Source of the DNA: Flavobacteriales bacterium | GTDB lineage: Bacteria; Bacteroidota; Bacteroidia; Flavobacteriales_D; JBKBNH01 | Direction: 5' to 3' | NCBI GenBank assembly: GCA_046295395.1 | Contig: JBKBNH010000002.1 | Coordinates: 163,584 to 227,583 of the forward strand | DNA length: 64,000 nucleotides | In this document: in pieces, positions 1-64,000 of the stretch | Numbering within the stretch: position 1 is the first letter of the stretch | How the letters are laid out: each line of letters begins with the position of its first letter | Made by a program: the position numbers and the translations under genes | The notes under the pieces: model-generated | Seen by the model: the letters and a program-made list of their open reading frames with translations, nothing else | Databases searched by the model: none | What the model was told of the DNA's origin: nothing

Positions 1-1
1 A

Positions 2-133
2 CCCGTTGGTCAAGGAACAGGACTTGGGCTTTCTATCACCTACAAAATTATCGAAACACACGAGGGAAACATTTCTTTTGAAAGCTCTCCGGAAAAAGGC
101 ACCTCATTCACTGTATGTTTGCCTATTAAATAG
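2..133 (+). CDS. Sensor histidine kinase, C-terminal HATPase fragment (5' end lies outside the window)
   Basis: Frame 2 translates to [43 protein letters not shown], which is the G2 box and lid of an HATPase_c domain. The stop codon is at 131-133, 3 nt before the next gene. Confidence 0.6.
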
Positions 134-136
134 CCC

Positions 137-1513
137 ATGAAAAAAAAGAAAATAAACATTCTGTATGTTGATGACGAGCGCATAAACCTGCTGGCGCTAA
201 AATCTACCTTCAGAAATGAGTTTACTGTTTTTACAGCAACAGACACAAACGAAGCAACAAAAATTCTTACAAATGAACCTATTCATGTAGTTTTTGCCGA
301 CCAAAGAATGCCCATAAAAACCGGGGTTGAGTTTTTTGAGGAGATAAAAAACATTTTTCCGCTCCCTATCAGGGTCTTAATAACAGCATACAGCGACATG
401 CAAAGTGTTATAGACGGTATAAACAAGGGGCATGTGTATAAATACCTTAAAAAACCGTGGGATGTAAACGAAATTAGGCTCGTTGTTAAAGAGGCTCATG
501 AGGTGTACAGTCTTCGCCGACAAAACATCTCCCTAATTAAAAAATATAAAGAACTATTTAATCAATCTTATGAACCTATTCTTTTGGTTAATACCGAAGG
601 GAAAATCTCTGAATGCAACCGAGCCGCCGAAGACCTTTTTGGCAAACAGATAACGCCCATTAACGGCAGGCCGATTAACGAAATTCTAATCGAATCGCCC
701 AACAATTTTATAAACCTGATTGTTGACCCCGGAGAGAATAAAGAAACAATATGCCGACTTAACTTAACTGGGGCAGAAGAAATTCCTTTTTTAGCTACAA
801 TAAGCGAAATAATCCTGACAGAAGCAGAATATTACATTCAAGTTAAACTGCAGGACATTTCCCAAAGGGAGAATTTCAAAAAAAAAATGCTCAAGGCTAT
901 ATACGAAGCACAAGACTCTGAAAGGCAAAGAATTTCGGCAGAACTACACGACAGTCTGGGCCAAGTTATAGCATTCACCAAGCTAAAAATCGACACCATT
1001 CTACTCTCTCAGGATAACTTAGGCGTAGTTAAGCCCGAATTAAATCAAATTATCGGTGTACTCGAATCATCTTTAGCTGAGTTGAACTCTATTTGCAACA
1101 AAACATTTCCTATTATTCTTTCAGAGGCCGGTTTAATTCCATCGTTAGAGGAACTTTCGCTTATGTATCAAAGCGATTTATTTTACATGGAAATTAATTC
1201 TCCGGACGAGTATAAAATACTTGATAAAAATATTGCGTTTAGCTTATACCGAATTATTCAAGAATTTACCAATAACGCCATAATACATGGCCAAGCAACA
1301 TGCGTTAGGATAAACTTCGAAAAAATCGCTGACACACAAAAAATTATCCTACACAATAACGGAAAACCATTTAATACGGAAAAAATAAAAAGCTATTCGA
1401 GTAGAGGATTAAAAAACATCTTGTCCAGAGCTGCTTCAATCAACGCCGAATTGAGTTTTATCAGCAGCGCAAAAGAAGGAACAACACTTACAATAGCCGT
1501 ACCCTTGGCTTAA
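137..1513 (+). CDS. Receiver-PAS-HisKA_3-HATPase hybrid kinase (REC domain N-terminal to the kinase)
   Basis: ATG start. N-terminal CheY-like receiver (ILYVDDE...VFADQRMP...KKPW). A PAS-like middle region. HisKA_3 H-box ELHDSLGQ. C-terminal HATPase. Confidence 0.85.
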   Translation: MKKKKINILYVDDERINLLALKSTFRNEFTVFTATDTNEATKILTNEPIHVVFADQRMPIKTGVEFFEEIKNIFPLPIRVLITAYSDMQSVIDGINKGHVYKYLKKPWDVNEIRLVVKEAHEVYSLRRQNISLIKKYKELFNQSYEPILLVNTEGKISECNRAAEDLFGKQITPINGRPINEILIESPNNFINLIVDPGENKETICRLNLTGAEEIPFLATISEIILTEAEYYIQVKLQDISQRENFKKKMLKAIYEAQDSERQRISAELHDSLGQVIAFTKLKIDTILLSQDNLGVVKPELNQIIGVLESSLAELNSICNKTFPIILSEAGLIPSLEELSLMYQSDLFYMEINSPDEYKILDKNIAFSLYRIIQEFTNNAIIHGQATCVRINFEKIADTQKIILHNNGKPFNTEKIKSYSSRGLKNILSRAASINAELSFISSAKEGTTLTIAVPLA

Positions 1514-1799
1514 TCAATCCTCTTTTCTGTAAATTATAATAGGGTCGACTAATCGATTCGAAAAAACATCGCCTTCAACAATCATTTTGTTAACCCTGAA
1601 GGCATTAATCGGATTTTTATCTCTCAGAAATGTACTGTCAATAAAGCAATACACAACGTTTGGCAAATAGGCGCAGGCAGGGATTTTCACCACTGAACTT
1701 CATACGAAGAACTGGACTTTCAACAATCCATTTCCCTGTCCTACGAAGCACGAAAACCCTGCTTGAGCTTATTTGTTGTTGTGTACAGTGCTTCTTTTT

Positions 1800-2567
1800 T
1801 CATCGTCCAAGTTTGAGGTACGTCCCGAAGTAGAACCCTGAAAAGTCGAGATTGATTGGATATTGTCCAAGCACCTCCCAATCTCTTCCAAGTCTGTCTT
1901 TTACTGTTTTTGTTCTAAAATATTGATAACCAAAACGTATTCCTAATGTTGTAAATAAAGGAGATTTTGTAAAATCGTATTCCGCTTTTAAGCCTACCTG
2001 ACCTTGAAAATCTCTGCTTGAAAAATATTCGTAAAAAGAACCTATTGGAAAAGTTTCATAACGAATATCAGCGATAGCTTTAGAAAATCCAACTCCTCCA
2101 TTTAATTCTATTCCTAAATGAAATCTGTTTAGGGTGTTTTCCTTGTCTTGAAACTTAAGCAAATGACTCACATACCAAGTAGTGTTAATACCAACTGAAA
2201 TGGCTTCTGTGCGTAATTCAAAGCTGCCTCTGTGTTCTTGTATTGGCCAACCAAATTCATCTGTTTCAGTCAATAATGGACGAGATTTTGAATTTCCATA
2301 TTGATAGTTACCATACAAACCAAAGTCAAATAAGCCAATTGGTTTGTAGTTGATGCCTAATCGGAATTGTTGACCTGATTTAATATGTTCTTGCAATACA
2401 TTGACGTGAGGTTTCAATGCAAAAGAATCAATATAAAATTCATTGAGTTTCCCCATACAATAGCTGTTTATTCCGTAACCAAATTCAAATGAAAGACGGT
2501 TTTGGTTGTCTTGTGCGCTTATTGTTCCACACAAAAGCGAGAGAGAGATTATGATTATATTTTTCAT
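1800..2567 (-). CDS. Outer-membrane beta-barrel-like protein, hypothetical
   Basis: Signal peptide MKNIIIISLSLLCGTISAQ. Alternating aromatic beta-strand-like composition and a C-terminal aromatic. Last gene of a three-gene minus-strand operon. Confidence 0.5.
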   Translation of the reverse strand: MKNIIIISLSLLCGTISAQDNQNRLSFEFGYGINSYCMGKLNEFYIDSFALKPHVNVLQEHIKSGQQFRLGINYKPIGLFDFGLYGNYQYGNSKSRPLLTETDEFGWPIQEHRGSFELRTEAISVGINTTWYVSHLLKFQDKENTLNRFHLGIELNGGVGFSKAIADIRYETFPIGSFYEYFSSRDFQGQVGLKAEYDFTKSPLFTTLGIRFGYQYFRTKTVKDRLGRDWEVLGQYPINLDFSGFYFGTYLKLGR

Positions 2568-2568
2568 T

Positions 2569-3609
2569 TTAGTCTAAATCAATTTTTGTTTCTTTTAAAG
2601 TGCCTAAGTCAATTAAATAAATACTTGATTTTTCAATTATTTTACCAGTAGGTTGTCCATCTGTGTTTAATTCTAAACGGCTGTCAATTCGTTCTCCAAT
2701 TAAAAATTTGCCATCGGCAGAACAAGAAATTGTTTCGTATCGTTTGCTGTTACAAAATGGAATTAAAAGTGTTAGTTGCCCATTACTGGTATTTAACTTA
2801 TATAAACCATTGTTGTAAAATGAAATATATGCTTCAAAATTATTATTACTAAAGGAAATACCGGATAAACCAGCATATTGCGTATTATCAACATTCAAAA
2901 CTTTTGAAAATGTAAGAGGTGATGAATTTAGGTTTGACATACCAATATAAGGCTTGTTTTCGATTAGTGTTGCAGACAACAATAAATCATTGTTCGAAAC
3001 ATCATTGTATGTAGAAACTCCTCCGTGTGCATCACCGTCTCTCAAAATCGTATCATTTTCGATTCCATAGAGTGATTTTTTTAAGAAAAAATAGGGGACG
3101 CCTAAAACTGGAGAATGTGCCCAATACAAATTTTCTCCGCTTGAATCCCAAACAGGGTCGTGATTTGCAGTTGTTGTAGTAAATTGTTTCAAACTGTCGC
3201 CATTTTCTTTAACTATAAAAATGTGGTCAACATATCCTGATTGAGAATTAATTCGTGTGAAAGCTATCCAACCTCCTGTATTCCATTTGGGTTGCCCCCA
3301 TATTTTATGATTGTTACTTTGATACAATATAGTTTTCTGCTTTGTGCTAATGTTATATTTAACAAGTTGGAAACTATTTTGCGAATAATCTTGAAAGTGA
3401 AACACAAATTCATTTTGATTGTTTGGGTTGAAGCAAGGTTGCTTAAACATAAATGTTTCAGAAACAAAATAAGATTGTAGTAGCATGGGGAATGTGTGAC
3501 ATTCTGAATCTTCTCCCAAATGAATGGGAGGTGTCTTGTCTTTACGACAAGACACCAAACCCAAAATCATTAGGAGAATGAGTAAATTATATGTTCTCAT
3601 TCTACTCAA
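2569..3609 (-). CDS. Lipoprotein, hypothetical (possible beta-propeller)
   Basis: Lipobox LGLVSC after an N-terminal signal peptide. 2-nt gap to the downstream gene. No confident family assignment. Confidence 0.5.
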   Translation of the reverse strand: MSRMRTYNLLILLMILGLVSCRKDKTPPIHLGEDSECHTFPMLLQSYFVSETFMFKQPCFNPNNQNEFVFHFQDYSQNSFQLVKYNISTKQKTILYQSNNHKIWGQPKWNTGGWIAFTRINSQSGYVDHIFIVKENGDSLKQFTTTTANHDPVWDSSGENLYWAHSPVLGVPYFFLKKSLYGIENDTILRDGDAHGGVSTYNDVSNNDLLLSATLIENKPYIGMSNLNSSPLTFSKVLNVDNTQYAGLSGISFSNNNFEAYISFYNNGLYKLNTSNGQLTLLIPFCNSKRYETISCSADGKFLIGERIDSRLELNTDGQPTGKIIEKSSIYLIDLGTLKETKIDLD

Positions 3610-3612
3610 AGT

Positions 3613-4240
3613 TTAATTTTTAATTATTCGCTTAGAAATCACAGTTTCACCCGCCTTAATGTTGCACAAATATAAGCCATTTGGCAAATTGCCTAAATTG
3701 TGTAATGCTACAACTCTACCAGTTGCATCGAAAATTTCAAATGAAACTTCAGTTGCATCGAGTAAATTGAAATCAATGGTGATTTGATTGTTTGTTGGAT
3801 TTGGGTAGATATTAACCCCCAAATCTAACTCATTTTCATCAATTCCTGTAACAGAATTATCTTTAACGTAAAGCGAATATGCTGTTTTTAGTTGGCTAGG
3901 TGGTGCAGGAATCCATTTGTTAACTGTTTGACCAAGCATATTGGTTTTTATCCACCAAGCAAAAGTGTAAACACTGAATACCGCTGCATTGCCAAGCGAT
4001 TGTTCCATTTGGGTGAATACAAGATAATAAAATACCCGTATTACTCCCGTTACTATGATTACTAATGTAAACCAAATTCCCATTTGGGTCAATGGCAGAA
4101 GAAACATAGTCATAATTACTAGAATCTCTATTTGAAATAACCCAGTCTATGTTTATAAATGTTTGACTTTGTGCTTGCGCTGTTGATTTTATTGCAAGCA
4201 ACGCAGTCAATACTAAGATATATTTAATTATTTTTTTCAT
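3613..4240 (-). pseudogene. T9SS type-A cargo protein (Por_Secre_tail), reading frame broken by an apparent frameshift
   Basis: ORF 3920..4303 carries the signal peptide MKKIIKYILVLTALLAIKSTAQA. The overlapping ORF 3613..4113 in another frame ends in a Por_Secre_tail-like C-terminal domain (NIYPNPTNNQITIDFNLLDATEVSFEIFDATGRVVAL...). The N-terminal stretch of the second ORF is hydrophobic nonsense. A frameshift near 3920-4000 explains both. Confidence 0.5.
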
Positions 4241-4544
4241 TGTTTTACGTTTTAAAATTACAAAAATTACTTTTCCATAAAGCAGGGTGTTTACTAAAAC
4301 CATTTGTAAGTAAAAAAACGCCCGAAGTTGTACTATGGAAAATACTAACTTTCGGGCATTTTAAGCGGAAACACAGGGATGGACAAATTTCTTTATTTTG
4401 ATTTTAATCGCTCGCAAGGAAAACCCTAATTTTTACTATGTTTTCCCTATATTGAAATTAGGGAATTCCCTAGCCGTTGTGCAATATTCTGCAGCCATGT
4501 TCAACATTTAACACAAGTGGTGGTTGGTGTAATTTTTAATACAT

Positions 4545-5216
4545 TTGTATTCATTCAAAGTTGTGTTAATGAAAATAGGTATTGCAGATGATCATCCTTT
4601 GTACAGAAAAGGTTTAATCGATTTCTTAAAATCTAGCCTTAACCCGAGTGTTTTGTTCGAAGTTGACCGTTTAAATCTAGTTCTAAAGAATGTTTCAGTG
4701 CACAAGCCCGATGTTTTACTTCTAGACTTAAGCATGCCCGGAGATCCTTCTGTTTTTAAAATCATCGAACGATTAAAAAAAGATTTTACGTTGATGAAAA
4801 TAGTTGTGCTAACACTAAAAGAAGATGGAGAAACAGTGAGAAAGTGCTTTCAGAGTGGTGTAGACTCTTTTGTTTGCAAAAGCTCCTCCTCCAAAGAAAT
4901 AGTAAAGGCAATAACCACTGTGACTAATGGTAAAAAATACATTTGTAGCAAAATTACTAGTGATGTTGTTTCTACATTCAGTGATTATTTTGAAGAGCGA
5001 GCCGGCGAAATGAAATTAACAGAAGTTGAAAAAACCCTAATTACACTGGTTTGTGAGGAAAAAACCAATAAAGAGATTGCCGACGAACTCCAATTAAGTT
5101 CTAAAAGTATAGAGTTTAAAAAGCGGCTTTTGTTTAAAAAAATCGGTTGCAAAACTACCGTGGGACTTGTTAAATACGCTGTAACAAACAATCTGTTAAA
5201 AGCTAACCTTTCCTAA
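4545..5216 (+). CDS. NarL/FixJ (LuxR) family response regulator
   Basis: REC domain with acceptor Asp in LLLDLSMPG. C-terminal LuxR helix-turn-helix (KEIADELQLSSKSIEFKKRLLFKKIG). The true start is probably MKIGIADDH at 4569. Confidence 0.85.
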   Translation: MYSFKVVLMKIGIADDHPLYRKGLIDFLKSSLNPSVLFEVDRLNLVLKNVSVHKPDVLLLDLSMPGDPSVFKIIERLKKDFTLMKIVVLTLKEDGETVRKCFQSGVDSFVCKSSSSKEIVKAITTVTNGKKYICSKITSDVVSTFSDYFEERAGEMKLTEVEKTLITLVCEEKTNKEIADELQLSSKSIEFKKRLLFKKIGCKTTVGLVKYAVTNNLLKANLS

Positions 5217-6159
5217 ACCTCAACAAGTGCCCTAAGGGAATATTTTTACCCGATTTTGAATGCAGATGAAGCTCTCCGGATTCGCAGTTAGTTGTGTTTA
5301 TATAATCGCGCAAGCAATTTTCCATAACCAAGGCCGACAATCCGGCAGAGTAGGTGTTGATAACAAAAAAATGCTCTTTGCTGTCGAGTAGGGCGGCGGC
5401 TGTTTGCAGAAGTTCATTCAACTTATCCTCCAGCTTCCATTTTTCGGCATTTTTCCCCAAACCAAAACTTGGAGGATCCATGATAATTCCATTGTATTTT
5501 TTTCTGCGCTTTACTTCTTTTTGGGCAAAACTAAGCGCATCTTCCACTACCCAACGAATATCTTCGAGTTTACTGAGTTGGCGGTTTTCGTTTGCCCAAC
5601 TGACAACTTGTTTTATAGAATCAACATGATAGACCTCTGCTCCTGCCGCCTTCGCCGCCAAAGAAGATGCCCCGGTATAAGCAAAAAGATTTAATATTTT
5701 AGGTTGGGATGATTTCATTCTTTTCACCGAGTCGTAAATAAAATTCCAGTTAACCTGCTGTTCGGGAAACAACCCAATGTGTTTGAAGCGGGTTAGCTCC
5801 AATTTAAAATTTAATTGCAATTTGGGATAAGCAATGTGCCATAGGCGGGGTGCTTTTTTAAGCTCTATCCACCGCCCATCTTTTGCTCCCGAAGCATCAA
5901 AAAAGAAATGCGCCTGCTTTTTCCACACTAAAAGCGGCTGTTCGGGTTGCCATATAGCCTGCTGCTCTGGTCTTATAAGTATAATTTCTCCAAAACGCTC
6001 AAGTTTTAATCTATTTCCCGAATCTATAAGCTCGTAATCGGACCAGGGGTTTGCTAAAAATATTTGCACTTGCTTGGTTTTCTGTTGTTGTCTATCTTGC
6101 CAAAGGTATATAAATATTATGTTGTGGGCTTTAATCGCCCGGATAAGCTGTTTATCCAT
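5203..6159 (-). CDS. Class I SAM-dependent methyltransferase, RlmI-like without a PUA domain
   Basis: SAM fold motifs LFAYTGASS and IIMDPPSFG (the DPPxF motif of RlmI/RlmK-type RNA m5C methyltransferases). Overlaps the convergent LuxR gene by 14 nt. Confidence 0.7.
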   Translation of the reverse strand: MDKQLIRAIKAHNIIFIYLWQDRQQQKTKQVQIFLANPWSDYELIDSGNRLKLERFGEIILIRPEQQAIWQPEQPLLVWKKQAHFFFDASGAKDGRWIELKKAPRLWHIAYPKLQLNFKLELTRFKHIGLFPEQQVNWNFIYDSVKRMKSSQPKILNLFAYTGASSLAAKAAGAEVYHVDSIKQVVSWANENRQLSKLEDIRWVVEDALSFAQKEVKRRKKYNGIIMDPPSFGLGKNAEKWKLEDKLNELLQTAAALLDSKEHFFVINTYSAGLSALVMENCLRDYINTTNCESGELHLHSKSGKNIPLGHLLRFRKG

Positions 6160-6211
6160 TGTATTACTTACTTTTGCCGCTTTAACACGTACAATATTTT
6201 AGAAAAGAAAC

Positions 6212-7729
6212 ATGTCAGAAAGAAGAGTTAGAGTAAGATTTGCGCCAAGTCCTACCGGCCCGCTTCATATGGGGGGTGTTAGAACTGCGCTTTATAACTA
6301 TCTGCTTGCCAAAAAACACGGCGGCGATTTTATTCTTCGTATAGAAGATACCGACCAAACCCGTTATGTACCCGGTGCCGAAGAATACATCATTGAATCG
6401 CTAAAATGGTGCGGCCTTATTGCGGATGAAGGAGTAGGTTTTGGCGGAGAATACGGCCCATATCGGCAATCTGAAAGAAAGCCCATGTACCGTCAGTTTG
6501 TAGACCAGATGATAGAAAGCGGGCATGCGTATTATGCGTTTGATACCGCCGAAGAGCTGGATGATATGCGCGACAGACTAAAGGCCGCCGGAACGGCAGC
6601 ACCACAATACAACAACATTACCCGAAACTCGATGAAAAACTCGCTCACGCTCTCTGCTGACGAGGTAAAAGAACGGCTTGAAAAAGGCGAAGCTTACGTA
6701 GTGCGAATAAAGGTTCCGCGCAACGAAGAAATTCGATTTCACGACGAAATAAGAGGGTGGGTTGTGGTAAACAGCAACAACATTGATGATAAAGTACTTT
6801 TCAAGTCTGATGGAATGCCAACCTACCATATGGCAAACGTTGTTGACGACTACCTGATGAAAGTAAGCCACGTGATAAGGGGCGAGGAATGGTTACCTTC
6901 CGCGCCACTACATGTCTTGTTGTACCGTTATCTAGGGTGGGAAGAGGTGATGCCAAAATTTGCGCATTTGCCTCTAATTCTGAAGCCCGATGGCAATGGA
7001 AAACTGAGCAAGCGCGATGGCGACAGGTTGGGCTTTCCGGTTTTTCCGCTAGAATGGAAGGACCCTTCGAGTGGCGAAATTTCTTCGGGCTACCGAGAGA
7101 AGGGCTATTTCCCTGAGGCGTTTATCAATATGCTAGCGTTTTTAGGGTGGAATCCGGGTACCCCTAAAGAACTTTACTCGGTAGATGAACTTATACAAGA
7201 TTTTACTCTGGAAAGGGTTGGAAAAAGTGGTGCTAAATTCGATCCTGAAAAAACAAAATGGTTCAATCAACAATACTTAAGAGCTAAGAGCAATAGTGAG
7301 CTGGCGCAGTTAATAAAACCTTTGGTAAATAACTCATTCGAAGAGGAATACCTTACGAAAGTTGTCGGGCTAATGAAAGAGCGCGCCTCCTTCGTCCCCG
7401 ACTTATTAGAAGACGATTTTTTGTTTACCACTCCCGGAGAATTTGACGAAACGGTAATAAGCAAAAAATGGAATACAGAAAGCCCTGCAATTGTAAAAGA
7501 ACTAGCTTCTAGATTCAAAGGTATTAGCGACTTTAGCCCGGAAAATATTGAGGCTTCTTTCAAACAATTTTTGGCAGATAAATCGTTGGGAATGGGTGCC
7601 GTTTTGCCTTTGTTTAGGGTTTTGGTAACCGGCAAAGGGATGGGGCCCTCTATGTTTGATATTGCTGCTCTGCTCGGTAAAACAGAAACCTTGAAAAGAA
7701 TAGAAAAAGGGCTTAAAAAACTCGCCTGA
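6212..7729 (+). CDS. gltX: Glutamate--tRNA ligase
   Basis: Class I signature HMGG in RFAPSPTGPLHMGGVRTALYNY. KLSKR (KMSKS motif). Typical length. Confidence 0.95.
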   Translation: MSERRVRVRFAPSPTGPLHMGGVRTALYNYLLAKKHGGDFILRIEDTDQTRYVPGAEEYIIESLKWCGLIADEGVGFGGEYGPYRQSERKPMYRQFVDQMIESGHAYYAFDTAEELDDMRDRLKAAGTAAPQYNNITRNSMKNSLTLSADEVKERLEKGEAYVVRIKVPRNEEIRFHDEIRGWVVVNSNNIDDKVLFKSDGMPTYHMANVVDDYLMKVSHVIRGEEWLPSAPLHVLLYRYLGWEEVMPKFAHLPLILKPDGNGKLSKRDGDRLGFPVFPLEWKDPSSGEISSGYREKGYFPEAFINMLAFLGWNPGTPKELYSVDELIQDFTLERVGKSGAKFDPEKTKWFNQQYLRAKSNSELAQLIKPLVNNSFEEEYLTKVVGLMKERASFVPDLLEDDFLFTTPGEFDETVISKKWNTESPAIVKELASRFKGISDFSPENIEASFKQFLADKSLGMGAVLPLFRVLVTGKGMGPSMFDIAALLGKTETLKRIEKGLKKLA

Positions 7730-8079
7730 TGAACTGCGTAAAAGTAACCGGTATTCGCTGCTACGGCCACCACGGCTGCCTGCCATCAGAAACACTTGTG
7801 GGGCAAGAGTACGTTGTTAATGTATGGCTATACACCGATTTTGCTAAGGCCGCAAAAACCGACAATCTGCAAAAAACAATCGACTATGTTACGGTAAATC
7901 AAATTGTTACCGAAGAGGTTAAAAAGCCATCGAAACTAATTGAAGCCGTGGGCTACCGAATTATTTCGAGGCTTAAAAATGAATTTGACTCGGTTGAAAA
8001 AATCACTGTAGAGGTAATTAAACCAAACCCGCCCATAAATGGCGATGTACAATCCGTTTCAATAATTATCGAAGAATAG
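7729..8079 (+). CDS. folB: Dihydroneopterin aldolase
   Basis: N-terminal VKVTGIRCYGHHGCLPSE...YVVNV, the FolB motif. 116 aa. Start overlaps the gltX stop. Confidence 0.85.
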   Translation: MNCVKVTGIRCYGHHGCLPSETLVGQEYVVNVWLYTDFAKAAKTDNLQKTIDYVTVNQIVTEEVKKPSKLIEAVGYRIISRLKNEFDSVEKITVEVIKPNPPINGDVQSVSIIIEE

Positions 8080-8177
8080 CGCTTTAATTATTGGATTTTA
8101 CTAATTTTGCCACTCGTTAATCAAAAGCCTTGTTCATTTCTGCGGAAATTTAAGATTGGCAATGGTTAAAGAAAAGT

Positions 8178-8248
8178 GGTCTCGTGGCCGAGTGGCTAGG
8201 CAGAGGTCTGCAAAACCTTGTACAGCGGTTCGAATCCGCTCGAGACCT
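8178..8248 (+). tRNA. tRNA-Cys (GCA)
   Basis: Acceptor stem GGTCTCG/CGAGACC. Anticodon loop cTGCAaa. T-arm GGTTCGAATCC. Discriminator t. CCA not encoded. Confidence 0.9.
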
Positions 8249-8250
8249 CA

Positions 8251-8290
8251 ACAAAAAACCCGCTTGAAATTCAAGCGGGTTTTTTGTTTT
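8251..8290 (+). terminator. Rho-independent terminator after tRNA-Cys
   Basis: aaaaaaCCCGCTTGaaatTCAAGCGGGtttttt is a GC stem followed by a T-run. Confidence 0.6.
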
Positions 8291-8304
8291 AATTTCTTTT
8301 ACAT

Positions 8305-8574
8305 TCAATCCCTAAACAGCATCAGAGCTCCGGTATAATCGTGTTTATCGCCCGCTACAGCGACTTTAACCAGATAATAATACGTTACCGAAGAAGAAGG
8401 TTTTCCATTTATTTGTCCGTTCCAAGAGCCGTTCATATTGTCGTACTCATACACAAGAGCTCCCCGGCTATTGTATATGTACACCCTCAACGATTCGATG
8501 CCTTCTGCGTTAATTTTAAATACATCATTTATCCCATCACCGTTGGGTGTAAATACATTAGGGATAGAAATTAC
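8305..8574 (-). pseudogene. Truncated CHU_C / T9SS type-B C-terminal-domain gene remnant (no start codon, no signal peptide)
   Basis: The minus-strand frame reads FFVISIPNVFTPNGDGINDVFKINAEGIESLRVYIYNSRGALVYEY...GALMLFRD. It is paralogous to the C-terminal domain of gene 9175..9573. The frame runs directly into the T-tract of the ferritin terminator with no ATG/GTG and no leader peptide. Confidence 0.5.
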
Positions 8575-8599
8575 AAAAAAGCCCTCAGATGAAGAGGGC
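8575..8599 (-). terminator. Rho-independent terminator of the ferritin gene
   Basis: GCCCTCagatgaaGAGGGC hairpin followed, on the minus strand, by a TTTTTT tract. Confidence 0.6.
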
Positions 8600-8624
8600 T
8601 TTGGGAGTTCGTGTCGTCTTTTGG

Positions 8625-9134
8625 TTATTGAGCAGCCTCATCCTTGGGCATGTAGTTTTCCAATTCGGTATCGAAAATGTACATCCCCGAATTGTCGTTG
8701 CCAATAAGATTAAGTTTATCCATAATCTTACGGGCCAAAGCTTCTTCTTCCAGCTGCTCGGATACGTACCACTGCATAAAATTGTGAGTGGTGTAGTCTT
8801 TTTCCTGCAAACAGATATGTACTACATTATTTATACTTTCGGTGACAGCTATTTCATGCTCTAGCAGACTTTTAAAAATTTCTTTTATGTTTTTAAATTC
8901 CTTTTTGGGTTGTTTCAACGCCGGAATTACCGCTTTTCCGCCACGCTCGTTTATAAATTTTACCAGCTTAAGCATGTGCGTGCGTTCTTCATCTGAATGT
9001 AAATAAAGAAATGAGGCTGTCCCGGCAAAACCGGCAGTCTCTGCCCACGAAGCCATCGCAAGGTAAAACTGCGAAGATTGTGCCTCCATGAGTACTTGAT
9101 TGTTTAGTGCGTCTTCTACTTTCTTGTTTAGCAT
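8625..9134 (-). CDS. ftn: Non-haem bacterial ferritin
   Basis: Ferritin-like di-iron motifs (LMEAQSSQFYLAMASWAE...HSDEERTHMLKLVKF). 169 aa. Confidence 0.85.
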   Translation of the reverse strand: MLNKKVEDALNNQVLMEAQSSQFYLAMASWAETAGFAGTASFLYLHSDEERTHMLKLVKFINERGGKAVIPALKQPKKEFKNIKEIFKSLLEHEIAVTESINNVVHICLQEKDYTTHNFMQWYVSEQLEEEALARKIMDKLNLIGNDNSGMYIFDTELENYMPKDEAAQ

Positions 9135-9174
9135 GATTGTTTTTCTTTTATAAACCCTTTTCGAGGGTGATTGT

Positions 9175-9573
9175 TTATCGTTTTAACAGCAGCGCCCCGG
9201 TAAAAACTCGCTCTTCGTCACCATCGTCAGACAAAGCTTTAATGATGTAATAATACACCCCGGTAGAGCAAACTTCTCCGGCAGGCCAGGTTCTACCGTC
9301 CCAAAAACCATTCACACCCCAGAAATAATAAACAATATTTCCCCAGCGGTCGTAAATATAAGCCTGAATATCTATTACATTTGTTGTGGATACTTTGAAC
9401 ACATCATTTATCCCATCACCATTAGGCGAAAAAACATTGGGTATTTCGATTACGGGCTCGTTAGCCGGGGCCTGACCGAAAGAAGTTTTAGCCAACACCA
9501 TGTTGAATAAAATAAACACAGCGATTAAAATCGCCTTGTTATTCTCTGTTATTTTGATGATGTTCCTCAACAT
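9175..9573 (-). CDS. Mini-protein made of a signal peptide plus a CHU_C / T9SS type-B C-terminal domain only
   Basis: Probable start is the internal Met MLRNIIKITENNKAILIAVFILFNMVLAKTSFGQAP, a signal peptide. This is followed by IEIPNVFSPNGDGINDVFKV...YIYDRWGNIVYY...GVYYYII...GALLLKR, which matches the gliding-motility-associated C-terminal domain pattern. Confidence 0.6.
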   Translation of the reverse strand: MLRNIIKITENNKAILIAVFILFNMVLAKTSFGQAPANEPVIEIPNVFSPNGDGINDVFKVSTTNVIDIQAYIYDRWGNIVYYFWGVNGFWDGRTWPAGEVCSTGVYYYIIKALSDDGDEERVFTGALLLKR

Positions 9574-9589
9574 TAAACTGTAATTTACA

Positions 9590-11734
9590 ATGGCCAAAAG
9601 ACATAAATCCGTTGACCGCAAGGGTAAAGTTAAATCTTTTTTGCGAAATAACACCGTAGAACTCTACAGCAAAAACCCAAATAAAGTATTCAACTACAAG
9701 CAAATTTGCGCATTATTTGACATAAACGATAGCTCGCTGCGCAAATTAATTAACGACATATTGTTCGAATTGCGCGATGAGGGGCTGTTAACACAGGTAG
9801 AAAGAGGTAAATACAAGTGGAAAGGAAGCTCTGCAAAACTGAAAGGAGTGATACAGTTTACCCAACGGGGCTCGGCTTATGTAATACCCGACAATCCCGA
9901 TGAAGAAGACGTATTTATTTCTGCCGAAAACACCGGCATAGCCTTTAATGGCGACCGAGTATTGGTGGAGCTGTTGCGCTCTAAACGCAGCAAGCCCGAA
10001 GGCATGGTAGATAGCGTGCTGGAAAGGGGACGCAGGGTATACGTGGGAACTATTGACCGCAAAAAAGATTTTGCCTTTTGTGTGTGTGACAAAAAGCACG
10101 TGCACGTGGACTTTTACATCGACAAAGAAAAACTGAAAGGCGCCGCGCATGGCGACAAGGTGATTGTGGAGCTTACAGGTTGGCCCAATCCCAAAGCAAG
10201 CCCCTTTGGCGAAGTGATGGAAATACTGGGAAAAACCGGCGAAAACAATGCTGAAATTCACGCCATACTTGCTGAATACGGATTGCCTTACAAATTTCCT
10301 TATGCCGTAGAAAAAGAAGCCGAAAAGATAAGCCGAAAAATAACCGGCCGCGACCGCGAGGAACGGGAAGACTTTACCGATCGGGTTTTATTTACCATTG
10401 ACCCCGAAGATGCCAAAGATTTTGACGATGCTCTTTCGGTGAAAAAACTCGAAAACGGCAACTACGAAATAGGCGTTCATATTGCCGATGTTTCTCACTT
10501 TGTACGCCCCGGCTCTATTATCGACGAAGAGGCGAGGGTGCGGGGCAACTCGGTGTATCTGGTAGACCGCGTGGTGCCTATGCTGCCCGAGGTGCTGTCG
10601 AACAATGTGTGCTCGCTTCGCCCAAACGAAGACCGCTTGGCTTTTTCGGCGGTATTTGAAATGGACACACAAAGCAAAGTGCATAAGGCGCATTTTGCCA
10701 AAACAATCATACACTCTAAACGACGGTTTACTTACGAAGAAGCTCAGGAAATTATAGAAAAAGGCGAGGGCGAGCTGAGTGAAGAAATTCTACTGCTGGA
10801 CAACCTTGCCAAACAATTGCGTGCCAAACGACTGGAAAAAGGCGCCATGGAGGTAGACAGCGTAGAGGTAAAGTTTAAGCTAGACGAAAAAGGCAAACCA
10901 CTGGGCGTGTATACCAAAATATCGAAAGATGCACACAAGCTGATTGAAGAATTTATGCTGCTGGCAAATCGTGCAGTTTCCGAATATATCGGCAGACCGG
11001 AAAAAGGAAAAAGAGAAATACCTTTCGTTTACCGCGTTCACGACACGCCTGACGAACAAAAACTGGACGACCTGAAGAAATTCATCTTTCGGTTTGGATA
11101 TAAGCTGAGGCAGGAGAAAAACAAGCCTATTTCTTATGCCCTCAACAAGGTGCTGGAAGAGGCGCGCGAAAACGGCGACTCGGCACTCATCAGCCCTATG
11201 ATTGTTCGATCTATGGCCAAGGCGATTTATACCACCGAAAACATTGGGCATTACGGGCTTGGTTTTAGCCACTATACACACTTTACCTCGCCTATAAGGC
11301 GCTACCCCGATCTACTTGTGCACCGTATACTGGAGCACGTACTGATAAAATGGAAGCCGCTCTATGAGGAAAAAATCCTGGAAGAAATGTGCAAAGCCTG
11401 CTCGCAAACCGAGCGCAAAGCTGCTGAAGCCGAGCGCTCCTCTACCAAATACATGCAGGTAGTGTATCTGAGCGACAAGGTGGGCGAAGTTTTTGACGGA
11501 ACCATAAGCGGAGTTACCGACTGGGGCATATATGTTGAGCTGAATGAAAACCGATGCGAAGGGCTGGTGCACATTAAGACCCTGCGCGATGACTCGTATT
11601 ACTTCGATAGCGACAAGTTTATGATTGTGGGCCGCAAACACAAGCAAACCTTCTCGCTAGGCGACCAAGTAACCGTAAAAATAAAAGGCGTAGATCAATT
11701 GGCACGAACCATAGACCTAGTGTTGATGGAATAA
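9590..11734 (+). CDS. rnr: Ribonuclease R
   Basis: N-terminal HTH/cold-shock domain. RNB catalytic core (FTIDPEDAKDFDDALS). C-terminal S1 domain. 714 aa. Confidence 0.9.
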   Translation: MAKRHKSVDRKGKVKSFLRNNTVELYSKNPNKVFNYKQICALFDINDSSLRKLINDILFELRDEGLLTQVERGKYKWKGSSAKLKGVIQFTQRGSAYVIPDNPDEEDVFISAENTGIAFNGDRVLVELLRSKRSKPEGMVDSVLERGRRVYVGTIDRKKDFAFCVCDKKHVHVDFYIDKEKLKGAAHGDKVIVELTGWPNPKASPFGEVMEILGKTGENNAEIHAILAEYGLPYKFPYAVEKEAEKISRKITGRDREEREDFTDRVLFTIDPEDAKDFDDALSVKKLENGNYEIGVHIADVSHFVRPGSIIDEEARVRGNSVYLVDRVVPMLPEVLSNNVCSLRPNEDRLAFSAVFEMDTQSKVHKAHFAKTIIHSKRRFTYEEAQEIIEKGEGELSEEILLLDNLAKQLRAKRLEKGAMEVDSVEVKFKLDEKGKPLGVYTKISKDAHKLIEEFMLLANRAVSEYIGRPEKGKREIPFVYRVHDTPDEQKLDDLKKFIFRFGYKLRQEKNKPISYALNKVLEEARENGDSALISPMIVRSMAKAIYTTENIGHYGLGFSHYTHFTSPIRRYPDLLVHRILEHVLIKWKPLYEEKILEEMCKACSQTERKAAEAERSSTKYMQVVYLSDKVGEVFDGTISGVTDWGIYVELNENRCEGLVHIKTLRDDSYYFDSDKFMIVGRKHKQTFSLGDQVTVKIKGVDQLARTIDLVLME

Positions 11735-12010
11735 TTTCTTTGAATACAACGAACCAATCAAAACTTGAAAAAAACTAAAAAGTCAACCCCCTGCTTTCTT
11801 CTAACTTCAAATCTTGCAAGAAAAAAAGCAAAAGAACATAGTAGGTTAAAATCCTACAATCAAATGACTGCTGCCAATAAGGGTTTATTAGCTCAATAAT
11901 TTGATTTTAAAAACTACCGTCTTCTTTTTGAGATAAGGTATTGCTCGTCTCAACTACGTTGTTTAACAAAAACACAGATAAAAAATAACAATAAACAACT
12001 GCACGCAACT

Positions 12011-12085
12011 GGCGGCTTGGCGTAATGCATCAAACCGTTCTGTATATTTGTAAGTGTAGGTGGTTTGGCACTACGCCAAGCCGCC
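12011..12085. other. Long imperfect stem-loop (14-bp perfect inverted repeat GGCGGCTTGGCGTA, extendable to about 23 bp) inside a 1-kb non-coding gap
   Basis: 12011-12024 GGCGGCTTGGCGTA pairs with 12072-12085 TACGCCAAGCCGCC. Inner CAAACC pairs with GGTTTG. The loop is about 25 nt. The flanks are not T-rich, so this is not a canonical terminator. Confidence 0.4.
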
Positions 12086-12775
12086 GTGATGTTATAGCCC
12101 ATTTTAAAAAGACGACTTCAACGACTGTTCAGAAATATTAATATTTATTGATGCAACAAATGTAAATTTATTTATTTCAGGTTTTAATTCTAAGACCGAA
12201 GAAGTGTTTGATGAAAAAGGTATTACTGTTCAACTGACAGAATTTTGGGAAGAAAATCAAGACGCATACGACTTTGACGATATAATAAAAAGTGTATTAA
12301 AAACAGCTTACAAAGAGAGCGAAAAGACATTATTAAAATCAAAGTATAAAGTGTTCTACCAGACGGAAGACGAAAGTGAATATAAACGACTATGAAAAGA
12401 AAAACGGGCTATAACACGGGTAGCCGTTGCACAACCTCTATAAAACCATAAAAAGTCGAGATTTTTACCCGAAAAACAAGTGGCTTATAATGGCTTGTTT
12501 GAGTTCATATAATAGTGCTTGCAATGAAGCTGCGCTCTTTTCTATTTTAGGGAGTTTGGGTTGCTTCTTTAACTTTTTTGGACTTGAATTTTAGGTATTT
12601 CTTTAGGTTGTAAACCAAAGCACTCATCAACACCTATTTATTGGCTGCCTTTATCCCCTTTGTGTTTACTCTTTTGAGGTTAATAAAATTGGGCGTGGTG
12701 CCAAGCACGGGTTCACTGCTTCGGCAAAGCAACAGAATTTACAAAGGCCTAAATCAATATATTCGGTTACGTTTG

Positions 12776-13528
12776 TTAAATCAGGTTTAGTCTATTCACC
12801 AAATCGTCTTTATAAGAACCACCAATTGGAATTACTTTTTTGTCGTTTTCCATAATGATGTTTGGCTGGTCTATGCTGGCTATTTTATCTAAACGCACAA
12901 TAAAAGAACGGTGTACACGAATAAAGTCGCGTTCGCTGAGTTTTTTCTCAATATCTTTCATGGTAGAATGGATGGTGTAGCGGGTATTGAGGGTATTTAT
13001 AACCACATAATCCTTGAGCGCCTCTATAAAAAATATGTCTTTAGAGTTGATTTTAACCAGCTTACTGTTGGCTTTTACAAATATAAACTCGTTACTCTCT
13101 TTATTATCTACAATGCTGTAAAGCAAATCTCGCTGCTTGAGCACCTCCTGCTCGCGACTGTGCTTATAAAGTGCCATTTCTATGGAAGTGTGCAGATCTA
13201 TTTCTTTAAAAGGCTTAATGATGTAGCCGTAGGGCTCAGTAACTTTGGCTTTCGCTAGGGTGCTCTCGTCGGCATAGGCCGTAAGGTAAATTACCGGAAT
13301 TCTATTGTTTTGCCTAATAGCTTCTGCGGCCTCTATACCATTCATTTGGCCTTTAAGCATGATGTCCATCAACACAATTTGCGGCTGTAGTTCGTTGGCA
13401 AGCTCGACAGCTTTTTCGCCCGTTGCTGCGCTGCCTACAACACTGTATCCGAGCTTCTTCAGGCTCATTTGTATGTCTTTAGATACGATGCTTTCGTCTT
13501 CTACTACAAGTACGTTTGCTAATGCCAT
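12776..13528 (-). CDS. LytTR-family response regulator
   Basis: REC domain (VLVVEDE...VLMDIMLKG). C-terminal LytTR DNA-binding domain (FIRVHRSFIVRLDKI). Confidence 0.85.
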   Translation of the reverse strand: MALANVLVVEDESIVSKDIQMSLKKLGYSVVGSAATGEKAVELANELQPQIVLMDIMLKGQMNGIEAAEAIRQNNRIPVIYLTAYADESTLAKAKVTEPYGYIIKPFKEIDLHTSIEMALYKHSREQEVLKQRDLLYSIVDNKESNEFIFVKANSKLVKINSKDIFFIEALKDYVVINTLNTRYTIHSTMKDIEKKLSERDFIRVHRSFIVRLDKIASIDQPNIIMENDKKVIPIGGSYKDDLVNRLNLI

Positions 13529-13549
13529 TAAAGTTTGATTTTTTTGTTT

Positions 13550-16500
13550 TTAACTAGCTGGTGCAAAGGTAATCAAATATTTGGTGCCTTTTTTAGAATT
13601 TACCTTTATCGTGCCGTCCAGTTGCTCTATAAGTGTATAAACAAGCTGTAGCCCGAGCGATGATGAGTTTTCTACATCAAAGTTTTTGGGTAGCCCTATT
13701 CCATTGTCCTCTATTCTTATTTGTATCTGGTTGTGTTCTTGTTTCAGGCTCAAGAATATTTCACCTTTGGCGTTGTTTGGAAAAGCATATTTGAGCGCGT
13801 TGGAAATTATTTCGTTGACAATTAATCCGCAAGGAATGGCCTGATCCAAAGAAACACGAATATTATCTATGTCTTTCACTAATTTAATGTTTGATGAATT
13901 AATGGCGTAAGTGTGAAAAAGATTGGTAATTAAATTATTGAGGTAGTCGGCAAAATTAACTTCCGAAAAATTTTTGGTTTGATACAGGATTTCGTGAATG
14001 AACGACATGCTTTTAATTCGGTTTTGCCCTTCTTTTAGTATACTGATGGTGTCTTTGTCGGTAACAAATGACGATTGCAAGTTAAGTATACTAGAAATTA
14101 CTTGTAGGTTGTTTTTCACCCTGTGGTGAACTTCTTTTAAGAGTATTTCTTTTTCCTTTAGTGATTCTAGAAGCTTAGTTTCTGCCGTTTTTTGTTCGGT
14201 TATATCGCGAATAATTACCAACACTTCTTTGTTGTTTATGTTTACATATCGGGCTTCAAAAAAGCCTTGTTTACCATTAACTTTAAGCGAATATTCGAAT
14301 GGGATTATTTCGTCTGTTTTAACCGCCTTTTTAATGTTTTTCAAAAATTGTTTACCCAGCTCTGGGTTAATAAGATCTGTTACTCTTCCGCCTATAAACT
14401 TCTCAGGTTTTATAGCAAGCTGATCTTCTGATTTGTAAAACACATCTAGATAGTATCCGTCTGCGGTCATTCTGAATATTAAATCAGGTAGCGCATTTAT
14501 CATTGCCTTGTTGTACTCTTCACTTTTTTTGAGTTTTATTTCGGCAACTTTTTTTTCTGTTATTTCGTGAATTAAGCCTGCTATTTCTATAATTTTTTGT
14601 CCTTTTACCCGAATGGGGGTTAAGAACATTTCTAGCCAGATTGGTTTACCGTATAATCCGTTTATACTACCCTGAAATTCTTGTACCTCACCATTTAAAG
14701 CGGTTAGGTAAATTTCTTTCATTGCCTTAAATTTATTGTTATTCATAAACGGTTTCAGGTATTCCAAAATTTTATCTCCGTTTTTAATATCAATATTTAT
14801 GTGTTTTTTCATTATGTCTATCAAGGCCGAATTGAACGATGTTAACTCCATGTTTTTATTCATGGTAAACATCATCATGTTTGAGGTATTCTCAAAGAAT
14901 GACTGAATTTTGGAAGATTGTTGTTTTACGAGTTCTTCGCTTTCTATTATTTTGGTTATATCTCTTAATACATCTCGCGAACCGACATATTTACCTTCTT
15001 CATAAACTGCCGTAGAAGACAGTTCTACAAATCGGTTATTTCCTTTTGCTGTAGTAATTTGAATGGTAAAGCGCTGTATAAATCCTTCTTTTCTGAGAAT
15101 TTTACTGTATTTAAGGCAATATTCAAGCGAATTGGGATGAACAAAGTCGTATAAATTTCCGGTGTGTACATTTTCGTTGAGTTCAAAAAGTTTTCTCGCT
15201 GCCTGATTTATGTCAATAAAATTATTTTTTTCATCCAACAGCAAAATAGCATCATACATATTTTCGAAAAGGCTACGAAACTTCTTTTCGCTTTCGATAA
15301 GTCCTTCTTCTGCTTTTTTCAATTCGGAAATATCTCTGGAAATTCCCATATATCCCACTATATTTCCTTTATTGTCCTTAATGGTAGTAGCGGACAAGTA
15401 TGAGGTAAAAAGTGTCTTATCTTTTCTAATATTAGTAATCTCTCCGAGAAATAAACCATGCTTGGTAATTGAACTTATTACTTTTTCAAAATCTTCGTAA
15501 TAATAATATAGGTCTGTGGCAGATAGGTTTATCATTTCTTCCTTGGTATAGCCAAATGCTAAAAGCGAAGAAGGACTTATTTGAGTTATCTTATTATTGA
15601 TATCGGTTGCCATAATCATGTCTAGAGAGGAATTAATCATGTTTTTTGTAAACTCTTGATTTTTAATTAATTCCTGCTGAGTTTTCTTATGATTCTCTAT
15701 TTCTTTGATAAGCTTTTTATTTGCCTCCTCGGCTAATTCCGCCCGTATAGTTTCGTCTTTTAGTTTTTTAGTTTGGGTTATATCTATGAGTGTGCCTTCT
15801 ATAAATGTGTCTTTTCCCTTTTCGTTTTTAACTATATAAACATTGTTTAAGGTAAAAATTTCTTTACCTGCTTTTGTTTTGTATCGTGCTTCGTAGTTAA
15901 ATAAAGATCGCTCTTTAAGTAATTTTTTTACGTAGTTATCTCTTTCTTTTTTAGAAAAATAAAAAGATTCTGATTTTACACTTTTCATTTCTTCGAAAGA
16001 CTTGTATCCAAAAATATTTGCAAAAGCAGTATTGCAAATTACCATTTCTCCATTAAGTCTAGTTCTGAAAACCCCCGTAATGTTGTTTTCAAAAAGACTT
16101 CGGTATCTTTCTTCTGATTCTTTGAGGTAATTTTTATAATGTGCTTCATCGGTAACATTACGCGCAATGCCAAAATTTCCAATGTGTTTTTTATTTACAT
16201 CGAATTGAGGAATAATTGTTTCTTCGATATAGATGTAATTAGAACTATTTCCCGGTAAAAAACGATAAGTGTGTTTTATTGGTTTTGTTGTATGCTTTAT
16301 GCTTTTAGAAATTTCTAAAATAGAGGATAAATCATTGGGATGATAGTATCTTATAAGTTTATTGGATTTTGAAAGGGTGATAAATTCGTCAACTGAAAAA
16401 CCAAATAATTGTTCTATATAAGGAGATACATAACGTATATATTTGTTACCCTTATCATCTATGGTAATATTGTAAACTACGTTATCTATGTTGTTAAGTA

Positions 16501-16897
16501 TAGTGGTTAGTTTTTCATTTGTTTCATTTATTTGTTTGAAAGCTTTTAAAGACTCTGAATTATCTATAATTCTGATTATAAAATAATCTTTTTTGTTTTC
16601 GTTAACAACGTTGATATGAAAATCAACCAAGCTTTTATTACCGTTAAAATCCGAAAGCAGTTTTACGCCTTTCCAATTTTTATAATTAATTAGTTGTTCA
16701 GTAATATCTTTAATATCGTTTTCATCTAAATGGATAAGGTTTTTTTCCCACCAGTTTTGGTTAAGTAAATTGTTTTCAGCACAAGCTAATAGCTTACACA
16801 CATAAGGATTAATAGCTAAAATTTTATAAGAATTCGCGTCAATAAGAAAAATAGCATCTGAAGAGGAACCGAAATATAAATTAAATTTAGACAGCAT
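13550..16897 (-). CDS. Multi-PAS/PAC sensor histidine kinase, HisKA_2 type
   Basis: About 890 aa of repeated PAS/PAC-like modules. H-box HHRVKNNLQVISSILNLQSS (HisKA_2). HATPase C-terminus. 22 nt upstream of the LytTR regulator gene. Confidence 0.85.
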   Translation of the reverse strand: MLSKFNLYFGSSSDAIFLIDANSYKILAINPYVCKLLACAENNLLNQNWWEKNLIHLDENDIKDITEQLINYKNWKGVKLLSDFNGNKSLVDFHINVVNENKKDYFIIRIIDNSESLKAFKQINETNEKLTTILNNIDNVVYNITIDDKGNKYIRYVSPYIEQLFGFSVDEFITLSKSNKLIRYYHPNDLSSILEISKSIKHTTKPIKHTYRFLPGNSSNYIYIEETIIPQFDVNKKHIGNFGIARNVTDEAHYKNYLKESEERYRSLFENNITGVFRTRLNGEMVICNTAFANIFGYKSFEEMKSVKSESFYFSKKERDNYVKKLLKERSLFNYEARYKTKAGKEIFTLNNVYIVKNEKGKDTFIEGTLIDITQTKKLKDETIRAELAEEANKKLIKEIENHKKTQQELIKNQEFTKNMINSSLDMIMATDINNKITQISPSSLLAFGYTKEEMINLSATDLYYYYEDFEKVISSITKHGLFLGEITNIRKDKTLFTSYLSATTIKDNKGNIVGYMGISRDISELKKAEEGLIESEKKFRSLFENMYDAILLLDEKNNFIDINQAARKLFELNENVHTGNLYDFVHPNSLEYCLKYSKILRKEGFIQRFTIQITTAKGNNRFVELSSTAVYEEGKYVGSRDVLRDITKIIESEELVKQQSSKIQSFFENTSNMMMFTMNKNMELTSFNSALIDIMKKHINIDIKNGDKILEYLKPFMNNNKFKAMKEIYLTALNGEVQEFQGSINGLYGKPIWLEMFLTPIRVKGQKIIEIAGLIHEITEKKVAEIKLKKSEEYNKAMINALPDLIFRMTADGYYLDVFYKSEDQLAIKPEKFIGGRVTDLINPELGKQFLKNIKKAVKTDEIIPFEYSLKVNGKQGFFEARYVNINNKEVLVIIRDITEQKTAETKLLESLKEKEILLKEVHHRVKNNLQVISSILNLQSSFVTDKDTISILKEGQNRIKSMSFIHEILYQTKNFSEVNFADYLNNLITNLFHTYAINSSNIKLVKDIDNIRVSLDQAIPCGLIVNEIISNALKYAFPNNAKGEIFLSLKQEHNQIQIRIEDNGIGLPKNFDVENSSSLGLQLVYTLIEQLDGTIKVNSKKGTKYLITFAPAS

Positions 16898-18432
16898 TAA
16901 GGTATATCGAGTTTCGGGGTAATTTTTAAACCGTCTAATTTATGTTCTATTCCATTTTTATACAACACAGTCATTATGGGAGTTCCATATTCATCATATT
17001 TTTTCCACTCTCCATCTTTATTTCCGTTTCTGTAAGAGCCCTCCCACATCACCTGTCCTGAATTATAGTAATACTTGTGCTTATTAATCGGTATTCCGTT
17101 TATATATTCTCCTTTAAAACTTAGTTTTCCATTATCAAAATAGTGTTCCCACACACCATGAAGCAAACCATCTCTGTATCCACCTATTTCTTTGTGATCA
17201 CCAAGCTCATAAAACCAATTTCCCTCTCTTACTCCACCAACATATTCTCCTTTAGTTATTACTGTTCCAAGAGAATCATATTCTATTACTTCTCCTTCTT
17301 CTCTTCCTTTTATAAAAGTTTCTTCTCGCCAAAGTTGTTTGTTAATATACCATTTTTTCCAAAGGCCATGGGGTAGATTATTAACATATTTTCCTTTCTG
17401 TTGAATCATCCCGTTTTTGTAATAAAAAATCCATTCTCCAACTTTATTTCCACTAGAAAAATCACCTTCAGATTGTAATTCACCGGTAGAAAAGTAATAT
17501 TTCCATCTACCTTCTTCTCTATCTAGCGAATCTCTTCTTCCTTGGGCAATCATAACATCATCTTTATAAAGATAAGTCACTAGCACTGTTTCTGTTGTAT
17601 CAAAATGCCTAAATATTCCGTGTTTTTTATCTTGTTTTAAACCTCCCAATATTTTAAGTTTACCGTTAGGATGGTATTCTCTATACAGTTCTAAAAATAT
17701 TGTTTCTTCAGATTCTTCATCAATAACACCTTCAGTAAATTTATCCATACTCTTCAGGCCGCCATCACTATTATATTGTTTAATCAATCCATCAATTTCT
17801 CCATTTTTAAAAGATCCCTCCCATTTTACCTTTCCATCAGGATAAAACTCTTTCCAAACTCCTGTTTTGCTTCCTTTCTCATCGTATCGATTAATTTTTT
17901 CTTCACTCCTTAAAAATCCGGCTAAATACGTCCTTAGAGTTATTATATTTCCGGTGGTGTCGTATTCTATTTCTTTGCCGTCTTTGTTGCCATCTTTGTA
18001 AATATAAGCAGTTTTAATCCTTCCATTTTGATGAAACTCAAAAGCTTCACCCTGTTTTACGTTGTTTATGTAATTTATTTTTTCTACCAAACAACCCAAG
18101 GTATCATATGTCCTAGAAACACCGTTTTTTTTATCTTCCTCGTAGTTTATTTCATACAAAAGTTGTTCATGTTCAGTATAAAAATACCAGATACCGGTTA
18201 GTTTGTGATTTATTCTGTTTCCTGCACTTTTTTTGTTTCCGTTGTCGAAATATGTAATCCAAAAACCTTCAGGTTTTCCATTTTTCATAATTCCTTCACT
18301 ACTTTTTACTCCATTAGGATAATAAAATACAGTATAACCATCAGAATTTATTTTCTGTGAAAAAGAAAATAAAGCAAAAAAAACAATTCCAAAACAAAAA
18401 ACGGTTTTCAACATATATCTATAAAAAATCAT
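16897..18432 (-). CDS. MORN-repeat (YwqK-family) exported protein
   Basis: Signal peptide. More than 15 tandem repeats of YxNGKxKxEGxYKNGKxDGxW type. Its stop overlaps the HK start (TAATG). Confidence 0.7.
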   Translation of the reverse strand: MIFYRYMLKTVFCFGIVFFALFSFSQKINSDGYTVFYYPNGVKSSEGIMKNGKPEGFWITYFDNGNKKSAGNRINHKLTGIWYFYTEHEQLLYEINYEEDKKNGVSRTYDTLGCLVEKINYINNVKQGEAFEFHQNGRIKTAYIYKDGNKDGKEIEYDTTGNIITLRTYLAGFLRSEEKINRYDEKGSKTGVWKEFYPDGKVKWEGSFKNGEIDGLIKQYNSDGGLKSMDKFTEGVIDEESEETIFLELYREYHPNGKLKILGGLKQDKKHGIFRHFDTTETVLVTYLYKDDVMIAQGRRDSLDREEGRWKYYFSTGELQSEGDFSSGNKVGEWIFYYKNGMIQQKGKYVNNLPHGLWKKWYINKQLWREETFIKGREEGEVIEYDSLGTVITKGEYVGGVREGNWFYELGDHKEIGGYRDGLLHGVWEHYFDNGKLSFKGEYINGIPINKHKYYYNSGQVMWEGSYRNGNKDGEWKKYDEYGTPIMTVLYKNGIEHKLDGLKITPKLDIP

Positions 18433-18873
18433 AAAAAAGAAAAGTTATTTAAAAATCTATATTGTTATTATTAGCTTATTCATACTGTTTAATAATTATA
18501 CCACTTTTATTTGTTAGGATCACTTATTAGTTTTAAGTAACACGTTATTAACACCTTTTAAATACATAATCACTTAATATATAAACACATGACACCTAAT
18601 GAACATTTTAGGTGATTGGTTATCATTGTTCAAATTTACTGTATTTTTTTTGGTTATTTATTGTTAGAATGATGCTCACAAGTATTGCATTAAAACTTTC
18701 TAAGTATTTTGGTTGTTAAACCTATAATATACATCTGATAAATAAACTCGACTTAACAAGAAAAAGTTCTACACTTTTTGAACAACGGTACTGACAAATT
18801 AGTAACAGGTTATAAACGCTTTTTAAGTTCTTATAATTATACTTATTTTTATACCGCATAAAAAAAATAAAAA

Positions 18874-19305
18874 ATGAAAATTGCTATCGGTTCAGATCAT
18901 GCAGGTTTTGAAAGAAAACAAACAGTTATTAAAACACTAGAAAAAAAAGGAATAGGAATTAAGGATTTTGGTTGTTATTCTAATGATAGTGTAGACTATC
19001 CTGATTTTGCTCATGCGGTAGCATCGGGAGTTGAAAAAAAGGAGTTTGATTTGGGTATTTTACTTTGTGGCAGTGGTAATGGAATTAATATGACAGCCAA
19101 TAAACATAGTGGAATTAGAGCAGCTTTATGCTGGAAAGCGGAAATAGCGTCTTTAGCAAGACAACACAATAATGCTAATATACTTACTTTGCCTGCCCGA
19201 TTTATTTCTGATGATGAAGCAATAGAAATAACAGCGGCTTTTTTGTCGGCATCTTTTGAGGGGGGTAGACACCAAAACAGAGTAAATAAAATTGCTTGTA
19301 TATAA
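18874..19305 (+). CDS. rpiB: Ribose-5-phosphate isomerase B
   Basis: MKIAIGSDHAGFERK...LCGSGNGINMTANKH. 143 aa. Confidence 0.85.
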   Translation: MKIAIGSDHAGFERKQTVIKTLEKKGIGIKDFGCYSNDSVDYPDFAHAVASGVEKKEFDLGILLCGSGNGINMTANKHSGIRAALCWKAEIASLARQHNNANILTLPARFISDDEAIEITAAFLSASFEGGRHQNRVNKIACI

Positions 19306-20846
19306 ATAAATTAAGATATAAATTAATAAGTAAACCCGGTATTTTTTTTATCGGGTTTGTTTTTACTTTAATTAGCTGCCACTCTTCCAAAAAGATAAGG
19401 ATAGCTTATAGCGAAAACGCTGCAAAATATGCGGATATAATTAATAAAGAGGAATTAAAAAACGTGGTTTATGAAATTTCTTCTGACGATTATGAAGGAA
19501 GAGAAACAGGAAAGCGCGGACAAAAAAAAGCAGCGGATTTTATAGCAGCATTTTATAAAAACAATCAATTTTCACACCCTAGTGGATTGTCCGGATTTTT
19601 TCATGAATATCCACTAGAGATTCACCAACCAACAAAAGTAAATTTGTGTTTAAATGATGAGGTATACCCTTTTTTCTCAGAGTTTTACTGTTTTGGAGAC
19701 TTAAAAGACACAACGTACCAATGGAATGAAATAATTTATGTTGGCTATGGAATAGAAGAGGACGCATATTCTGACTACAAAGAACTAAATATAAAAGGAA
19801 AAGTAGTAGTGATAAAAGAGGGTGTGCCTGATGGGGTGAATTTTAAAAATGATTGGGAAAACTGGAGGGTAAAGTATAAGCTCGCCCAGGAAAAAGAGGC
19901 CGCTGCTGTGTTTGTAGTAAAAGATAAGTTTTATGATAATGCAAATGTACTTTCGGCTTTATATACAAGTAATAAGGTAAAATTGCCAGAAAAGTTTAAA
20001 AAACCCACATTCTTTTCTATTCCCAATGTGTACATAAGTAAAAAGCTTTTCGAAGAATTTTTTAAAACAAAAGAAGTAACAACGGGCACAATTAGTAATA
20101 CAATAATAGAACTTATCGCCTCAACCAAAATAGAAACCCTAACAGCAGAAAACATAATTGCAACTATAGGAGGAACAGATCTAAAAGAGGAGGTGGTAGT
20201 TATTTCATCCCATTATGACCATATAGGTTTTGATGATTTTGGAAATGTGTGCAATGGAGCCGACGACAACGCTACAGGCACGTCGGCAACCATGCAAATA
20301 GCTAAAGCATTTAAAGAGGCAGAAAAAGCAGGAATAAAACCTAGAAGAACTCTCGTTTTTATTCATTTTTCAGGCGAAGAAAAGGGACTGTTAGGCTCAA
20401 CCTATTATGCTTCTTCGCCTTTATATAGTATGAATAAAACAACAGCCAATTTGAATATAGATATGGTTGGCCGAACAGATAACCAGCACACGAACCCAAA
20501 CTATGTTTACCTTATAGGCTCGGATAAAATAAGTTCTAATTTAGATAAGATATGTAAAGAAGTAAAAACAACGTATGAGTATAATCTAAACTTAGACTAT
20601 ACCTACAACAAGCCCAACGAACCCAATAGGTTTTATTATCGCTCAGACCATTACAACTTTGCTAAATTTGGTGTTCCAGCGGTGTTCTTTTTTACCGGTA
20701 TACACGAAGATTACCACAAACACACAGACACGGCAGAGAAAATAGATTACGATAAACTGGAAATTATTTCGAAATATGTTTTTACCGTTGCTTGGAACCT
20801 TGCTTATTCAAATGTTTCTTTGAGAAAAGACAACCTGGAAAAATAG
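19296..20846 (+). CDS. M28-family zinc aminopeptidase lipoprotein with a PA domain
   Basis: Lipobox LISC. M28 metal ligands HYDHIGFDD...NGADDNATG...FSGEEKGLLGS. Confidence 0.8.
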   Translation: MYINKLRYKLISKPGIFFIGFVFTLISCHSSKKIRIAYSENAAKYADIINKEELKNVVYEISSDDYEGRETGKRGQKKAADFIAAFYKNNQFSHPSGLSGFFHEYPLEIHQPTKVNLCLNDEVYPFFSEFYCFGDLKDTTYQWNEIIYVGYGIEEDAYSDYKELNIKGKVVVIKEGVPDGVNFKNDWENWRVKYKLAQEKEAAAVFVVKDKFYDNANVLSALYTSNKVKLPEKFKKPTFFSIPNVYISKKLFEEFFKTKEVTTGTISNTIIELIASTKIETLTAENIIATIGGTDLKEEVVVISSHYDHIGFDDFGNVCNGADDNATGTSATMQIAKAFKEAEKAGIKPRRTLVFIHFSGEEKGLLGSTYYASSPLYSMNKTTANLNIDMVGRTDNQHTNPNYVYLIGSDKISSNLDKICKEVKTTYEYNLNLDYTYNKPNEPNRFYYRSDHYNFAKFGVPAVFFFTGIHEDYHKHTDTAEKIDYDKLEIISKYVFTVAWNLAYSNVSLRKDNLEK

Positions 20847-20848
20847 AG

Positions 20849-22114
20849 CTATTCTTTTAACAGCAACTCTATAAAACGAATGGTTTCTTTAGTATAATCG
20901 GTGTAGTGTTTTCCGGTTCCCGGGCCAGTAAAACCCGTGTGAATTTTTCTGACGTTGCCTTTTTTGTCAATAAACATGGAGGTAGGAAAACTCATTACAT
21001 GGTTTAACTGAGGAAAAGCCGCCCCCGCCGAAGCCTTGCTCGCCCCCCCACCCACAACAAAATCATATTTCGCACCAGTAAACGAAATAAGATCGTTTAT
21101 TCGCTCCTTCTTCTTTTCTAAAGAATCAGGCAATTCAAAACCTACCCCCAATATTCGCAGCCCGGATTTGTGGTAGGTCTCGTGAAGCTCCGTATAAAAA
21201 CGAGTTTCGTCTAGGCAGTTAGGACACCACGAACCCAACAACTGAATAATAACCACTTTGTTTTCATATTCTTTCGAAGGAAAAACAAGACTATCCGCTC
21301 CCCCAACCCTTGGTAAAGCAAAATAAATATTGCGGTACTCAGGTTTTAGAAAGGTTAATTTATAAGGATTTTCGAGCTGGAAAAGATCATTTTTAAAAGC
21401 GTTCCACTTTATATGGTAATGATTGCCAGAATAAAAATTACCCCGAAGAGTGTCATTAATCATTTCAGCATCAAACATAAAAGCATGAGAGCCGTCAAAA
21501 GTGGATAAAAATATTTTATTACCACTCACGCCCCCCTCCAAATATCGATAATCTCCTGTTTTTGTTAAGAAAGTTCCTGAAATTTTATTACCCTCTTGAA
21601 AAAATTCCCCGATTGCTTTTTCGCTGCGGCAATTATAAGAACCATCCCCAAAAAAGACCTCATATTTTCCACTGAAATTAAAAGTATCGGCATTCTCGAC
21701 GCCCAATAAAATCCTCCCGGTTCTTTTACCGGAATATTGACCATAAACCGGAATAAAATAATCAACGCCTTTCTGCTTGTTAAGCCAACGACCATCTAAA
21801 GTTGTTTTTGAGCTAATGCGCAACCCTAACCAGGAATCAAATACCGCAATTTTGCAAAAAAGAGAATCGCCTCGCACCCAATATTGACTTCCTAATCGTT
21901 CATCTGCATTTAATAAAAACAGAGAATCAGACGTAAACTCAACATGAAAAGGTAAAATCACACTGTCGTTTAGAGGCATTTCCATTCGCCAAATACCCAC
22001 ACCAATTCTTGTAAAATCGATATCATTTTTTTCTTTGTTTTTCTTTGATAAACAAGATGTTAAAATAAAAACAACAATAATAAAAATACCCGAAAACCGT
22101 CCTAATATTTGCAT
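20849..22114 (-). CDS. TlpA/ResA-like thiol-disulfide oxidoreductase lipoprotein with an N-terminal extra domain
   Basis: Lipobox LTSC. Thioredoxin-fold active site WCPNC in VVIIQLLGSWCPNCLDE. Convergent with the peptidase gene across a 2-nt gap. Confidence 0.75.
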   Translation of the reverse strand: MQILGRFSGIFIIVVFILTSCLSKKNKEKNDIDFTRIGVGIWRMEMPLNDSVILPFHVEFTSDSLFLLNADERLGSQYWVRGDSLFCKIAVFDSWLGLRISSKTTLDGRWLNKQKGVDYFIPVYGQYSGKRTGRILLGVENADTFNFSGKYEVFFGDGSYNCRSEKAIGEFFQEGNKISGTFLTKTGDYRYLEGGVSGNKIFLSTFDGSHAFMFDAEMINDTLRGNFYSGNHYHIKWNAFKNDLFQLENPYKLTFLKPEYRNIYFALPRVGGADSLVFPSKEYENKVVIIQLLGSWCPNCLDETRFYTELHETYHKSGLRILGVGFELPDSLEKKKERINDLISFTGAKYDFVVGGGASKASAGAAFPQLNHVMSFPTSMFIDKKGNVRKIHTGFTGPGTGKHYTDYTKETIRFIELLLKE

Positions 22115-22204
22115 CTAACTCGTAAATTCGGGTGAAAATGTAATAAAAACTTGCATTATATTTTGACTATAATGCAACTATTTGTCGAAATTTAATGTCT
22201 TGAA

Positions 22205-22756
22205 ATGGCGGTGAACGAAAAATATAAGGACGACAAAGCTCTAGTTGAAGGCTGCGCAAAAGGCGAAAGGTTGGCACAACAAGAGTTGTTTAGTCGTTTT
22301 TCGGGAAAAATGCTCTCGGTTTGTAAGCGATATGCAGAAAATCAAGAAGAGGCAGAAGATATGTTGCAAGAAGGGTTTTTAAAAACATTTGTAAAAATAG
22401 AGTTCTTTAAAAACGAAGGGTCGCTAGAGGGGTGGATTAGAAGAATAATGGTTAATACAGCGTTGGATTTATTAAGAAAAAACAAAAACTTAAAAAACAA
22501 CGTTGACCTAGAAACCACCTATAACCTTTCTTCGAACCAGGAAAATGCCCTTCAAAGCTTAGGGGCGGAGGAGTTGATGAAAATGTTAAATGAAATGCCG
22601 GTGGGTTACAGAACTGTTTTTAACCTGTTTGTAATAGAAGGATACAGCCACAAAGAAATAGGAGAAATGCTGGAAATATCTGAAAACACGTCAAAATCAC
22701 AATTTTCGCGAGCCCGGGCACACTTAAAGAACCTTTTGGAAAAATATTACGTCTAG
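22205..22756 (+). CDS. ECF-type RNA polymerase sigma-70 factor
   Basis: Region 2 (QEGFLKTFVKI...WIRRIMVNTALDLLRK) and region 4 HTH (YRTVFNLFVIEGYSHKEIGEMLEISENTSKSQFSRARAHLK). Confidence 0.85.
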   Translation: MAVNEKYKDDKALVEGCAKGERLAQQELFSRFSGKMLSVCKRYAENQEEAEDMLQEGFLKTFVKIEFFKNEGSLEGWIRRIMVNTALDLLRKNKNLKNNVDLETTYNLSSNQENALQSLGAEELMKMLNEMPVGYRTVFNLFVIEGYSHKEIGEMLEISENTSKSQFSRARAHLKNLLEKYYV

Positions 22757-22763
22757 TAGTAAA

Positions 22764-23858
22764 ATGGAAAAATATTACGATATAGAAAATCTTTTTAAAG
22801 AGGCTCTTCAAAATCATGAAAGCCCTGTTAACCCCGATTTATGGGTCAACTTATCGAATTCTTTAAGCGCGGGAGCAACAACAACTTCTGCCGCAGGCGC
22901 AGTCGTTGCAAAATCGTCGTTGATTAAATCCATCATCATGGGAGTTTCGGCAACAGCCGCAGTGGCAACCTCCGCTTATTTTATCGCAACCTCTTTTGCA
23001 GAAAAATCAGCGAATCAGCCGAAGGAGGAAATAGCACAAACAATTTTACCGGAACAAAACACTCCAAACAAAGAGGAAAATATAGCTGAAACAGAAAAAA
23101 TTGAGGAAAACAAAACACAAAAAAATCAGGAAAATAACCCCCTTTTAACGGGCTATCAACCAACTCATAAATCGGCCGCAGAATCTTTTAGCACGCCAAA
23201 ACACAAAAGAGATTTTGGCTACACGCCAAGCAGATTGCCGGATAAAAAACCAGATACCGCCCCTTCTGCAAAAGAAAGCCCAAAGCAGGAAAACGAAAAG
23301 CCACAAACAGAAGCCCAAGCCAACGAAAAGCCGGCCTTACCAAAATCGGTAGACATACACATAAGCAAAAACAAACCGGACGCTTTTGAAGAGGTTGTTA
23401 TAAAAAGTAGCCTGCCACAGGCTGAAAATACGTGGTCCTTGCCTGATGGAACCATAAAAATCGGCCCGGAACTAACCGTTTCCTTCGAAAAATATGGAGC
23501 AAATAAAATACAGCTTATTTCGACTCTTGAAAACGGTGAAGAACTAAACCAAACACGAATTATTCAGGTAAATCCAATATCCTCGATAGGAGAATTGCCC
23601 AATATCATTACGCCAAATAACGATGGCATAAATGATGAATATGTTGTAAGAATATACAATATTCAAGAATGGAGCTTGGTTGTTTTAAACACAAACGGAG
23701 CCGAAACGTTTAAGTCTTTCGATATTAACGATACGTGGAAAGGAACAGACCAAGCCGGAAACAGGCTGCCAATAGGATCATACCAGATAATAATCAAAGC
23801 CATAGGCACTGACGGTAAAATACATAAAGCTTACCAGATAGTTAAGCTCACGTATTAA
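22764..23858 (+). CDS. Anti-sigma-like membrane protein with a C-terminal CHU_C / T9SS type-B domain
   Basis: 8 nt downstream of the ECF sigma gene. About 50-aa cytoplasmic N-terminus. One TM segment (IIMGVSATAAVATSAYFIATSF). A P/E/K/Q-rich linker. C-terminal PNIITPNNDGINDEYVVRIYNIQEWSLVVLNTNG...GSYQIIIKA, matching the gliding-motility-associated C-terminal domain. Confidence 0.55.
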   Translation: MEKYYDIENLFKEALQNHESPVNPDLWVNLSNSLSAGATTTSAAGAVVAKSSLIKSIIMGVSATAAVATSAYFIATSFAEKSANQPKEEIAQTILPEQNTPNKEENIAETEKIEENKTQKNQENNPLLTGYQPTHKSAAESFSTPKHKRDFGYTPSRLPDKKPDTAPSAKESPKQENEKPQTEAQANEKPALPKSVDIHISKNKPDAFEEVVIKSSLPQAENTWSLPDGTIKIGPELTVSFEKYGANKIQLISTLENGEELNQTRIIQVNPISSIGELPNIITPNNDGINDEYVVRIYNIQEWSLVVLNTNGAETFKSFDINDTWKGTDQAGNRLPIGSYQIIIKAIGTDGKIHKAYQIVKLTY

Positions 23859-23861
23859 TTT

Positions 23862-24989
23862 TTAAGGCTTTTGATTAAAACCCAATAGGCGTATCATTTT
23901 TTGGTGTACTGTTGTGTTGTCCATAATACCACTAAACTGTTCAGATCCCGGGCCGTAAGCAAATATAGGAACCATTACCCCGGTGTGGTAATCAGTTGTA
24001 AAAGCGGGCTTAATAATTCCGGTCTCTAAACTACCCTCATTAATAGCATACCCCCCGGTTTCGTGGTCGGCTACAACCAACACAAGGGTATTTCCATCCT
24101 TTTCTGCAAAATCCAAAGCCTTTCCAATAGCTTTATCAAAATCTATAAGCTCAGTAATGATATACTCTGAACGATTGTCGTGACCTCCCCAGTCTATTTG
24201 AGAGCCTTCAATCATAATGAAAAACCCCCCCTCATTCTTATGGTTTAAATTTTTAAGCGCAACATCTGTGGCTTGCGGTAAAAAATCGCCCCTACCATCT
24301 ATTATAGAAGGTTGGTGCTTGTTGTGCGCCATGAACATTAGTTTTTCTGAAAAAACCCAATCTCCCGGTTGACTAAGGCTGTCAATCATCACATATCCTT
24401 TTTCTTTCAGCTCTTTAATTAAATTTCTTTGATCTCTACGCTTGTAAAAATGCTCTTTTCCCCCCGCCATCAATAAATTAACTCCCGACTCTAAAAACTG
24501 TAATGCCAAAGATTCATCAACAAAATTTCTTCTGTTTTGATGACCGTAAAAAGCAGCCGGAGTGGCATGGGTAAATGAACAAGTGGCGATAATCCCGGTT
24601 TTAAAACGATTCTCTACCGCATACTCCAGAATTGTCTTCAGGTCGCTACTGTCAACAGGAGATTGAGAAAGCATGCCGTTTCTCGTTTTTTTACCTGTAG
24701 CATAAGCTGTTGCCCCCGCAGCAGAGTCGGTTATCATGTCATCGTAAGCATGAGTGGTTACCAACCCCGTAACAGGAAAACGACCATAATTTAAAACCCC
24801 GCCATTAGCATACCATCCTGCCGTTATGTGTGTTAAACCCGTACCATCGGCAATCATCAAAATAATATTTTTCGGGGTTTTTACACCCTCCTTTTGAGGG
24901 GCAGGTTCTTTAACGGCTGAGCCAGAACAACTCATTAACAATAGACATCCCCAAATAAAACCGCTGTGTGTTTTCATAAAAACTGACAT
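23862..24989 (-). CDS. Alkaline phosphatase (PhoA family)
   Basis: NIILMIADGTGLTH...DSAAGATAYATGKKT, the active-site Ser motif. Signal peptide. Confidence 0.85.
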   Translation of the reverse strand: MSVFMKTHSGFIWGCLLLMSCSGSAVKEPAPQKEGVKTPKNIILMIADGTGLTHITAGWYANGGVLNYGRFPVTGLVTTHAYDDMITDSAAGATAYATGKKTRNGMLSQSPVDSSDLKTILEYAVENRFKTGIIATCSFTHATPAAFYGHQNRRNFVDESLALQFLESGVNLLMAGGKEHFYKRRDQRNLIKELKEKGYVMIDSLSQPGDWVFSEKLMFMAHNKHQPSIIDGRGDFLPQATDVALKNLNHKNEGGFFIMIEGSQIDWGGHDNRSEYIITELIDFDKAIGKALDFAEKDGNTLVLVVADHETGGYAINEGSLETGIIKPAFTTDYHTGVMVPIFAYGPGSEQFSGIMDNTTVHQKMIRLLGFNQKP

Positions 24990-25052
24990 TTCAGCAAAGT
25001 TAGCTTAATCATAAGAGAATAGAAAAAACAAAATTTCACCTGTTAATTTTTC

Positions 25053-25060
25053 TACTTTTG
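25053..25060 (+). promoter_or_regulatory. Candidate Bacteroidota -7 promoter element (TAnnTTTG) upstream of the MscS gene
   Basis: TACTTTTG is an exact match to the Bacteroidota sigma-A -7 consensus, about 27 nt upstream of the ATG. No clear -33 TTTG. Confidence 0.25.
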
Positions 25061-25086
25061 CTGACGGAATTAAAAAACAAAAAACC

Positions 25087-25899
25087 ATGAATGAAGAATT
25101 GGTGGATAAGCTGCTTCACTATGCTGAGATTTACGGAATGAACCTGCTTACAGCGTTAGTCACACTACTTGTCGGGCTTTATGTGATAAAACTCATAAAA
25201 AGAGGAATCGATTCTTTATTACAAAAGAGAAACATCGACACTTCTTTAAGGCCATTTTTGGTTGGTATTCTAGACGTGGCCCTTAAACTTATGCTTATTG
25301 TTGCTGTAATAGGTATGGTGGGCGTTCAAACGAGCTCATTTTTAGCCCTTCTGGGCGCGGCGGGTATAGCTGTGGGTATGGCTTTATCAGGCACTTTACA
25401 AAACTTCGCCGGAGGCGTTGTACTTTTAATCCTTAAACCATTTAAGGCAGGAGATTTTATTGAAGCACAGGGCTTTACCGGAAGAATAAGTGAAATCAGA
25501 ATTTTTAATACAATCTTAAAAACAACAGATAATAAAACAGTAATTATCCCAAACGGAGCCCTATCAAATGGCTCTATAATTAATTACACCATGGAAGAAA
25601 CCAGAAGGGTTGATTTTACAGTAGGAATTAGCTACGACTCAGACATGGATAAAGCAAAAACACTGGTAAATGAACTGATTAATAAAAACAAACTCATTTT
25701 AAGAGAACCCGAGCCATTTGTTGATATTATCAGCCTGAATAACAGTTCTGTAGATATTGTAATGAGAGTTTGGACAAAAACAGAAGACTATTGGAAAGTG
25801 TATTTCTACCTACCGCAAAACATCAAAAAAAGTTTCGATGCAAATGGTATAGAAATACCATTTCCGCACACTCAAGTAATAATGAAAAACAGAAACTAA
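25087..25899 (+). CDS. Small-conductance mechanosensitive channel (MscS family)
   Basis: Three TM helices, then the MscS beta-domain motif GDFIEAQGFTGRISEIRIFNTILKTTDNKTVIIPNG. Confidence 0.85.
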   Translation: MNEELVDKLLHYAEIYGMNLLTALVTLLVGLYVIKLIKRGIDSLLQKRNIDTSLRPFLVGILDVALKLMLIVAVIGMVGVQTSSFLALLGAAGIAVGMALSGTLQNFAGGVVLLILKPFKAGDFIEAQGFTGRISEIRIFNTILKTTDNKTVIIPNGALSNGSIINYTMEETRRVDFTVGISYDSDMDKAKTLVNELINKNKLILREPEPFVDIISLNNSSVDIVMRVWTKTEDYWKVYFYLPQNIKKSFDANGIEIPFPHTQVIMKNRN

Positions 25900-25906
25900 C
25901 AAAAAA

Positions 25907-26893
25907 ATGAAAAAAGTATACTTTGTCTTCTTGGCGGCAATTTCCACTTTTAATATATACGCACAGGTAAACCCTTTAACCGAAAAAGAAAAAGAAGAAC
26001 TAGAAAAAAAACTACAAGCACAAGCGTTGATAAATGACTCGCTTGTTTGGAAAAAAGGCGGGCTGTTGGGGTTAAACTTTTCTCAAGTACAATTGGTTAA
26101 TTGGGCTGGAGGAGGAAACAGTACAATGGCTGCGACAGGAATTTTAAACTTATATGCAGGCTATAAGAAAAACAACACAACATGGGACAGTTCGCTCGAC
26201 ATGGCATATGGACTTATTAGCCAAAACAACGCCCCCTTTTTTAAGAGTGACGATCGAATAGAGATTAACTCAAAATATGGCCATAAAGCCTCTGAAAAAC
26301 TATATTATGCAGGACTTTTTAACCTTAGAACACAGTTCGCCCCGGGATATAATACACCAGCCGACACAGTATTCATTTCAAATTTTCTAGTCCCGGCATT
26401 TTCAATTCTGGCTCTTGGCTTTGACTATAAACCAACCAAGCACCTAACGTTTTTCTTGTCTCCGGCAACCATTAAAACAACGGTAGTAAATGACCAAAGA
26501 TTAGCAGATGCCGGAGCATTTGGTGTTCAAAAAGCAGAGATTGACTCGTTTGGAGTAAAAATAGTTGACGGAAAAAAAATCAGACATGAAGCTGGGGCTT
26601 TTTTCAAAATGATGTACAAGAAAGAGGATATAGTTAAGAATGTTAATTTAATGACAAGAATAGACTTGTTTTCTAATTATTTCAACAATCCGCAAAATAT
26701 TGATGTCAATTGGGAGCTTTTAATTTCTATGAAAGTCAATAAATATTTATCAGCGAGTATTTCAACGCTATTAATTTACGATGATGATATACAGATTGCC
26801 GTTGACACAAACAACGACGGAATTCTTGATGGATCAGGCCCTCGCATACAATTTCGAGAGGTTTTGTCTATAGGTCTTTCTTATAAATTCTGA
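25907..26893 (+). CDS. DUF3078-like outer-membrane beta-barrel protein
   Basis: Signal peptide, then W.KGGLLGLNFSQVQLVNWAGGGNS, which I recall as the DUF3078 opening. C-terminal F. Confidence 0.5.
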   Translation: MKKVYFVFLAAISTFNIYAQVNPLTEKEKEELEKKLQAQALINDSLVWKKGGLLGLNFSQVQLVNWAGGGNSTMAATGILNLYAGYKKNNTTWDSSLDMAYGLISQNNAPFFKSDDRIEINSKYGHKASEKLYYAGLFNLRTQFAPGYNTPADTVFISNFLVPAFSILALGFDYKPTKHLTFFLSPATIKTTVVNDQRLADAGAFGVQKAEIDSFGVKIVDGKKIRHEAGAFFKMMYKKEDIVKNVNLMTRIDLFSNYFNNPQNIDVNWELLISMKVNKYLSASISTLLIYDDDIQIAVDTNNDGILDGSGPRIQFREVLSIGLSYKF

Positions 26894-26976
26894 TACAGAA
26901 ATTGATTTAGAGGAAATGCAGCGCATTGTGCCGCATTTTATTTACTTTAGCTGCTTAAATTACTGAGGGTAAAAAC

Positions 26977-27330
26977 TTGAAAATTCTCAAAGCGATATTA
27001 ATAATTTTTTCATTGTTTCTGTTTTCTGAAGCAAACGCCCAGTACAGAGATCCGTCAAAAAATAAAGCAAAAAAAGAAAAAAACCGGCAGGGCTCTCCAG
27101 TTTCTTTCAGAAAGAAAAATGCAGAACGAGCACTCCAAGCAGAATCAGACCCCTTTAAAAGCAAAAAACGAAAATCGAACAAGGATAAAACAAAAGAATC
27201 AGACCCTTTTAAATCTGGAGGAAAAAGAAAGAAGAAAAAGGAAAAAAAATATAAGAACTCATCAAAAGTTAGAAAAACACAAAAAACAAAAGACCCCTTT
27301 AAAAAACCTAAAAAAAACCAAAAAGGATAA
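26977..27330 (+). CDS. Secreted, very basic Lys-rich low-complexity protein with DPFK repeats
   Basis: Signal peptide MKILKAILIIFSLFLFSEANAQ. The mature region is about 45% Lys/Arg, with DPFKS twice and DPFKK once. The DNA shows a gaccc(c)ttttaaa repeat. Confidence 0.45.
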   Translation: MKILKAILIIFSLFLFSEANAQYRDPSKNKAKKEKNRQGSPVSFRKKNAERALQAESDPFKSKKRKSNKDKTKESDPFKSGGKRKKKKEKKYKNSSKVRKTQKTKDPFKKPKKNQKG

Positions 27331-27430
27331 CTTTGTAAAAAATGTATTTGGCACGATTTTTAGCCGAACGTGCTTCAAAAGCAAAATAATTCATAAATTG
27401 CGTAACTTCAGAAGGAAAACAAAAGTATAA

Positions 27431-27955
27431 GTGACCTGTTTAAACAAAATATTGGTTTTAGTCCTATCCTTTGTGGTATTTAACACACGAGGGCAGCAGG
27501 ATTTTAAAACGAATAATAATCTTAAAGCAATTTATGTATACAATTTTACCACACTGGTTGATTGGCCTAAAGAATTTAAGCAAAACGATTTTGTGATAGG
27601 GGTGCTTGGCGATCAGGGTTTAGTGGATGTTTTGACACAAAAATATTCATCAAAAAATGTAGGCGCACAGCCTATAAAAATCAAAGCATACAAAAACGAG
27701 ACAGAAGTTGATCAGTGTCATATCTTGTTTATTGCCAACAGCCAGTCGGCAACCGTAACGAGGCTTTCAAAAAAACTGACCAAATACAGCACACTTATAG
27801 TAGCGGAGTCTGCAGGGGCACTAGAATCAGGGGCTTGTATTAATTTTACAGCAAAAGATAATAAATTAGCGTACGAATTGAGTAAATCAAACACAGAACG
27901 AATCAAATTAATATTGGGCAAAACCATATTAGAATTGGCGGTAAAAGTTAGTTAA
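27431..27955 (+). CDS. YfiR-like periplasmic regulator (DUF4154)
   Basis: GTG start plus a signal peptide. LKAIYVYNFTTLVDWP...CHILFI...LIVAESAGALESGACINF, which matches the YfiR pattern (LKAAFLYNFAKF.EWP ... INF). Confidence 0.65.
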   Translation: MTCLNKILVLVLSFVVFNTRGQQDFKTNNNLKAIYVYNFTTLVDWPKEFKQNDFVIGVLGDQGLVDVLTQKYSSKNVGAQPIKIKAYKNETEVDQCHILFIANSQSATVTRLSKKLTKYSTLIVAESAGALESGACINFTAKDNKLAYELSKSNTERIKLILGKTILELAVKVS

Positions 27956-28854
27956 TGAGCAAAAAGCTTTACATAGCGATCATATTTTGTTTACTGATGG
28001 TTTCAGGAGCTTATGCACAGTCTAAAAACTGGGAAAAAGCACTTAAGGCATATCAGGAAGAAAACTTTGATGACGCCATAAAGTTCAGTGATAATTCTAT
28101 TATGGATGATGCTGAAAGTAAAGACGCTTACACTTGGCATGTTCGTGGATTTATTTACAGAGCCGCACACAAAAAACTTGATGACAGCAGCCCAGCCTCT
28201 AAACTAAGAGAAACATCGATAGAATCCTTTCTCAAAAGTATTGAGCTTGATTCGAATAAAGAATTTGAAATTAAGAACAAAAGCGCAGTAATTAATTTAG
28301 CAAAAACCTATTTTAATGACGCCGTAAGAGCATTAAGCGCTGAAACTTTTGAAGACGCTATTGAATATTATGCCAAATACAAGGACGTTACCCGCCGGGT
28401 AGAGCCTGATTTCAGCTTTAAACAAACCGATATAGACTTTAACAACACCCTTGGCGCAGTATACCAAAACATATATGAAAATGATAAGGGCGCAAACCAA
28501 AATTTTATGCAAAAAGCCATTGATGTATATAAGACCACTATAGAAATAGACTCGCTTAACTATAATGCGAACTACAATATAGGGGTTTTATATTACAATC
28601 AGGGTGTAGATTTAATTTTGTCTATTGACCCGGAAGCACCACTTCCTATTGTAATAGAAACTCAAGAAATGTGTGCAGAGTTATTTATACGGTCTTTACC
28701 ATATATGAAAAGAGCGTATAATTTAAAACCAACAAATAGAGAAACCATCATTGGTCTTGCGGGCATTTATTTTAACTTGAATGATAACGAAAAGTCTAAA
28801 TTTTTTAGCGACCTTTTGAAGGAGGTAGAAGATAACGACTCACCAAACAGATAG
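27955..28854 (+). CDS. Secreted hypothetical protein (possibly helical, TPR-like)
   Basis: Signal peptide MSKKLYIAIIFCLLMVSGAYAQ. 1-nt overlap with the upstream gene. No confident family. Confidence 0.5.
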   Translation: MSKKLYIAIIFCLLMVSGAYAQSKNWEKALKAYQEENFDDAIKFSDNSIMDDAESKDAYTWHVRGFIYRAAHKKLDDSSPASKLRETSIESFLKSIELDSNKEFEIKNKSAVINLAKTYFNDAVRALSAETFEDAIEYYAKYKDVTRRVEPDFSFKQTDIDFNNTLGAVYQNIYENDKGANQNFMQKAIDVYKTTIEIDSLNYNANYNIGVLYYNQGVDLILSIDPEAPLPIVIETQEMCAELFIRSLPYMKRAYNLKPTNRETIIGLAGIYFNLNDNEKSKFFSDLLKEVEDNDSPNR

Positions 28855-28866
28855 GAAAAAAACAAA

Positions 28867-30720
28867 ATGAGGTTTACTATAGGCAGACGTATAGGTCTTG
28901 GTTTCGGAATAGTGATATTTCTCATTTTGATTATTTTCTATTTTACCTTCAATACCCTTCGTCAGGGCTCAGATACGTTAAACGAAAGTATCGAAAAAAA
29001 CAAACGATTTAATGATGTAACTCAACCAACTATAGAGTTGCTCATTCGTTTGAAAGAAACCATTTTTGAGACTAAAACACTTATTAATAAGTGGGCAACA
29101 GAACAAACGCGCGAAGACGATCAAAGCAAAATCAGACTTAAGAAAATCACCACAGAAATAGTTCCCTCAACAGTTAGACGATTAGAATCGCTTGCCTCGG
29201 AATGGTCTTCAGAAGAAGACAAGGGTCGGCTACAGCAGAACATCTTCAAAAACATAGAAGAGCTTTTTTCCATGCACGAAACTTACGTTACTTCTATTTT
29301 GGTAGACTTCGATAGTTATAACGACCCATCAGCCTTGTTTTTGGCCAGGCCGGCAGTGCAGCCCGATGGAGAAATTAGCAAAAAAACCCAGCAAATTACA
29401 AACGAGCTTGATGATTTCATCAACAGAAAAAACGCCGAAGCGGCAAGTCAAAAAGATGAAATGAATAAATCTTTTGAGGTAACCGAAACAGGATTTGCTT
29501 GGTTGAAACTTTTAGTTGTTTTTTTTGGTTTAGCCTTATTTATAGGCACGGTTGTGATAGCCACCCTAACCTCTAGGTCTATTGTGGGGCCGGTTAACGA
29601 ACTTAAGTTAATACTTTTTGATTTAGGGAAAGGAATTTTCCCAAAGACAAAAATGAAAGCAAGAAATGACGAAATCGGAGAAATGACTCTTGCGCTGGAT
29701 AACTTAGTTGAAGGCCTGAAAAGAACAACCGACTTTTCTAGAGAGGTTGGTTCCGGCAACTTCGAATACGACTATCAACCACTTTCAGAAGAAGATGTTT
29801 TGGGACATGCATTGCTAAAAATGCGTGATGAACTAGCTGAAAACGAAAGAGTTCTTGAGCAAAAAGTGGTAGAAAGAACCGAAGAGGTCGTTCGGCAGAA
29901 AGAAGAAATCGAAAACCAACGACAAAAACTGGAAGAGCTATACAAAGACGTAACAGATAGCATTAGGTATGCAAAACGCCTTCAGGACTCTATTCTTCCA
30001 CCAGATTCTTTTGTAAAACAATTATTGCCGGAATCTTTCGTTTTATTCAGACCAAAAGACATCGTAAGCGGCGATTTTTACTGGATGGAAGAAACAAATA
30101 ACAAAATACTTTTTTCGGCGGTAGATTGCACCGGACATGGTGTTCCTGGAGCATTTATGAGTATAGTTGGAGCAAATGCTTTAAATCAGGCGGTTGCTGC
30201 TTCAAAACTAGATACTCCCGGATTAATTTTAGACGAATTACACCGGCTGTCTTCAGAAGCGCTGAATAAAACTTCAGATGAAAAATCTGTGAGGGACGGT
30301 ATGGACTTAGCCATGTGCGCTCTTTCTAAAGATTACAAAACATTAGAATATGCCGGAGCAAATAATCCGCTTTACATATTAAGAAAAGATGAAATTATAC
30401 AGACTAAAGCGGATAAATTTCCAATAGGAGGCTTCGAAGTAGGCCAGCATAACTATGCTACCCACACATTTGACCTGCAGGATGGCGACATGATATACAT
30501 ATTTTCTGATGGTTACGCAGATCAGTTTGGAGGCTCAAAAGGTAAAAAATTCATGTATCGCCAGTTCAGGGAGGTGCTTATGGAAATAAGACATTTACCC
30601 ATGAACAAACAAAGGCAAGAGCTTGAGCGAATCATGGAAGAATGGAAAGGAGTCTACGAACAGGTGGATGATGTGTTGGTAATAGGAGTGAAAATTAACT
30701 TAAATCAAACTAAACCATGA
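28867..30720 (+). CDS. Membrane HAMP-domain PP2C (SpoIIE/RsbU-type) Ser/Thr phosphatase
   Basis: N-terminal TM. About 180-aa extracytoplasmic region. Second TM. HAMP. Coiled coil. PP2C motifs (SGDFYWMEE...FSAVDCTGHGVPGAFMS...DGYADQFGG). Confidence 0.8.
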   Translation: MRFTIGRRIGLGFGIVIFLILIIFYFTFNTLRQGSDTLNESIEKNKRFNDVTQPTIELLIRLKETIFETKTLINKWATEQTREDDQSKIRLKKITTEIVPSTVRRLESLASEWSSEEDKGRLQQNIFKNIEELFSMHETYVTSILVDFDSYNDPSALFLARPAVQPDGEISKKTQQITNELDDFINRKNAEAASQKDEMNKSFEVTETGFAWLKLLVVFFGLALFIGTVVIATLTSRSIVGPVNELKLILFDLGKGIFPKTKMKARNDEIGEMTLALDNLVEGLKRTTDFSREVGSGNFEYDYQPLSEEDVLGHALLKMRDELAENERVLEQKVVERTEEVVRQKEEIENQRQKLEELYKDVTDSIRYAKRLQDSILPPDSFVKQLLPESFVLFRPKDIVSGDFYWMEETNNKILFSAVDCTGHGVPGAFMSIVGANALNQAVAASKLDTPGLILDELHRLSSEALNKTSDEKSVRDGMDLAMCALSKDYKTLEYAGANNPLYILRKDEIIQTKADKFPIGGFEVGQHNYATHTFDLQDGDMIYIFSDGYADQFGGSKGKKFMYRQFREVLMEIRHLPMNKQRQELERIMEEWKGVYEQVDDVLVIGVKINLNQTKP

Positions 30721-31304
30721 ATGAATGGTGGATTGAACTTTCCGGCACAGAAAAAGTATTTTGGATAATAGCTATTCCGGCTACTATCATTTTTCTTTTT
30801 GTTTTGGTTATCAACCTAATTGCCGGCATCGATAGCGGAGACCTCGACTCCTCTGACGGGTCTTTTGATGCAGACATGGCCGATGGCATAGGGTTTCAGT
30901 TCATTACATTTAAAACACTCCTAGCCTTTTTTACCATTTTTGCTTGGACAGGTATCGCGTGCCTTGATGCTCAATTTTCAACCACAGTATCTGTTTTAAT
31001 AGCAACCGGAGCAGGAACGGTAATGATGGCGCTTACCGCTTGGTTTTATTATTTTATGGCTAAAATGTCTGAGAGCGGAACACTTAAAATAAACAAGGCC
31101 ATTGGCGCAATAGGCGAGGTATATTTAACCATACCAGCCAATGCCCAAACGGTAGGAAAAGTACAAATAAAACTCCAAGGCTCACTCCATGAATTAGACG
31201 CCATAACAGACGATGAAAAAGATATAACCAGAGGCAAATTAGTAAGAGTAACCGATGTTGTAAACAACACCATATTAAAAGTAACCCTTAACACAAACAC
31301 ATAA
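30717..31304 (+). CDS. NfeD-family membrane protein (flotillin partner)
   Basis: Three TM segments plus a C-terminal OB-fold-like domain. 4-nt overlap with the upstream gene. Immediately precedes the SPFH gene, the usual NfeD position. Confidence 0.65.
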   Translation: MNEWWIELSGTEKVFWIIAIPATIIFLFVLVINLIAGIDSGDLDSSDGSFDADMADGIGFQFITFKTLLAFFTIFAWTGIACLDAQFSTTVSVLIATGAGTVMMALTAWFYYFMAKMSESGTLKINKAIGAIGEVYLTIPANAQTVGKVQIKLQGSLHELDAITDDEKDITRGKLVRVTDVVNNTILKVTLNTNT

Positions 31305-31309
31305 AAATC

Positions 31310-32692
31310 ATGTTTGAAGACTTAAATTACATTACCATTCTCATCGCCATTGTGGTGGGATTTTTCTTCATTTTTGTATTAACCTTCATAAGAAGATATA
31401 GAAGGTGTCCTTCGGACAAAATTTTGGTTGTTTATGGCAAAGTAGGCGGGGGCTCAGCTAAGTGTATTCACGGAGGAGCGGCATTTATATGGCCGCTTAT
31501 ACAAGATTATTCCTATTTGGATTTAACACCGATTTCTATCGAGGTGAACCTTGCTAATGCACTCTCCAAACAAAACATTCGGGTTGATGTACCCTCTCGT
31601 TTTACCGTAGGTATTTCCACAGAGCCTGTAATTATGAACAATGCTGCAGAGCGTTTGTTGGGATTAAAACAACAGCAAATCTACGACATAGCCAGAGATA
31701 TCATTTTTGGTCAGTTGAGGTTAGTTGTTGCCACCATGGATATAGAAGAAATTAATAGCAATAGGGATAAATTTTTGGCAAACGTGTCTGCCAACGTGGA
31801 GGCAGAGCTTAAAAAAATAGGCCTCCGCCTAATTAACGTAAACGTAACCGACATTAAAGATGAATCCGGCTATATCGAAGCATTAGGCAAGGAGGCTGCA
31901 GCTAAAGCCATCAACGATGCCAGACAGAGCGTAGCAGAGAAAAACAGAGACGGCTCCGTGGGAGAGGCCAATGCCGTACAAGAGCAGCGGGTAAAGGTAG
32001 CCCAAGCTAACGCTACAGCAGTAGAAGGAGAGAACCTCTCGAAAATATTAATTGCTAATTCTGATGCTTTAAGACGAGAAAAGGAGGCCGAAGCTGAAAA
32101 AATAGCCATTGCCGCTGAAAAAGTACAAACAGCCAAAGCCCTCGAAGAGTCTTATGCAGCAGAAAGAGAAGCAGAAACAGCCAGGGCACAAAGAGACAAA
32201 GCCTCTCAGGTCGCAGACGTTATAGTTCCTTCTCAAATCGAAAAAGAAAGAATAGAAATACAAGCCGAAGCGCAGGCAGAGCAAATAAGAAGAATTGCAA
32301 AAGGAGAGGCCGACGCAATCTTATTTAGAAAACAAGCCGAAGCACAGGGATTACTCGAAATTCTTACTAAACAAGCCGAAGGTCTGGACCGAATTGTGAA
32401 AGCCGCAGGAAATAATTCCAGAGATGCCGTCCTATTGCTTATAGCAGATAAGTTGCCAGAAATTATTAAAACACAAGCCGAAGCAATTAAAAACATAAAA
32501 ATTGATAAAGTAACCGTGTGGGAAGGAGGAACAAATGCAGATGGCAAGACATCTACAGCAAACTTTATCTCAGGTTTATACAAATCTGTTCCGCCGCTTG
32601 ACGACATGTTTAAAATGGCAGGAATGGAATTGCCATCGTATTTAAAAGGAAAAACAGAAGACCCAGCAAACAATAATGACCAAGCCGAATAA
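31310..32692 (+). CDS. Flotillin-like SPFH (band 7) domain protein
   Basis: N-terminal TM. SPFH domain (KILVVYGKVGGG...NVNVTDIKDESGYIEALGKEAAAKA). Long Ala/Glu-rich coiled coil. Confidence 0.85.
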   Translation: MFEDLNYITILIAIVVGFFFIFVLTFIRRYRRCPSDKILVVYGKVGGGSAKCIHGGAAFIWPLIQDYSYLDLTPISIEVNLANALSKQNIRVDVPSRFTVGISTEPVIMNNAAERLLGLKQQQIYDIARDIIFGQLRLVVATMDIEEINSNRDKFLANVSANVEAELKKIGLRLINVNVTDIKDESGYIEALGKEAAAKAINDARQSVAEKNRDGSVGEANAVQEQRVKVAQANATAVEGENLSKILIANSDALRREKEAEAEKIAIAAEKVQTAKALEESYAAEREAETARAQRDKASQVADVIVPSQIEKERIEIQAEAQAEQIRRIAKGEADAILFRKQAEAQGLLEILTKQAEGLDRIVKAAGNNSRDAVLLLIADKLPEIIKTQAEAIKNIKIDKVTVWEGGTNADGKTSTANFISGLYKSVPPLDDMFKMAGMELPSYLKGKTEDPANNNDQAE

Positions 32693-35600
32693 AATAAATA
32701 GTTCAATAAAAAGAGCCTTGATTAATCTAATCAGGGCTTTTGTTTTTATTGGCCTAGCATGCGGACAAGCACAGCACAGTATTAAGTTCGACAACATCTC
32801 CCTGAATGAAGGGCTCTCTCAGAGCACTATTTCTGCAATAATTCAGGACTCGCAAGGCTACATGTGGTTTGGCACACAAGACGGATTAAATCGTTACGAC
32901 GGATACAGATTCAAAATATATAAACACGACCCAGATATTTCAACCTCCATCTCCGGAAATTTTATAAAATGTATAATGGAAGACGGAGACTATCTTTGGA
33001 TAGGAACCGAAACAGGGGGGGTAAATCGTTATGAAAAAAGCAGAGATGTTTTCCGAACATTTGATCATATAGACCAATTAAGACACTCTGCTGTTACCGC
33101 TCTTGCCAAAGATAAAAGCGGTAAGATATGGATAGGGACAGATGATAATGGATTGATAAGTTTTTCTCCAAAAGAAGGAAGAGTAGAACATTTTAACGAA
33201 AACAACGGGCTAATGTCCAACAACATTAAGGGGCTTAAATTTTTACCCGAAGGATTTTTGTTAATCGGCCAGCTAGATGGCCAATTACAATATTTGAATG
33301 TAAAGGAAAACAAACTTAAAACTGTAAAGGACAACAAAATATACGGCTCAAATTTTTATTCGTTCGAAACTTCTAAAAATGGGCAAACCCTAGTCGGAAC
33401 AGATAGAGGAGTAATTACTTTGCAAATAGAAAATAACGAACCGACCATAAAAAAAAGAATCTATCCGGTAGAACAAGCCTCTTCTCTTTTACTTCAGAAC
33501 GATTCAACCCTTTGGGCAGCCACAGAAGGGTTTGGCTTATTTAAAATTGATCTGAACAAATCCAAAACAAATAATTACAGATATGACCCGTTGAATAGAA
33601 AGAGTATTGCCGAAAACCTCATTTTCAGCGTATTTCAAGACAGGAGCGGCTGTATTTGGATAGGCACAAACAACGGGCTAAGTAAGTTCGACCCTATTAA
33701 GCAATTTTTCAACCACATAGCACCCGAGCCCGACAATCCTAAAGGACTAAACGACAAAACAATCTGGGCAATAGCTAAAGACAAACGAAACCGGCTTTGG
33801 GTGGCCACGAGCAAGGGGCTTAGCCGAGTAGATGAAAACTCTTTGGTTGCTGTAAATTATCCATTTGTTGGCAACAACCCCAACTTGCCCAACAACAACA
33901 ATGTATACAGTGTTCTACCAGAAGATGATTTTCTGTGGCTTGGAACGGTAGATGGATTTTATAAACTCAATTTTTCAAACGACAAGCTAGAAAAGGTAAA
34001 CCTTGGAGAGTTTGAGCAAACCGCAGACAAAAGAATTTACCACATAACAAAAGACAAAAATGGCAACATATGGCTTGGCGCTAAAGAAGGTCTATGTTTT
34101 TATAACGTAAAAGACAGAACAACGGCACATTTTAAGAGCAGCCCATCAAAAAACAAATCCCTTCCGGGAAGAACGGTAAGAGCCGTTCATGTGGACAGCA
34201 AGGGAAACTTGTGGGTCGGAACCGAAGGCGGAGGTCTGGGGTTTGTTTCAAGCGATCAGATTACAACACAGCCAAAAGAACTTTCTTTTGATGTGTATAG
34301 CGCAAGTTCGGCAGACTATAAAGCCTTAAACAACAATATTATAACAACAATTTTTGAAGACCAAGACGGCACGCTTTGGCTTGGCACATACGGCGGCGGA
34401 TTAAATGCGTTAAACCCAAAAACAGGAAAATTCAGGCGTTACACGGAAAAAGAAGGCCTGTCAAACAATGTTGTTTATGCCATTCTTTCCGAGAACGAAA
34501 ATGCACTTTGGATGAGCACCAACTTTGGTTTGTCAAGGCTAGAAAAAGCAACCGGAGCCTTTAAAGTTTTTCTAGAAAAAGACGGCCTTCAGAGTAACGA
34601 GTTTAATATAGGCGCCGCATATAGAGCGAAAGATGGAAAATTATATTTTGGTGGAATAAACGGGTTAAATAGCTTTTATTCGACACAAATAACAGAAAAC
34701 AGAATTCCACCGGAAGTATTAATTACCGGAATTTTATTGTTTAATCAACCTATAAAAATAGGCCCGTCATCGCCACTTCAAACGGACGTTTCATTTGCGC
34801 AAGAAATTGCTCTAAAACACAGACAAAATAATCTTACAATAGAATACGCAGCACTACACTTTTCTAATTCGGCAAACAATAAATACAAGTTTATTTTAGA
34901 GGGATACGAGGAACAAATGAATTATGTGAGTGATGTAAAAAGAGCACATTACAGTAATCTTCCTCCCGGAGAATACACGTTCAAAGTGTTCGGGTCTAAT
35001 AGCGACGGTATTTGGAGCCAATCTCCGGCAAAACTGCGGATAGTAATACTTCCTCCCTATTATGCAACTTGGTGGTTTAGAGGAATTTTAGGCATTGTCT
35101 TGCTTTTAGTTGTTTATACCTTTTACCAGCTAAGGATAAGAACCATCCGTCTTCAAAAACAAAAACTATCCGAACTAGTTGAAAAACGAACAGCAACCAT
35201 CAGAAAACAAAAAGAAATGATGGAAGAACAAAAACTACAGCTTGAACTGGAAAAAGAAAAAAGCGACAAACTGCTAATAAATATTCTTCCGGCAGAAACA
35301 GCAGAGGAACTAAAAAATCACGGAAAAGCAACAACAAGAACATATCGCTTAGTCACAGTAATGTTTACAGACATTATAGGGTTTACCCAAATTGCCGAAA
35401 AAATGAATCCGGTAGATCTCGTAAAAAGACTAGATGAGTATTTCAGGGAGTTTGACAAAATAATAGAGCGAAATAAAATTGAAAAAATAAAAACAATTGG
35501 TGATTCATATATGGCCGCAGGCGGAGTGCCAATAAGAAATAAAGAAAACCCCGTGTATACAGTTTTGGCGGCACTTCAGATTCAAAAGTTAATGCGGGAT

Positions 35601-36572
35601 AAAAAAGAAGAAGCGATAACCAAAGGAGAAGCAGACCCTTGGGATCTCAGGGTGGGCATTCATACAGGAGATGTAATTGCAGGAGTAATCGGAGAAAAGC
35701 GAATTGCATACGACATTTGGGGCAACACAGTAAACGTGGCAAGTCGGATGGAAAGCAGCGGAATGCTCGGAAAGGTAAACATATCGGGGGCAACCTACGA
35801 ACACATAAAACCCTATTTTGATGTAGTATACAGGGGTAAGATTATGGCCAAAAATAAAGGCCATATCGACATGTACTTTGTTGAGCGAATTAAGCCGGGG
35901 CTTTCGGAAGACGAGGGGGGCACTGTTCCAAACGCTAAGTTTTGGGAATACCTGAATTTACATGTGTTCAGCAGTATAAACTACCACAAGGCAGAAAGGC
36001 ATATTATGAAAATATTGGTAGAAAAATTATCACCAAATCTTCATTATCATGGCATTCATCATACGGCAGATGTTGTTCAGGCTGTTGAAAGAATTGCCAT
36101 AATGGAAGGGGTGGTAGACGAACATATATTTGTTTTGAAATCAGCAGCAACATACCATGACGCCGGTTTTGTAGAACAATACGAACACAACGAACCTGTA
36201 GGGGCAAAAATGGCCGAAGAAATCTTGCCTCTTTATGGATACACAAAAGAACAAATCCAACAGGTAAAAGAGTTAATTTATTCAACCATTATACCCCATA
36301 ACCCCAAAAATAAACTGGAAGAAATTATCTGCGATGCAGATTTAGACTATCTGGGAAGAGATGATTTTCACGATATAGCCGATTCTTTAAGGCGTGAATT
36401 GAGAGATCATGGAAAATTAAACAGTGATAGACTTTGGGATGAGATTCAGGTGAAATTTTTAACCGCACATAAATACTTTACAGACTCTGCAAAAAGACTC
36501 AGAGATCCAAAAAAACAAAAGCATCTGGAAGAAATAAAACAACGCTTAATAGAAAACAAGTACAACGATTAG
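32676..36572 (+). CDS. Fusion of a periplasmic two-component-regulator propeller/Y_Y_Y sensor with a class III adenylyl cyclase and a C-terminal HD domain
   Basis: Signal peptide. Repeated WIGTxxGLxxYD propeller blades. Y_Y_Y region. TM (WWFRGILGIVLLLVVYTFYQL). Coiled coil. CHD domain (VTVMFTDIIGFT...KIKTIGDSYMAAGG...YDIWGNTVNVASRMESSG) with Lys/Asp at the adenine-specifying positions. HD motif set H..HH, YHDAGF, CDADLDYLGRDDF. 17-nt overlap with the flotillin gene. Confidence 0.85.
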   Translation: MTKPNKINSSIKRALINLIRAFVFIGLACGQAQHSIKFDNISLNEGLSQSTISAIIQDSQGYMWFGTQDGLNRYDGYRFKIYKHDPDISTSISGNFIKCIMEDGDYLWIGTETGGVNRYEKSRDVFRTFDHIDQLRHSAVTALAKDKSGKIWIGTDDNGLISFSPKEGRVEHFNENNGLMSNNIKGLKFLPEGFLLIGQLDGQLQYLNVKENKLKTVKDNKIYGSNFYSFETSKNGQTLVGTDRGVITLQIENNEPTIKKRIYPVEQASSLLLQNDSTLWAATEGFGLFKIDLNKSKTNNYRYDPLNRKSIAENLIFSVFQDRSGCIWIGTNNGLSKFDPIKQFFNHIAPEPDNPKGLNDKTIWAIAKDKRNRLWVATSKGLSRVDENSLVAVNYPFVGNNPNLPNNNNVYSVLPEDDFLWLGTVDGFYKLNFSNDKLEKVNLGEFEQTADKRIYHITKDKNGNIWLGAKEGLCFYNVKDRTTAHFKSSPSKNKSLPGRTVRAVHVDSKGNLWVGTEGGGLGFVSSDQITTQPKELSFDVYSASSADYKALNNNIITTIFEDQDGTLWLGTYGGGLNALNPKTGKFRRYTEKEGLSNNVVYAILSENENALWMSTNFGLSRLEKATGAFKVFLEKDGLQSNEFNIGAAYRAKDGKLYFGGINGLNSFYSTQITENRIPPEVLITGILLFNQPIKIGPSSPLQTDVSFAQEIALKHRQNNLTIEYAALHFSNSANNKYKFILEGYEEQMNYVSDVKRAHYSNLPPGEYTFKVFGSNSDGIWSQSPAKLRIVILPPYYATWWFRGILGIVLLLVVYTFYQLRIRTIRLQKQKLSELVEKRTATIRKQKEMMEEQKLQLELEKEKSDKLLINILPAETAEELKNHGKATTRTYRLVTVMFTDIIGFTQIAEKMNPVDLVKRLDEYFREFDKIIERNKIEKIKTIGDSYMAAGGVPIRNKENPVYTVLAALQIQKLMRDKKEEAITKGEADPWDLRVGIHTGDVIAGVIGEKRIAYDIWGNTVNVASRMESSGMLGKVNISGATYEHIKPYFDVVYRGKIMAKNKGHIDMYFVERIKPGLSEDEGGTVPNAKFWEYLNLHVFSSINYHKAERHIMKILVEKLSPNLHYHGIHHTADVVQAVERIAIMEGVVDEHIFVLKSAATYHDAGFVEQYEHNEPVGAKMAEEILPLYGYTKEQIQQVKELIYSTIIPHNPKNKLEEIICDADLDYLGRDDFHDIADSLRRELRDHGKLNSDRLWDEIQVKFLTAHKYFTDSAKRLRDPKKQKHLEEIKQRLIENKYND

Positions 36573-36577
36573 TAAAC

Positions 36578-36603
36578 AAAAAAGCCTTTATAGGCTTTTT
36601 ATT
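36578..36603 (+). terminator. Rho-independent terminator of the signalling operon
   Basis: aaaAAGCCTttatAGGCTTttt followed by a T-rich run, 6 nt after the cyclase stop. Confidence 0.55.
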
Positions 36604-36825
36604 TCTTTACGGTTACTAAGGCCATTACGTTGCCCAAGTGGTTGGTGAGTTCGTATTCTTTGAGCCCTAATTTACGCTTATATTTTAAAAAAGGTTGTTC
36701 GTCTAAAGCAATAAATCCATATTGAGTCTTTTTTGCCAAGGTGGCGTTGGCTCGCCTTAGACCCAGCCGACTGCTGCCGTAGAGGTGCTGCTCGGCTATT
36801 ACAATGGCAAACAGAGGTTTTTTAT
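36597..36825 (-). pseudogene. Rhs/YD-repeat family gene remnant (about 75 codons, no start)
   Basis: The minus strand reads KKPLFAIVIAEQHLYGSSRLGLRRANATLAKKTQYGFIALDEQPFLKYKRKLGLKEYELTNHLGNVMALVTVKK*. The YGSSRLG and YELTNHLGNV..VT motifs are ones I associate with Bacteroidota Rhs-repeat proteins. The frame is closed upstream by TGA. Confidence 0.35.
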
Positions 36826-37035
36826 CATATTACACACGAAGACAAGAGGGCAACGGGAAAATTGGTGATTTCGGCAAGGCAGACTGTTAGACACATCGCA
36901 GCAGTAATTACATTAGTTAAACAGCAATTTAAATTACTGTTTTTGCTCAAGGCTTTTTAACCATCGAATACCGAAACGTGATATTTTTAATAAATTAGCA
37001 TTGGCAAATGTTGTGGTTTAGCACAAAAAACGCCA

Positions 37036-37989
37036 ATGAAAAAATGGATAGAAAAACGGCTTCCCGATAACGATTTCGAGAGATTCTGGAAAGTTGTTGT
37101 TGCTATAGCAATAATTGCGTTGGCGCTAACGCTGATTGGAATCTATGGGTTTAAACAATACGGCTTGGCTGTTTTTGTTGTTACACCTCTTTTTATCGGT
37201 TTGGGGTCTGCCATTTTATTTGGGCTTAAGAAAGGAATAATGTTTAATCAGTCATGGAAAATAGGTTTTTTGTCTTTAACCCTATTTATACTTTTCCTAT
37301 TAATTTTTGGTTTAGAAGGTTTAGTGTGCATTGCAATGGCTGCGCCTTTTGGTTTTATTATAACTTGGATTGGTAGCTCAATAGGCTTTTTCATCGTGAA
37401 CAAAAAACCTAAAAAAGGACCTTCTGCCCTGTTTCCATTAACGGCATTTATAGAAAAAAATCAAAAACCAGCACTTACTTCAGTAGTTACATCAATAGAA
37501 ATAGGTGCCGACATACACACGGTATGGAAAAACGTGATAGAATTTCCGCAGCTTGATGAGCCAACAGAATTTATTTTTAAAACAGGGATTGCCTATCCCA
37601 TTGATGCGAAAATTGAAGGAGCAGGAGTTGGAGAAATTAGACATTGCAATTTTACCACAGGAAGTTTTGTAGAGCCGATTACTGTTTGGGATGAACCAAG
37701 TCTTCTGAAATTCGACGTGGTTGAGCAGCCCGAACCCATGAAAGAATTAAGTTTTTGGGATATAGATGCCCCACATCTACATGATTATTTCGTCTCAAAC
37801 CAAGGCCAGTTTAAATTGACGAAACTGCCCGGCGAGAATACACTTTTAGAAGGCACAACGTGGTATTACCACAATATTAGCCCGGCATTTTATTGGCAAT
37901 TTTGGAGCGACTATATTATTCACAAAATTCATTTTAGAGCATTGACCCACATTAAGAAAAACGCAGAAAAGGAAGCGAAAGAAAATTAG
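37036..37989 (+). CDS. Membrane protein: four N-terminal TM helices plus a soluble C-terminal domain (possibly SRPBCC-like)
   Basis: Four hydrophobic helices within aa 20-120. The C-terminal 190 aa has mixed alpha/beta character. No confident family. Confidence 0.5.
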   Translation: MKKWIEKRLPDNDFERFWKVVVAIAIIALALTLIGIYGFKQYGLAVFVVTPLFIGLGSAILFGLKKGIMFNQSWKIGFLSLTLFILFLLIFGLEGLVCIAMAAPFGFIITWIGSSIGFFIVNKKPKKGPSALFPLTAFIEKNQKPALTSVVTSIEIGADIHTVWKNVIEFPQLDEPTEFIFKTGIAYPIDAKIEGAGVGEIRHCNFTTGSFVEPITVWDEPSLLKFDVVEQPEPMKELSFWDIDAPHLHDYFVSNQGQFKLTKLPGENTLLEGTTWYYHNISPAFYWQFWSDYIIHKIHFRALTHIKKNAEKEAKEN

Positions 37990-38033
37990 TTTAACCCAAA
38001 TTATGCAGTTTCTACTGCATAATTTGGGTTAAA
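37990..38033. terminator. Perfect 20-bp inverted repeat with a 4-nt loop (bidirectional terminator or operator)
   Basis: TTTAACCCAAATTATGCAGT-ttct-ACTGCATAATTTGGGTTAAA, starting 1 nt after the stop codon at 37987-37989. Confidence 0.45.
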
Positions 38034-38390
38034 GGTGGGAATGATTTGCGAGGCATTTAATCCCTTAAACCCAGAACAAAATCATATTCAATTACACACG
38101 CAATTATTTGAAGAGTGGGAAAAAGTTGACTATACCGTTGGTCAAACTATTGCTATATATGGAACGAGATAGTTTTGAAATAATAAGATTGCGCTTTAGA
38201 ATGTCTATTAATGGAAAAAATTATAGAGGCATTCAAAATCCTTTTGTATTTACAAAAGGATTTACCCCAAAAGATTGGGTCAAGCACTCTCAAGAGAGGA
38301 TATTCGAAATCCGAGATTCGAGTTTTAAATATCTATTGGCTACTCATTCCCCCTGTGGGGGGATAAAGGGGGCTATTCGCTTCTCCGAAG

Positions 38391-39188
38391 CTACGTCGCT
38401 TTTTGTTTGGCAATCATTTTAAAGAAGTAGCGAGGAAAAAAACGTTTGATTTTTACAGCGAAGAGTTCTTTTCCGCCGGCAAAAATTTCCGGGCGGTTTT
38501 TTTCCATTCCCGCCAGTATTTGTCGGGCGCAGCGTTCGGCAGAAATGCCGCCGGCCTGTTTTTCATCCATTTGCCCGTGAACTTCGCCACTAGCGGTAAG
38601 AGCGCTTAGCGAAATGGGCGTGTTAATTATACCCGGATAAATCGTATTTACTTTTAGTCCGTTGGGCAATTCTTCCAGTCGCAGCGACTCGTAAAACCCT
38701 TGCAGGGCGTGTTTACTGGCTGCATAAGCCGAACGTAGAAAAAACCCGAATTTTCCCGATATACTGCTTACCACGGCTATTTGTCCCGAGCCATTTGCGC
38801 GAAAATGAGGCAGCAGGGCTTTGGTGAGGGCTATGTTTCCAAAATAATTCACCTCCATAATTTGGCGGTCAATTTCAACCGGGGTTTCGTGAGCAGCGCT
38901 CCGTTGGCTGATGCCTCCGTTGTTTATCAGGACATCCACTTTTCCGCTAAACGAAATGGCCTTTTCTGTTTGCGCACCAAAAGAGGGGATATCGGTAAGG
39001 TCGAATGGCAAAACAAAAGCCTTATCGGGTTGAGTGCAATTGTTTTTTACAGCTTGTAACTTGTCTTTGCTGCGGGCAGAAAGTATAACGCTTGCTCCCC
39101 GCTTGCTTAGTTCAAGCGCCAATGCTTGCCCTATCCCTGAGCCTGCTCCGGTAATCCACACGGTTTTATTTTTCCAATATGCCGACAT
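38391..39188 (-). CDS. Short-chain dehydrogenase/reductase (SDR)
   Basis: TGAGSGIGQA Rossmann motif. NNGG. Catalytic YAASK. Confidence 0.85.
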   Translation of the reverse strand: MSAYWKNKTVWITGAGSGIGQALALELSKRGASVILSARSKDKLQAVKNNCTQPDKAFVLPFDLTDIPSFGAQTEKAISFSGKVDVLINNGGISQRSAAHETPVEIDRQIMEVNYFGNIALTKALLPHFRANGSGQIAVVSSISGKFGFFLRSAYAASKHALQGFYESLRLEELPNGLKVNTIYPGIINTPISLSALTASGEVHGQMDEKQAGGISAERCARQILAGMEKNRPEIFAGGKELFAVKIKRFFPRYFFKMIAKQKAT

Positions 39189-39398
39189 AGTGTTTGTGTT
39201 TTGTCTCTGCGGTAAAATTTGCCTTTCTCGATACTTTTTCCGTAGAAAAAAACTCGAACGGACATTTTTTTAGTAGCATAAGAGGGTTTATTTTTCTTGT
39301 ATTACATTAAAAAGGGGTCATATTTTCCTCCTCAAATCGAAAATTATTATCGTTTTTTTCGATTTCAATCGCTAAACGTTATGTTTTTCAAACGAAAG

Positions 39399-41408
39399 TT
39401 ACAACAGTCCTTCATCCACCATATTGGGCAAGGTGATTTTCAATCCGGGCGTGCGCTCCATTTCCCGTTTGATGGTAAAAATGGCTTCGTCGTTTCTTGC
39501 CCAAGCACGGCGAGCAATTCCGTTATTCACATCCCAAAACAGCATTTGTTTCAGCCTTCTGTTGCTATCGGCAGAGCCGTCTAGCAACATTCCGAAGCCG
39601 CCGTTAATCACTTCGCCCCAACCTACACCACCACCGTTGTGCAGCGAAATCCAAGTAGCGCCTCGAAATCCGTCGCCCACAAAATTCTGAACGGCCATAT
39701 CGGCAGTAAAACGGGAGCCGTCGTATATATTGCTTGTTTCACGGTAGGGCGAGTCGGTACCCGACACATCGTGGTGGTCGCGCCCCAATACTACCGGGCC
39801 TATTTTTCCGGCGGCAATGGCTTTGTTAATGGCCTCGGCAATTTTTACCCTTCCTTCGGCATCGGCATACAAAATTCGGGCTTGCGAGCCCACTACCATT
39901 TTGTTTTTTCCGGCTTCTTTTATCCATTTTATGTTGTCGGCCATTTGTTGTTTAATTTCCTGAGGAGCGGTTTGCATCATCTCTTCCAGTACTTGAGCGG
40001 CGATGGCATCGGTAGCTTGCAAATCCTCCGGTTTACCCGAGCAGCACACCCAGCGGAAGGGGCCAAACCCGTAGTCGAAGCACATCGGACCCAATATATC
40101 TTGCACGTAAGAGGGATATCTAAACTCCTTTCCACTGCCTTTTACATTAGCTCCTGCACGGGATGCTTCCAGTAAGAAAGCATTGCCATAGTCGAAAAAG
40201 TACATTCCTTTTGTCGTAAGCTTATTGATGGCGGCGGCGTGCCTGCGCAGCGATTCTTCCACGACGGCTTTGAATTTTTCGGGCTTCTCGGCCATCATAC
40301 GGTTGCTTTCTTCGTACGAATAACCCACCGGATAATAGCCCCCTGCCCACGGGTTGTGCAGCGAGGTTTGGTCGGAACCCAACTCTACGTGAAAATCGGC
40401 TTCTGCTAGTTTTTCCCAAAGGTCAACCACGTTGCCTAGGTAAGCAATGGACACAATTTCGTTGTTTTCACGGGCTTTTTTCACCCGGTTCATCACGGCA
40501 TCTATATCTTCAATTACTTCGTCCACCCAGCCCTGTTCGTGGCGTTTATAAGCCGCTTTGGGGTTCACTTCGGCAGTAATGCTGATTACTTCGGCAATAT
40601 TTCCGGCCTTGGGTTGCGCCCCACTCATTCCGCCCAACCCTGCGGTAACGAAAAGCGTTCCTTTTGGTGCGGAGGCACTGCGGGAAATCATTCTCGTGGC
40701 ATTCATCACGGTGATGGTGGTGCCGTGTACGATGCCTTGCGGGCCTATGTACATATAGCTTCCGGCGGTCATTTGTCCGTATTGGGTTACGCCCAAAGCA
40801 TTGTATTTTTCCCAGTCATCGGGTTTGGAATAGTTAGGAATCATCATCCCGTTGGTTACTACAACTCGCGGGGCATCCTTGTGTGAAGGGAAAAGTCCCA
40901 TAGGGTGGCCGCTGTACATAACCAGGGTTTGCTCTTCGGTCATCTCGGCCAGGTATTTCATTGTGAGCAGGTACTGCGCCCAGTTTTGAAAAACAGCGCC
41001 GTTGCCACCGTAAGTAATCAACTCGTAAGGATGTTGTGCTACGGCGGGGTCGAGGTTGTTTTGTATCATCAGCATAATGGCTTTAGCCTGCTGACATTGA
41101 CCCGGATATTCCTCTATGGGGCGAGCAAATATTTCGTAATCGGGGCGGAAACGGTACATATAAATGCGGCCGTACTTTTCCAACTCCTCGGCAAATTCTG
41201 TAGCTAAAGTAGCGTGGTGTTTTTTATCGAAATAGCGCAAGGCGTTGCGCAGGGCGAGTTTTTTCTCCTCGGCATTGAGTATTTCTTTGCGTTTTGGAGC
41301 GCGGTTTATGGTTGGGTCAAAGGGTTTTGGCGGTGGCAATTCAGCAGAGATACCCGCTAATATTTGCTTTTGAAAGTCTGTTTGTGAAATAGTGTTGGCT
41401 GTATTCAT
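39399..41408 (-). CDS. hutU: Urocanate hydratase (long form)
   Basis: GGMSGAQPKA and DHHDVSGTDSPYRETSNI urocanase motifs. 669 aa, the long Bacteroidota/eukaryote-like form. Confidence 0.9.
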   Translation of the reverse strand: MNTANTISQTDFQKQILAGISAELPPPKPFDPTINRAPKRKEILNAEEKKLALRNALRYFDKKHHATLATEFAEELEKYGRIYMYRFRPDYEIFARPIEEYPGQCQQAKAIMLMIQNNLDPAVAQHPYELITYGGNGAVFQNWAQYLLTMKYLAEMTEEQTLVMYSGHPMGLFPSHKDAPRVVVTNGMMIPNYSKPDDWEKYNALGVTQYGQMTAGSYMYIGPQGIVHGTTITVMNATRMISRSASAPKGTLFVTAGLGGMSGAQPKAGNIAEVISITAEVNPKAAYKRHEQGWVDEVIEDIDAVMNRVKKARENNEIVSIAYLGNVVDLWEKLAEADFHVELGSDQTSLHNPWAGGYYPVGYSYEESNRMMAEKPEKFKAVVEESLRRHAAAINKLTTKGMYFFDYGNAFLLEASRAGANVKGSGKEFRYPSYVQDILGPMCFDYGFGPFRWVCCSGKPEDLQATDAIAAQVLEEMMQTAPQEIKQQMADNIKWIKEAGKNKMVVGSQARILYADAEGRVKIAEAINKAIAAGKIGPVVLGRDHHDVSGTDSPYRETSNIYDGSRFTADMAVQNFVGDGFRGATWISLHNGGGVGWGEVINGGFGMLLDGSADSNRRLKQMLFWDVNNGIARRAWARNDEAIFTIKREMERTPGLKITLPNMVDEGLL

Positions 41409-41553
41409 GGGTTTTTATTTCTGAGGGGTAAAGATAAGAAGTAATTCATGGAAAGCGGGAGCAATTTTACAACTAACCTTAGGTAATTCTGCCTGAAACA
41501 ATTCGTGTTTTTTATCGGTAAATTTCTATTTTTGATAGACAAAACACAACCTT

Positions 41554-44502
41554 ATGCAAAGAGTTCTCGGACTATTTTTTTTACTTTTTCTAGTAAAACA
41601 TACACAAAGTCAAACCATTAAGTCTGTTCATCAGGAGCAAGCAGAAGAATATACTTCTTTGGGTTTTGACGATATGTATTACGAGTCCAATAATCAGGCG
41701 GCTACGATACAAAAATCAGCAAGAAATTGCTCTGCAAACAAAGTTGTATACGGCTGGCACCCTTACTGGAGTAATGGATTGCAAATAAATTACGATTGGA
41801 ACCTATTATCGCATTTGTGTTATTTTTCTTACGAAGTAGATGCCAATACGGGAAACGCCATTAACACCTATAATTTTGCCACTACGCCGGTTGTGACTAC
41901 TGCGCTAAACAATGGAGTGAAGGTACACCTGTGTGTTACGCTTTTTTCAAATCATACTACTTTTTTTGGTAATCCCACAGCTCGACAAACGCTTATTACA
42001 AACCTGATTAATATGATACAGGCAAGGGGTGCGCATGGGGTAAACATTGACTTTGAAAGCATGGCATCGTCTCAGTCGGCAAATTACACGGCATTTATGA
42101 TTGACCTATGCAACCAAATGCACGCTGCCATTCCGGGTTCAGAAGTAACTACCGCACTTCACGCAGTAGATTGGAGCGGTTTTTACGACATGGCTGTTTT
42201 AAATAATTATGTAGACTACTTCATGATTATGGGCTACGATTATTATTGGAGTGGAAGCAATCCCGCCGGGCCTAATGATCCGCTGTTTCATTTTGGCAGC
42301 ACCTACGATTACAATTTATCTAAGTCTACTACTTACTACCAGCATCAAGGGGCATCTTTATCAAAACTAGTGATGGGGCTTCCTTACTATGGCAGAGACT
42401 GGCCGGTGAGCTCCTTTTCGCTGCCCGCGCCAACCACGGGCACAGGTGTTTCAAGAACCTACAAGGTAGTGAAGGACAATACCAGCGGTAATTTTTCACC
42501 GACAAATCGAAACTACGAATCGGCAAGCAGAAGCACCTATTACAACTATACGGCCTCGGGAGTAATGAGGCAATGCTTCATTTCTGAAGAAAATGATTTG
42601 CGTGAAAGAATGGATTTTATAAACAAAAGAGGGCTTGCCGGAGTGGGAGTCTGGGCCTTGGGCTACGATGATGGTTACACCGAACTTTGGGATGCAATTG
42701 CCGAGTATTTTTCAGATTGTAGTGAAACGCCTTGTTCGGGAGTTTTAACAGATATAGGCGGAGGGCCCTTGAAAAATTATTACAACAACGAAAACTATAC
42801 ATTTACGCTTTCTCCTCCCGGCGCACAAAGTATCACAGTAAATTTTTCTTCGTTTAGCACGGAGGCAAATTACGATTTTCTCCATATTTATGATGGGCCA
42901 TCTACAGCTTCGCCTCAAATTCCCGGCAGTCCTTTTCACGGAACAAATAGCCCTGGCTCATTCACAAGTTCTTCAGGGCATTTAACCTTCAGATTTATTT
43001 CAGACAATGCCACTGTAAGCCCTGGGTGGAATGCAACTTATACTTGCCAGCAAGACAACATCCCGCCCACTACGGCGGTTTTAGCACCAAACGGATGGGT
43101 TACCGAGGATTTTACGGTAAACTTTACCGATGCGGATAATGTTGGGGGCTCGGGGGTAGACAAGAGTTTTTATCAAGTGTTGGAATTTGAGGGCACAGAA
43201 TGGCGCGCAAATACACAAAGAGGGTTCTTTAGCGACAACTTCGATCAAGCGGCGATACATCCCGATTGGACTAGTGTCACGGGAACTTGGCAAATTACAA
43301 ATGGCTATTTACACCAGTCAAATCAAGGTGTCGGAAACACCAACATTTATGCTTACCTAAAGCAAGATTTATCCAACCGTTATCTATACCACTGGGCCGG
43401 AAAAATGGATGGAACAGGCTCTAACAGAAGAGCGGGCTTTCATTTTTTCTGCGATAATCCAACTTTGCCTAATAGGGGAAACTCATACTTTGTATGGTTC
43501 AGGCTCGATAATAACCGCATACAAATATACAAGGTAGTAAACGACAATTTTGGGACACCGGTTTTGGATATACCCTACTCATTTTCTAATCAGTGGACCG
43601 ACTATAAAGTAACCTACGACCGCATTTTGGGTTCAATGAATGTGTATGTAAACGATATTTTGGCCGCTCAGTGGACTGACGGAGCTCCCTATCAAACGGG
43701 AGATTATATTTCTTTTAGAAGCGGCGATTGTGATTTCATGGCCAACAACTTAAAAGTATACCGAACAAGATTTCCATCGGTAAATGTTACCGTGGGGCTC
43801 GGGTCTTCTAACGAGATTCGCTATGAAAACATTAATCCGACTCAGCCCGCCGGACGAATAAAATCTATTGTTCAGGATGTTGCCGGAAACCTTTCCGTGG
43901 TTGCATCACAAGATGTTAATGTAGACTGGACACCTCCGGTGATGAGCTTTATACACGATGGGTTATCACAAGACGTGGACACCATATTTGCTCCCGATGC
44001 AGCAGAAGCAAACTGGAGTTTTTTAGACACCAACAGTCATGTGGCCGAATACTTTTTTTCAATGGGTACTCAGCCTTTGTTGGACGATGTTTACCCATAC
44101 ACATCAAATATGCTATCTACATCGGCTTCAGTTAGCTCAGGAATTCTTCAATCAGGAACTTGGTACTATTTCAACATAATTGCCGAAAACAATGCCGGGC
44201 TCAGAGATACTTTAAGCTCAAATGGATTCAGGTTTGTTTCACTTTTAGGTGTTGGCGAATTGGTGTTAACCGAAATTCCCCGATTATTTCCTAATCCTGC
44301 GCAGACATCTGCCACGGTAGGCTCGAAAAAAAATATTTCAGTAATTACTGTTTATGATGTGCTGGGCAGACAGGTTTTTTCTTCAACACCCAATGGAACC
44401 TCGGCACATCTTCCAGTGTATTTGTGGGCAGACGGAATTTATGTGGTAAGAATATTTTCAGAAGGCAGAGAGATTGACTTAAAACTGATTAAAAAACAGT
44501 AA
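41554..44502 (+). CDS. GH18-like glycoside hydrolase with CUB-like and lectin-like domains, secreted by T9SS (type-A CTD)
   Basis: Signal peptide. GH18 (beta/alpha)8 region whose catalytic motif is HGVNIDFE in place of the canonical DGxDxDWE. CUB-like domain (YDFLHIYDGPS...GWNATYTC). Por_Secre_tail C-terminus (LFPNPAQTSATV...VYDVLGRQVF...GIYVVRI). Confidence 0.8.
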   Translation: MQRVLGLFFLLFLVKHTQSQTIKSVHQEQAEEYTSLGFDDMYYESNNQAATIQKSARNCSANKVVYGWHPYWSNGLQINYDWNLLSHLCYFSYEVDANTGNAINTYNFATTPVVTTALNNGVKVHLCVTLFSNHTTFFGNPTARQTLITNLINMIQARGAHGVNIDFESMASSQSANYTAFMIDLCNQMHAAIPGSEVTTALHAVDWSGFYDMAVLNNYVDYFMIMGYDYYWSGSNPAGPNDPLFHFGSTYDYNLSKSTTYYQHQGASLSKLVMGLPYYGRDWPVSSFSLPAPTTGTGVSRTYKVVKDNTSGNFSPTNRNYESASRSTYYNYTASGVMRQCFISEENDLRERMDFINKRGLAGVGVWALGYDDGYTELWDAIAEYFSDCSETPCSGVLTDIGGGPLKNYYNNENYTFTLSPPGAQSITVNFSSFSTEANYDFLHIYDGPSTASPQIPGSPFHGTNSPGSFTSSSGHLTFRFISDNATVSPGWNATYTCQQDNIPPTTAVLAPNGWVTEDFTVNFTDADNVGGSGVDKSFYQVLEFEGTEWRANTQRGFFSDNFDQAAIHPDWTSVTGTWQITNGYLHQSNQGVGNTNIYAYLKQDLSNRYLYHWAGKMDGTGSNRRAGFHFFCDNPTLPNRGNSYFVWFRLDNNRIQIYKVVNDNFGTPVLDIPYSFSNQWTDYKVTYDRILGSMNVYVNDILAAQWTDGAPYQTGDYISFRSGDCDFMANNLKVYRTRFPSVNVTVGLGSSNEIRYENINPTQPAGRIKSIVQDVAGNLSVVASQDVNVDWTPPVMSFIHDGLSQDVDTIFAPDAAEANWSFLDTNSHVAEYFFSMGTQPLLDDVYPYTSNMLSTSASVSSGILQSGTWYYFNIIAENNAGLRDTLSSNGFRFVSLLGVGELVLTEIPRLFPNPAQTSATVGSKKNISVITVYDVLGRQVFSSTPNGTSAHLPVYLWADGIYVVRIFSEGREIDLKLIKKQ

Positions 44503-44503
44503 A

Positions 44504-46615
44504 ATGAACTGGGGTGTAAAACCTTTTGTTCGCCTTCTGCCGCCGTTTATTATCGGAATAGTGCTTGGCATTTTTATTCCGTACACACCTATAGTAATTG
44601 CGGCTTGTTTTTATGTTTTTCTTTTGCTGCTGCTGGTGTTGTGGTTCACTCCCGTTTTTGCTAATTATCGCTGGCGATATGTTTTCGGAATTGTAATCAA
44701 TTTTGCCTTGATTTTTGGCGGCTGGCAGTTGACTGTAAATAAAAATCAGTCGGCAACGTTGGGGGCTGTTGCCAAAGAGGGTAAAGCCATTGTGGCAGAA
44801 ATTATAAAAGAGCCGAAAAAGAAAGCCAACAAGGTGGTAATAGAGGTTGCTGTAAGAGCGGTGAAAACGCCTGATTCGTGGGAAACCACACAAGGAAATG
44901 TGCTGCTCTCTTTGCCTACGGACGAAAACAGCTTTGCACTGGAAAAAGGAGACATTATCGCTTTTACCCCATCAATTAAAGAAGTGAAAAGCACAGCTAA
45001 TCCGGGGCAGTTTGATTATGCGCAGTATTTGCAGTTTCACTTAATCAAGAGCCAAGGGTTTTTAAGAAGCTATAACTGGACTCTGCTAGAAAAAAGCAGC
45101 TCAGGAATTTGGAACTGGGCGACAGAAATACGCAAATATGGTATACAAAAACTCGACAAGACACTAAAACCTAAAGAGGCGGCTGTTGCAGAAGCACTCA
45201 TATTCGGATACAAAAATAACCTTGATGCAGAAACTCAACAGGCTTTTTCATCGTCGGGGGCGATGCACGTGCTGGCAGTGTCGGGACTACACGTGGGTAT
45301 AATATTTATGCTTTGCGGGTTAATTTTTAAGCCTTTCAAGGGTTCAAAATACTTTTGGATAGCTACAATTATCACCTTGTTTATAATTTGGGGATATGCA
45401 ATGGTTACCGGCTTATCGCCTTCTGTTATGCGCGCGTCTACCATGTTTACCTTTATGGCGGTAGGAAAAAATCTTAACCGGCACACCAACATATACAACT
45501 CCATAGCCGCATCGGCGTTTTTATTGCTTCTTATAAACCCCTACATAATTACCGAAACAGGTTTTCAACTGTCTTATTTTGCGGTGATAGGAATAGTTTG
45601 GCTTCAGCCGATGATAAATGCGTGGTATCATTCTGGAAAGAAAATTCTCGACAAACTTTGGGAACTGACTTCAGTATCCATTGCGGCACAAACCGCTACC
45701 TTTCCTTTGGGAATGCTTTATTTCAATATGTTTCCCAATTATTTTCTATTGAGCAACCTCATAGTGATTCCTGCGGCTTTTACTATACTTATTTCCGGTC
45801 TCGCTTTTGTTGGTTTTTCTGAAATTCCATATCTCGGAGATTGGTTGGGGGTTCTTTTACAGTACGAAGTGTCCGCTCTCAACATGGCGGTATCATATAT
45901 TGAGCAAATGCCCAACGCCATTTCTGTATGGGTTATTTCTGCTTTTGAGGCGGTACTGATTTATGTTGTTTTTATTCAGCTAATAAGGTGGCTTAAAACT
46001 CCTTCCGGTAAAAAATTAGCGTTATGCCTTTCTTTGGTTGTCGTTCTTTGCTGTTCTTTTTCTTTCAGAAAGTTTAAAAACGACACACAACGGGAAATAG
46101 TAGTTTATAACGTGCCTTATCATTCGGCATTTAGTTTTATTCAAGGCAGAAGCCAAATTTTAATTACGAGTTTAAATCCAAAAGAGGATGATAAATCTAT
46201 ACGGTACAATTTAAAACCACACTGGCTTCAGGCTGGGCTTAACGGCGAAAAATACATAAGCACGAAAAAACTTAAACGGGAAAACACGCTTATTAATTTA
46301 TATAAATCCTTCGACCAGAACCTGCTCATAAGAAGAAACTATTTTCATTTTCATGGAAAGGACGTTGCATACGTGAACTCACAAACGAAATTGGCGCAGA
46401 GTAAGCAAAAGTTTTCGCCTCATTTGCTTATTGTTTCTGGGCGGCCTAATCTTACTCCTGCACAATTAATCCATTTGTTTTCTCCACAATTGGTGGTTTG
46501 TGATTCGGCTTGCTCGGGTGTTTTTGCTGCTGAGGTAGAAAAATTAGCACATGAAAAGGGAATACCATTTCACAACGTTAAAGAGCAGGGGGCCCTAAAA
46601 ATTAATTGTAAGTAA
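44504..46615 (+). CDS. comEC: ComEC/Rec2-family DNA internalisation membrane protein
   Basis: Polytopic membrane protein. Competence-domain motif HVLAVSGLHVGIIFM. C-terminal region related to metallo-beta-lactamases. Confidence 0.85.
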   Translation: MNWGVKPFVRLLPPFIIGIVLGIFIPYTPIVIAACFYVFLLLLLVLWFTPVFANYRWRYVFGIVINFALIFGGWQLTVNKNQSATLGAVAKEGKAIVAEIIKEPKKKANKVVIEVAVRAVKTPDSWETTQGNVLLSLPTDENSFALEKGDIIAFTPSIKEVKSTANPGQFDYAQYLQFHLIKSQGFLRSYNWTLLEKSSSGIWNWATEIRKYGIQKLDKTLKPKEAAVAEALIFGYKNNLDAETQQAFSSSGAMHVLAVSGLHVGIIFMLCGLIFKPFKGSKYFWIATIITLFIIWGYAMVTGLSPSVMRASTMFTFMAVGKNLNRHTNIYNSIAASAFLLLLINPYIITETGFQLSYFAVIGIVWLQPMINAWYHSGKKILDKLWELTSVSIAAQTATFPLGMLYFNMFPNYFLLSNLIVIPAAFTILISGLAFVGFSEIPYLGDWLGVLLQYEVSALNMAVSYIEQMPNAISVWVISAFEAVLIYVVFIQLIRWLKTPSGKKLALCLSLVVVLCCSFSFRKFKNDTQREIVVYNVPYHSAFSFIQGRSQILITSLNPKEDDKSIRYNLKPHWLQAGLNGEKYISTKKLKRENTLINLYKSFDQNLLIRRNYFHFHGKDVAYVNSQTKLAQSKQKFSPHLLIVSGRPNLTPAQLIHLFSPQLVVCDSACSGVFAAEVEKLAHEKGIPFHNVKEQGALKINCK

Positions 46616-46650
46616 TAAATAGAACAAAAGAAATTTGTAAGTTCGCATTA

Positions 46651-47025
46651 GTGAGAGCGCTCGTTTCAATACTGTTAGTTATTGCTTTATCCTTTCCTTT
46701 TGGGATGAAAACAGCTTTGGTTTTGAATTATTTGACTAATACGAATTATTATTCCACAGAGCTTTGCGAGAATAAAAATACCCCCGAGTTAAACTGTAAC
46801 GGCAAGTGTCATTTATCCAAAGAGATAAGGGCGATTGAGCGGTCGGCAGAGGATGTTCCGGGACTACCTGAATTGGTTAAAGTAGAAATTTCGCCATTCA
46901 TCACATCTGCTTGGAACTTTAACTTGAGCAACCAAACTTATTCCGAGCAACAAAGATATAATGCTTACCTCTTTGTTGCTTCTACATCTTACATTAAAGG
47001 CATATTCCACCCTCCCCGGAGTTAA
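46651..47025 (+). CDS. Small secreted Cys-containing protein, hypothetical (CNGKCH motif)
   Basis: Non-ATG start plus a signal peptide. CX3CH and ELC motifs. Sits directly upstream of the MbnP/MbnH-like pair. No family assignment. Confidence 0.35.
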   Translation: MRALVSILLVIALSFPFGMKTALVLNYLTNTNYYSTELCENKNTPELNCNGKCHLSKEIRAIERSAEDVPGLPELVKVEISPFITSAWNFNLSNQTYSEQQRYNAYLFVASTSYIKGIFHPPRS

Positions 47026-47141
47026 TTGTTACTAATCTAATTTTTAGGCGTAGTCTGAAATAAAATTTGCAACCGGATTCTTTAATTTGCAATCCAGTTG
47101 CAACCTCTTTTATGTATTAAAAACAATTAAAACCCAAAAAC

Positions 47142-48002
47142 ATGAAAACGTTAAAATTTAACTTATTTACGATTGTCCTAATTGTTCTTTTCGGAGGAAT
47201 AGCCACAACAACCACATCTTGTAAAAAGAAAAAAGGATGTACGGATCCTAAAGCTAAAAATTATAAGGCAGAAGCCACCAAAGACGATGGCTCTTGCGAA
47301 TATGACCAACCTGCACCAACGCCCACAACGGGAACGCTTGAATTAAAATTTGAGCACGTTTGGGGGCCTTCCGGCGCAACATTCAGCATGAATACTGCGC
47401 TTGTTCATCCAAGCACATCTGAAGAGCTCACTTTTCAAACGCTTAAGTACTATATCACCAATATTAAACTTAAGAAAACAGATGGTACCTGGTGGACTCA
47501 AACCGAAAGCTACTACCTAGTGGATGCATCTAGTGCGGCTATTCCGAGTTTTACCATACAGGGGGTTCCGGCAGGGGACTATACCGATATCAAATACATG
47601 ATAGGGGTAGACAGTACTAGAAACGTTTCAGGAGCTCAATCCGGAGCTTTATCTACATCTAACGGAATGTTTTGGAGCTGGAATTCAGGATACATCTTCA
47701 TTAAGGCAGAAGGCTTATCTCCCGATTCGCCAAACGGAGCATTCACCTATCACATTGGAGGATTCAGAGACGCAAACAACACGAATGCCATAAGAATAAA
47801 TAGCCAAAACTTAGCAGCGGCTACCCTTGCAGTAGCACCAAATGCAAGTCCTTCTGTTCATTTTAAAGTAAATGTAGCCCGATTCTGGCATGGTGGATTA
47901 AGCGTGTCAACACTTAATAACGTTCACATGCCAGGAGCAAATGCCTTAATTCTGGCGGACAATTTTCAGGGAGCAATTAATGTAGATCACATTCACAATT
48001 AA
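47142..48002 (+). CDS. MbnP-like periplasmic (lipo)protein, a putative copper-binding partner of the di-haem peroxidase
   Basis: Lipobox TTTSC. Beta-rich 286-aa protein. Sits 13 nt upstream of a di-haem CCP-family gene, the conserved mbnP-mbnH arrangement. The family call rests on recollection of MbnP features and gene context. Confidence 0.5.
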   Translation: MKTLKFNLFTIVLIVLFGGIATTTTSCKKKKGCTDPKAKNYKAEATKDDGSCEYDQPAPTPTTGTLELKFEHVWGPSGATFSMNTALVHPSTSEELTFQTLKYYITNIKLKKTDGTWWTQTESYYLVDASSAAIPSFTIQGVPAGDYTDIKYMIGVDSTRNVSGAQSGALSTSNGMFWSWNSGYIFIKAEGLSPDSPNGAFTYHIGGFRDANNTNAIRINSQNLAAATLAVAPNASPSVHFKVNVARFWHGGLSVSTLNNVHMPGANALILADNFQGAINVDHIHN

Positions 48003-48015
48003 TTGAATTGGCAAT

Positions 48016-49029
48016 ATGTTGCCTTTTAGAATTGCACTAATTACTGTTTTGCTTTTTGCTTGTAAAAAAAATAAGCCGGACGAACCACAACCCGCTTTTC
48101 GTGGGTTTGTGGCGCCCGGTCATTTTCCAAGCCCGGTTTATAATTTCAACAACAACCCTGTTACCGGACCAGGGCTTGAGTTGGGTAGAAAACTGTTTTA
48201 CGACCCCTTCCTTTCCAAAGACAACACAGTGTCTTGTGCTAGTTGCCATTTTCAAAGCGAAGCATTTTCTGACCCCGGAATGATGGTGAGCATGGGGGTA
48301 GATGGAAAAGTTGGAGCCAGAAATTCGCCTGCCCTTTTTAACCTTGCCTGGCATAGTTCCTTTATGTGGGATGGCGGAATAAATCATATAGAAATAATGC
48401 CTTTGGCGCCGATTACGGATTCCCTTGAAATGGATATTTCTATAGTTGATTTGCTGCAAAAATTAAATAATCATCCGCAATATCCGGCATTATTCAAAAA
48501 GGCCTTTAATGTTGACATTATTGATGATCAAAAGCTTTTTTATGCGCTTACTCAGTTTATGGGAATGTTGATTTCGGCCAACTCGAAATACGACCGCTAC
48601 GTGAAAGGAGTGGGCTCTTTTACACAGGCCGAAAAAAACGGGTACGACTTGTTTCGGCTACATTGCGAATCATGCCATAAGGAGCCTCTATTCACCTCTC
48701 ACCAATTTGAAAATAACGGACTAGATAATGTTTTTTTCGACCTGGGCAGAATGAGAATTACGTTGTTACCCCAAGACGAGGGGAAGTTTAAAATACCCAG
48801 CCTTCGAAATGTAGCGCTTACTTATCCCTATATGCACGATGGCAGATTTGCCAGCTTAGACCAGGTGCTAGACCACTACGCTTCAGGAATAAAGCAAAGT
48901 GCCACACTGTCTCCAAAACTTCAACAAGGCATTCCTCTTACTAATCAGGAAAAGGACGAGCTTAAGCAATTCCTGTACACCTTAACCGACCACCAGTTTG
49001 TTACAAACCCAAGATTTTCGCAACCATAA
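48016..49029 (+). CDS. Di-haem cytochrome c peroxidase family enzyme (MbnH/MauG-like)
   Basis: Two c-type haem motifs, CASCH (aa about 75) and CESCH (aa about 218). Lipoprotein-type signal (LFAC). About 337 aa, typical of bacterial CCPs. Confidence 0.8.
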   Translation: MLPFRIALITVLLFACKKNKPDEPQPAFRGFVAPGHFPSPVYNFNNNPVTGPGLELGRKLFYDPFLSKDNTVSCASCHFQSEAFSDPGMMVSMGVDGKVGARNSPALFNLAWHSSFMWDGGINHIEIMPLAPITDSLEMDISIVDLLQKLNNHPQYPALFKKAFNVDIIDDQKLFYALTQFMGMLISANSKYDRYVKGVGSFTQAEKNGYDLFRLHCESCHKEPLFTSHQFENNGLDNVFFDLGRMRITLLPQDEGKFKIPSLRNVALTYPYMHDGRFASLDQVLDHYASGIKQSATLSPKLQQGIPLTNQEKDELKQFLYTLTDHQFVTNPRFSQP

Positions 49030-49940
49030 TGAAATACATAATCACCACCTTTTTTTTCTTAATTTTTGTAAATAGCACCTCTGCTTGCGATGTGTGTGGT
49101 TGCTCAGCTGGGGGAAGTTATTTGGGAATATTGCCACAGTTTCAGAAAAATCTTTTTGGTATGCGCTATAATTACCAAACGTTTTCTCATCCCAATAGCG
49201 AAACCAGTTTTAATGGGGCGAGCAAGGCATTAAGTGATGAGTTTCATAATACGGATACCTGGGTGAGGTATTACCCGAGCAATCGAATTCAGTTGCTAGC
49301 TTTTGTGCCCTACAAGGTTCGCCAGCGTGTTGAAACTGAAAAAACAACAACCATACATGGGTTGGGCGACATAAGTTTTTTACTTAATTATGTATTGATT
49401 AATACCGGAGACAGCACCCACAAAGCCTGGAAAAACACCTTGTTAGTAGGGGGAGGCGTGAAGTTGCCAAATGCAAAATACCGCCAGCGAGATGCAAAAA
49501 AACAGTTGTTGCCCGCCGCATTTCAATTGGGAACAGGGGCTTATGCTTACACATTGGGAGCAACTTATACTACGCGATACAGAAACTGGGGGCTAAATAC
49601 GGATGCATACTACCGCATACAAACCGAAAACGAGTCAACTTATCAGTTTGGAAACCAATTTTCCGCATCAGCCGCTCTTTTTTACTGGAAAAACAAAGGA
49701 AAAACAACTATTTTGCCTCATGCCGGTGTTCAATACGAATCCTTTGATAAGGATTATGAATGGGCTTTTGTAAAGCCATACACCGGAGGCAGTTTGCTTA
49801 TGAGTAGTATGGGTATAGACCTTTACCACAAAAGAGCAGTATTTAGTTCTTCTTTTCAAATTCCTATGGCTCAGCAAATACCGTCTAATCAGCCTGCACC
49901 ACAATGGCGGGCATCGGTTGGATTGGCCGTCTTGTTCTGA
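49029..49940 (+). CDS. Outer-membrane beta-barrel protein with an N-terminal CxxCxC motif
   Basis: Signal peptide ending STSA, immediately followed by CDVCGCS. The rest is beta-strand-like with aromatic alternation and a C-terminal F. Its start overlaps the MbnH-like stop. Confidence 0.5.
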   Translation: MKYIITTFFFLIFVNSTSACDVCGCSAGGSYLGILPQFQKNLFGMRYNYQTFSHPNSETSFNGASKALSDEFHNTDTWVRYYPSNRIQLLAFVPYKVRQRVETEKTTTIHGLGDISFLLNYVLINTGDSTHKAWKNTLLVGGGVKLPNAKYRQRDAKKQLLPAAFQLGTGAYAYTLGATYTTRYRNWGLNTDAYYRIQTENESTYQFGNQFSASAALFYWKNKGKTTILPHAGVQYESFDKDYEWAFVKPYTGGSLLMSSMGIDLYHKRAVFSSSFQIPMAQQIPSNQPAPQWRASVGLAVLF

Positions 49941-50036
49941 TAATTATTTATCGGGGGCATCCATTCGTTATTCGGTTATAAAAAAGACCCCTTATTGCTT
50001 AACTTTGCAGAGTTGTTTTATCATTAAATTCTTTAT

Positions 50037-50447
50037 ATGCGTATATCAATTCTATTCCTAGCCGTATTATTTGTGGGCTGCTCTTCTCTAGAAAGCAACA
50101 ATGAATTAAATCAAGTTGAGAATAAGCCCGAAGTGCAGTCAGCCATACAGCAAAACAAAGAAGTTAGCCCAGATGGACCTTTTAAATTGCATTATCCCGA
50201 CGGCAAACTAAAGATAGAAGGTGTAATTACAGCCGGGAACAGAGATGGTGCATGGACATCTTACCACCCCAATGGGGTAAAAGCCAGTGAAAACCATTAT
50301 GTTTTAGGGCAATTAACCGGAAAAACCACTGCTTGGCACGAGAACGGACTATTGTTCTATATCGGGTATTATAAAAATGGGAATAAAGTCGGAAAATGGA
50401 TCTTCTTTGATAAAAACGGAGAGCCGGTTAGCGAAGAAACTTACTAA
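50037..50447 (+). CDS. MORN-repeat (YwqK-family) lipoprotein
   Basis: Lipobox FVGCSS. Repeats HYPDGKLKIEG...YHPNGVKASE...WHENGLL...YYKNGNKVGKW. Confidence 0.65.
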   Translation: MRISILFLAVLFVGCSSLESNNELNQVENKPEVQSAIQQNKEVSPDGPFKLHYPDGKLKIEGVITAGNRDGAWTSYHPNGVKASENHYVLGQLTGKTTAWHENGLLFYIGYYKNGNKVGKWIFFDKNGEPVSEETY

Positions 50448-50462
50448 TTCGAACCTAGGTAA

Positions 50463-51149
50463 CTAATCAGCAAGCACTTCATTTTCGTCCTTTTTTTCAG
50501 GCTCAATCGATGGATTTGAGTTTTCTAATTCCGGTTCATCTGTCGTTTTCACGGATTCTTGACGGCGCTTAAAGTACGAGCGTTGTTTAATAAAAATAAT
50601 ACCTATACCTAGGGTAATGGCGCTATCGGCGATGTTAAATATGGGGGGGAATACTTCGCCGCCGCCCAACCAAGGAACCCACTGAGGCCAGGTAAGGTCT
50701 ATGTGGAGCATATCTACTACATTTCCGGTAAGAAACCCGGCATATCCACCCCCTTCCGGCAGAAATTGAGCGGTTATAACGTAGCTGTCGCTGAATAAAA
50801 TGCCATAAAACGCAGAGTCGATTATGTTGCCAACAGCCCCGGCAAAAACCAAAGAAACACAAATAACAAGTCCTTGTGGGGCGCTTTCGCGAATCAATTT
50901 GCGGATATACCAAGCAATGGCAACTGCGGCAAAAATTCGGAATACACTTAAAAAGACCTTGCCGTATTCACCGGCAAATTCCCACCCGAAGGCCATCCCT
51001 CGGTTTTCAATAAAGTGAATTTTAAACCACCCCCAATCTAATCCTACTTCTCCGATAACCAACTTGGTTTTTACCCAAATCTTTACCGCTTGATCGACAA
51101 AGAGAATAAGGAAAATGGTTAGCAGCGAAAGTTTCGCGCTCTTGCTCAT
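50463..51149 (-). CDS. lspA: Lipoprotein signal peptidase II
   Basis: Four TM segments. Conserved NRGMAFGW and IADSAIT motifs. Acidic C-terminal tail. Confidence 0.85.
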   Translation of the reverse strand: MSKSAKLSLLTIFLILFVDQAVKIWVKTKLVIGEVGLDWGWFKIHFIENRGMAFGWEFAGEYGKVFLSVFRIFAAVAIAWYIRKLIRESAPQGLVICVSLVFAGAVGNIIDSAFYGILFSDSYVITAQFLPEGGGYAGFLTGNVVDMLHIDLTWPQWVPWLGGGEVFPPIFNIADSAITLGIGIIFIKQRSYFKRRQESVKTTDEPELENSNPSIEPEKKDENEVLAD

Positions 51150-51538
51150 TACTGCTCTCTTTTAGCTTCTATACTTAAAGTTGCGTGGGGCACCAAACGA
51201 AGTCTTTCCTTTGGAATAAGCTTTTTGGTTACTCGGCAAATTCCATAGGTTTTATTCTGAATGCGGATTAGTGCATTTTCAAGATTCATAATAAACTTTT
51301 CCTGACGTGCAGCCAACTGAGCAGTTTCTTCTCTCGAAAGCGTTTCAGAGCCATCTTCCATCATCTTAAAAGCTGCGCCGGTGTCATCGGTGCCGTTATA
51401 ATCGCTGTAAGAAAGCGTGCTTTTAAGCATTTCGTAATCTTCGCGAGCCTCGGTCAGTTTTTTTTCTATTAATTCTTTAAACTCAGCCAAATCAGCATCA
51501 CTGTATCTTGTTTTTTCTTTTTCGTCTGTTTTTGCCAT
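51149..51538 (-). CDS. DksA/TraR-family regulator (Cys-poor Bacteroidota variant)
   Basis: Coiled-coil N-terminus. C-terminal YGICRVTKKLIPKERLRLVPHATLSI resembling the DksA C4 region with the cysteines replaced. Conserved ileS-dksA-like-lspA gene order. Confidence 0.55.
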   Translation of the reverse strand: MAKTDEKEKTRYSDADLAEFKELIEKKLTEAREDYEMLKSTLSYSDYNGTDDTGAAFKMMEDGSETLSREETAQLAARQEKFIMNLENALIRIQNKTYGICRVTKKLIPKERLRLVPHATLSIEAKREQ

Positions 51539-51550
51539 AATCGTATCGTA

Positions 51551-54500
51551 TTAAATTGCTTTTTCTATTTCTATGGAGGTAAGAACGCCTTCTTCAACCT
51601 CTACTTCCTGAGCGTTTTCGCCTGTGGTTTCTACTAATTCCAGTGAACTCGCCAAGGTTTCCGAACAAATATAATTTAAATTATTATTGATAGCACCTTC
51701 AATGGCATTATGATTTTTAATTTTTAGCAGAATTTTATCGGTTACCTCCAATCCTAAGTCTTTTCTGAAGTTTTGTATCCTGTTTACAAATTCTCGGGCT
51801 ATTCCTTCGTCCTTAAGTTCGGGAGTAATGGTTATGTCCATTGCCACGGTTAAGGCATTTTCGGAAGCAACCAGCCATCCCGGTATGTCATCGGTAGTAA
51901 TTTCCACGTCTTCCGGCTCTAGGTTAACGTTTTCGCCGCCTACAGTCAATTGGTAGCTCTGTTCACGCTCCAGTTTCAAAATATCGTCCTGAGTAAATGC
52001 GTTTACCCGAGCGGCAATACTCTTCATTAATTTGGCATACTTTGGCCCAAGTGTTTTAAAATTAGGCTTTATTCGTTTTACCAATACGGCCGAAGAATCT
52101 TCCAAAAGCTCTAGTTCTTTCACATTTACTTCGGTCAATATCAAGTCCTTTACCTTCGAAATTTGCTCTGCAAAAGTTTGGTTTAAAACCGGAATCATTA
52201 GTTTTTGCAGGGGTTGGCGAACGCGGATTTGTTCTTTTTTTCTTAAACTAAGAACCAATGAGCAAACCTGTTGCGCAATATTCATCCGCTGCTCCAAGTC
52301 GACATCTATTGCATTTTTGTTTACCGAAGGGAAGTCGGTGTGATGAACTGATTTAACCTTATTTTTACTTGACACCTGATTCAGGTCATTGAAAAGTTGT
52401 TCGCTATAAAATGGCGCAATGGGTGAAGAAAGCACGGCCACCGTTTCCAAGCAAGTGTACAAGGTTTGGTAAGCGGCTATCTTATCTTCGGTGTAATCTC
52501 CTCTCCAGAAGCGTTTTCTACAAAGACGAACATACCAATTACTCAGGTGGTCGAGTACAAAATCCTGAATTTCGCGAGCCGCTTTTGTAGGCTCATATTC
52601 TGCATAATGCCTGTCTACCGATTTTATTAGCGAGTTTAATTTTGAAATAATCCAACGGTCAATTTCTTGGCGCTTTTCCATTGGAATATCTGCCTCGCTG
52701 TAAGAGAAATTATCCAAGTTGGCATACAGCGCAAAAAACGCATACGTATTGTGCAGCGCACGGAACATTTTGCGTTGGGTTTCGCTTATTCCTTCAAGGT
52801 CGAACTTTAGGTTGTCCCAAGGTTGGGCGTTGGAAATCATATACCAACGGGTGGCATCTGCACCGTAGGTTTTCAATGTTTCGAAAGGGTCTACAGCGTT
52901 GCCAAGGCGTTTCGACATTTTTTGCCCGTTTTTGTCCAATACCAGTCCGTTGGACACTACATTTTTATAGGCAACATTATCGAAACAGAGTGTTGCAATG
53001 GCGTGCAGTGTGTAGAACCACCCCCGGGTTTGGTCAACTCCTTCGGCAATAAAATCGGCAGTTTTTCCGGCAATTTCCACCCATTCTTTGTTTTCGAACG
53101 GATAGTGCCACTGTGCATAAGGCATCGCTCCCGAGTCGAACCACACATCAATAAGGTCTAATTCGCGTTTGAGCGGATTGCCCTTTTCAGAAACCAGTAT
53201 GATATTGTCAACGTGTGGGCGGTGCAAATCAAAGCGGTTGTAGTTTCTTTCCGAAAAATCTCCGGGAGCAAAATCAGCCAACGGATTTTTATCCATAAGT
53301 CCGGCTTTAACGGACTCATCACACTCTTTTTTGAGTTCTTCCATTGAACCGATACATTTTACTTCGCCTAGTTCGTTGCGCCAAATGGGAAGCGGAATAC
53401 CCCAAAATCGAGAACGGGAAAGATTCCAGTCGTTGGCGTTTTCCAGCCAGTTGCCAAAACGCCCCGTGCCGGTGCTTTCGGGTTTCCAGTTGATGGTTTT
53501 GTTTAGTTCGGCCATACGCGCTTTTACTTCTGTGATTTTTATAAACCACGAATCGAGCGGATAGTACAACACGGGCTTATCTGTGCGCCAACAATGCGGA
53601 TAGCTGTGCTCGTATTTTTCTTTTTTAAAGAGTTTGCCTTCGTTTTGCAACTTGAGTATAATTCGCTCGTCCACGCTTAGGTAAGACAGCTTACTGGTGT
53701 CGCTGATGATTCCCTGCAAGGACTGTTTTTGCTTTTCCAACTCGGCAGTTTTTTCTTTTTCGGCGAGGTAGGCTTCTTTCACGGGTTCGCCTCCCAGTCC
53801 GAAAACAGAATCCTGAATTTGTGAAACAAATCTTCCGCGCAAATCAACCAAAGGCACTAGGTTGCCTTTGTCGTCTTCAACAAGCATTGGCGGCACTCCA
53901 GCCTCTCGGGCTACGCGCATATCGTCTGCACCAAAGGTGGGGGCAATGTGCACAATACCGGTACCGTCTTCGGTGGTAACAAAATCTCCGGCTATTACCC
54001 GGAAGGCTTTTTCGGGATTTTCGACAGGCTGGGCGTAAGGAAGGAGTTGCTTATAAGACAATCCAATCAGGTCGCCGCCTTTAAATTCCTGAAGTATTTT
54101 GAAAGGAATTTTTTTATCAACGGATTGATATGTTTCAAACTCTTCATCCGATTGGGCCTCGGCGTATTTTCCACTAAGCTGCTTGGTAACCAAGGCTTTT
54201 GCCAAGATTATTTTTATGCGTTTGTGGTCGTATTGGTTAAATGTGTCCACCAATACATAGTCTATGTTGTTTCCAACGGCTAACGCCGTATTTGAGGGCA
54301 ATGTCCAAGGGGTTGTAGTCCAAGCTAACAGATGCGTGCCCTCTAAATCTGCCTTGGAGGAGCCACCTATTTTAAACATCGCCACGGCACTTGTATCTTT
54401 CACGTCGCGGTAGCACCCGGGTTGGTTTAACTCGTGCGAACTAAGCCCTGTGCCCGCAGCCGGGGAGTAAGGCTGTATGGTGTAGCCCTTGTAGAGCAAT

Positions 54501-55015
54501 CCCTTTTCGTGAATTTGCTTCAGCAGCCACCATACGGTTTCTATATACTTGTTTTCGTAGGTAATATAGGGGTTTTCCATATCTACCCAATAGCCCATTT
54601 TGTGGGTTAGGTCGTTCCACACATCTGTGTATTTCATCACCGCTTTGCGACAGGCATCGTTGTATTCGGCTACAGATATTTTTTTCCCAATGTCTTCTTT
54701 GGTAATGCCCAATTCCTTCTCCACACCAAGTTCTACGGGTAGCCCGTGGGTATCCCAGCCGGCCTTACGGTTTACCTGATAGCCTTTAAGCGTTTTATAC
54801 CGACAAAAAATATCTTTTATCGTACGCGCCATCACGTGGTGAATGCCGGGCATACCGTTGGCACTGGGAGGGCCTTCAAAAAACACAAAAGGCTCGGCTC
54901 CCTCACGAATCGCCACACTTTGCTCAAATGTTCTCTCCTCTTCCCATTTCCTCAGCACCTGCTCGGCCACATTAGGCAATTCCAGCGATTTGTATTCGGT
55001 ATATTTCTTTTGCAT
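51551..55015 (-). CDS. ileS: Isoleucine--tRNA ligase (type 2)
   Basis: PSANGMPGIHH (HIGH). KMSKR (KMSKS). CP1 editing domain. 1154 aa. Confidence 0.95.
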   Translation of the reverse strand: MQKKYTEYKSLELPNVAEQVLRKWEEERTFEQSVAIREGAEPFVFFEGPPSANGMPGIHHVMARTIKDIFCRYKTLKGYQVNRKAGWDTHGLPVELGVEKELGITKEDIGKKISVAEYNDACRKAVMKYTDVWNDLTHKMGYWVDMENPYITYENKYIETVWWLLKQIHEKGLLYKGYTIQPYSPAAGTGLSSHELNQPGCYRDVKDTSAVAMFKIGGSSKADLEGTHLLAWTTTPWTLPSNTALAVGNNIDYVLVDTFNQYDHKRIKIILAKALVTKQLSGKYAEAQSDEEFETYQSVDKKIPFKILQEFKGGDLIGLSYKQLLPYAQPVENPEKAFRVIAGDFVTTEDGTGIVHIAPTFGADDMRVAREAGVPPMLVEDDKGNLVPLVDLRGRFVSQIQDSVFGLGGEPVKEAYLAEKEKTAELEKQKQSLQGIISDTSKLSYLSVDERIILKLQNEGKLFKKEKYEHSYPHCWRTDKPVLYYPLDSWFIKITEVKARMAELNKTINWKPESTGTGRFGNWLENANDWNLSRSRFWGIPLPIWRNELGEVKCIGSMEELKKECDESVKAGLMDKNPLADFAPGDFSERNYNRFDLHRPHVDNIILVSEKGNPLKRELDLIDVWFDSGAMPYAQWHYPFENKEWVEIAGKTADFIAEGVDQTRGWFYTLHAIATLCFDNVAYKNVVSNGLVLDKNGQKMSKRLGNAVDPFETLKTYGADATRWYMISNAQPWDNLKFDLEGISETQRKMFRALHNTYAFFALYANLDNFSYSEADIPMEKRQEIDRWIISKLNSLIKSVDRHYAEYEPTKAAREIQDFVLDHLSNWYVRLCRKRFWRGDYTEDKIAAYQTLYTCLETVAVLSSPIAPFYSEQLFNDLNQVSSKNKVKSVHHTDFPSVNKNAIDVDLEQRMNIAQQVCSLVLSLRKKEQIRVRQPLQKLMIPVLNQTFAEQISKVKDLILTEVNVKELELLEDSSAVLVKRIKPNFKTLGPKYAKLMKSIAARVNAFTQDDILKLEREQSYQLTVGGENVNLEPEDVEITTDDIPGWLVASENALTVAMDITITPELKDEGIAREFVNRIQNFRKDLGLEVTDKILLKIKNHNAIEGAINNNLNYICSETLASSLELVETTGENAQEVEVEEGVLTSIEIEKAI

Positions 55016-55226
55016 ACGGTGTCCGTCTTTTTACAAGGCTGCGAAAATACTTAATTCCTTGTGGTTAGAAAAAGAAATTTGAACAATTGAATGATGGATG
55101 ATGGTGAATGGGGGGTAATTAATCAACGAGTAATTAACCAGCAACTTAACACCCAATAAGATTTTTTAAACCATAGGTAATAAAAAAACTTCTTTTTAAG
55201 CATTCTTTTTTCCGATATTTGAACTC

Positions 55227-56252
55227 TTGACAGCAAACAAAAAAATATTAGTTACCGGTGGAGCTGGATTTATAGGTTCTCATACTGTTCTGGCTCTTAT
55301 AGAGGCTGGCTACTTGCCTATTGTGATTGATAATTTTAGTAATTCGCACAGCTGGATAGCTATGGAGCTGGAGAATTTAGCCGGACAGGGCATCCCTGTT
55401 TATGAGGTGGATTGTACCGACGAAAAAAAACTGGCAGCTGTTTTTGATGAGGAAGGGCCATTTGAGGGGGTAATTCATTTTGCTGCGCTTAAAGCCGTTG
55501 GAGAGTCGATAGAGCAGCCGCTAAAGTACTACAAAAACAATTTGGAGAGTTTGATTCGATTGCTGGAGCAAATGGAAAGAACCGACACTAAAAATTTGGT
55601 TTTTTCTTCTTCCTGCACGGTTTATGGATTACCTTCCATTATTCCGATTACCGAAGACGAAGAAATCAAAGTCCCCCAATCGCCCTATAGTGCTACTAAA
55701 ATTATAGGAGAGCAAATTATAAGAGATGTTGTGATTCATGGAGGGAAAATAAATGGCGTGTTACTTCGTTATTTTAATCCAATCGGGGCACACCCGTCAG
55801 GCAAAATTGGCGAATTGCCCATGGGGGTGCCAAATAACCTAGTGCCTTATGTATCACAAACAGCGGCGGGTTGGAGAGACACCATAATTATTAATGGGAA
55901 TGACTACGATACTCCTGACGGGACGTGTATAAGGGATTATATTCATGTGGTTGATTTGGCCGAAGCGCATGTAAAAGCATTGTCTTGGCTCTCGAAGGGT
56001 AAAAGCTTGGATGTTTTTAATCTAGGAACGGGAAAAGGATCAAGTGTGGAAGAAGTTATTAGCTTGTTCGAAGAAGTGTCTGAAAAAACCATTATCAGGG
56101 TTATCGGCCCCAGAAGAAAAGGAGATGTTCCGGCTATTTGGGCTAATGCGGATAAGGCAAAAACAGAACTAGGCTGGGAGGCAAAATATTCACTAAAAGA
56201 AGCTTTACACCACGCATGGCTTTGGCAAGAAAATTTAAACAAGAAAAAATGA
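55227..56252 (+). CDS. galE: UDP-glucose 4-epimerase
   Basis: TTG start. VTGGAGFIGSH. Catalytic YSATK. 341 aa. Confidence 0.9.
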   Translation: MTANKKILVTGGAGFIGSHTVLALIEAGYLPIVIDNFSNSHSWIAMELENLAGQGIPVYEVDCTDEKKLAAVFDEEGPFEGVIHFAALKAVGESIEQPLKYYKNNLESLIRLLEQMERTDTKNLVFSSSCTVYGLPSIIPITEDEEIKVPQSPYSATKIIGEQIIRDVVIHGGKINGVLLRYFNPIGAHPSGKIGELPMGVPNNLVPYVSQTAAGWRDTIIINGNDYDTPDGTCIRDYIHVVDLAEAHVKALSWLSKGKSLDVFNLGTGKGSSVEEVISLFEEVSEKTIIRVIGPRRKGDVPAIWANADKAKTELGWEAKYSLKEALHHAWLWQENLNKKK

Positions 56253-56965
56253 TAGGGCGAATACTCTTATTTTTATGCTTATTGATTCCGGGGCTACTGA
56301 ATGCTCAGGGATTGTTTAGCTATTTTAAGCTTACTGCTGATGATTCTCGCTATGAACGTTTTGATCGCCTTGCAGTTGACCTCAACTACGACAATTGGGA
56401 TAATATGCCCAACGGAGTAAACTCCCGGCTGGTTTCGCTGGGAGTAAATGCTTATTTCTACAAAGACATTCCTTTTTCCCGATATAGCAACATGGCATTT
56501 GCCATAGGGTTAGGTATAAGCAGCCACAATGTTCACCACAATTCAGAAATTGTGTACCGTATATCGCCCGAGGGAAATTCCTATACGGCGTTTGAACCCT
56601 ATCCGGATGGCTATAAATACAGAAAAAACAAATTATCAACCAGTTACCTAGAGGTTCCGGTTGAATTTCGCTTTAGAACAAAATATAAAAAAGACGACAC
56701 GCCTTACAAGTTAAGATTCAGGTTTTATCCGGGATTTAAGGCAGGATACTTGCTGAGTTCGCATGTTAAATTAAAGGACGCCGACACGAAGGTAAAGATA
56801 TACAACATCAATAACTTGATGCAGTACCGCTATGGGCCCACATTACGCCTTACTTTTCATCGTTTAAGTGTGTATGGGTTTTATTCGCTAACTCCGTTGT
56901 TTACAGAAGGCCGCGGAGATGAGGTGTACCAGTATTCACTGGGCTTGTCGCTGATGATTTTTTAA
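56216..56965 (+). CDS. Outer-membrane beta-barrel protein (OMP_b-brl_2/PorT-like), hypothetical
   Basis: Probable start MIGRILLFLCLLIPGLLNAQ at 56249, a signal peptide. Amphipathic beta-strands. C-terminal F. Confidence 0.5.
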   Translation: MALARKFKQEKMIGRILLFLCLLIPGLLNAQGLFSYFKLTADDSRYERFDRLAVDLNYDNWDNMPNGVNSRLVSLGVNAYFYKDIPFSRYSNMAFAIGLGISSHNVHHNSEIVYRISPEGNSYTAFEPYPDGYKYRKNKLSTSYLEVPVEFRFRTKYKKDDTPYKLRFRFYPGFKAGYLLSSHVKLKDADTKVKIYNINNLMQYRYGPTLRLTFHRLSVYGFYSLTPLFTEGRGDEVYQYSLGLSLMIF

Positions 56966-57370
56966 TAAAGCGAGAGAATTGTTTTCTGCGTTGCGCATGG
57001 CTTTTACTTCACTTAGGGTTTTGTCTTTAAAACCAATTAAATGAAGTATGCCGTGAATTATTACCCGGAGAAGTTCTTCCTCAAAGGGTACGTTCAGTTT
57101 TTGGGCGTTTTCTTCTACACGGTCTACGCTGATTAATAAATCCCCGGAAATGGATTTCCCTTCACAATAATCGAAAGTAATAATATCTGTATAGAAGTCG
57201 TGTTGCAGGTACTGCCGATTTATTTCAAGCAGGTATTTGTCCGAACAAAAAACCAAAGACAAGTCTCCAGTTTTTTTATAGTGTTCAGCTATTACTGCTT
57301 TTATCCAGTTTTTAATATCGGCTTTATTCTGAAGTGAAAACTTCACATCAGCGTTTTGAAATTGAATCAC
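56936..57370 (-). CDS. ybeY: rRNA maturation endoribonuclease YbeY
   Basis: HGILHLIGFKD, a zinc-binding H..H....H motif. 144 aa. Confidence 0.85.
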   Translation of the reverse strand: MIQFQNADVKFSLQNKADIKNWIKAVIAEHYKKTGDLSLVFCSDKYLLEINRQYLQHDFYTDIITFDYCEGKSISGDLLISVDRVEENAQKLNVPFEEELLRVIIHGILHLIGFKDKTLSEVKAMRNAENNSLALLKNHQRQAQ

Positions 57371-57379
57371 AGCAGGACT

Positions 57380-57799
57380 TTAGTTGTAAGAAATACTAAA
57401 TAATAGTTCAACCCGCTTCCCTTCGTCTAGAAACGTCACTTCATCGGCCAAATTTTTCATAAGAAAAACGCCTCTTCCGTTGGGTTTTTCTATGTTTTCG
57501 GGGTCGGTTGGGTCAGGAAGTTTTTCATAATCGAATCCCGGACCTTCGTCTTCTACCAAAAAGGCAAGTTTGCTGTCTTTTTGTTCAAACGAAACCGTAA
57601 CGGATTTTTCGCTTATCATTTTGTTTCCGTGGCACATGGCGTTGTTTACGGCCTCTGTCATGGCGATAAGGATATTTCCGTAATAATCTTCCTTGACGTT
57701 GAGTTCTGCACAGACCTCGTCAATCATTTTTTCTACTAAGCTTATGTTCTCAGTTTTTGTAGGAAAGCTAATGCTTTGTGCGAGTAAAGATGATTCCAT
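57380..57799 (-). CDS. RsbW/SpoIIAB-like anti-sigma regulatory Ser-protein kinase (HATPase_c_2)
   Basis: 139 aa. N box EAVNNAMCHGN. G boxes VEDEGPGF and NGRGVFLM. Confidence 0.7.
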   Translation of the reverse strand: MESSLLAQSISFPTKTENISLVEKMIDEVCAELNVKEDYYGNILIAMTEAVNNAMCHGNKMISEKSVTVSFEQKDSKLAFLVEDEGPGFDYEKLPDPTDPENIEKPNGRGVFLMKNLADEVTFLDEGKRVELLFSISYN

Positions 57800-57808
57800 A
57801 ATTAAAGT

Positions 57809-60800
57809 TTAATCCACCTCATTGAAGTAGCCATTTACGAGATTCTTATAGTAAGGTTTCAAACTAGGCGGAATTGTTTTAAGAAGTTCAATTTCTTTTT
57901 CTTTTTTTCTTTTGTACTCTAGAAATTCTTTAGGGTCGGAAGCAATATCTTCGGCAGATTTCCCTTCTCGTTTGTTGTCAAATTCTCTTTCTCTTTCCGC
58001 TTTTTCATGCTCCAGAAGCCGGGTCATGATGTCGCGCTGTCTTTTCATGGTATTGTTGTCGATGCGTTTGTTCACGATGTCTTCTTCTAGTTTTTCCATC
58101 TCTTCAGCAATTTTTTTCAGGCTATTGCCTCTTCCGGTGCCGTCCTGATTTAACTCTTGGGCCAGACGCTGTAATTGTTCTCTGAGTGCGGCTTGTTGTG
58201 CTGCCAGTTTTGCTAGTCCTTCGCTCATTGAGGGCTGTCCTTCCCCCTCGCCTTCTCCGTTTGCGCCCCCGCTGCCGCCTTTTCCTCCTAGTTTTTGTCC
58301 ACCGGATTTGTTACTTTCACCTTCTTCTCCCTCGCCTTTTTTCCCCGGACTTTTTCCGCCTTCCTGTTCCCCTTTTTCCATCTGTTGTTTCATTTTTTCG
58401 AGTTGCTGCGAAAGTTGTTGCTGCATATCTTTTAGCGTAGGGATACTCATGGGCTTGGTTTTGGAAGACCCGCTTCCACCCGGCTTGTCGCACGAGCCTG
58501 AGCCCGATGCCATGCTCATGGAGTTTTGCATTTGTTCCATCGCTTCGTTCAACATGAGAGCCAGATTGTTAGCATGCATCATGATACTTTGTTGTTTGCG
58601 CCGCACTTCGGAAGTTCTTCTTTCTGTTAGGTCTTCCGGGAGTTTGCTGAAATAGCGCTGAATTTCGCCCATTTCGCGAGAGATGTATGAACTCAGTTGT
58701 GGTACTCGCTTAGCAAGGGCTTCGAGTGAGTCGGCCAAAACTTTTGAATCGTTTTGCAGTTTACGTTGTTGTTGACCCAGGCCCACGTAAGCGGGGTCGC
58801 GATCGTTCAGAAATTTGAATTTTTCCATCAGCTCTTCCTGCTGAAAGCTAAATTCGATGAGGTTGGCAAGCAGTAAGCGCAGCGACTTCAGGTCTTCTTG
58901 TATACTTTGCTGCTGATCTTCCCGTTGCATTTGTTTCATCTTATTAGCCATTTCCTGCATTTTTTCAGCGGCCTTTTTTTGGTTTTGTGCTGCTTTTTTC
59001 TGATTGTTTTTTTGCAGGTTGTCCATGCTGTTTTGCTGCTCTTGATCTATCTGCTGGTTTTCTTCCTTAAAGTCGTCGGTAGTTCGTTTGTTTTCGAGTT
59101 CTTCGTTTAGTTGCAGCAATTCTTTTTGATCTTCTTTCAGTTTATCAAACTTATCATTTAGTGCTTTTTGTTTCTGTTCAGCCTGTTCTTTAGAAAACGC
59201 CTTATTTTCGATTTGCTTGCTGAGTTCTTCTTGCTGTTTTGCTAAAGCTTCTGTTTTTTGAATTAGGTTTTCCAGTTTTTGGTCAAACTCTACCTGCTTG
59301 AAAATTTCGAGGCTACGATCAAGTTGTTTTTTCAGGCCTTCGTTAGAGAAGTCAAAATTTTCTAGCTTTTCCAGAAGTTTATCTTTATTCAGCTTATCCA
59401 TAAGTTGCTGAAGTTCTTCGAAAAGTTTTTTCATTTCGTCACTCATCAACTCATCAAAGAGTTTTTGAAGCTCTTCTTGTTTTTTCAGTAGTTCGGGGTC
59501 TGGTTCGGTAAAGTCTTTTTGCTGGTTGAAGTTTTTCTCGGTCTGTTGTTTTATTTTTTCCAAGTCGTTCTGAACAGACTGGTGCTTGTTCAGCAAGTCC
59601 TCTAGTTTTGCTCGGTCTTGCCAATCGGTGTTTTTCTTTTGCAGCAGGTCGTTTTTCAGATTTTGAAAATCTTTTTGCAGTTGCGAAGCCTTGCTTAGCG
59701 TAGAAGCCAAGTTTTCTTTAATTTCCTTATTCCCTTTTTCGGTGTTTTCGGCTATTTCATCCAGCGAAGGGGCTTGAAAAACTTTTACGGGCGAGCGGCA
59801 AACTTTAGCACCATTCACCCCGTCGTTGTCCCACACCTGAAAGAAATATTCCACAGACTCTTCGGGTTTTAGCTCGAGTTCGTCCATTTTCCAGTAGTAG
59901 AAAAACTCTTCCCGATTAAAAGAGCGATTCAGTTTTATTTCTATCGATTTAAAAGGCTCTGCTTTCCGGTCTCTGTTAAGTTTTCGGAAGTTGAAGGTAA
60001 GCCGGGTAAAGCCATAGTCATCTGAAATGGCTCCACTAAAATACCTTTGTTTTACTGAGTTACTGTCTATTTTTTCTTCTACGGTAATTCGAGGATATTC
60101 GTCTTTAACCACGGTTAAGGAGTATTTAACCGTGTCCGGATTTTTTACCAAATTATTCTCGGTGTGTATAGCATATCGGATAGAGCGATGTGCCTTGTAA
60201 GCCGACTCAAATGTTTTGTCCGAAACTTTTTTTACAACGAGTGCAGAGTCTCCTGCCTGAAGGTATAAGTTTGCCGTGTTTACAGTAAGAAACCGCCAGT
60301 TTATTTGTGTGCCCTCAGGGATAATTAAATCTCCGGTATTTTTCAGAATTTCTTTTTGTCTGTTTATGTAAGCCGGATAAACCAGTTGCGCCTCAAAATT
60401 CATAAGTACAGGCTTGGGTAAAACGACAAGCTCAAAGGTTGATGAATGAACTTCGTCTGCTTTAAGAATGAATTTTTGATTGACGTTTACATTTCTGAAT
60501 CGGTAGGAGAAGGTGGTTTTATTCTGTTTGTCAAGTTTAAAATTGTTTTCGTCTATTTGCACGTATACGCGCTCGGGAATTTCTTTTCCGCTAAGAGTCA
60601 CTTCCAGTAAAAAATCCTCGTTTTGAATCACCGTTAACTCATCATTCAGCACTTCAAACTTGAATGGGGCAGGGGTTTCGAAATAGGTTCCGTGATACAT
60701 TAGCCGTTTTGTTGGCTCTTTTATCATGTCGGAGTTGTATATCCATATACCCAAAAACAGTAATAGGGGCAACAAAAAGTACTTAAGCTGCCGGCGGTTT

Positions 60801-61264
60801 TCGCTTAGGTTAATTACCGAGGCAAAAGGCACAGGAGAGAGAGTTTTGATGCGCTGATTGATGCTCGCATAAACCAGTTCCATATGCTCCAGGGGCAGTG
60901 CATGGGCGTTGCTGGTTAGTTGCAGGGTGTTTAGCAGTTTGTCTTTTACGTCGGTTAATTTGCCACCTATAAGCGAAGCAGCGTCTTCGTAAGACATTCT
61001 TTTGCCAATACCAAACAGTCCGGAGAAGGGTTTTATGATATACCGAAATAAAATGTACGATGTAGAGACCAAGAAAAAGTAAAACAAAATTGTTCTTACA
61101 GGGGTGCCGAATCGACCAAAGTACTCTGATAGCAGCAGTGTAATGAACAGGGCAAGGGTTATTCCGCCAAATAGAATAGAACCTTTAATGAGTTCATTCT
61201 TGTAGTATTTGCGAATAAACTCATCAAGTTTTTGGTATAATATTTCTTTTTTGTCGCTGCTCAC
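57809..61264 (-). CDS. Large membrane-anchored coiled-coil protein of unknown function
   Basis: Two or three N-terminal TM helices. About 450-aa mixed domain. About 450-aa Q/E/K-rich coiled coil. G/S/E-rich disordered segment. C-terminus ...IPPSLKPYYKNLVNGYFNEVD. Confidence 0.6.
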   Translation of the reverse strand: MSSDKKEILYQKLDEFIRKYYKNELIKGSILFGGITLALFITLLLSEYFGRFGTPVRTILFYFFLVSTSYILFRYIIKPFSGLFGIGKRMSYEDAASLIGGKLTDVKDKLLNTLQLTSNAHALPLEHMELVYASINQRIKTLSPVPFASVINLSENRRQLKYFLLPLLLFLGIWIYNSDMIKEPTKRLMYHGTYFETPAPFKFEVLNDELTVIQNEDFLLEVTLSGKEIPERVYVQIDENNFKLDKQNKTTFSYRFRNVNVNQKFILKADEVHSSTFELVVLPKPVLMNFEAQLVYPAYINRQKEILKNTGDLIIPEGTQINWRFLTVNTANLYLQAGDSALVVKKVSDKTFESAYKAHRSIRYAIHTENNLVKNPDTVKYSLTVVKDEYPRITVEEKIDSNSVKQRYFSGAISDDYGFTRLTFNFRKLNRDRKAEPFKSIEIKLNRSFNREEFFYYWKMDELELKPEESVEYFFQVWDNDGVNGAKVCRSPVKVFQAPSLDEIAENTEKGNKEIKENLASTLSKASQLQKDFQNLKNDLLQKKNTDWQDRAKLEDLLNKHQSVQNDLEKIKQQTEKNFNQQKDFTEPDPELLKKQEELQKLFDELMSDEMKKLFEELQQLMDKLNKDKLLEKLENFDFSNEGLKKQLDRSLEIFKQVEFDQKLENLIQKTEALAKQQEELSKQIENKAFSKEQAEQKQKALNDKFDKLKEDQKELLQLNEELENKRTTDDFKEENQQIDQEQQNSMDNLQKNNQKKAAQNQKKAAEKMQEMANKMKQMQREDQQQSIQEDLKSLRLLLANLIEFSFQQEELMEKFKFLNDRDPAYVGLGQQQRKLQNDSKVLADSLEALAKRVPQLSSYISREMGEIQRYFSKLPEDLTERRTSEVRRKQQSIMMHANNLALMLNEAMEQMQNSMSMASGSGSCDKPGGSGSSKTKPMSIPTLKDMQQQLSQQLEKMKQQMEKGEQEGGKSPGKKGEGEEGESNKSGGQKLGGKGGSGGANGEGEGEGQPSMSEGLAKLAAQQAALREQLQRLAQELNQDGTGRGNSLKKIAEEMEKLEEDIVNKRIDNNTMKRQRDIMTRLLEHEKAEREREFDNKREGKSAEDIASDPKEFLEYKRKKEKEIELLKTIPPSLKPYYKNLVNGYFNEVD

Positions 61265-61471
61265 GTTGCTACATACAACCCAAAATACATTCCGTTTAAT
61301 GCTATGGTATGATTAAAACGTAAAGTTAAGCGAAAAAGTTTGTTTCTGTGAGGGATTAAAAGTATTCCCAAAAAATTCTTATCCCGAATTCAGGTTAGTT
61401 AGGATTAAAAATTTCTTTTTCGCTCATATTTTTCGCAACTTTAGCCGCTCATTATTTAACACCACACCCCC

Positions 61472-62764
61472 ATGAAATACGACAGAATCAGCAGTCAGTT
61501 GTTTATTGATGCCCGCAGCAAATTTACGGCGGCCATGGAGCCTAAGTCGCTGGCCGTTTTCAATTCTAACGACATATATCCAGCCGGAGCGGACGGCACA
61601 TTACCCTTCAGGCAGCACGGTGACATATTTTACCTGAGCGGCGCCAATCAAGAAGAAACTATACTGGTGCTTTTTCCTGATGCTTTTCAGCCCGAATACC
61701 GCGAAATACTTTTTGTAAAAGAAACCAGCGATTTGATTCGCGTTTGGGAAGGAGAAAAACTCGACAAGAAATCAGCCACAGAGGTCTCGGGAATAAAAAC
61801 GATACTTTGGTTGGACCAATTTCCTACGGTGTTTAAAACGCTTATGGCACAGGCCGAAAAGGTGTATATAAATACCAATGAACACCTTAGGGCATCAACC
61901 GAAGTGCAAACTCGAGAAGACCGTTTTGTAAAATGGCTGAAAGAAAATTATCCCGCACACAGATACAGAAAAAGCGCCCCCATCTTGCACAAAATAAGAA
62001 GCGTGAAGCACGCTGTTGAGCTGGAGCTTTTGCAAAAAGCCTGCGACATTGCCGAAAAAGGTGTTAGAAGAATTTTGCCTTTTATTAAACCTGGGGTTTG
62101 GGAATATGAAATAGAGGCAGAAATTATTCATGAGTTTATTCGCAATCGCTCCAAAGGCTTTGCCTATACGCCAATTATTGCTTCGGGCAAAAACGCCTGT
62201 GTGTTGCATTATATAGAAAACAATGCTCAATGTAAAGATGGTGAAGTAATACTGATGGATTTTGGTGCCGAGTATGCCAATTATGCCAGCGATCTTACCC
62301 GTTGTTTTCCGGTGAACGGAAAATTTACCGACAGACAAAAAGCCGTTTATAATGCTGTGCTGCGGGTAAAAAACGAGGCGACTAAGTTGCTTCGTCCGGG
62401 CACTATGCTTAGTGAATACCACAAAGAGGTGGGCAAGATTATGGAAAGTGAATTGCTGGGACTGGGGCTGATAGATCAAACCGACATCAACAATCAGGAT
62501 CCTGCCTGGCCAGCCTACAAAAAATACTTTATGCACGGAACATCGCACTATCTTGGGCTGGATGTTCACGATGTGGGCTTGTGGACAGAACCTATTCAGT
62601 CGAATATGGTGTTTACCGTAGAGCCGGGAATTTATATTCCGGCTGAAAACTTGGGGATACGTTTGGAAGACGATGTGGTGGTTCAGGCAAATGGCGCGCC
62701 TTTTAACCTGATGCGCAATATTCCCATAGAGGTCGACGAGATAGAAGACCTGATGAACAAGTAA
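61472..62764 (+). CDS. pepP: Xaa-Pro aminopeptidase (M24B)
   Basis: AMP_N N-terminal domain. M24 metal ligands (DFGAEYANYASDLTR...HGTSHYLGLDVHD...EPGIY). Confidence 0.85.
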   Translation: MKYDRISSQLFIDARSKFTAAMEPKSLAVFNSNDIYPAGADGTLPFRQHGDIFYLSGANQEETILVLFPDAFQPEYREILFVKETSDLIRVWEGEKLDKKSATEVSGIKTILWLDQFPTVFKTLMAQAEKVYINTNEHLRASTEVQTREDRFVKWLKENYPAHRYRKSAPILHKIRSVKHAVELELLQKACDIAEKGVRRILPFIKPGVWEYEIEAEIIHEFIRNRSKGFAYTPIIASGKNACVLHYIENNAQCKDGEVILMDFGAEYANYASDLTRCFPVNGKFTDRQKAVYNAVLRVKNEATKLLRPGTMLSEYHKEVGKIMESELLGLGLIDQTDINNQDPAWPAYKKYFMHGTSHYLGLDVHDVGLWTEPIQSNMVFTVEPGIYIPAENLGIRLEDDVVVQANGAPFNLMRNIPIEVDEIEDLMNK

Positions 62765-62772
62765 GTAAGAAG

Positions 62773-63507
62773 TTGAAGCCTACGGTTGTTTTATTGCACG
62801 GTTTTTTGGGAGACCATACGGTGTGGGGTGAAATAACGGCATCGCTTGGTAAAACGCATTCCGTTTTTACACCCGATTTACTTGGGCATGGAAAGCGTCC
62901 CGTTGTTGCCAAAATTCATACCATGGAGATGATGGCTGAAGATGTCAAGAATCAGCTTGGCGAAGGTAATTCAGAACGGTTTTTTTTGGTGGGGCACAGT
63001 ATGGGCGGATATGTTGCTTTGGCTTTTGCCAAGCTTTTTCCTCAAAAAGTAAGCGGATTGTGTTTGTTCAACTCTACGGCTTACCCTGATTCGCCGCAAC
63101 GCCAAAAAGATAGGCTGAGGGCAGCCAAAATTGTGGAGCAAAACCCCGAAATCTTCATTCGGGAGGCCATTCCGGCGTTGTATTACGAAAAAAATCATCG
63201 GGCACTTAAAAACAAAATAGAGCAGTACAAAGAAATTGCCATGAGCACCCCCCGCAAAGGAATTATTGCTGCTATTCTAGGGATGAAAGACCGGCAAGAT
63301 CAAACAGAGTTGATTCTAAACGGTAGGTTTCCGGTGCTTTATTTGGCAGGAGAACACGACCAGTCGGTAACTGCAGAATCGGTAATAGAGCAAACCCTTG
63401 ACACTCCGGCAGAGGTGCATATTTTTGAAAACTGTGCACACATGGGGTTTGATGAACGCCCTGCGGAGTATCTAAAAGCGCTGGAGGGGTTTTTAAATCA
63501 GATATAA
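62773..63507 (+). CDS. Alpha/beta-fold hydrolase
   Basis: LLHGFLG oxyanion region. Nucleophile elbow GHSMGG. 244 aa. Confidence 0.75.
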   Translation: MKPTVVLLHGFLGDHTVWGEITASLGKTHSVFTPDLLGHGKRPVVAKIHTMEMMAEDVKNQLGEGNSERFFLVGHSMGGYVALAFAKLFPQKVSGLCLFNSTAYPDSPQRQKDRLRAAKIVEQNPEIFIREAIPALYYEKNHRALKNKIEQYKEIAMSTPRKGIIAAILGMKDRQDQTELILNGRFPVLYLAGEHDQSVTAESVIEQTLDTPAEVHIFENCAHMGFDERPAEYLKALEGFLNQI

Positions 63508-63847
63508 AAAAGAGCAAGATTTTTCCTCCTCTTTTTTATTTAGAAATTCGGCTTGCTTATTGTCTTACCAACATCATATTGACAGTCAGTTTTACTCCGT
63601 CACCTACTACAATTCCACCGGCTAAGGTAGTGGTTCCCTACATTAAGCCAAGGGGACGTTACCATTATAGGGTGGAGCCGAGAAAAGAGGGGGTGGATTC
63701 TGGGAATTTCGAAATCCTAATAATTCAACAACCAATGTTTGCTAACACTTTTTTCTTATTACGCGTAAAGAAAAGTAAACAGCATAATACAAGGCTTCTA
63801 GTAATGAAAAATCATTTACTTTAGCAAAAAAACCAGTTTATATTTTT

Positions 63848-64000
63848 TTGAATACTTGGTTTCGCATACAATCTTTCTTAGCATTCAGGCGAAAAGCGTT
63901 TTATTTGCACGGCATTCACTCGCCGTTTGTTTATCGTTTGGCGGAGTTTACGCTCAAGCACGATGGAGTTTTTTATGCTTTTGAGCCAATTGAGCAGGAA
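63848..64000 (+). CDS. Class I SAM-dependent methyltransferase, N-terminal fragment (3' end lies outside the window)
   Basis: TTG-initiated frame MNTWFRIQSFLAFRRKAFYLHGIHSPFVYRLAEF... The HG[IV]HSPFV[YF] N-terminal motif is one I recognise from a Bacteroidota methyltransferase family. The start codon is uncertain. Confidence 0.35.
   Translation, partial: MNTWFRIQSFLAFRRKAFYLHGIHSPFVYRLAEFTLKHDGVFYAFEPIEQE

Follow-up and report, generated by a model that had tools for sequence, protein, structure and literature searches.

We predict that a four-gene locus in a Flavobacteriales bacterium is an envelope operon that most likely imports copper across the outer membrane, a reading in which we place moderate confidence. 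The genes adjoin one another on the forward strand in the order S (a small envelope protein), an MbnP-like lipoprotein, an MbnH-like di-haem lipoprotein and an outer-membrane beta-barrel, here called BAR, within a window of 64,000 nucleotides of contig JBKBNH010000002.1, the whole stretch of DNA analysed, to which all coordinates refer (Table 1). Sequence comparison supports a model in which BAR takes the place of a TonB-dependent copper receptor. Copper handling by the module, including copper binding, kynurenine formation and transport, we infer solely from homology and gene context. Of the two roles offered by the initial annotation, acquisition or detoxification, acquisition is favoured. 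The observations that the annotation named as grounds for rejecting its reading were all checked for, and none of them refuted it.

The four open reading frames, their coordinates and their shared strand agree with the initial annotation, as does the spacing of 13 nt between the MbnP-like stop and the MbnH-like start. The overlap between the MbnH-like and barrel genes, read there as ATGA, is instead a single base (TAATG). The spacer between S and the MbnP-like gene contains a hairpin whose stem is of the type UUGCAACC...GGUUGCAA and, after it, a U-rich tract (RNA fold of -19.6 kcal/mol, z = -2.3), which may act as an attenuator or partial terminator. Stem-loops are also visible in many S-MbnP spacers at other loci. 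A scan of positions 46400-50500 for sigma-70 promoters and terminators found sites no commoner than in shuffled sequence; Bacteroidota promoters differ from this type.

Table 1. Positions of the genes and candidate functional sites of the module in the window.
Feature	Positions	Strand	Basis or description
S	46651-47025	+	ORF, GTG start, 124 aa
Cys loop of S, CENKNTPELNCNGKC (C-x9-C-x-G-K-C)	46765-46809	+	translation
S-MbnP intergenic region with hairpin	47026-47141	+	sequence and RNA fold
MbnP-like lipoprotein	47142-48002	+	ORF, 286 aa
WxW motif W178-S-W180, candidate Trp-to-kynurenine site	47673-47681	+	homologue alignment, translation
MbnH-like di-haem lipoprotein	48016-49029	+	ORF, 337 aa
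Haem motif CASCH of MbnH-like protein	48235-48249	+	translation
Haem motif CESCH of MbnH-like protein	48664-48678	+	translation
Tyr288 of MbnH-like protein	48877-48879	+	alignment
BAR outer-membrane beta-barrel	49029-49940	+	ORF, 303 aa
CDVCGC cysteine cluster of BAR	49086-49103	+	directly after predicted cleavage site

Gene neighbourhoods indicate that the module, whole or in part, is inherited together across Bacteroidota. We compiled two sets of loci, 80 species-level genomes seeded on BAR and 80 metagenome loci seeded on S, which were retrieved with narrower family alignments and are therefore biased to closer relatives. Among the BAR-seeded genomes, S or its variant S2 was present in 74, MbnP in 48 and MbnH in 45, adjacent and on the same strand; 43 had both MbnP and MbnH, in 40 cases together with S or S2 and in 3 cases with neither of these, and about one-third of BAR loci had no MbnP or MbnH. 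The count of 48 for MbnP is HMM-scored, as clustering gave 71 of 80 by lumping in another family. His-rich, Ig-like lipoproteins of about 130 aa found in these loci form a family separate from MbnP, and YHS-domain and YtkA-like proteins are also present in modules. The gene order in Flavobacterium sediminilitoris is identical to that in the window, and in Pontibacter S and BAR occur without an accessory lipoprotein. Because the CxxCxC cluster of BAR is conserved and the neighbourhood recurs in dozens of species, the features of this locus are not due to chance.

The best marker of the system is S. Its family comprises 399 Bacteroidota proteins, every one of them named hypothetical, and profile or sequence searches of Pfam, NCBIfam and the PDB matched it to no known family. 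In the protein, a hydrophobic helix at the N-terminus is followed by a Cys loop, and the C-terminus carries an FHPP motif. Residues C39, C49, G51 and C53 are invariant in 65 family sequences, and at P121 and P122 the family alignment shows complete or near-complete conservation. A low-confidence AlphaFold model (pLDDT 62.5) places helices at residues 2-29 and 54-65 and a loop at 38-53, with the remainder disordered. The CNGKCH sequence that had been noted as a CX3CH motif is present, but it is not a conserved motif: His54 is found in only 20 of the 65 family members, and a haem-binding role was rejected on this ground. S2 keeps just one of the three loop cysteines, and S may therefore not be a metal carrier.

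The link to copper comes in part from the other partners of S. A copper-type TonB-dependent receptor is present in 33 of the 80 metagenome loci seeded on S. Four of these copper-type receptors were tested, and all had TIGR01778 (TonB-copper) as their best NCBIfam match; for one, the best PDB match was OprC (7e-40). Equivalents of C143, M147, H323 and M325, the copper site defined in OprC (PMC8610252), are kept in 28 of 28 full-length copies of the copper-type receptors. S precedes either BAR or a copper-type receptor, never both, which lends independent support to the earlier proposal that the barrel stands in for a TonB-dependent receptor. That S is common to BAR and to OprC-type receptors with a complete site supports copper import, with BAR replacing the receptor. 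In addition, pairs of S with BAR or with a receptor are often neighbours of a nos cluster, whose product, N2O reductase, is a copper enzyme; the flanks of 17 loci contain nosZ, and the five Pontibacter S-BAR loci are all among them. In the window itself, no copper enzyme was found near the module.

The second gene of the module encodes a recognizable member of the MbnP family, in agreement with the initial annotation. Residues 63-262 match positions 1-188 of the 189 in Pfam MbnP (PF20243) at 178.1 bits (cut-off 27, E 2.3e-52), and the Trp pair of the WxW motif is kept. The score against the NCBIfam equivalog TIGR04052 (MbnP_like_WxW), however, is 38.3 bits, below the cut-off of 140, and by these comparisons the protein belongs to a divergent, Cys-free Bacteroidota branch of Pfam MbnP rather than to the canonical equivalog. 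Its N-terminus is lipoprotein-type (TTTSC followed by KKK), and its only cysteines are C27 in the lipobox and C33 and C52 in the N-terminal linker, so that residues 63-286, the Pfam-matched domain, have none. Of 52 MbnP-like homologues, 51 keep W178 and 51 keep W180, and H204 is also conserved in the alignment. A PDB search with the single sequence returned nothing relevant; the solved MbnP 7L6G was reached by the family profile only, in a weak alignment (E 0.12) that places WxW with GMAWNW and H204 opposite the His of VHVGS. The role of WxW and Kyn174 in MbnP and the chemistry of copper and kynurenine have been described previously (PMC11951088).

The di-haem protein encoded by the third gene matches CCP_MauG (PF03150; E 2e-50). 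Its best NCBIfam family is TIGR04039 (MbnH; E 2e-68), at 230.9 bits, below the cut-off of 362.85 but ahead of the MauG family at 180.5 bits, and its best PDB match is MbnH 6E1C (4e-46, compared to 1e-36 for BCCPs). Both CxxCH motifs seen in the first reading were found, as CASCH and CESCH, and they are invariant in 48 MbnH-like homologues. Tyr288, in the sequence VLDHY, shows conservation of at least 90% and lines up with MauG Tyr294 and with the Tyr of the IDIY stretch of 6E1C; by alignment, this is the position of the Tyr axial ligand in MauG and of the Met ligand in BCCPs. By its best family, its best solved relative and this Tyr, the enzyme is not a canonical BCCP. W118, between the haems, is conserved in 45 of the 48 homologues, and the N-terminus is lipoprotein-type (LLFAC followed by KKNK).

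BAR belongs to a large, unannotated Bacteroidota family, with about 4,500 representatives when clustered at 50% identity. It models as a 12-stranded barrel resembling COG4313 and FapF channels, ends in Phe and, at 303 residues, matches neither the Plug nor the TonB_dep_Rec profile. The mature N-terminus had been read as CDVCGCS, and this sequence does follow the predicted cleavage site (NSTSA followed by CDVCGCS), opening a conserved segment, CDVCGCSxGGxYxGILPQF. The CxxCxC pattern occurs in 113 of the 120 closest homologues; among 144 cluster representatives at 50% identity, CxxCxC is present in 110, CxxC in 28 and some other two-Cys form in 4. All invariant cysteines of the family are in this cluster, and no Met or His is conserved family-wide. 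The conserved segment of 22 residues precedes strand 1 and is modelled at pLDDT <50, and its placement inside the barrel lumen, as in Pput2725, is thus an analogy only. Obligatory lipidation of the first cysteine was considered unlikely, given that the -2 position is highly variable and that in F. sediminilitoris CDACGC lies about 25 residues past the signal peptide.

One alternative is that the module handles cargo other than copper, such as a hydrophobic or other small molecule, or zinc or iron. The cysteines would then form structural disulfides that hold a plug, as periplasmic CxxC pairs often do form disulfides, and the MbnP/MbnH-like pair would carry out a different oxidative modification. 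Some S-linked TonB-dependent receptors, in Hymenobacter and Chitinophaga, do resemble siderophore receptors more than copper receptors, with a PepSY_TM protein encoded after them, but most S-linked receptors carry the complete OprC copper site. Similarly, although the MbnP-like branch has diverged and does not have the four canonical cysteines, it conserves WxW and His just as copper-binding MbnP does. COG4313 channels have been implicated in uptake of hydrophobic compounds, and PF13557 (Phenol_MetA_deg), which BAR itself does not match at E <= 0.1, matches 2 of 28 aligned BAR relatives (best E 3.5e-10); against this, two-Cys barrel variants have Met/His-rich loops, and nosZ, nosL, nosD and YHS-domain partners accompany modules. 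On this evidence we consider a non-copper cargo improbable.

Alternatively, the module could protect against copper or another thiophilic metal (Ag, Hg or Cd) by sequestration or outward release, the role suggested for barrels of the PcoB/CopB type, whose N-termini bind metal. BAR is, like PcoB/CopB (PDB 7PGE), a small outer-membrane barrel with an N-terminal extension that is a candidate for metal binding, but its similarity to PcoB is far below that to COG4313 or FapF, and it gave neither a CopB-family profile match nor a close match to that fold. The window contains no efflux ATPase, RND pump, multicopper oxidase or metal-sensing regulator, and none of these recurs among the 160 loci examined; the OprC-type receptors that share S are importers, and the nosZ that modules adjoin encodes a consumer of copper. 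A protective role therefore seems unlikely to us. Still harder to credit is a BAR that forms no metal channel and acts as a Slam-like or FapF-like translocon exporting the tail of S or the neighbouring MbnP-like, His-rich or YtkA-like lipoproteins to the surface: the MbnP-like protein of the window has no acidic export signal, S-BAR pairs in Pontibacter lack accessory lipoproteins, YtkA-like lipoproteins bearing LES accompany TonB-dependent receptors where BAR is absent, the conserved CxxCxC would be left unexplained, and the mutual exclusion of BAR and copper-type receptors beside S indicates alternative conduits rather than a helper.

The module that we propose to import copper combines features of several known systems. 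Like the MbnP/MbnH pair of methanobactin operons and their relatives (Methylosinus trichosporium OB3b; PDB 7L6G and 6E1C), which usually adjoins the TonB-dependent MbnT, it has a beta-rich WxW protein adjacent to a MauG-like di-haem enzyme and beside an outer-membrane component. It departs from that pair in that neither protein reaches its NCBI equivalog cut-off, both are lipoproteins and the mature MbnP-like domain has no cysteine, whereas 7L6G is described as a 'four-Cys motif protein'. The outer-membrane partner, unlike MbnT, has no plug domain or TonB box, and S is an extra small Cys protein relative to MbnP/MbnH operons. A kynurenine copper-binding protein with a di-haem peroxidase is also known from methanotrophs (MopE/SACCP and CorA/CorB), and MopE is surface-associated; many of the MbnP-like homologues bear a signal that resembles one for surface export. 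The copper-binding partner in those systems, however, is of a different fold and sequence family, and no barrel or S-like gene has been described for them.

As a proposed route by which copper would cross the outer membrane, with Cys as one of the ligands, the module resembles OprC/NosA of Pseudomonas (PDB 6FOK), and it is Bacteroidota OprC-type receptors, with a CxxxM-HxM site, that take BAR's position beside S, near nos genes like NosA. BAR would be a functional analogue only: it is non-homologous, with 12 strands instead of 22, without a plug and presumably without energy coupling, and its candidate site is the CxxCxC of the N-terminal extension instead of CxxxM-HxM. Its 12-stranded model is closer to COG4313 Pput2725 (PDB 4RL8) and FapF (5O65), but the former group is linked to hydrophobic substrates and the latter to amyloid export, neither has a Cys cluster, and the gene context of BAR, unlike theirs, is metal-related.

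The proposed mechanism of copper import begins with the MbnH-like enzyme, whose peroxide-derived high-valent haem chemistry would turn W178 (or W180) of its MbnP-like partner into kynurenine. This residue, together with H204 and perhaps M176, would form a copper site, and the loaded lipoprotein would hand its copper to BAR. Most homologues of this lipoprotein bear a signal like that for surface export in Bacteroidota, which the window copy lacks. By analogy with COG4313, N-terminal thiolates in the lumen of BAR would let Cu(I) through selectively and without TonB. With its N-terminal helix as a presumed anchor and a long disordered tail, S would dock on the outer-membrane conduit, whether BAR or an OprC-like receptor, and there take up the metal or pass it on within the periplasm. 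More speculatively, and with clearly less confidence than in copper import itself, BAR could represent a new class of small TonB-independent metal channels in which a Cys plug passes Cu(I) by thiolate exchange, and S an adaptor used throughout the phylum, perhaps long enough to span the periplasm, that links whichever copper conduit a Bacteroidota cell has to downstream delivery, for example to N2O reductase or haem-copper oxidases. Surface MbnP-like, YtkA-like and His-rich lipoproteins would then perform the capture step, in a SusCD-like logic for metal.

Entry of ionic copper across the outer membrane of Gram-negative bacteria is poorly understood, and OprC-type and CrtA-type TonB-dependent receptors are among the few characterised routes (PMC8610252, PMC12914433). 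The analysis presented here suggests a modular copper-uptake toolkit in Bacteroidota built on two unannotated families, BAR and S, which would connect the kynurenine chemistry of MbnP/MbnH with an alternative conduit that possibly needs no energy. Cultivable carriers, including strains of Flavobacterium, Pontibacter, Fulvivirga and Chryseolinea, make the system genetically testable. The adjacency to nosZ in several lineages may bear on how copper is supplied to N2O reductase in clade II N2O reducers, which are abundant in the environment.

Sequence and gene context show that the four-gene module of this Flavobacteriales MAG is conserved and that its MbnP/MbnH components come from a system that binds copper and forms kynurenine. 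All four ORFs proposed in the initial annotation are present, on the same strand and with the same boundaries. The 13-nt spacing between the MbnP-like stop and the MbnH-like start was borne out, as were the two CxxCH motifs of the MbnH-like protein, which read CASCH and CESCH on translation; the overlap between the MbnH-like gene and BAR, the gene for an outer-membrane beta-barrel, is a single base (TAATG) and not the ATGA described. Translation also verified the lipoboxes TTTSC (MbnP-like) and LLFAC (MbnH-like) and gave the Cys loop of S, the small Cys protein encoded upstream, as CENKNTPELNCNGKC. BAR and S are each 100% identical to an NCBI entry (ACK4K0_02265 and ACK4K0_02250, respectively). 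The neighboring genes (41554-44502 and 50037-55015) are housekeeping or unrelated, with no signs of mobile elements in these flanks, and the 64-kb window shows no evident sign of a copper enzyme, efflux pump, or metal regulator. The spacer between S and the MbnP-like gene (47026-47141) contains a hairpin, UUGCAACC...GGUUGCAA, followed by CUCUUUUAU (-19.6 kcal/mol, z = -2.3), and stem-loops also occur in this spacer at many other loci. This hairpin may act as an attenuator or a partial terminator and tune the ratio of S to downstream expression.

Features of the module and its flanks (window positions)
Feature	Position	Strand	Description
Upstream neighbors			urocanase; GH18-CUB protein with T9SS sorting tail; ComEC
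S	46651-47025	+	GTG start, 124 aa
MbnP-like protein	47142-48002	+	ORF, 286 aa
MbnH-like protein	48016-49029	+	ORF, 337 aa
BAR	49029-49940	+	ORF, 303 aa
CDVCGC motif of BAR	49086-49103	+	confirmed by translation
N-terminal peptide of BAR			CDVCGCSAGGSYLGILPQF; cysteines C20, C23, C25
Downstream neighbors			MORN-repeat lipoprotein; LspA; DksA/TraR-like protein; 1154-aa ORF, presumably isoleucyl-tRNA synthetase (IleS)-like

As the initial annotation had anticipated, the MbnP-like lipoprotein matches Pfam MbnP nearly end to end (E 2.3e-52, 178 bits, cut-off 27); against the NCBI MbnP_like_WxW equivalog model it scores only 38 bits (cut-off 140). The conserved Trp expected of an MbnP is found in a WxW motif (W178 and W180) kept in 51 of 52 aligned relatives, among which H204 occurs in 50 and M176 in 32. 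The top PDB match of a profile of these relatives is the solved MbnP 7L6G, a weak match (E 0.12) in which GMFWSWNSGY lies opposite GMAWNWQAG and the conserved His opposite the His of VHVGS. MbnH converts the WxW Trp of MbnP (Trp174) to kynurenine, one component of a His/Met/water/kynurenine copper site (PMC11951088). Canonical MbnP was deposited as a "four-Cys motif protein", whereas the mature domain of the MbnP-like protein in the window has no Cys. Between its lipobox and the MbnP domain, residues 32-54 (47235-47303) form an extra mini-motif, GCTDPKAKNYKAEATKDDGSCEY, and the MbnP-like protein of another locus (L125) is preceded by a similar stretch, CTD..NY...DDGSC.Y. A weak NCBIfam match of the mini-motif to a chryseobasin-related RiPP peptide (E 0.029) is probably spurious.

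The MbnH-like protein matches CCP_MauG (E 2e-50), and among NCBIfam families it scores best against MbnH (2e-68), though below the cut-off of that model. Of the solved structures, MbnH 6E1C is the closest to it (4e-46); canonical peroxidases (1e-36) and MauG (2e-27) score less well. Tyr288, which lies in VLDHY, shows at least 90% conservation across 48 homologues and aligns with MauG residue 294, a position that holds the Tyr ligand of the six-coordinate heme in MauG and Met in canonical peroxidases. The pair is not a canonical peroxidase beside an unrelated gene. The Pfam MbnP match and WxW motif, together with the MbnH-like matches and Tyr288, therefore identify the pair as a Bacteroidota branch of the MbnP/MbnH system that is divergent and anchored as lipoproteins, within the Pfam MbnP and CCP_MauG families but outside NCBI's canonical equivalogs. 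We regard its membership in the MbnP/MbnH family as very probable.

BAR has no match in Pfam or NCBIfam and no PDB relative by sequence. Its fold is like that of the COG4313/FapF barrels, but it is not a sequence member of that group; it shares no homology with OprC, and its similarity to PcoB is distant. The family comprises 941 proteins in a 90%-clustered collection, or 4462 representatives at 50% identity (1118 with E <= 1e-30). Named members are all from Bacteroidota and are labeled "hypothetical protein" or "transporter". The CxxCxC motif, whose conservation in orthologues had been in question, is kept by 113 of the 120 closest homologues; the 144 cluster representatives divide into 110 with CxxCxC, 28 with CxxC only, 4 with other two-Cys forms, and 2 that are truncated. 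Judging from these alignments, the Cys motif is a hallmark of the family, and no Cys, Met, or His is conserved elsewhere in the barrel. Two-Cys forms of the CDGGC and CC type are accompanied by Met/His-rich loops. The motif belongs to a highly conserved pre-strand segment of 22 residues (CDVCGCSxGGxYxGILPQFxKN) that is modeled with low confidence. In the barrel Pput2725, the residues ahead of strand 1 enter from the periplasmic side, fold up inside the lumen, and leave the channel nearly closed (PMC4493636). In F. sediminilitoris, about 25 residues separate the signal peptide from the Cys motif of BAR, which therefore need be neither the mature N-terminus nor a site of lipidation.

A scan with BAR, one genome per species, retrieved 211 relatives, and the best 80 loci were scored with HMMs built in this analysis. 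Among these 80, S was present in 53 and S2, a distant variant of S, in 21 (74/80 together), the MbnP-like gene in 48, the MbnH-like gene in 45, a His-rich Ig-like lipoprotein (about 130 aa, weakly DUF4625/Big_7) in 33, and a YHS-domain lipoprotein (PF04945) in 14. All partner genes are adjacent to the barrel and on the same strand. The order S, MbnP-like, MbnH-like, BAR is found in the window and F. sediminilitoris; elsewhere S2 replaces S in this order, BAR precedes the pair, or S-BAR occurs with the His-rich lipoprotein or alone. The His-rich lipoproteins carry motifs such as HEH, DHS, and HCHGH (for example L014:8943-9341, L006:7213-7620, and L032:9740-10123) and are likely metal-binding accessories that can replace or accompany MbnP. 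In Saprospiraceae (L011, L025, L032, L035, L041, L047, and others), the MbnP-like and MbnH-like genes are separated by genes for the YHS-domain lipoprotein and for an M1-family peptidase whose C-terminus is a T9SS sorting domain. Upstream of S in these loci, a divergently oriented ECF sigma factor gene is common.

Searches of Pfam, NCBIfam, and PDB gave no match for S; a profile search found a family of 399 proteins, all uncharacterized. Four of its positions, C39, C49, G51, and C53, never vary, and P121 and P122 hardly do. The CX3CH motif noted earlier is not conserved: His54 occurs in only 20 of 65 sequences, which rules out a conserved heme motif. AlphaFold models S poorly (pLDDT 62.5): a hydrophobic helix at the N-terminus (2-29) leads to the Cys loop, after which come a short basic helix and a disordered tail that terminates in FHPP. 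S2, from Cytophagales, is homologous to S (hhalign probability 98.2%, E 4e-14), keeps one loop Cys, and has a conserved His-Cys added within the hydrophobic helix. We argue that this helix is retained as a membrane anchor and not cleaved, because residues inside it are conserved.

In the reverse approach, a metagenome scan seeded on S gave 80 loci, in which S was not specific to BAR: 33 contained one type of TonB-dependent receptor, 25 a YtkA-like lipoprotein (PF13115), 22 the MbnP-like gene, 19 BAR, and 13 the MbnH-like gene. The receptor is OprC-like. TIGR01778, "TonB-dependent copper receptor", is the best NCBIfam model for four of six copies tested, OprC is the best PDB match (7e-40; runner-up 7e-14), and equivalents of the OprC ligands Cys143, Met147, His323, and Met325, which define its copper site (PMC8610252), are kept in all 28 full-length copies. 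With the CxxxM-HxM site complete, OprC-type receptors thus exist in Bacteroidota. BAR and this receptor never occur together next to S. From sequence and genomic neighborhood, S is a marker gene common to the module and bona fide OprC-type copper importers, and BAR takes the receptor's slot. A second recurrent module, S, YtkA-like lipoprotein, OprC-type receptor (L097, L105, L107, L142, L094, and others), is often divergent from cytochrome c-nosZ, and some of its lipoproteins have Met/His-rich stretches (for example MPMMHMMTMSH). In Hymenobacter luteus (L082) and a Chitinophaga sp. (L083), S precedes receptors that best match a siderophore-receptor family; therefore S may not be strictly copper-specific. 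After the Hymenobacter receptor comes a PepSY_TM protein, in the place that PA3789 holds behind oprC in Pseudomonas.

In 17 loci nosZ is part of the flank, namely in all five Pontibacter S-BAR loci and in 12 S-receptor loci. In Pontibacter (L062, L066, L070, L076, and L079; ~2300-11300 in each), the gene after S-BAR encodes a qNor-type nitric oxide reductase, and nosZ-nosL-nosD-nosF-nosY runs divergently, away from S-BAR; CDKGC replaces CDVCGC in the barrel, and MbnP and MbnH are not nearby. The nosZ-flanked arrangement parallels that of NosA, the OprC orthologue of Pseudomonas stutzeri, which was proposed to supply copper to N2O reductase, although a later nosA-knockout study did not confirm this (PMC8610252).

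At least two acidic residues just past the lipidated Cys, resembling the Bacteroidota lipoprotein export signal (PMC5080379), are found in 59/70 MbnP-like, 21/26 YtkA-like, and 30/40 His-rich lipoproteins, compared to 0/13 YHS lipoproteins. This suggests that the lipoproteins with the signal are surface-exposed capture proteins, like the surface-associated MopE of methanotrophs. The signature is absent from the window MbnP-like (CKKKKGC...) and MbnH-like (CKKNKPDE) proteins, so both may face the periplasm here.

A link to copper in general is likely, and copper import with BAR as the conduit is the function that we favor by a modest measure. MbnH would mature the MbnP-like lipoprotein by acting on W178 or W180, after which the lipoprotein would capture copper and hand it to BAR. 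The Cys-bearing N-terminal segment would line or gate the lumen so that Cu(I) passes without TonB, and S would dock onto the conduit and relay the metal. Such a system would work in a manner akin to the MbnPH-MbnT or OprC/NosA copper-uptake loci. A non-copper substrate, with the cysteines as structural disulfides, is unlikely given the conserved OprC site, the nos and YHS contexts, and the Met/His-rich variants. Detoxification or efflux is slightly less plausible still, as efflux and oxidase genes are absent and S also accompanies importers. A Slam/FapF-like translocon for the neighboring lipoproteins, which the fold and the export signals would fit, is the most doubtful reading, since some S-BAR loci have no lipoproteins, BAR and the receptor exclude each other, and such a role leaves the Cys motif without an explanation.

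The literature that we found on MbnP/MbnH, and on nosZ and TonB-dependent uptake of copper in Bacteroidetes, describes no such module; this check was indirect because BAR and S have no searchable names, and absence is not proven. The module would be most significant if BAR turns out to be a copper channel that works without TonB and S an adaptor that serves Bacteroidota copper importers in general.
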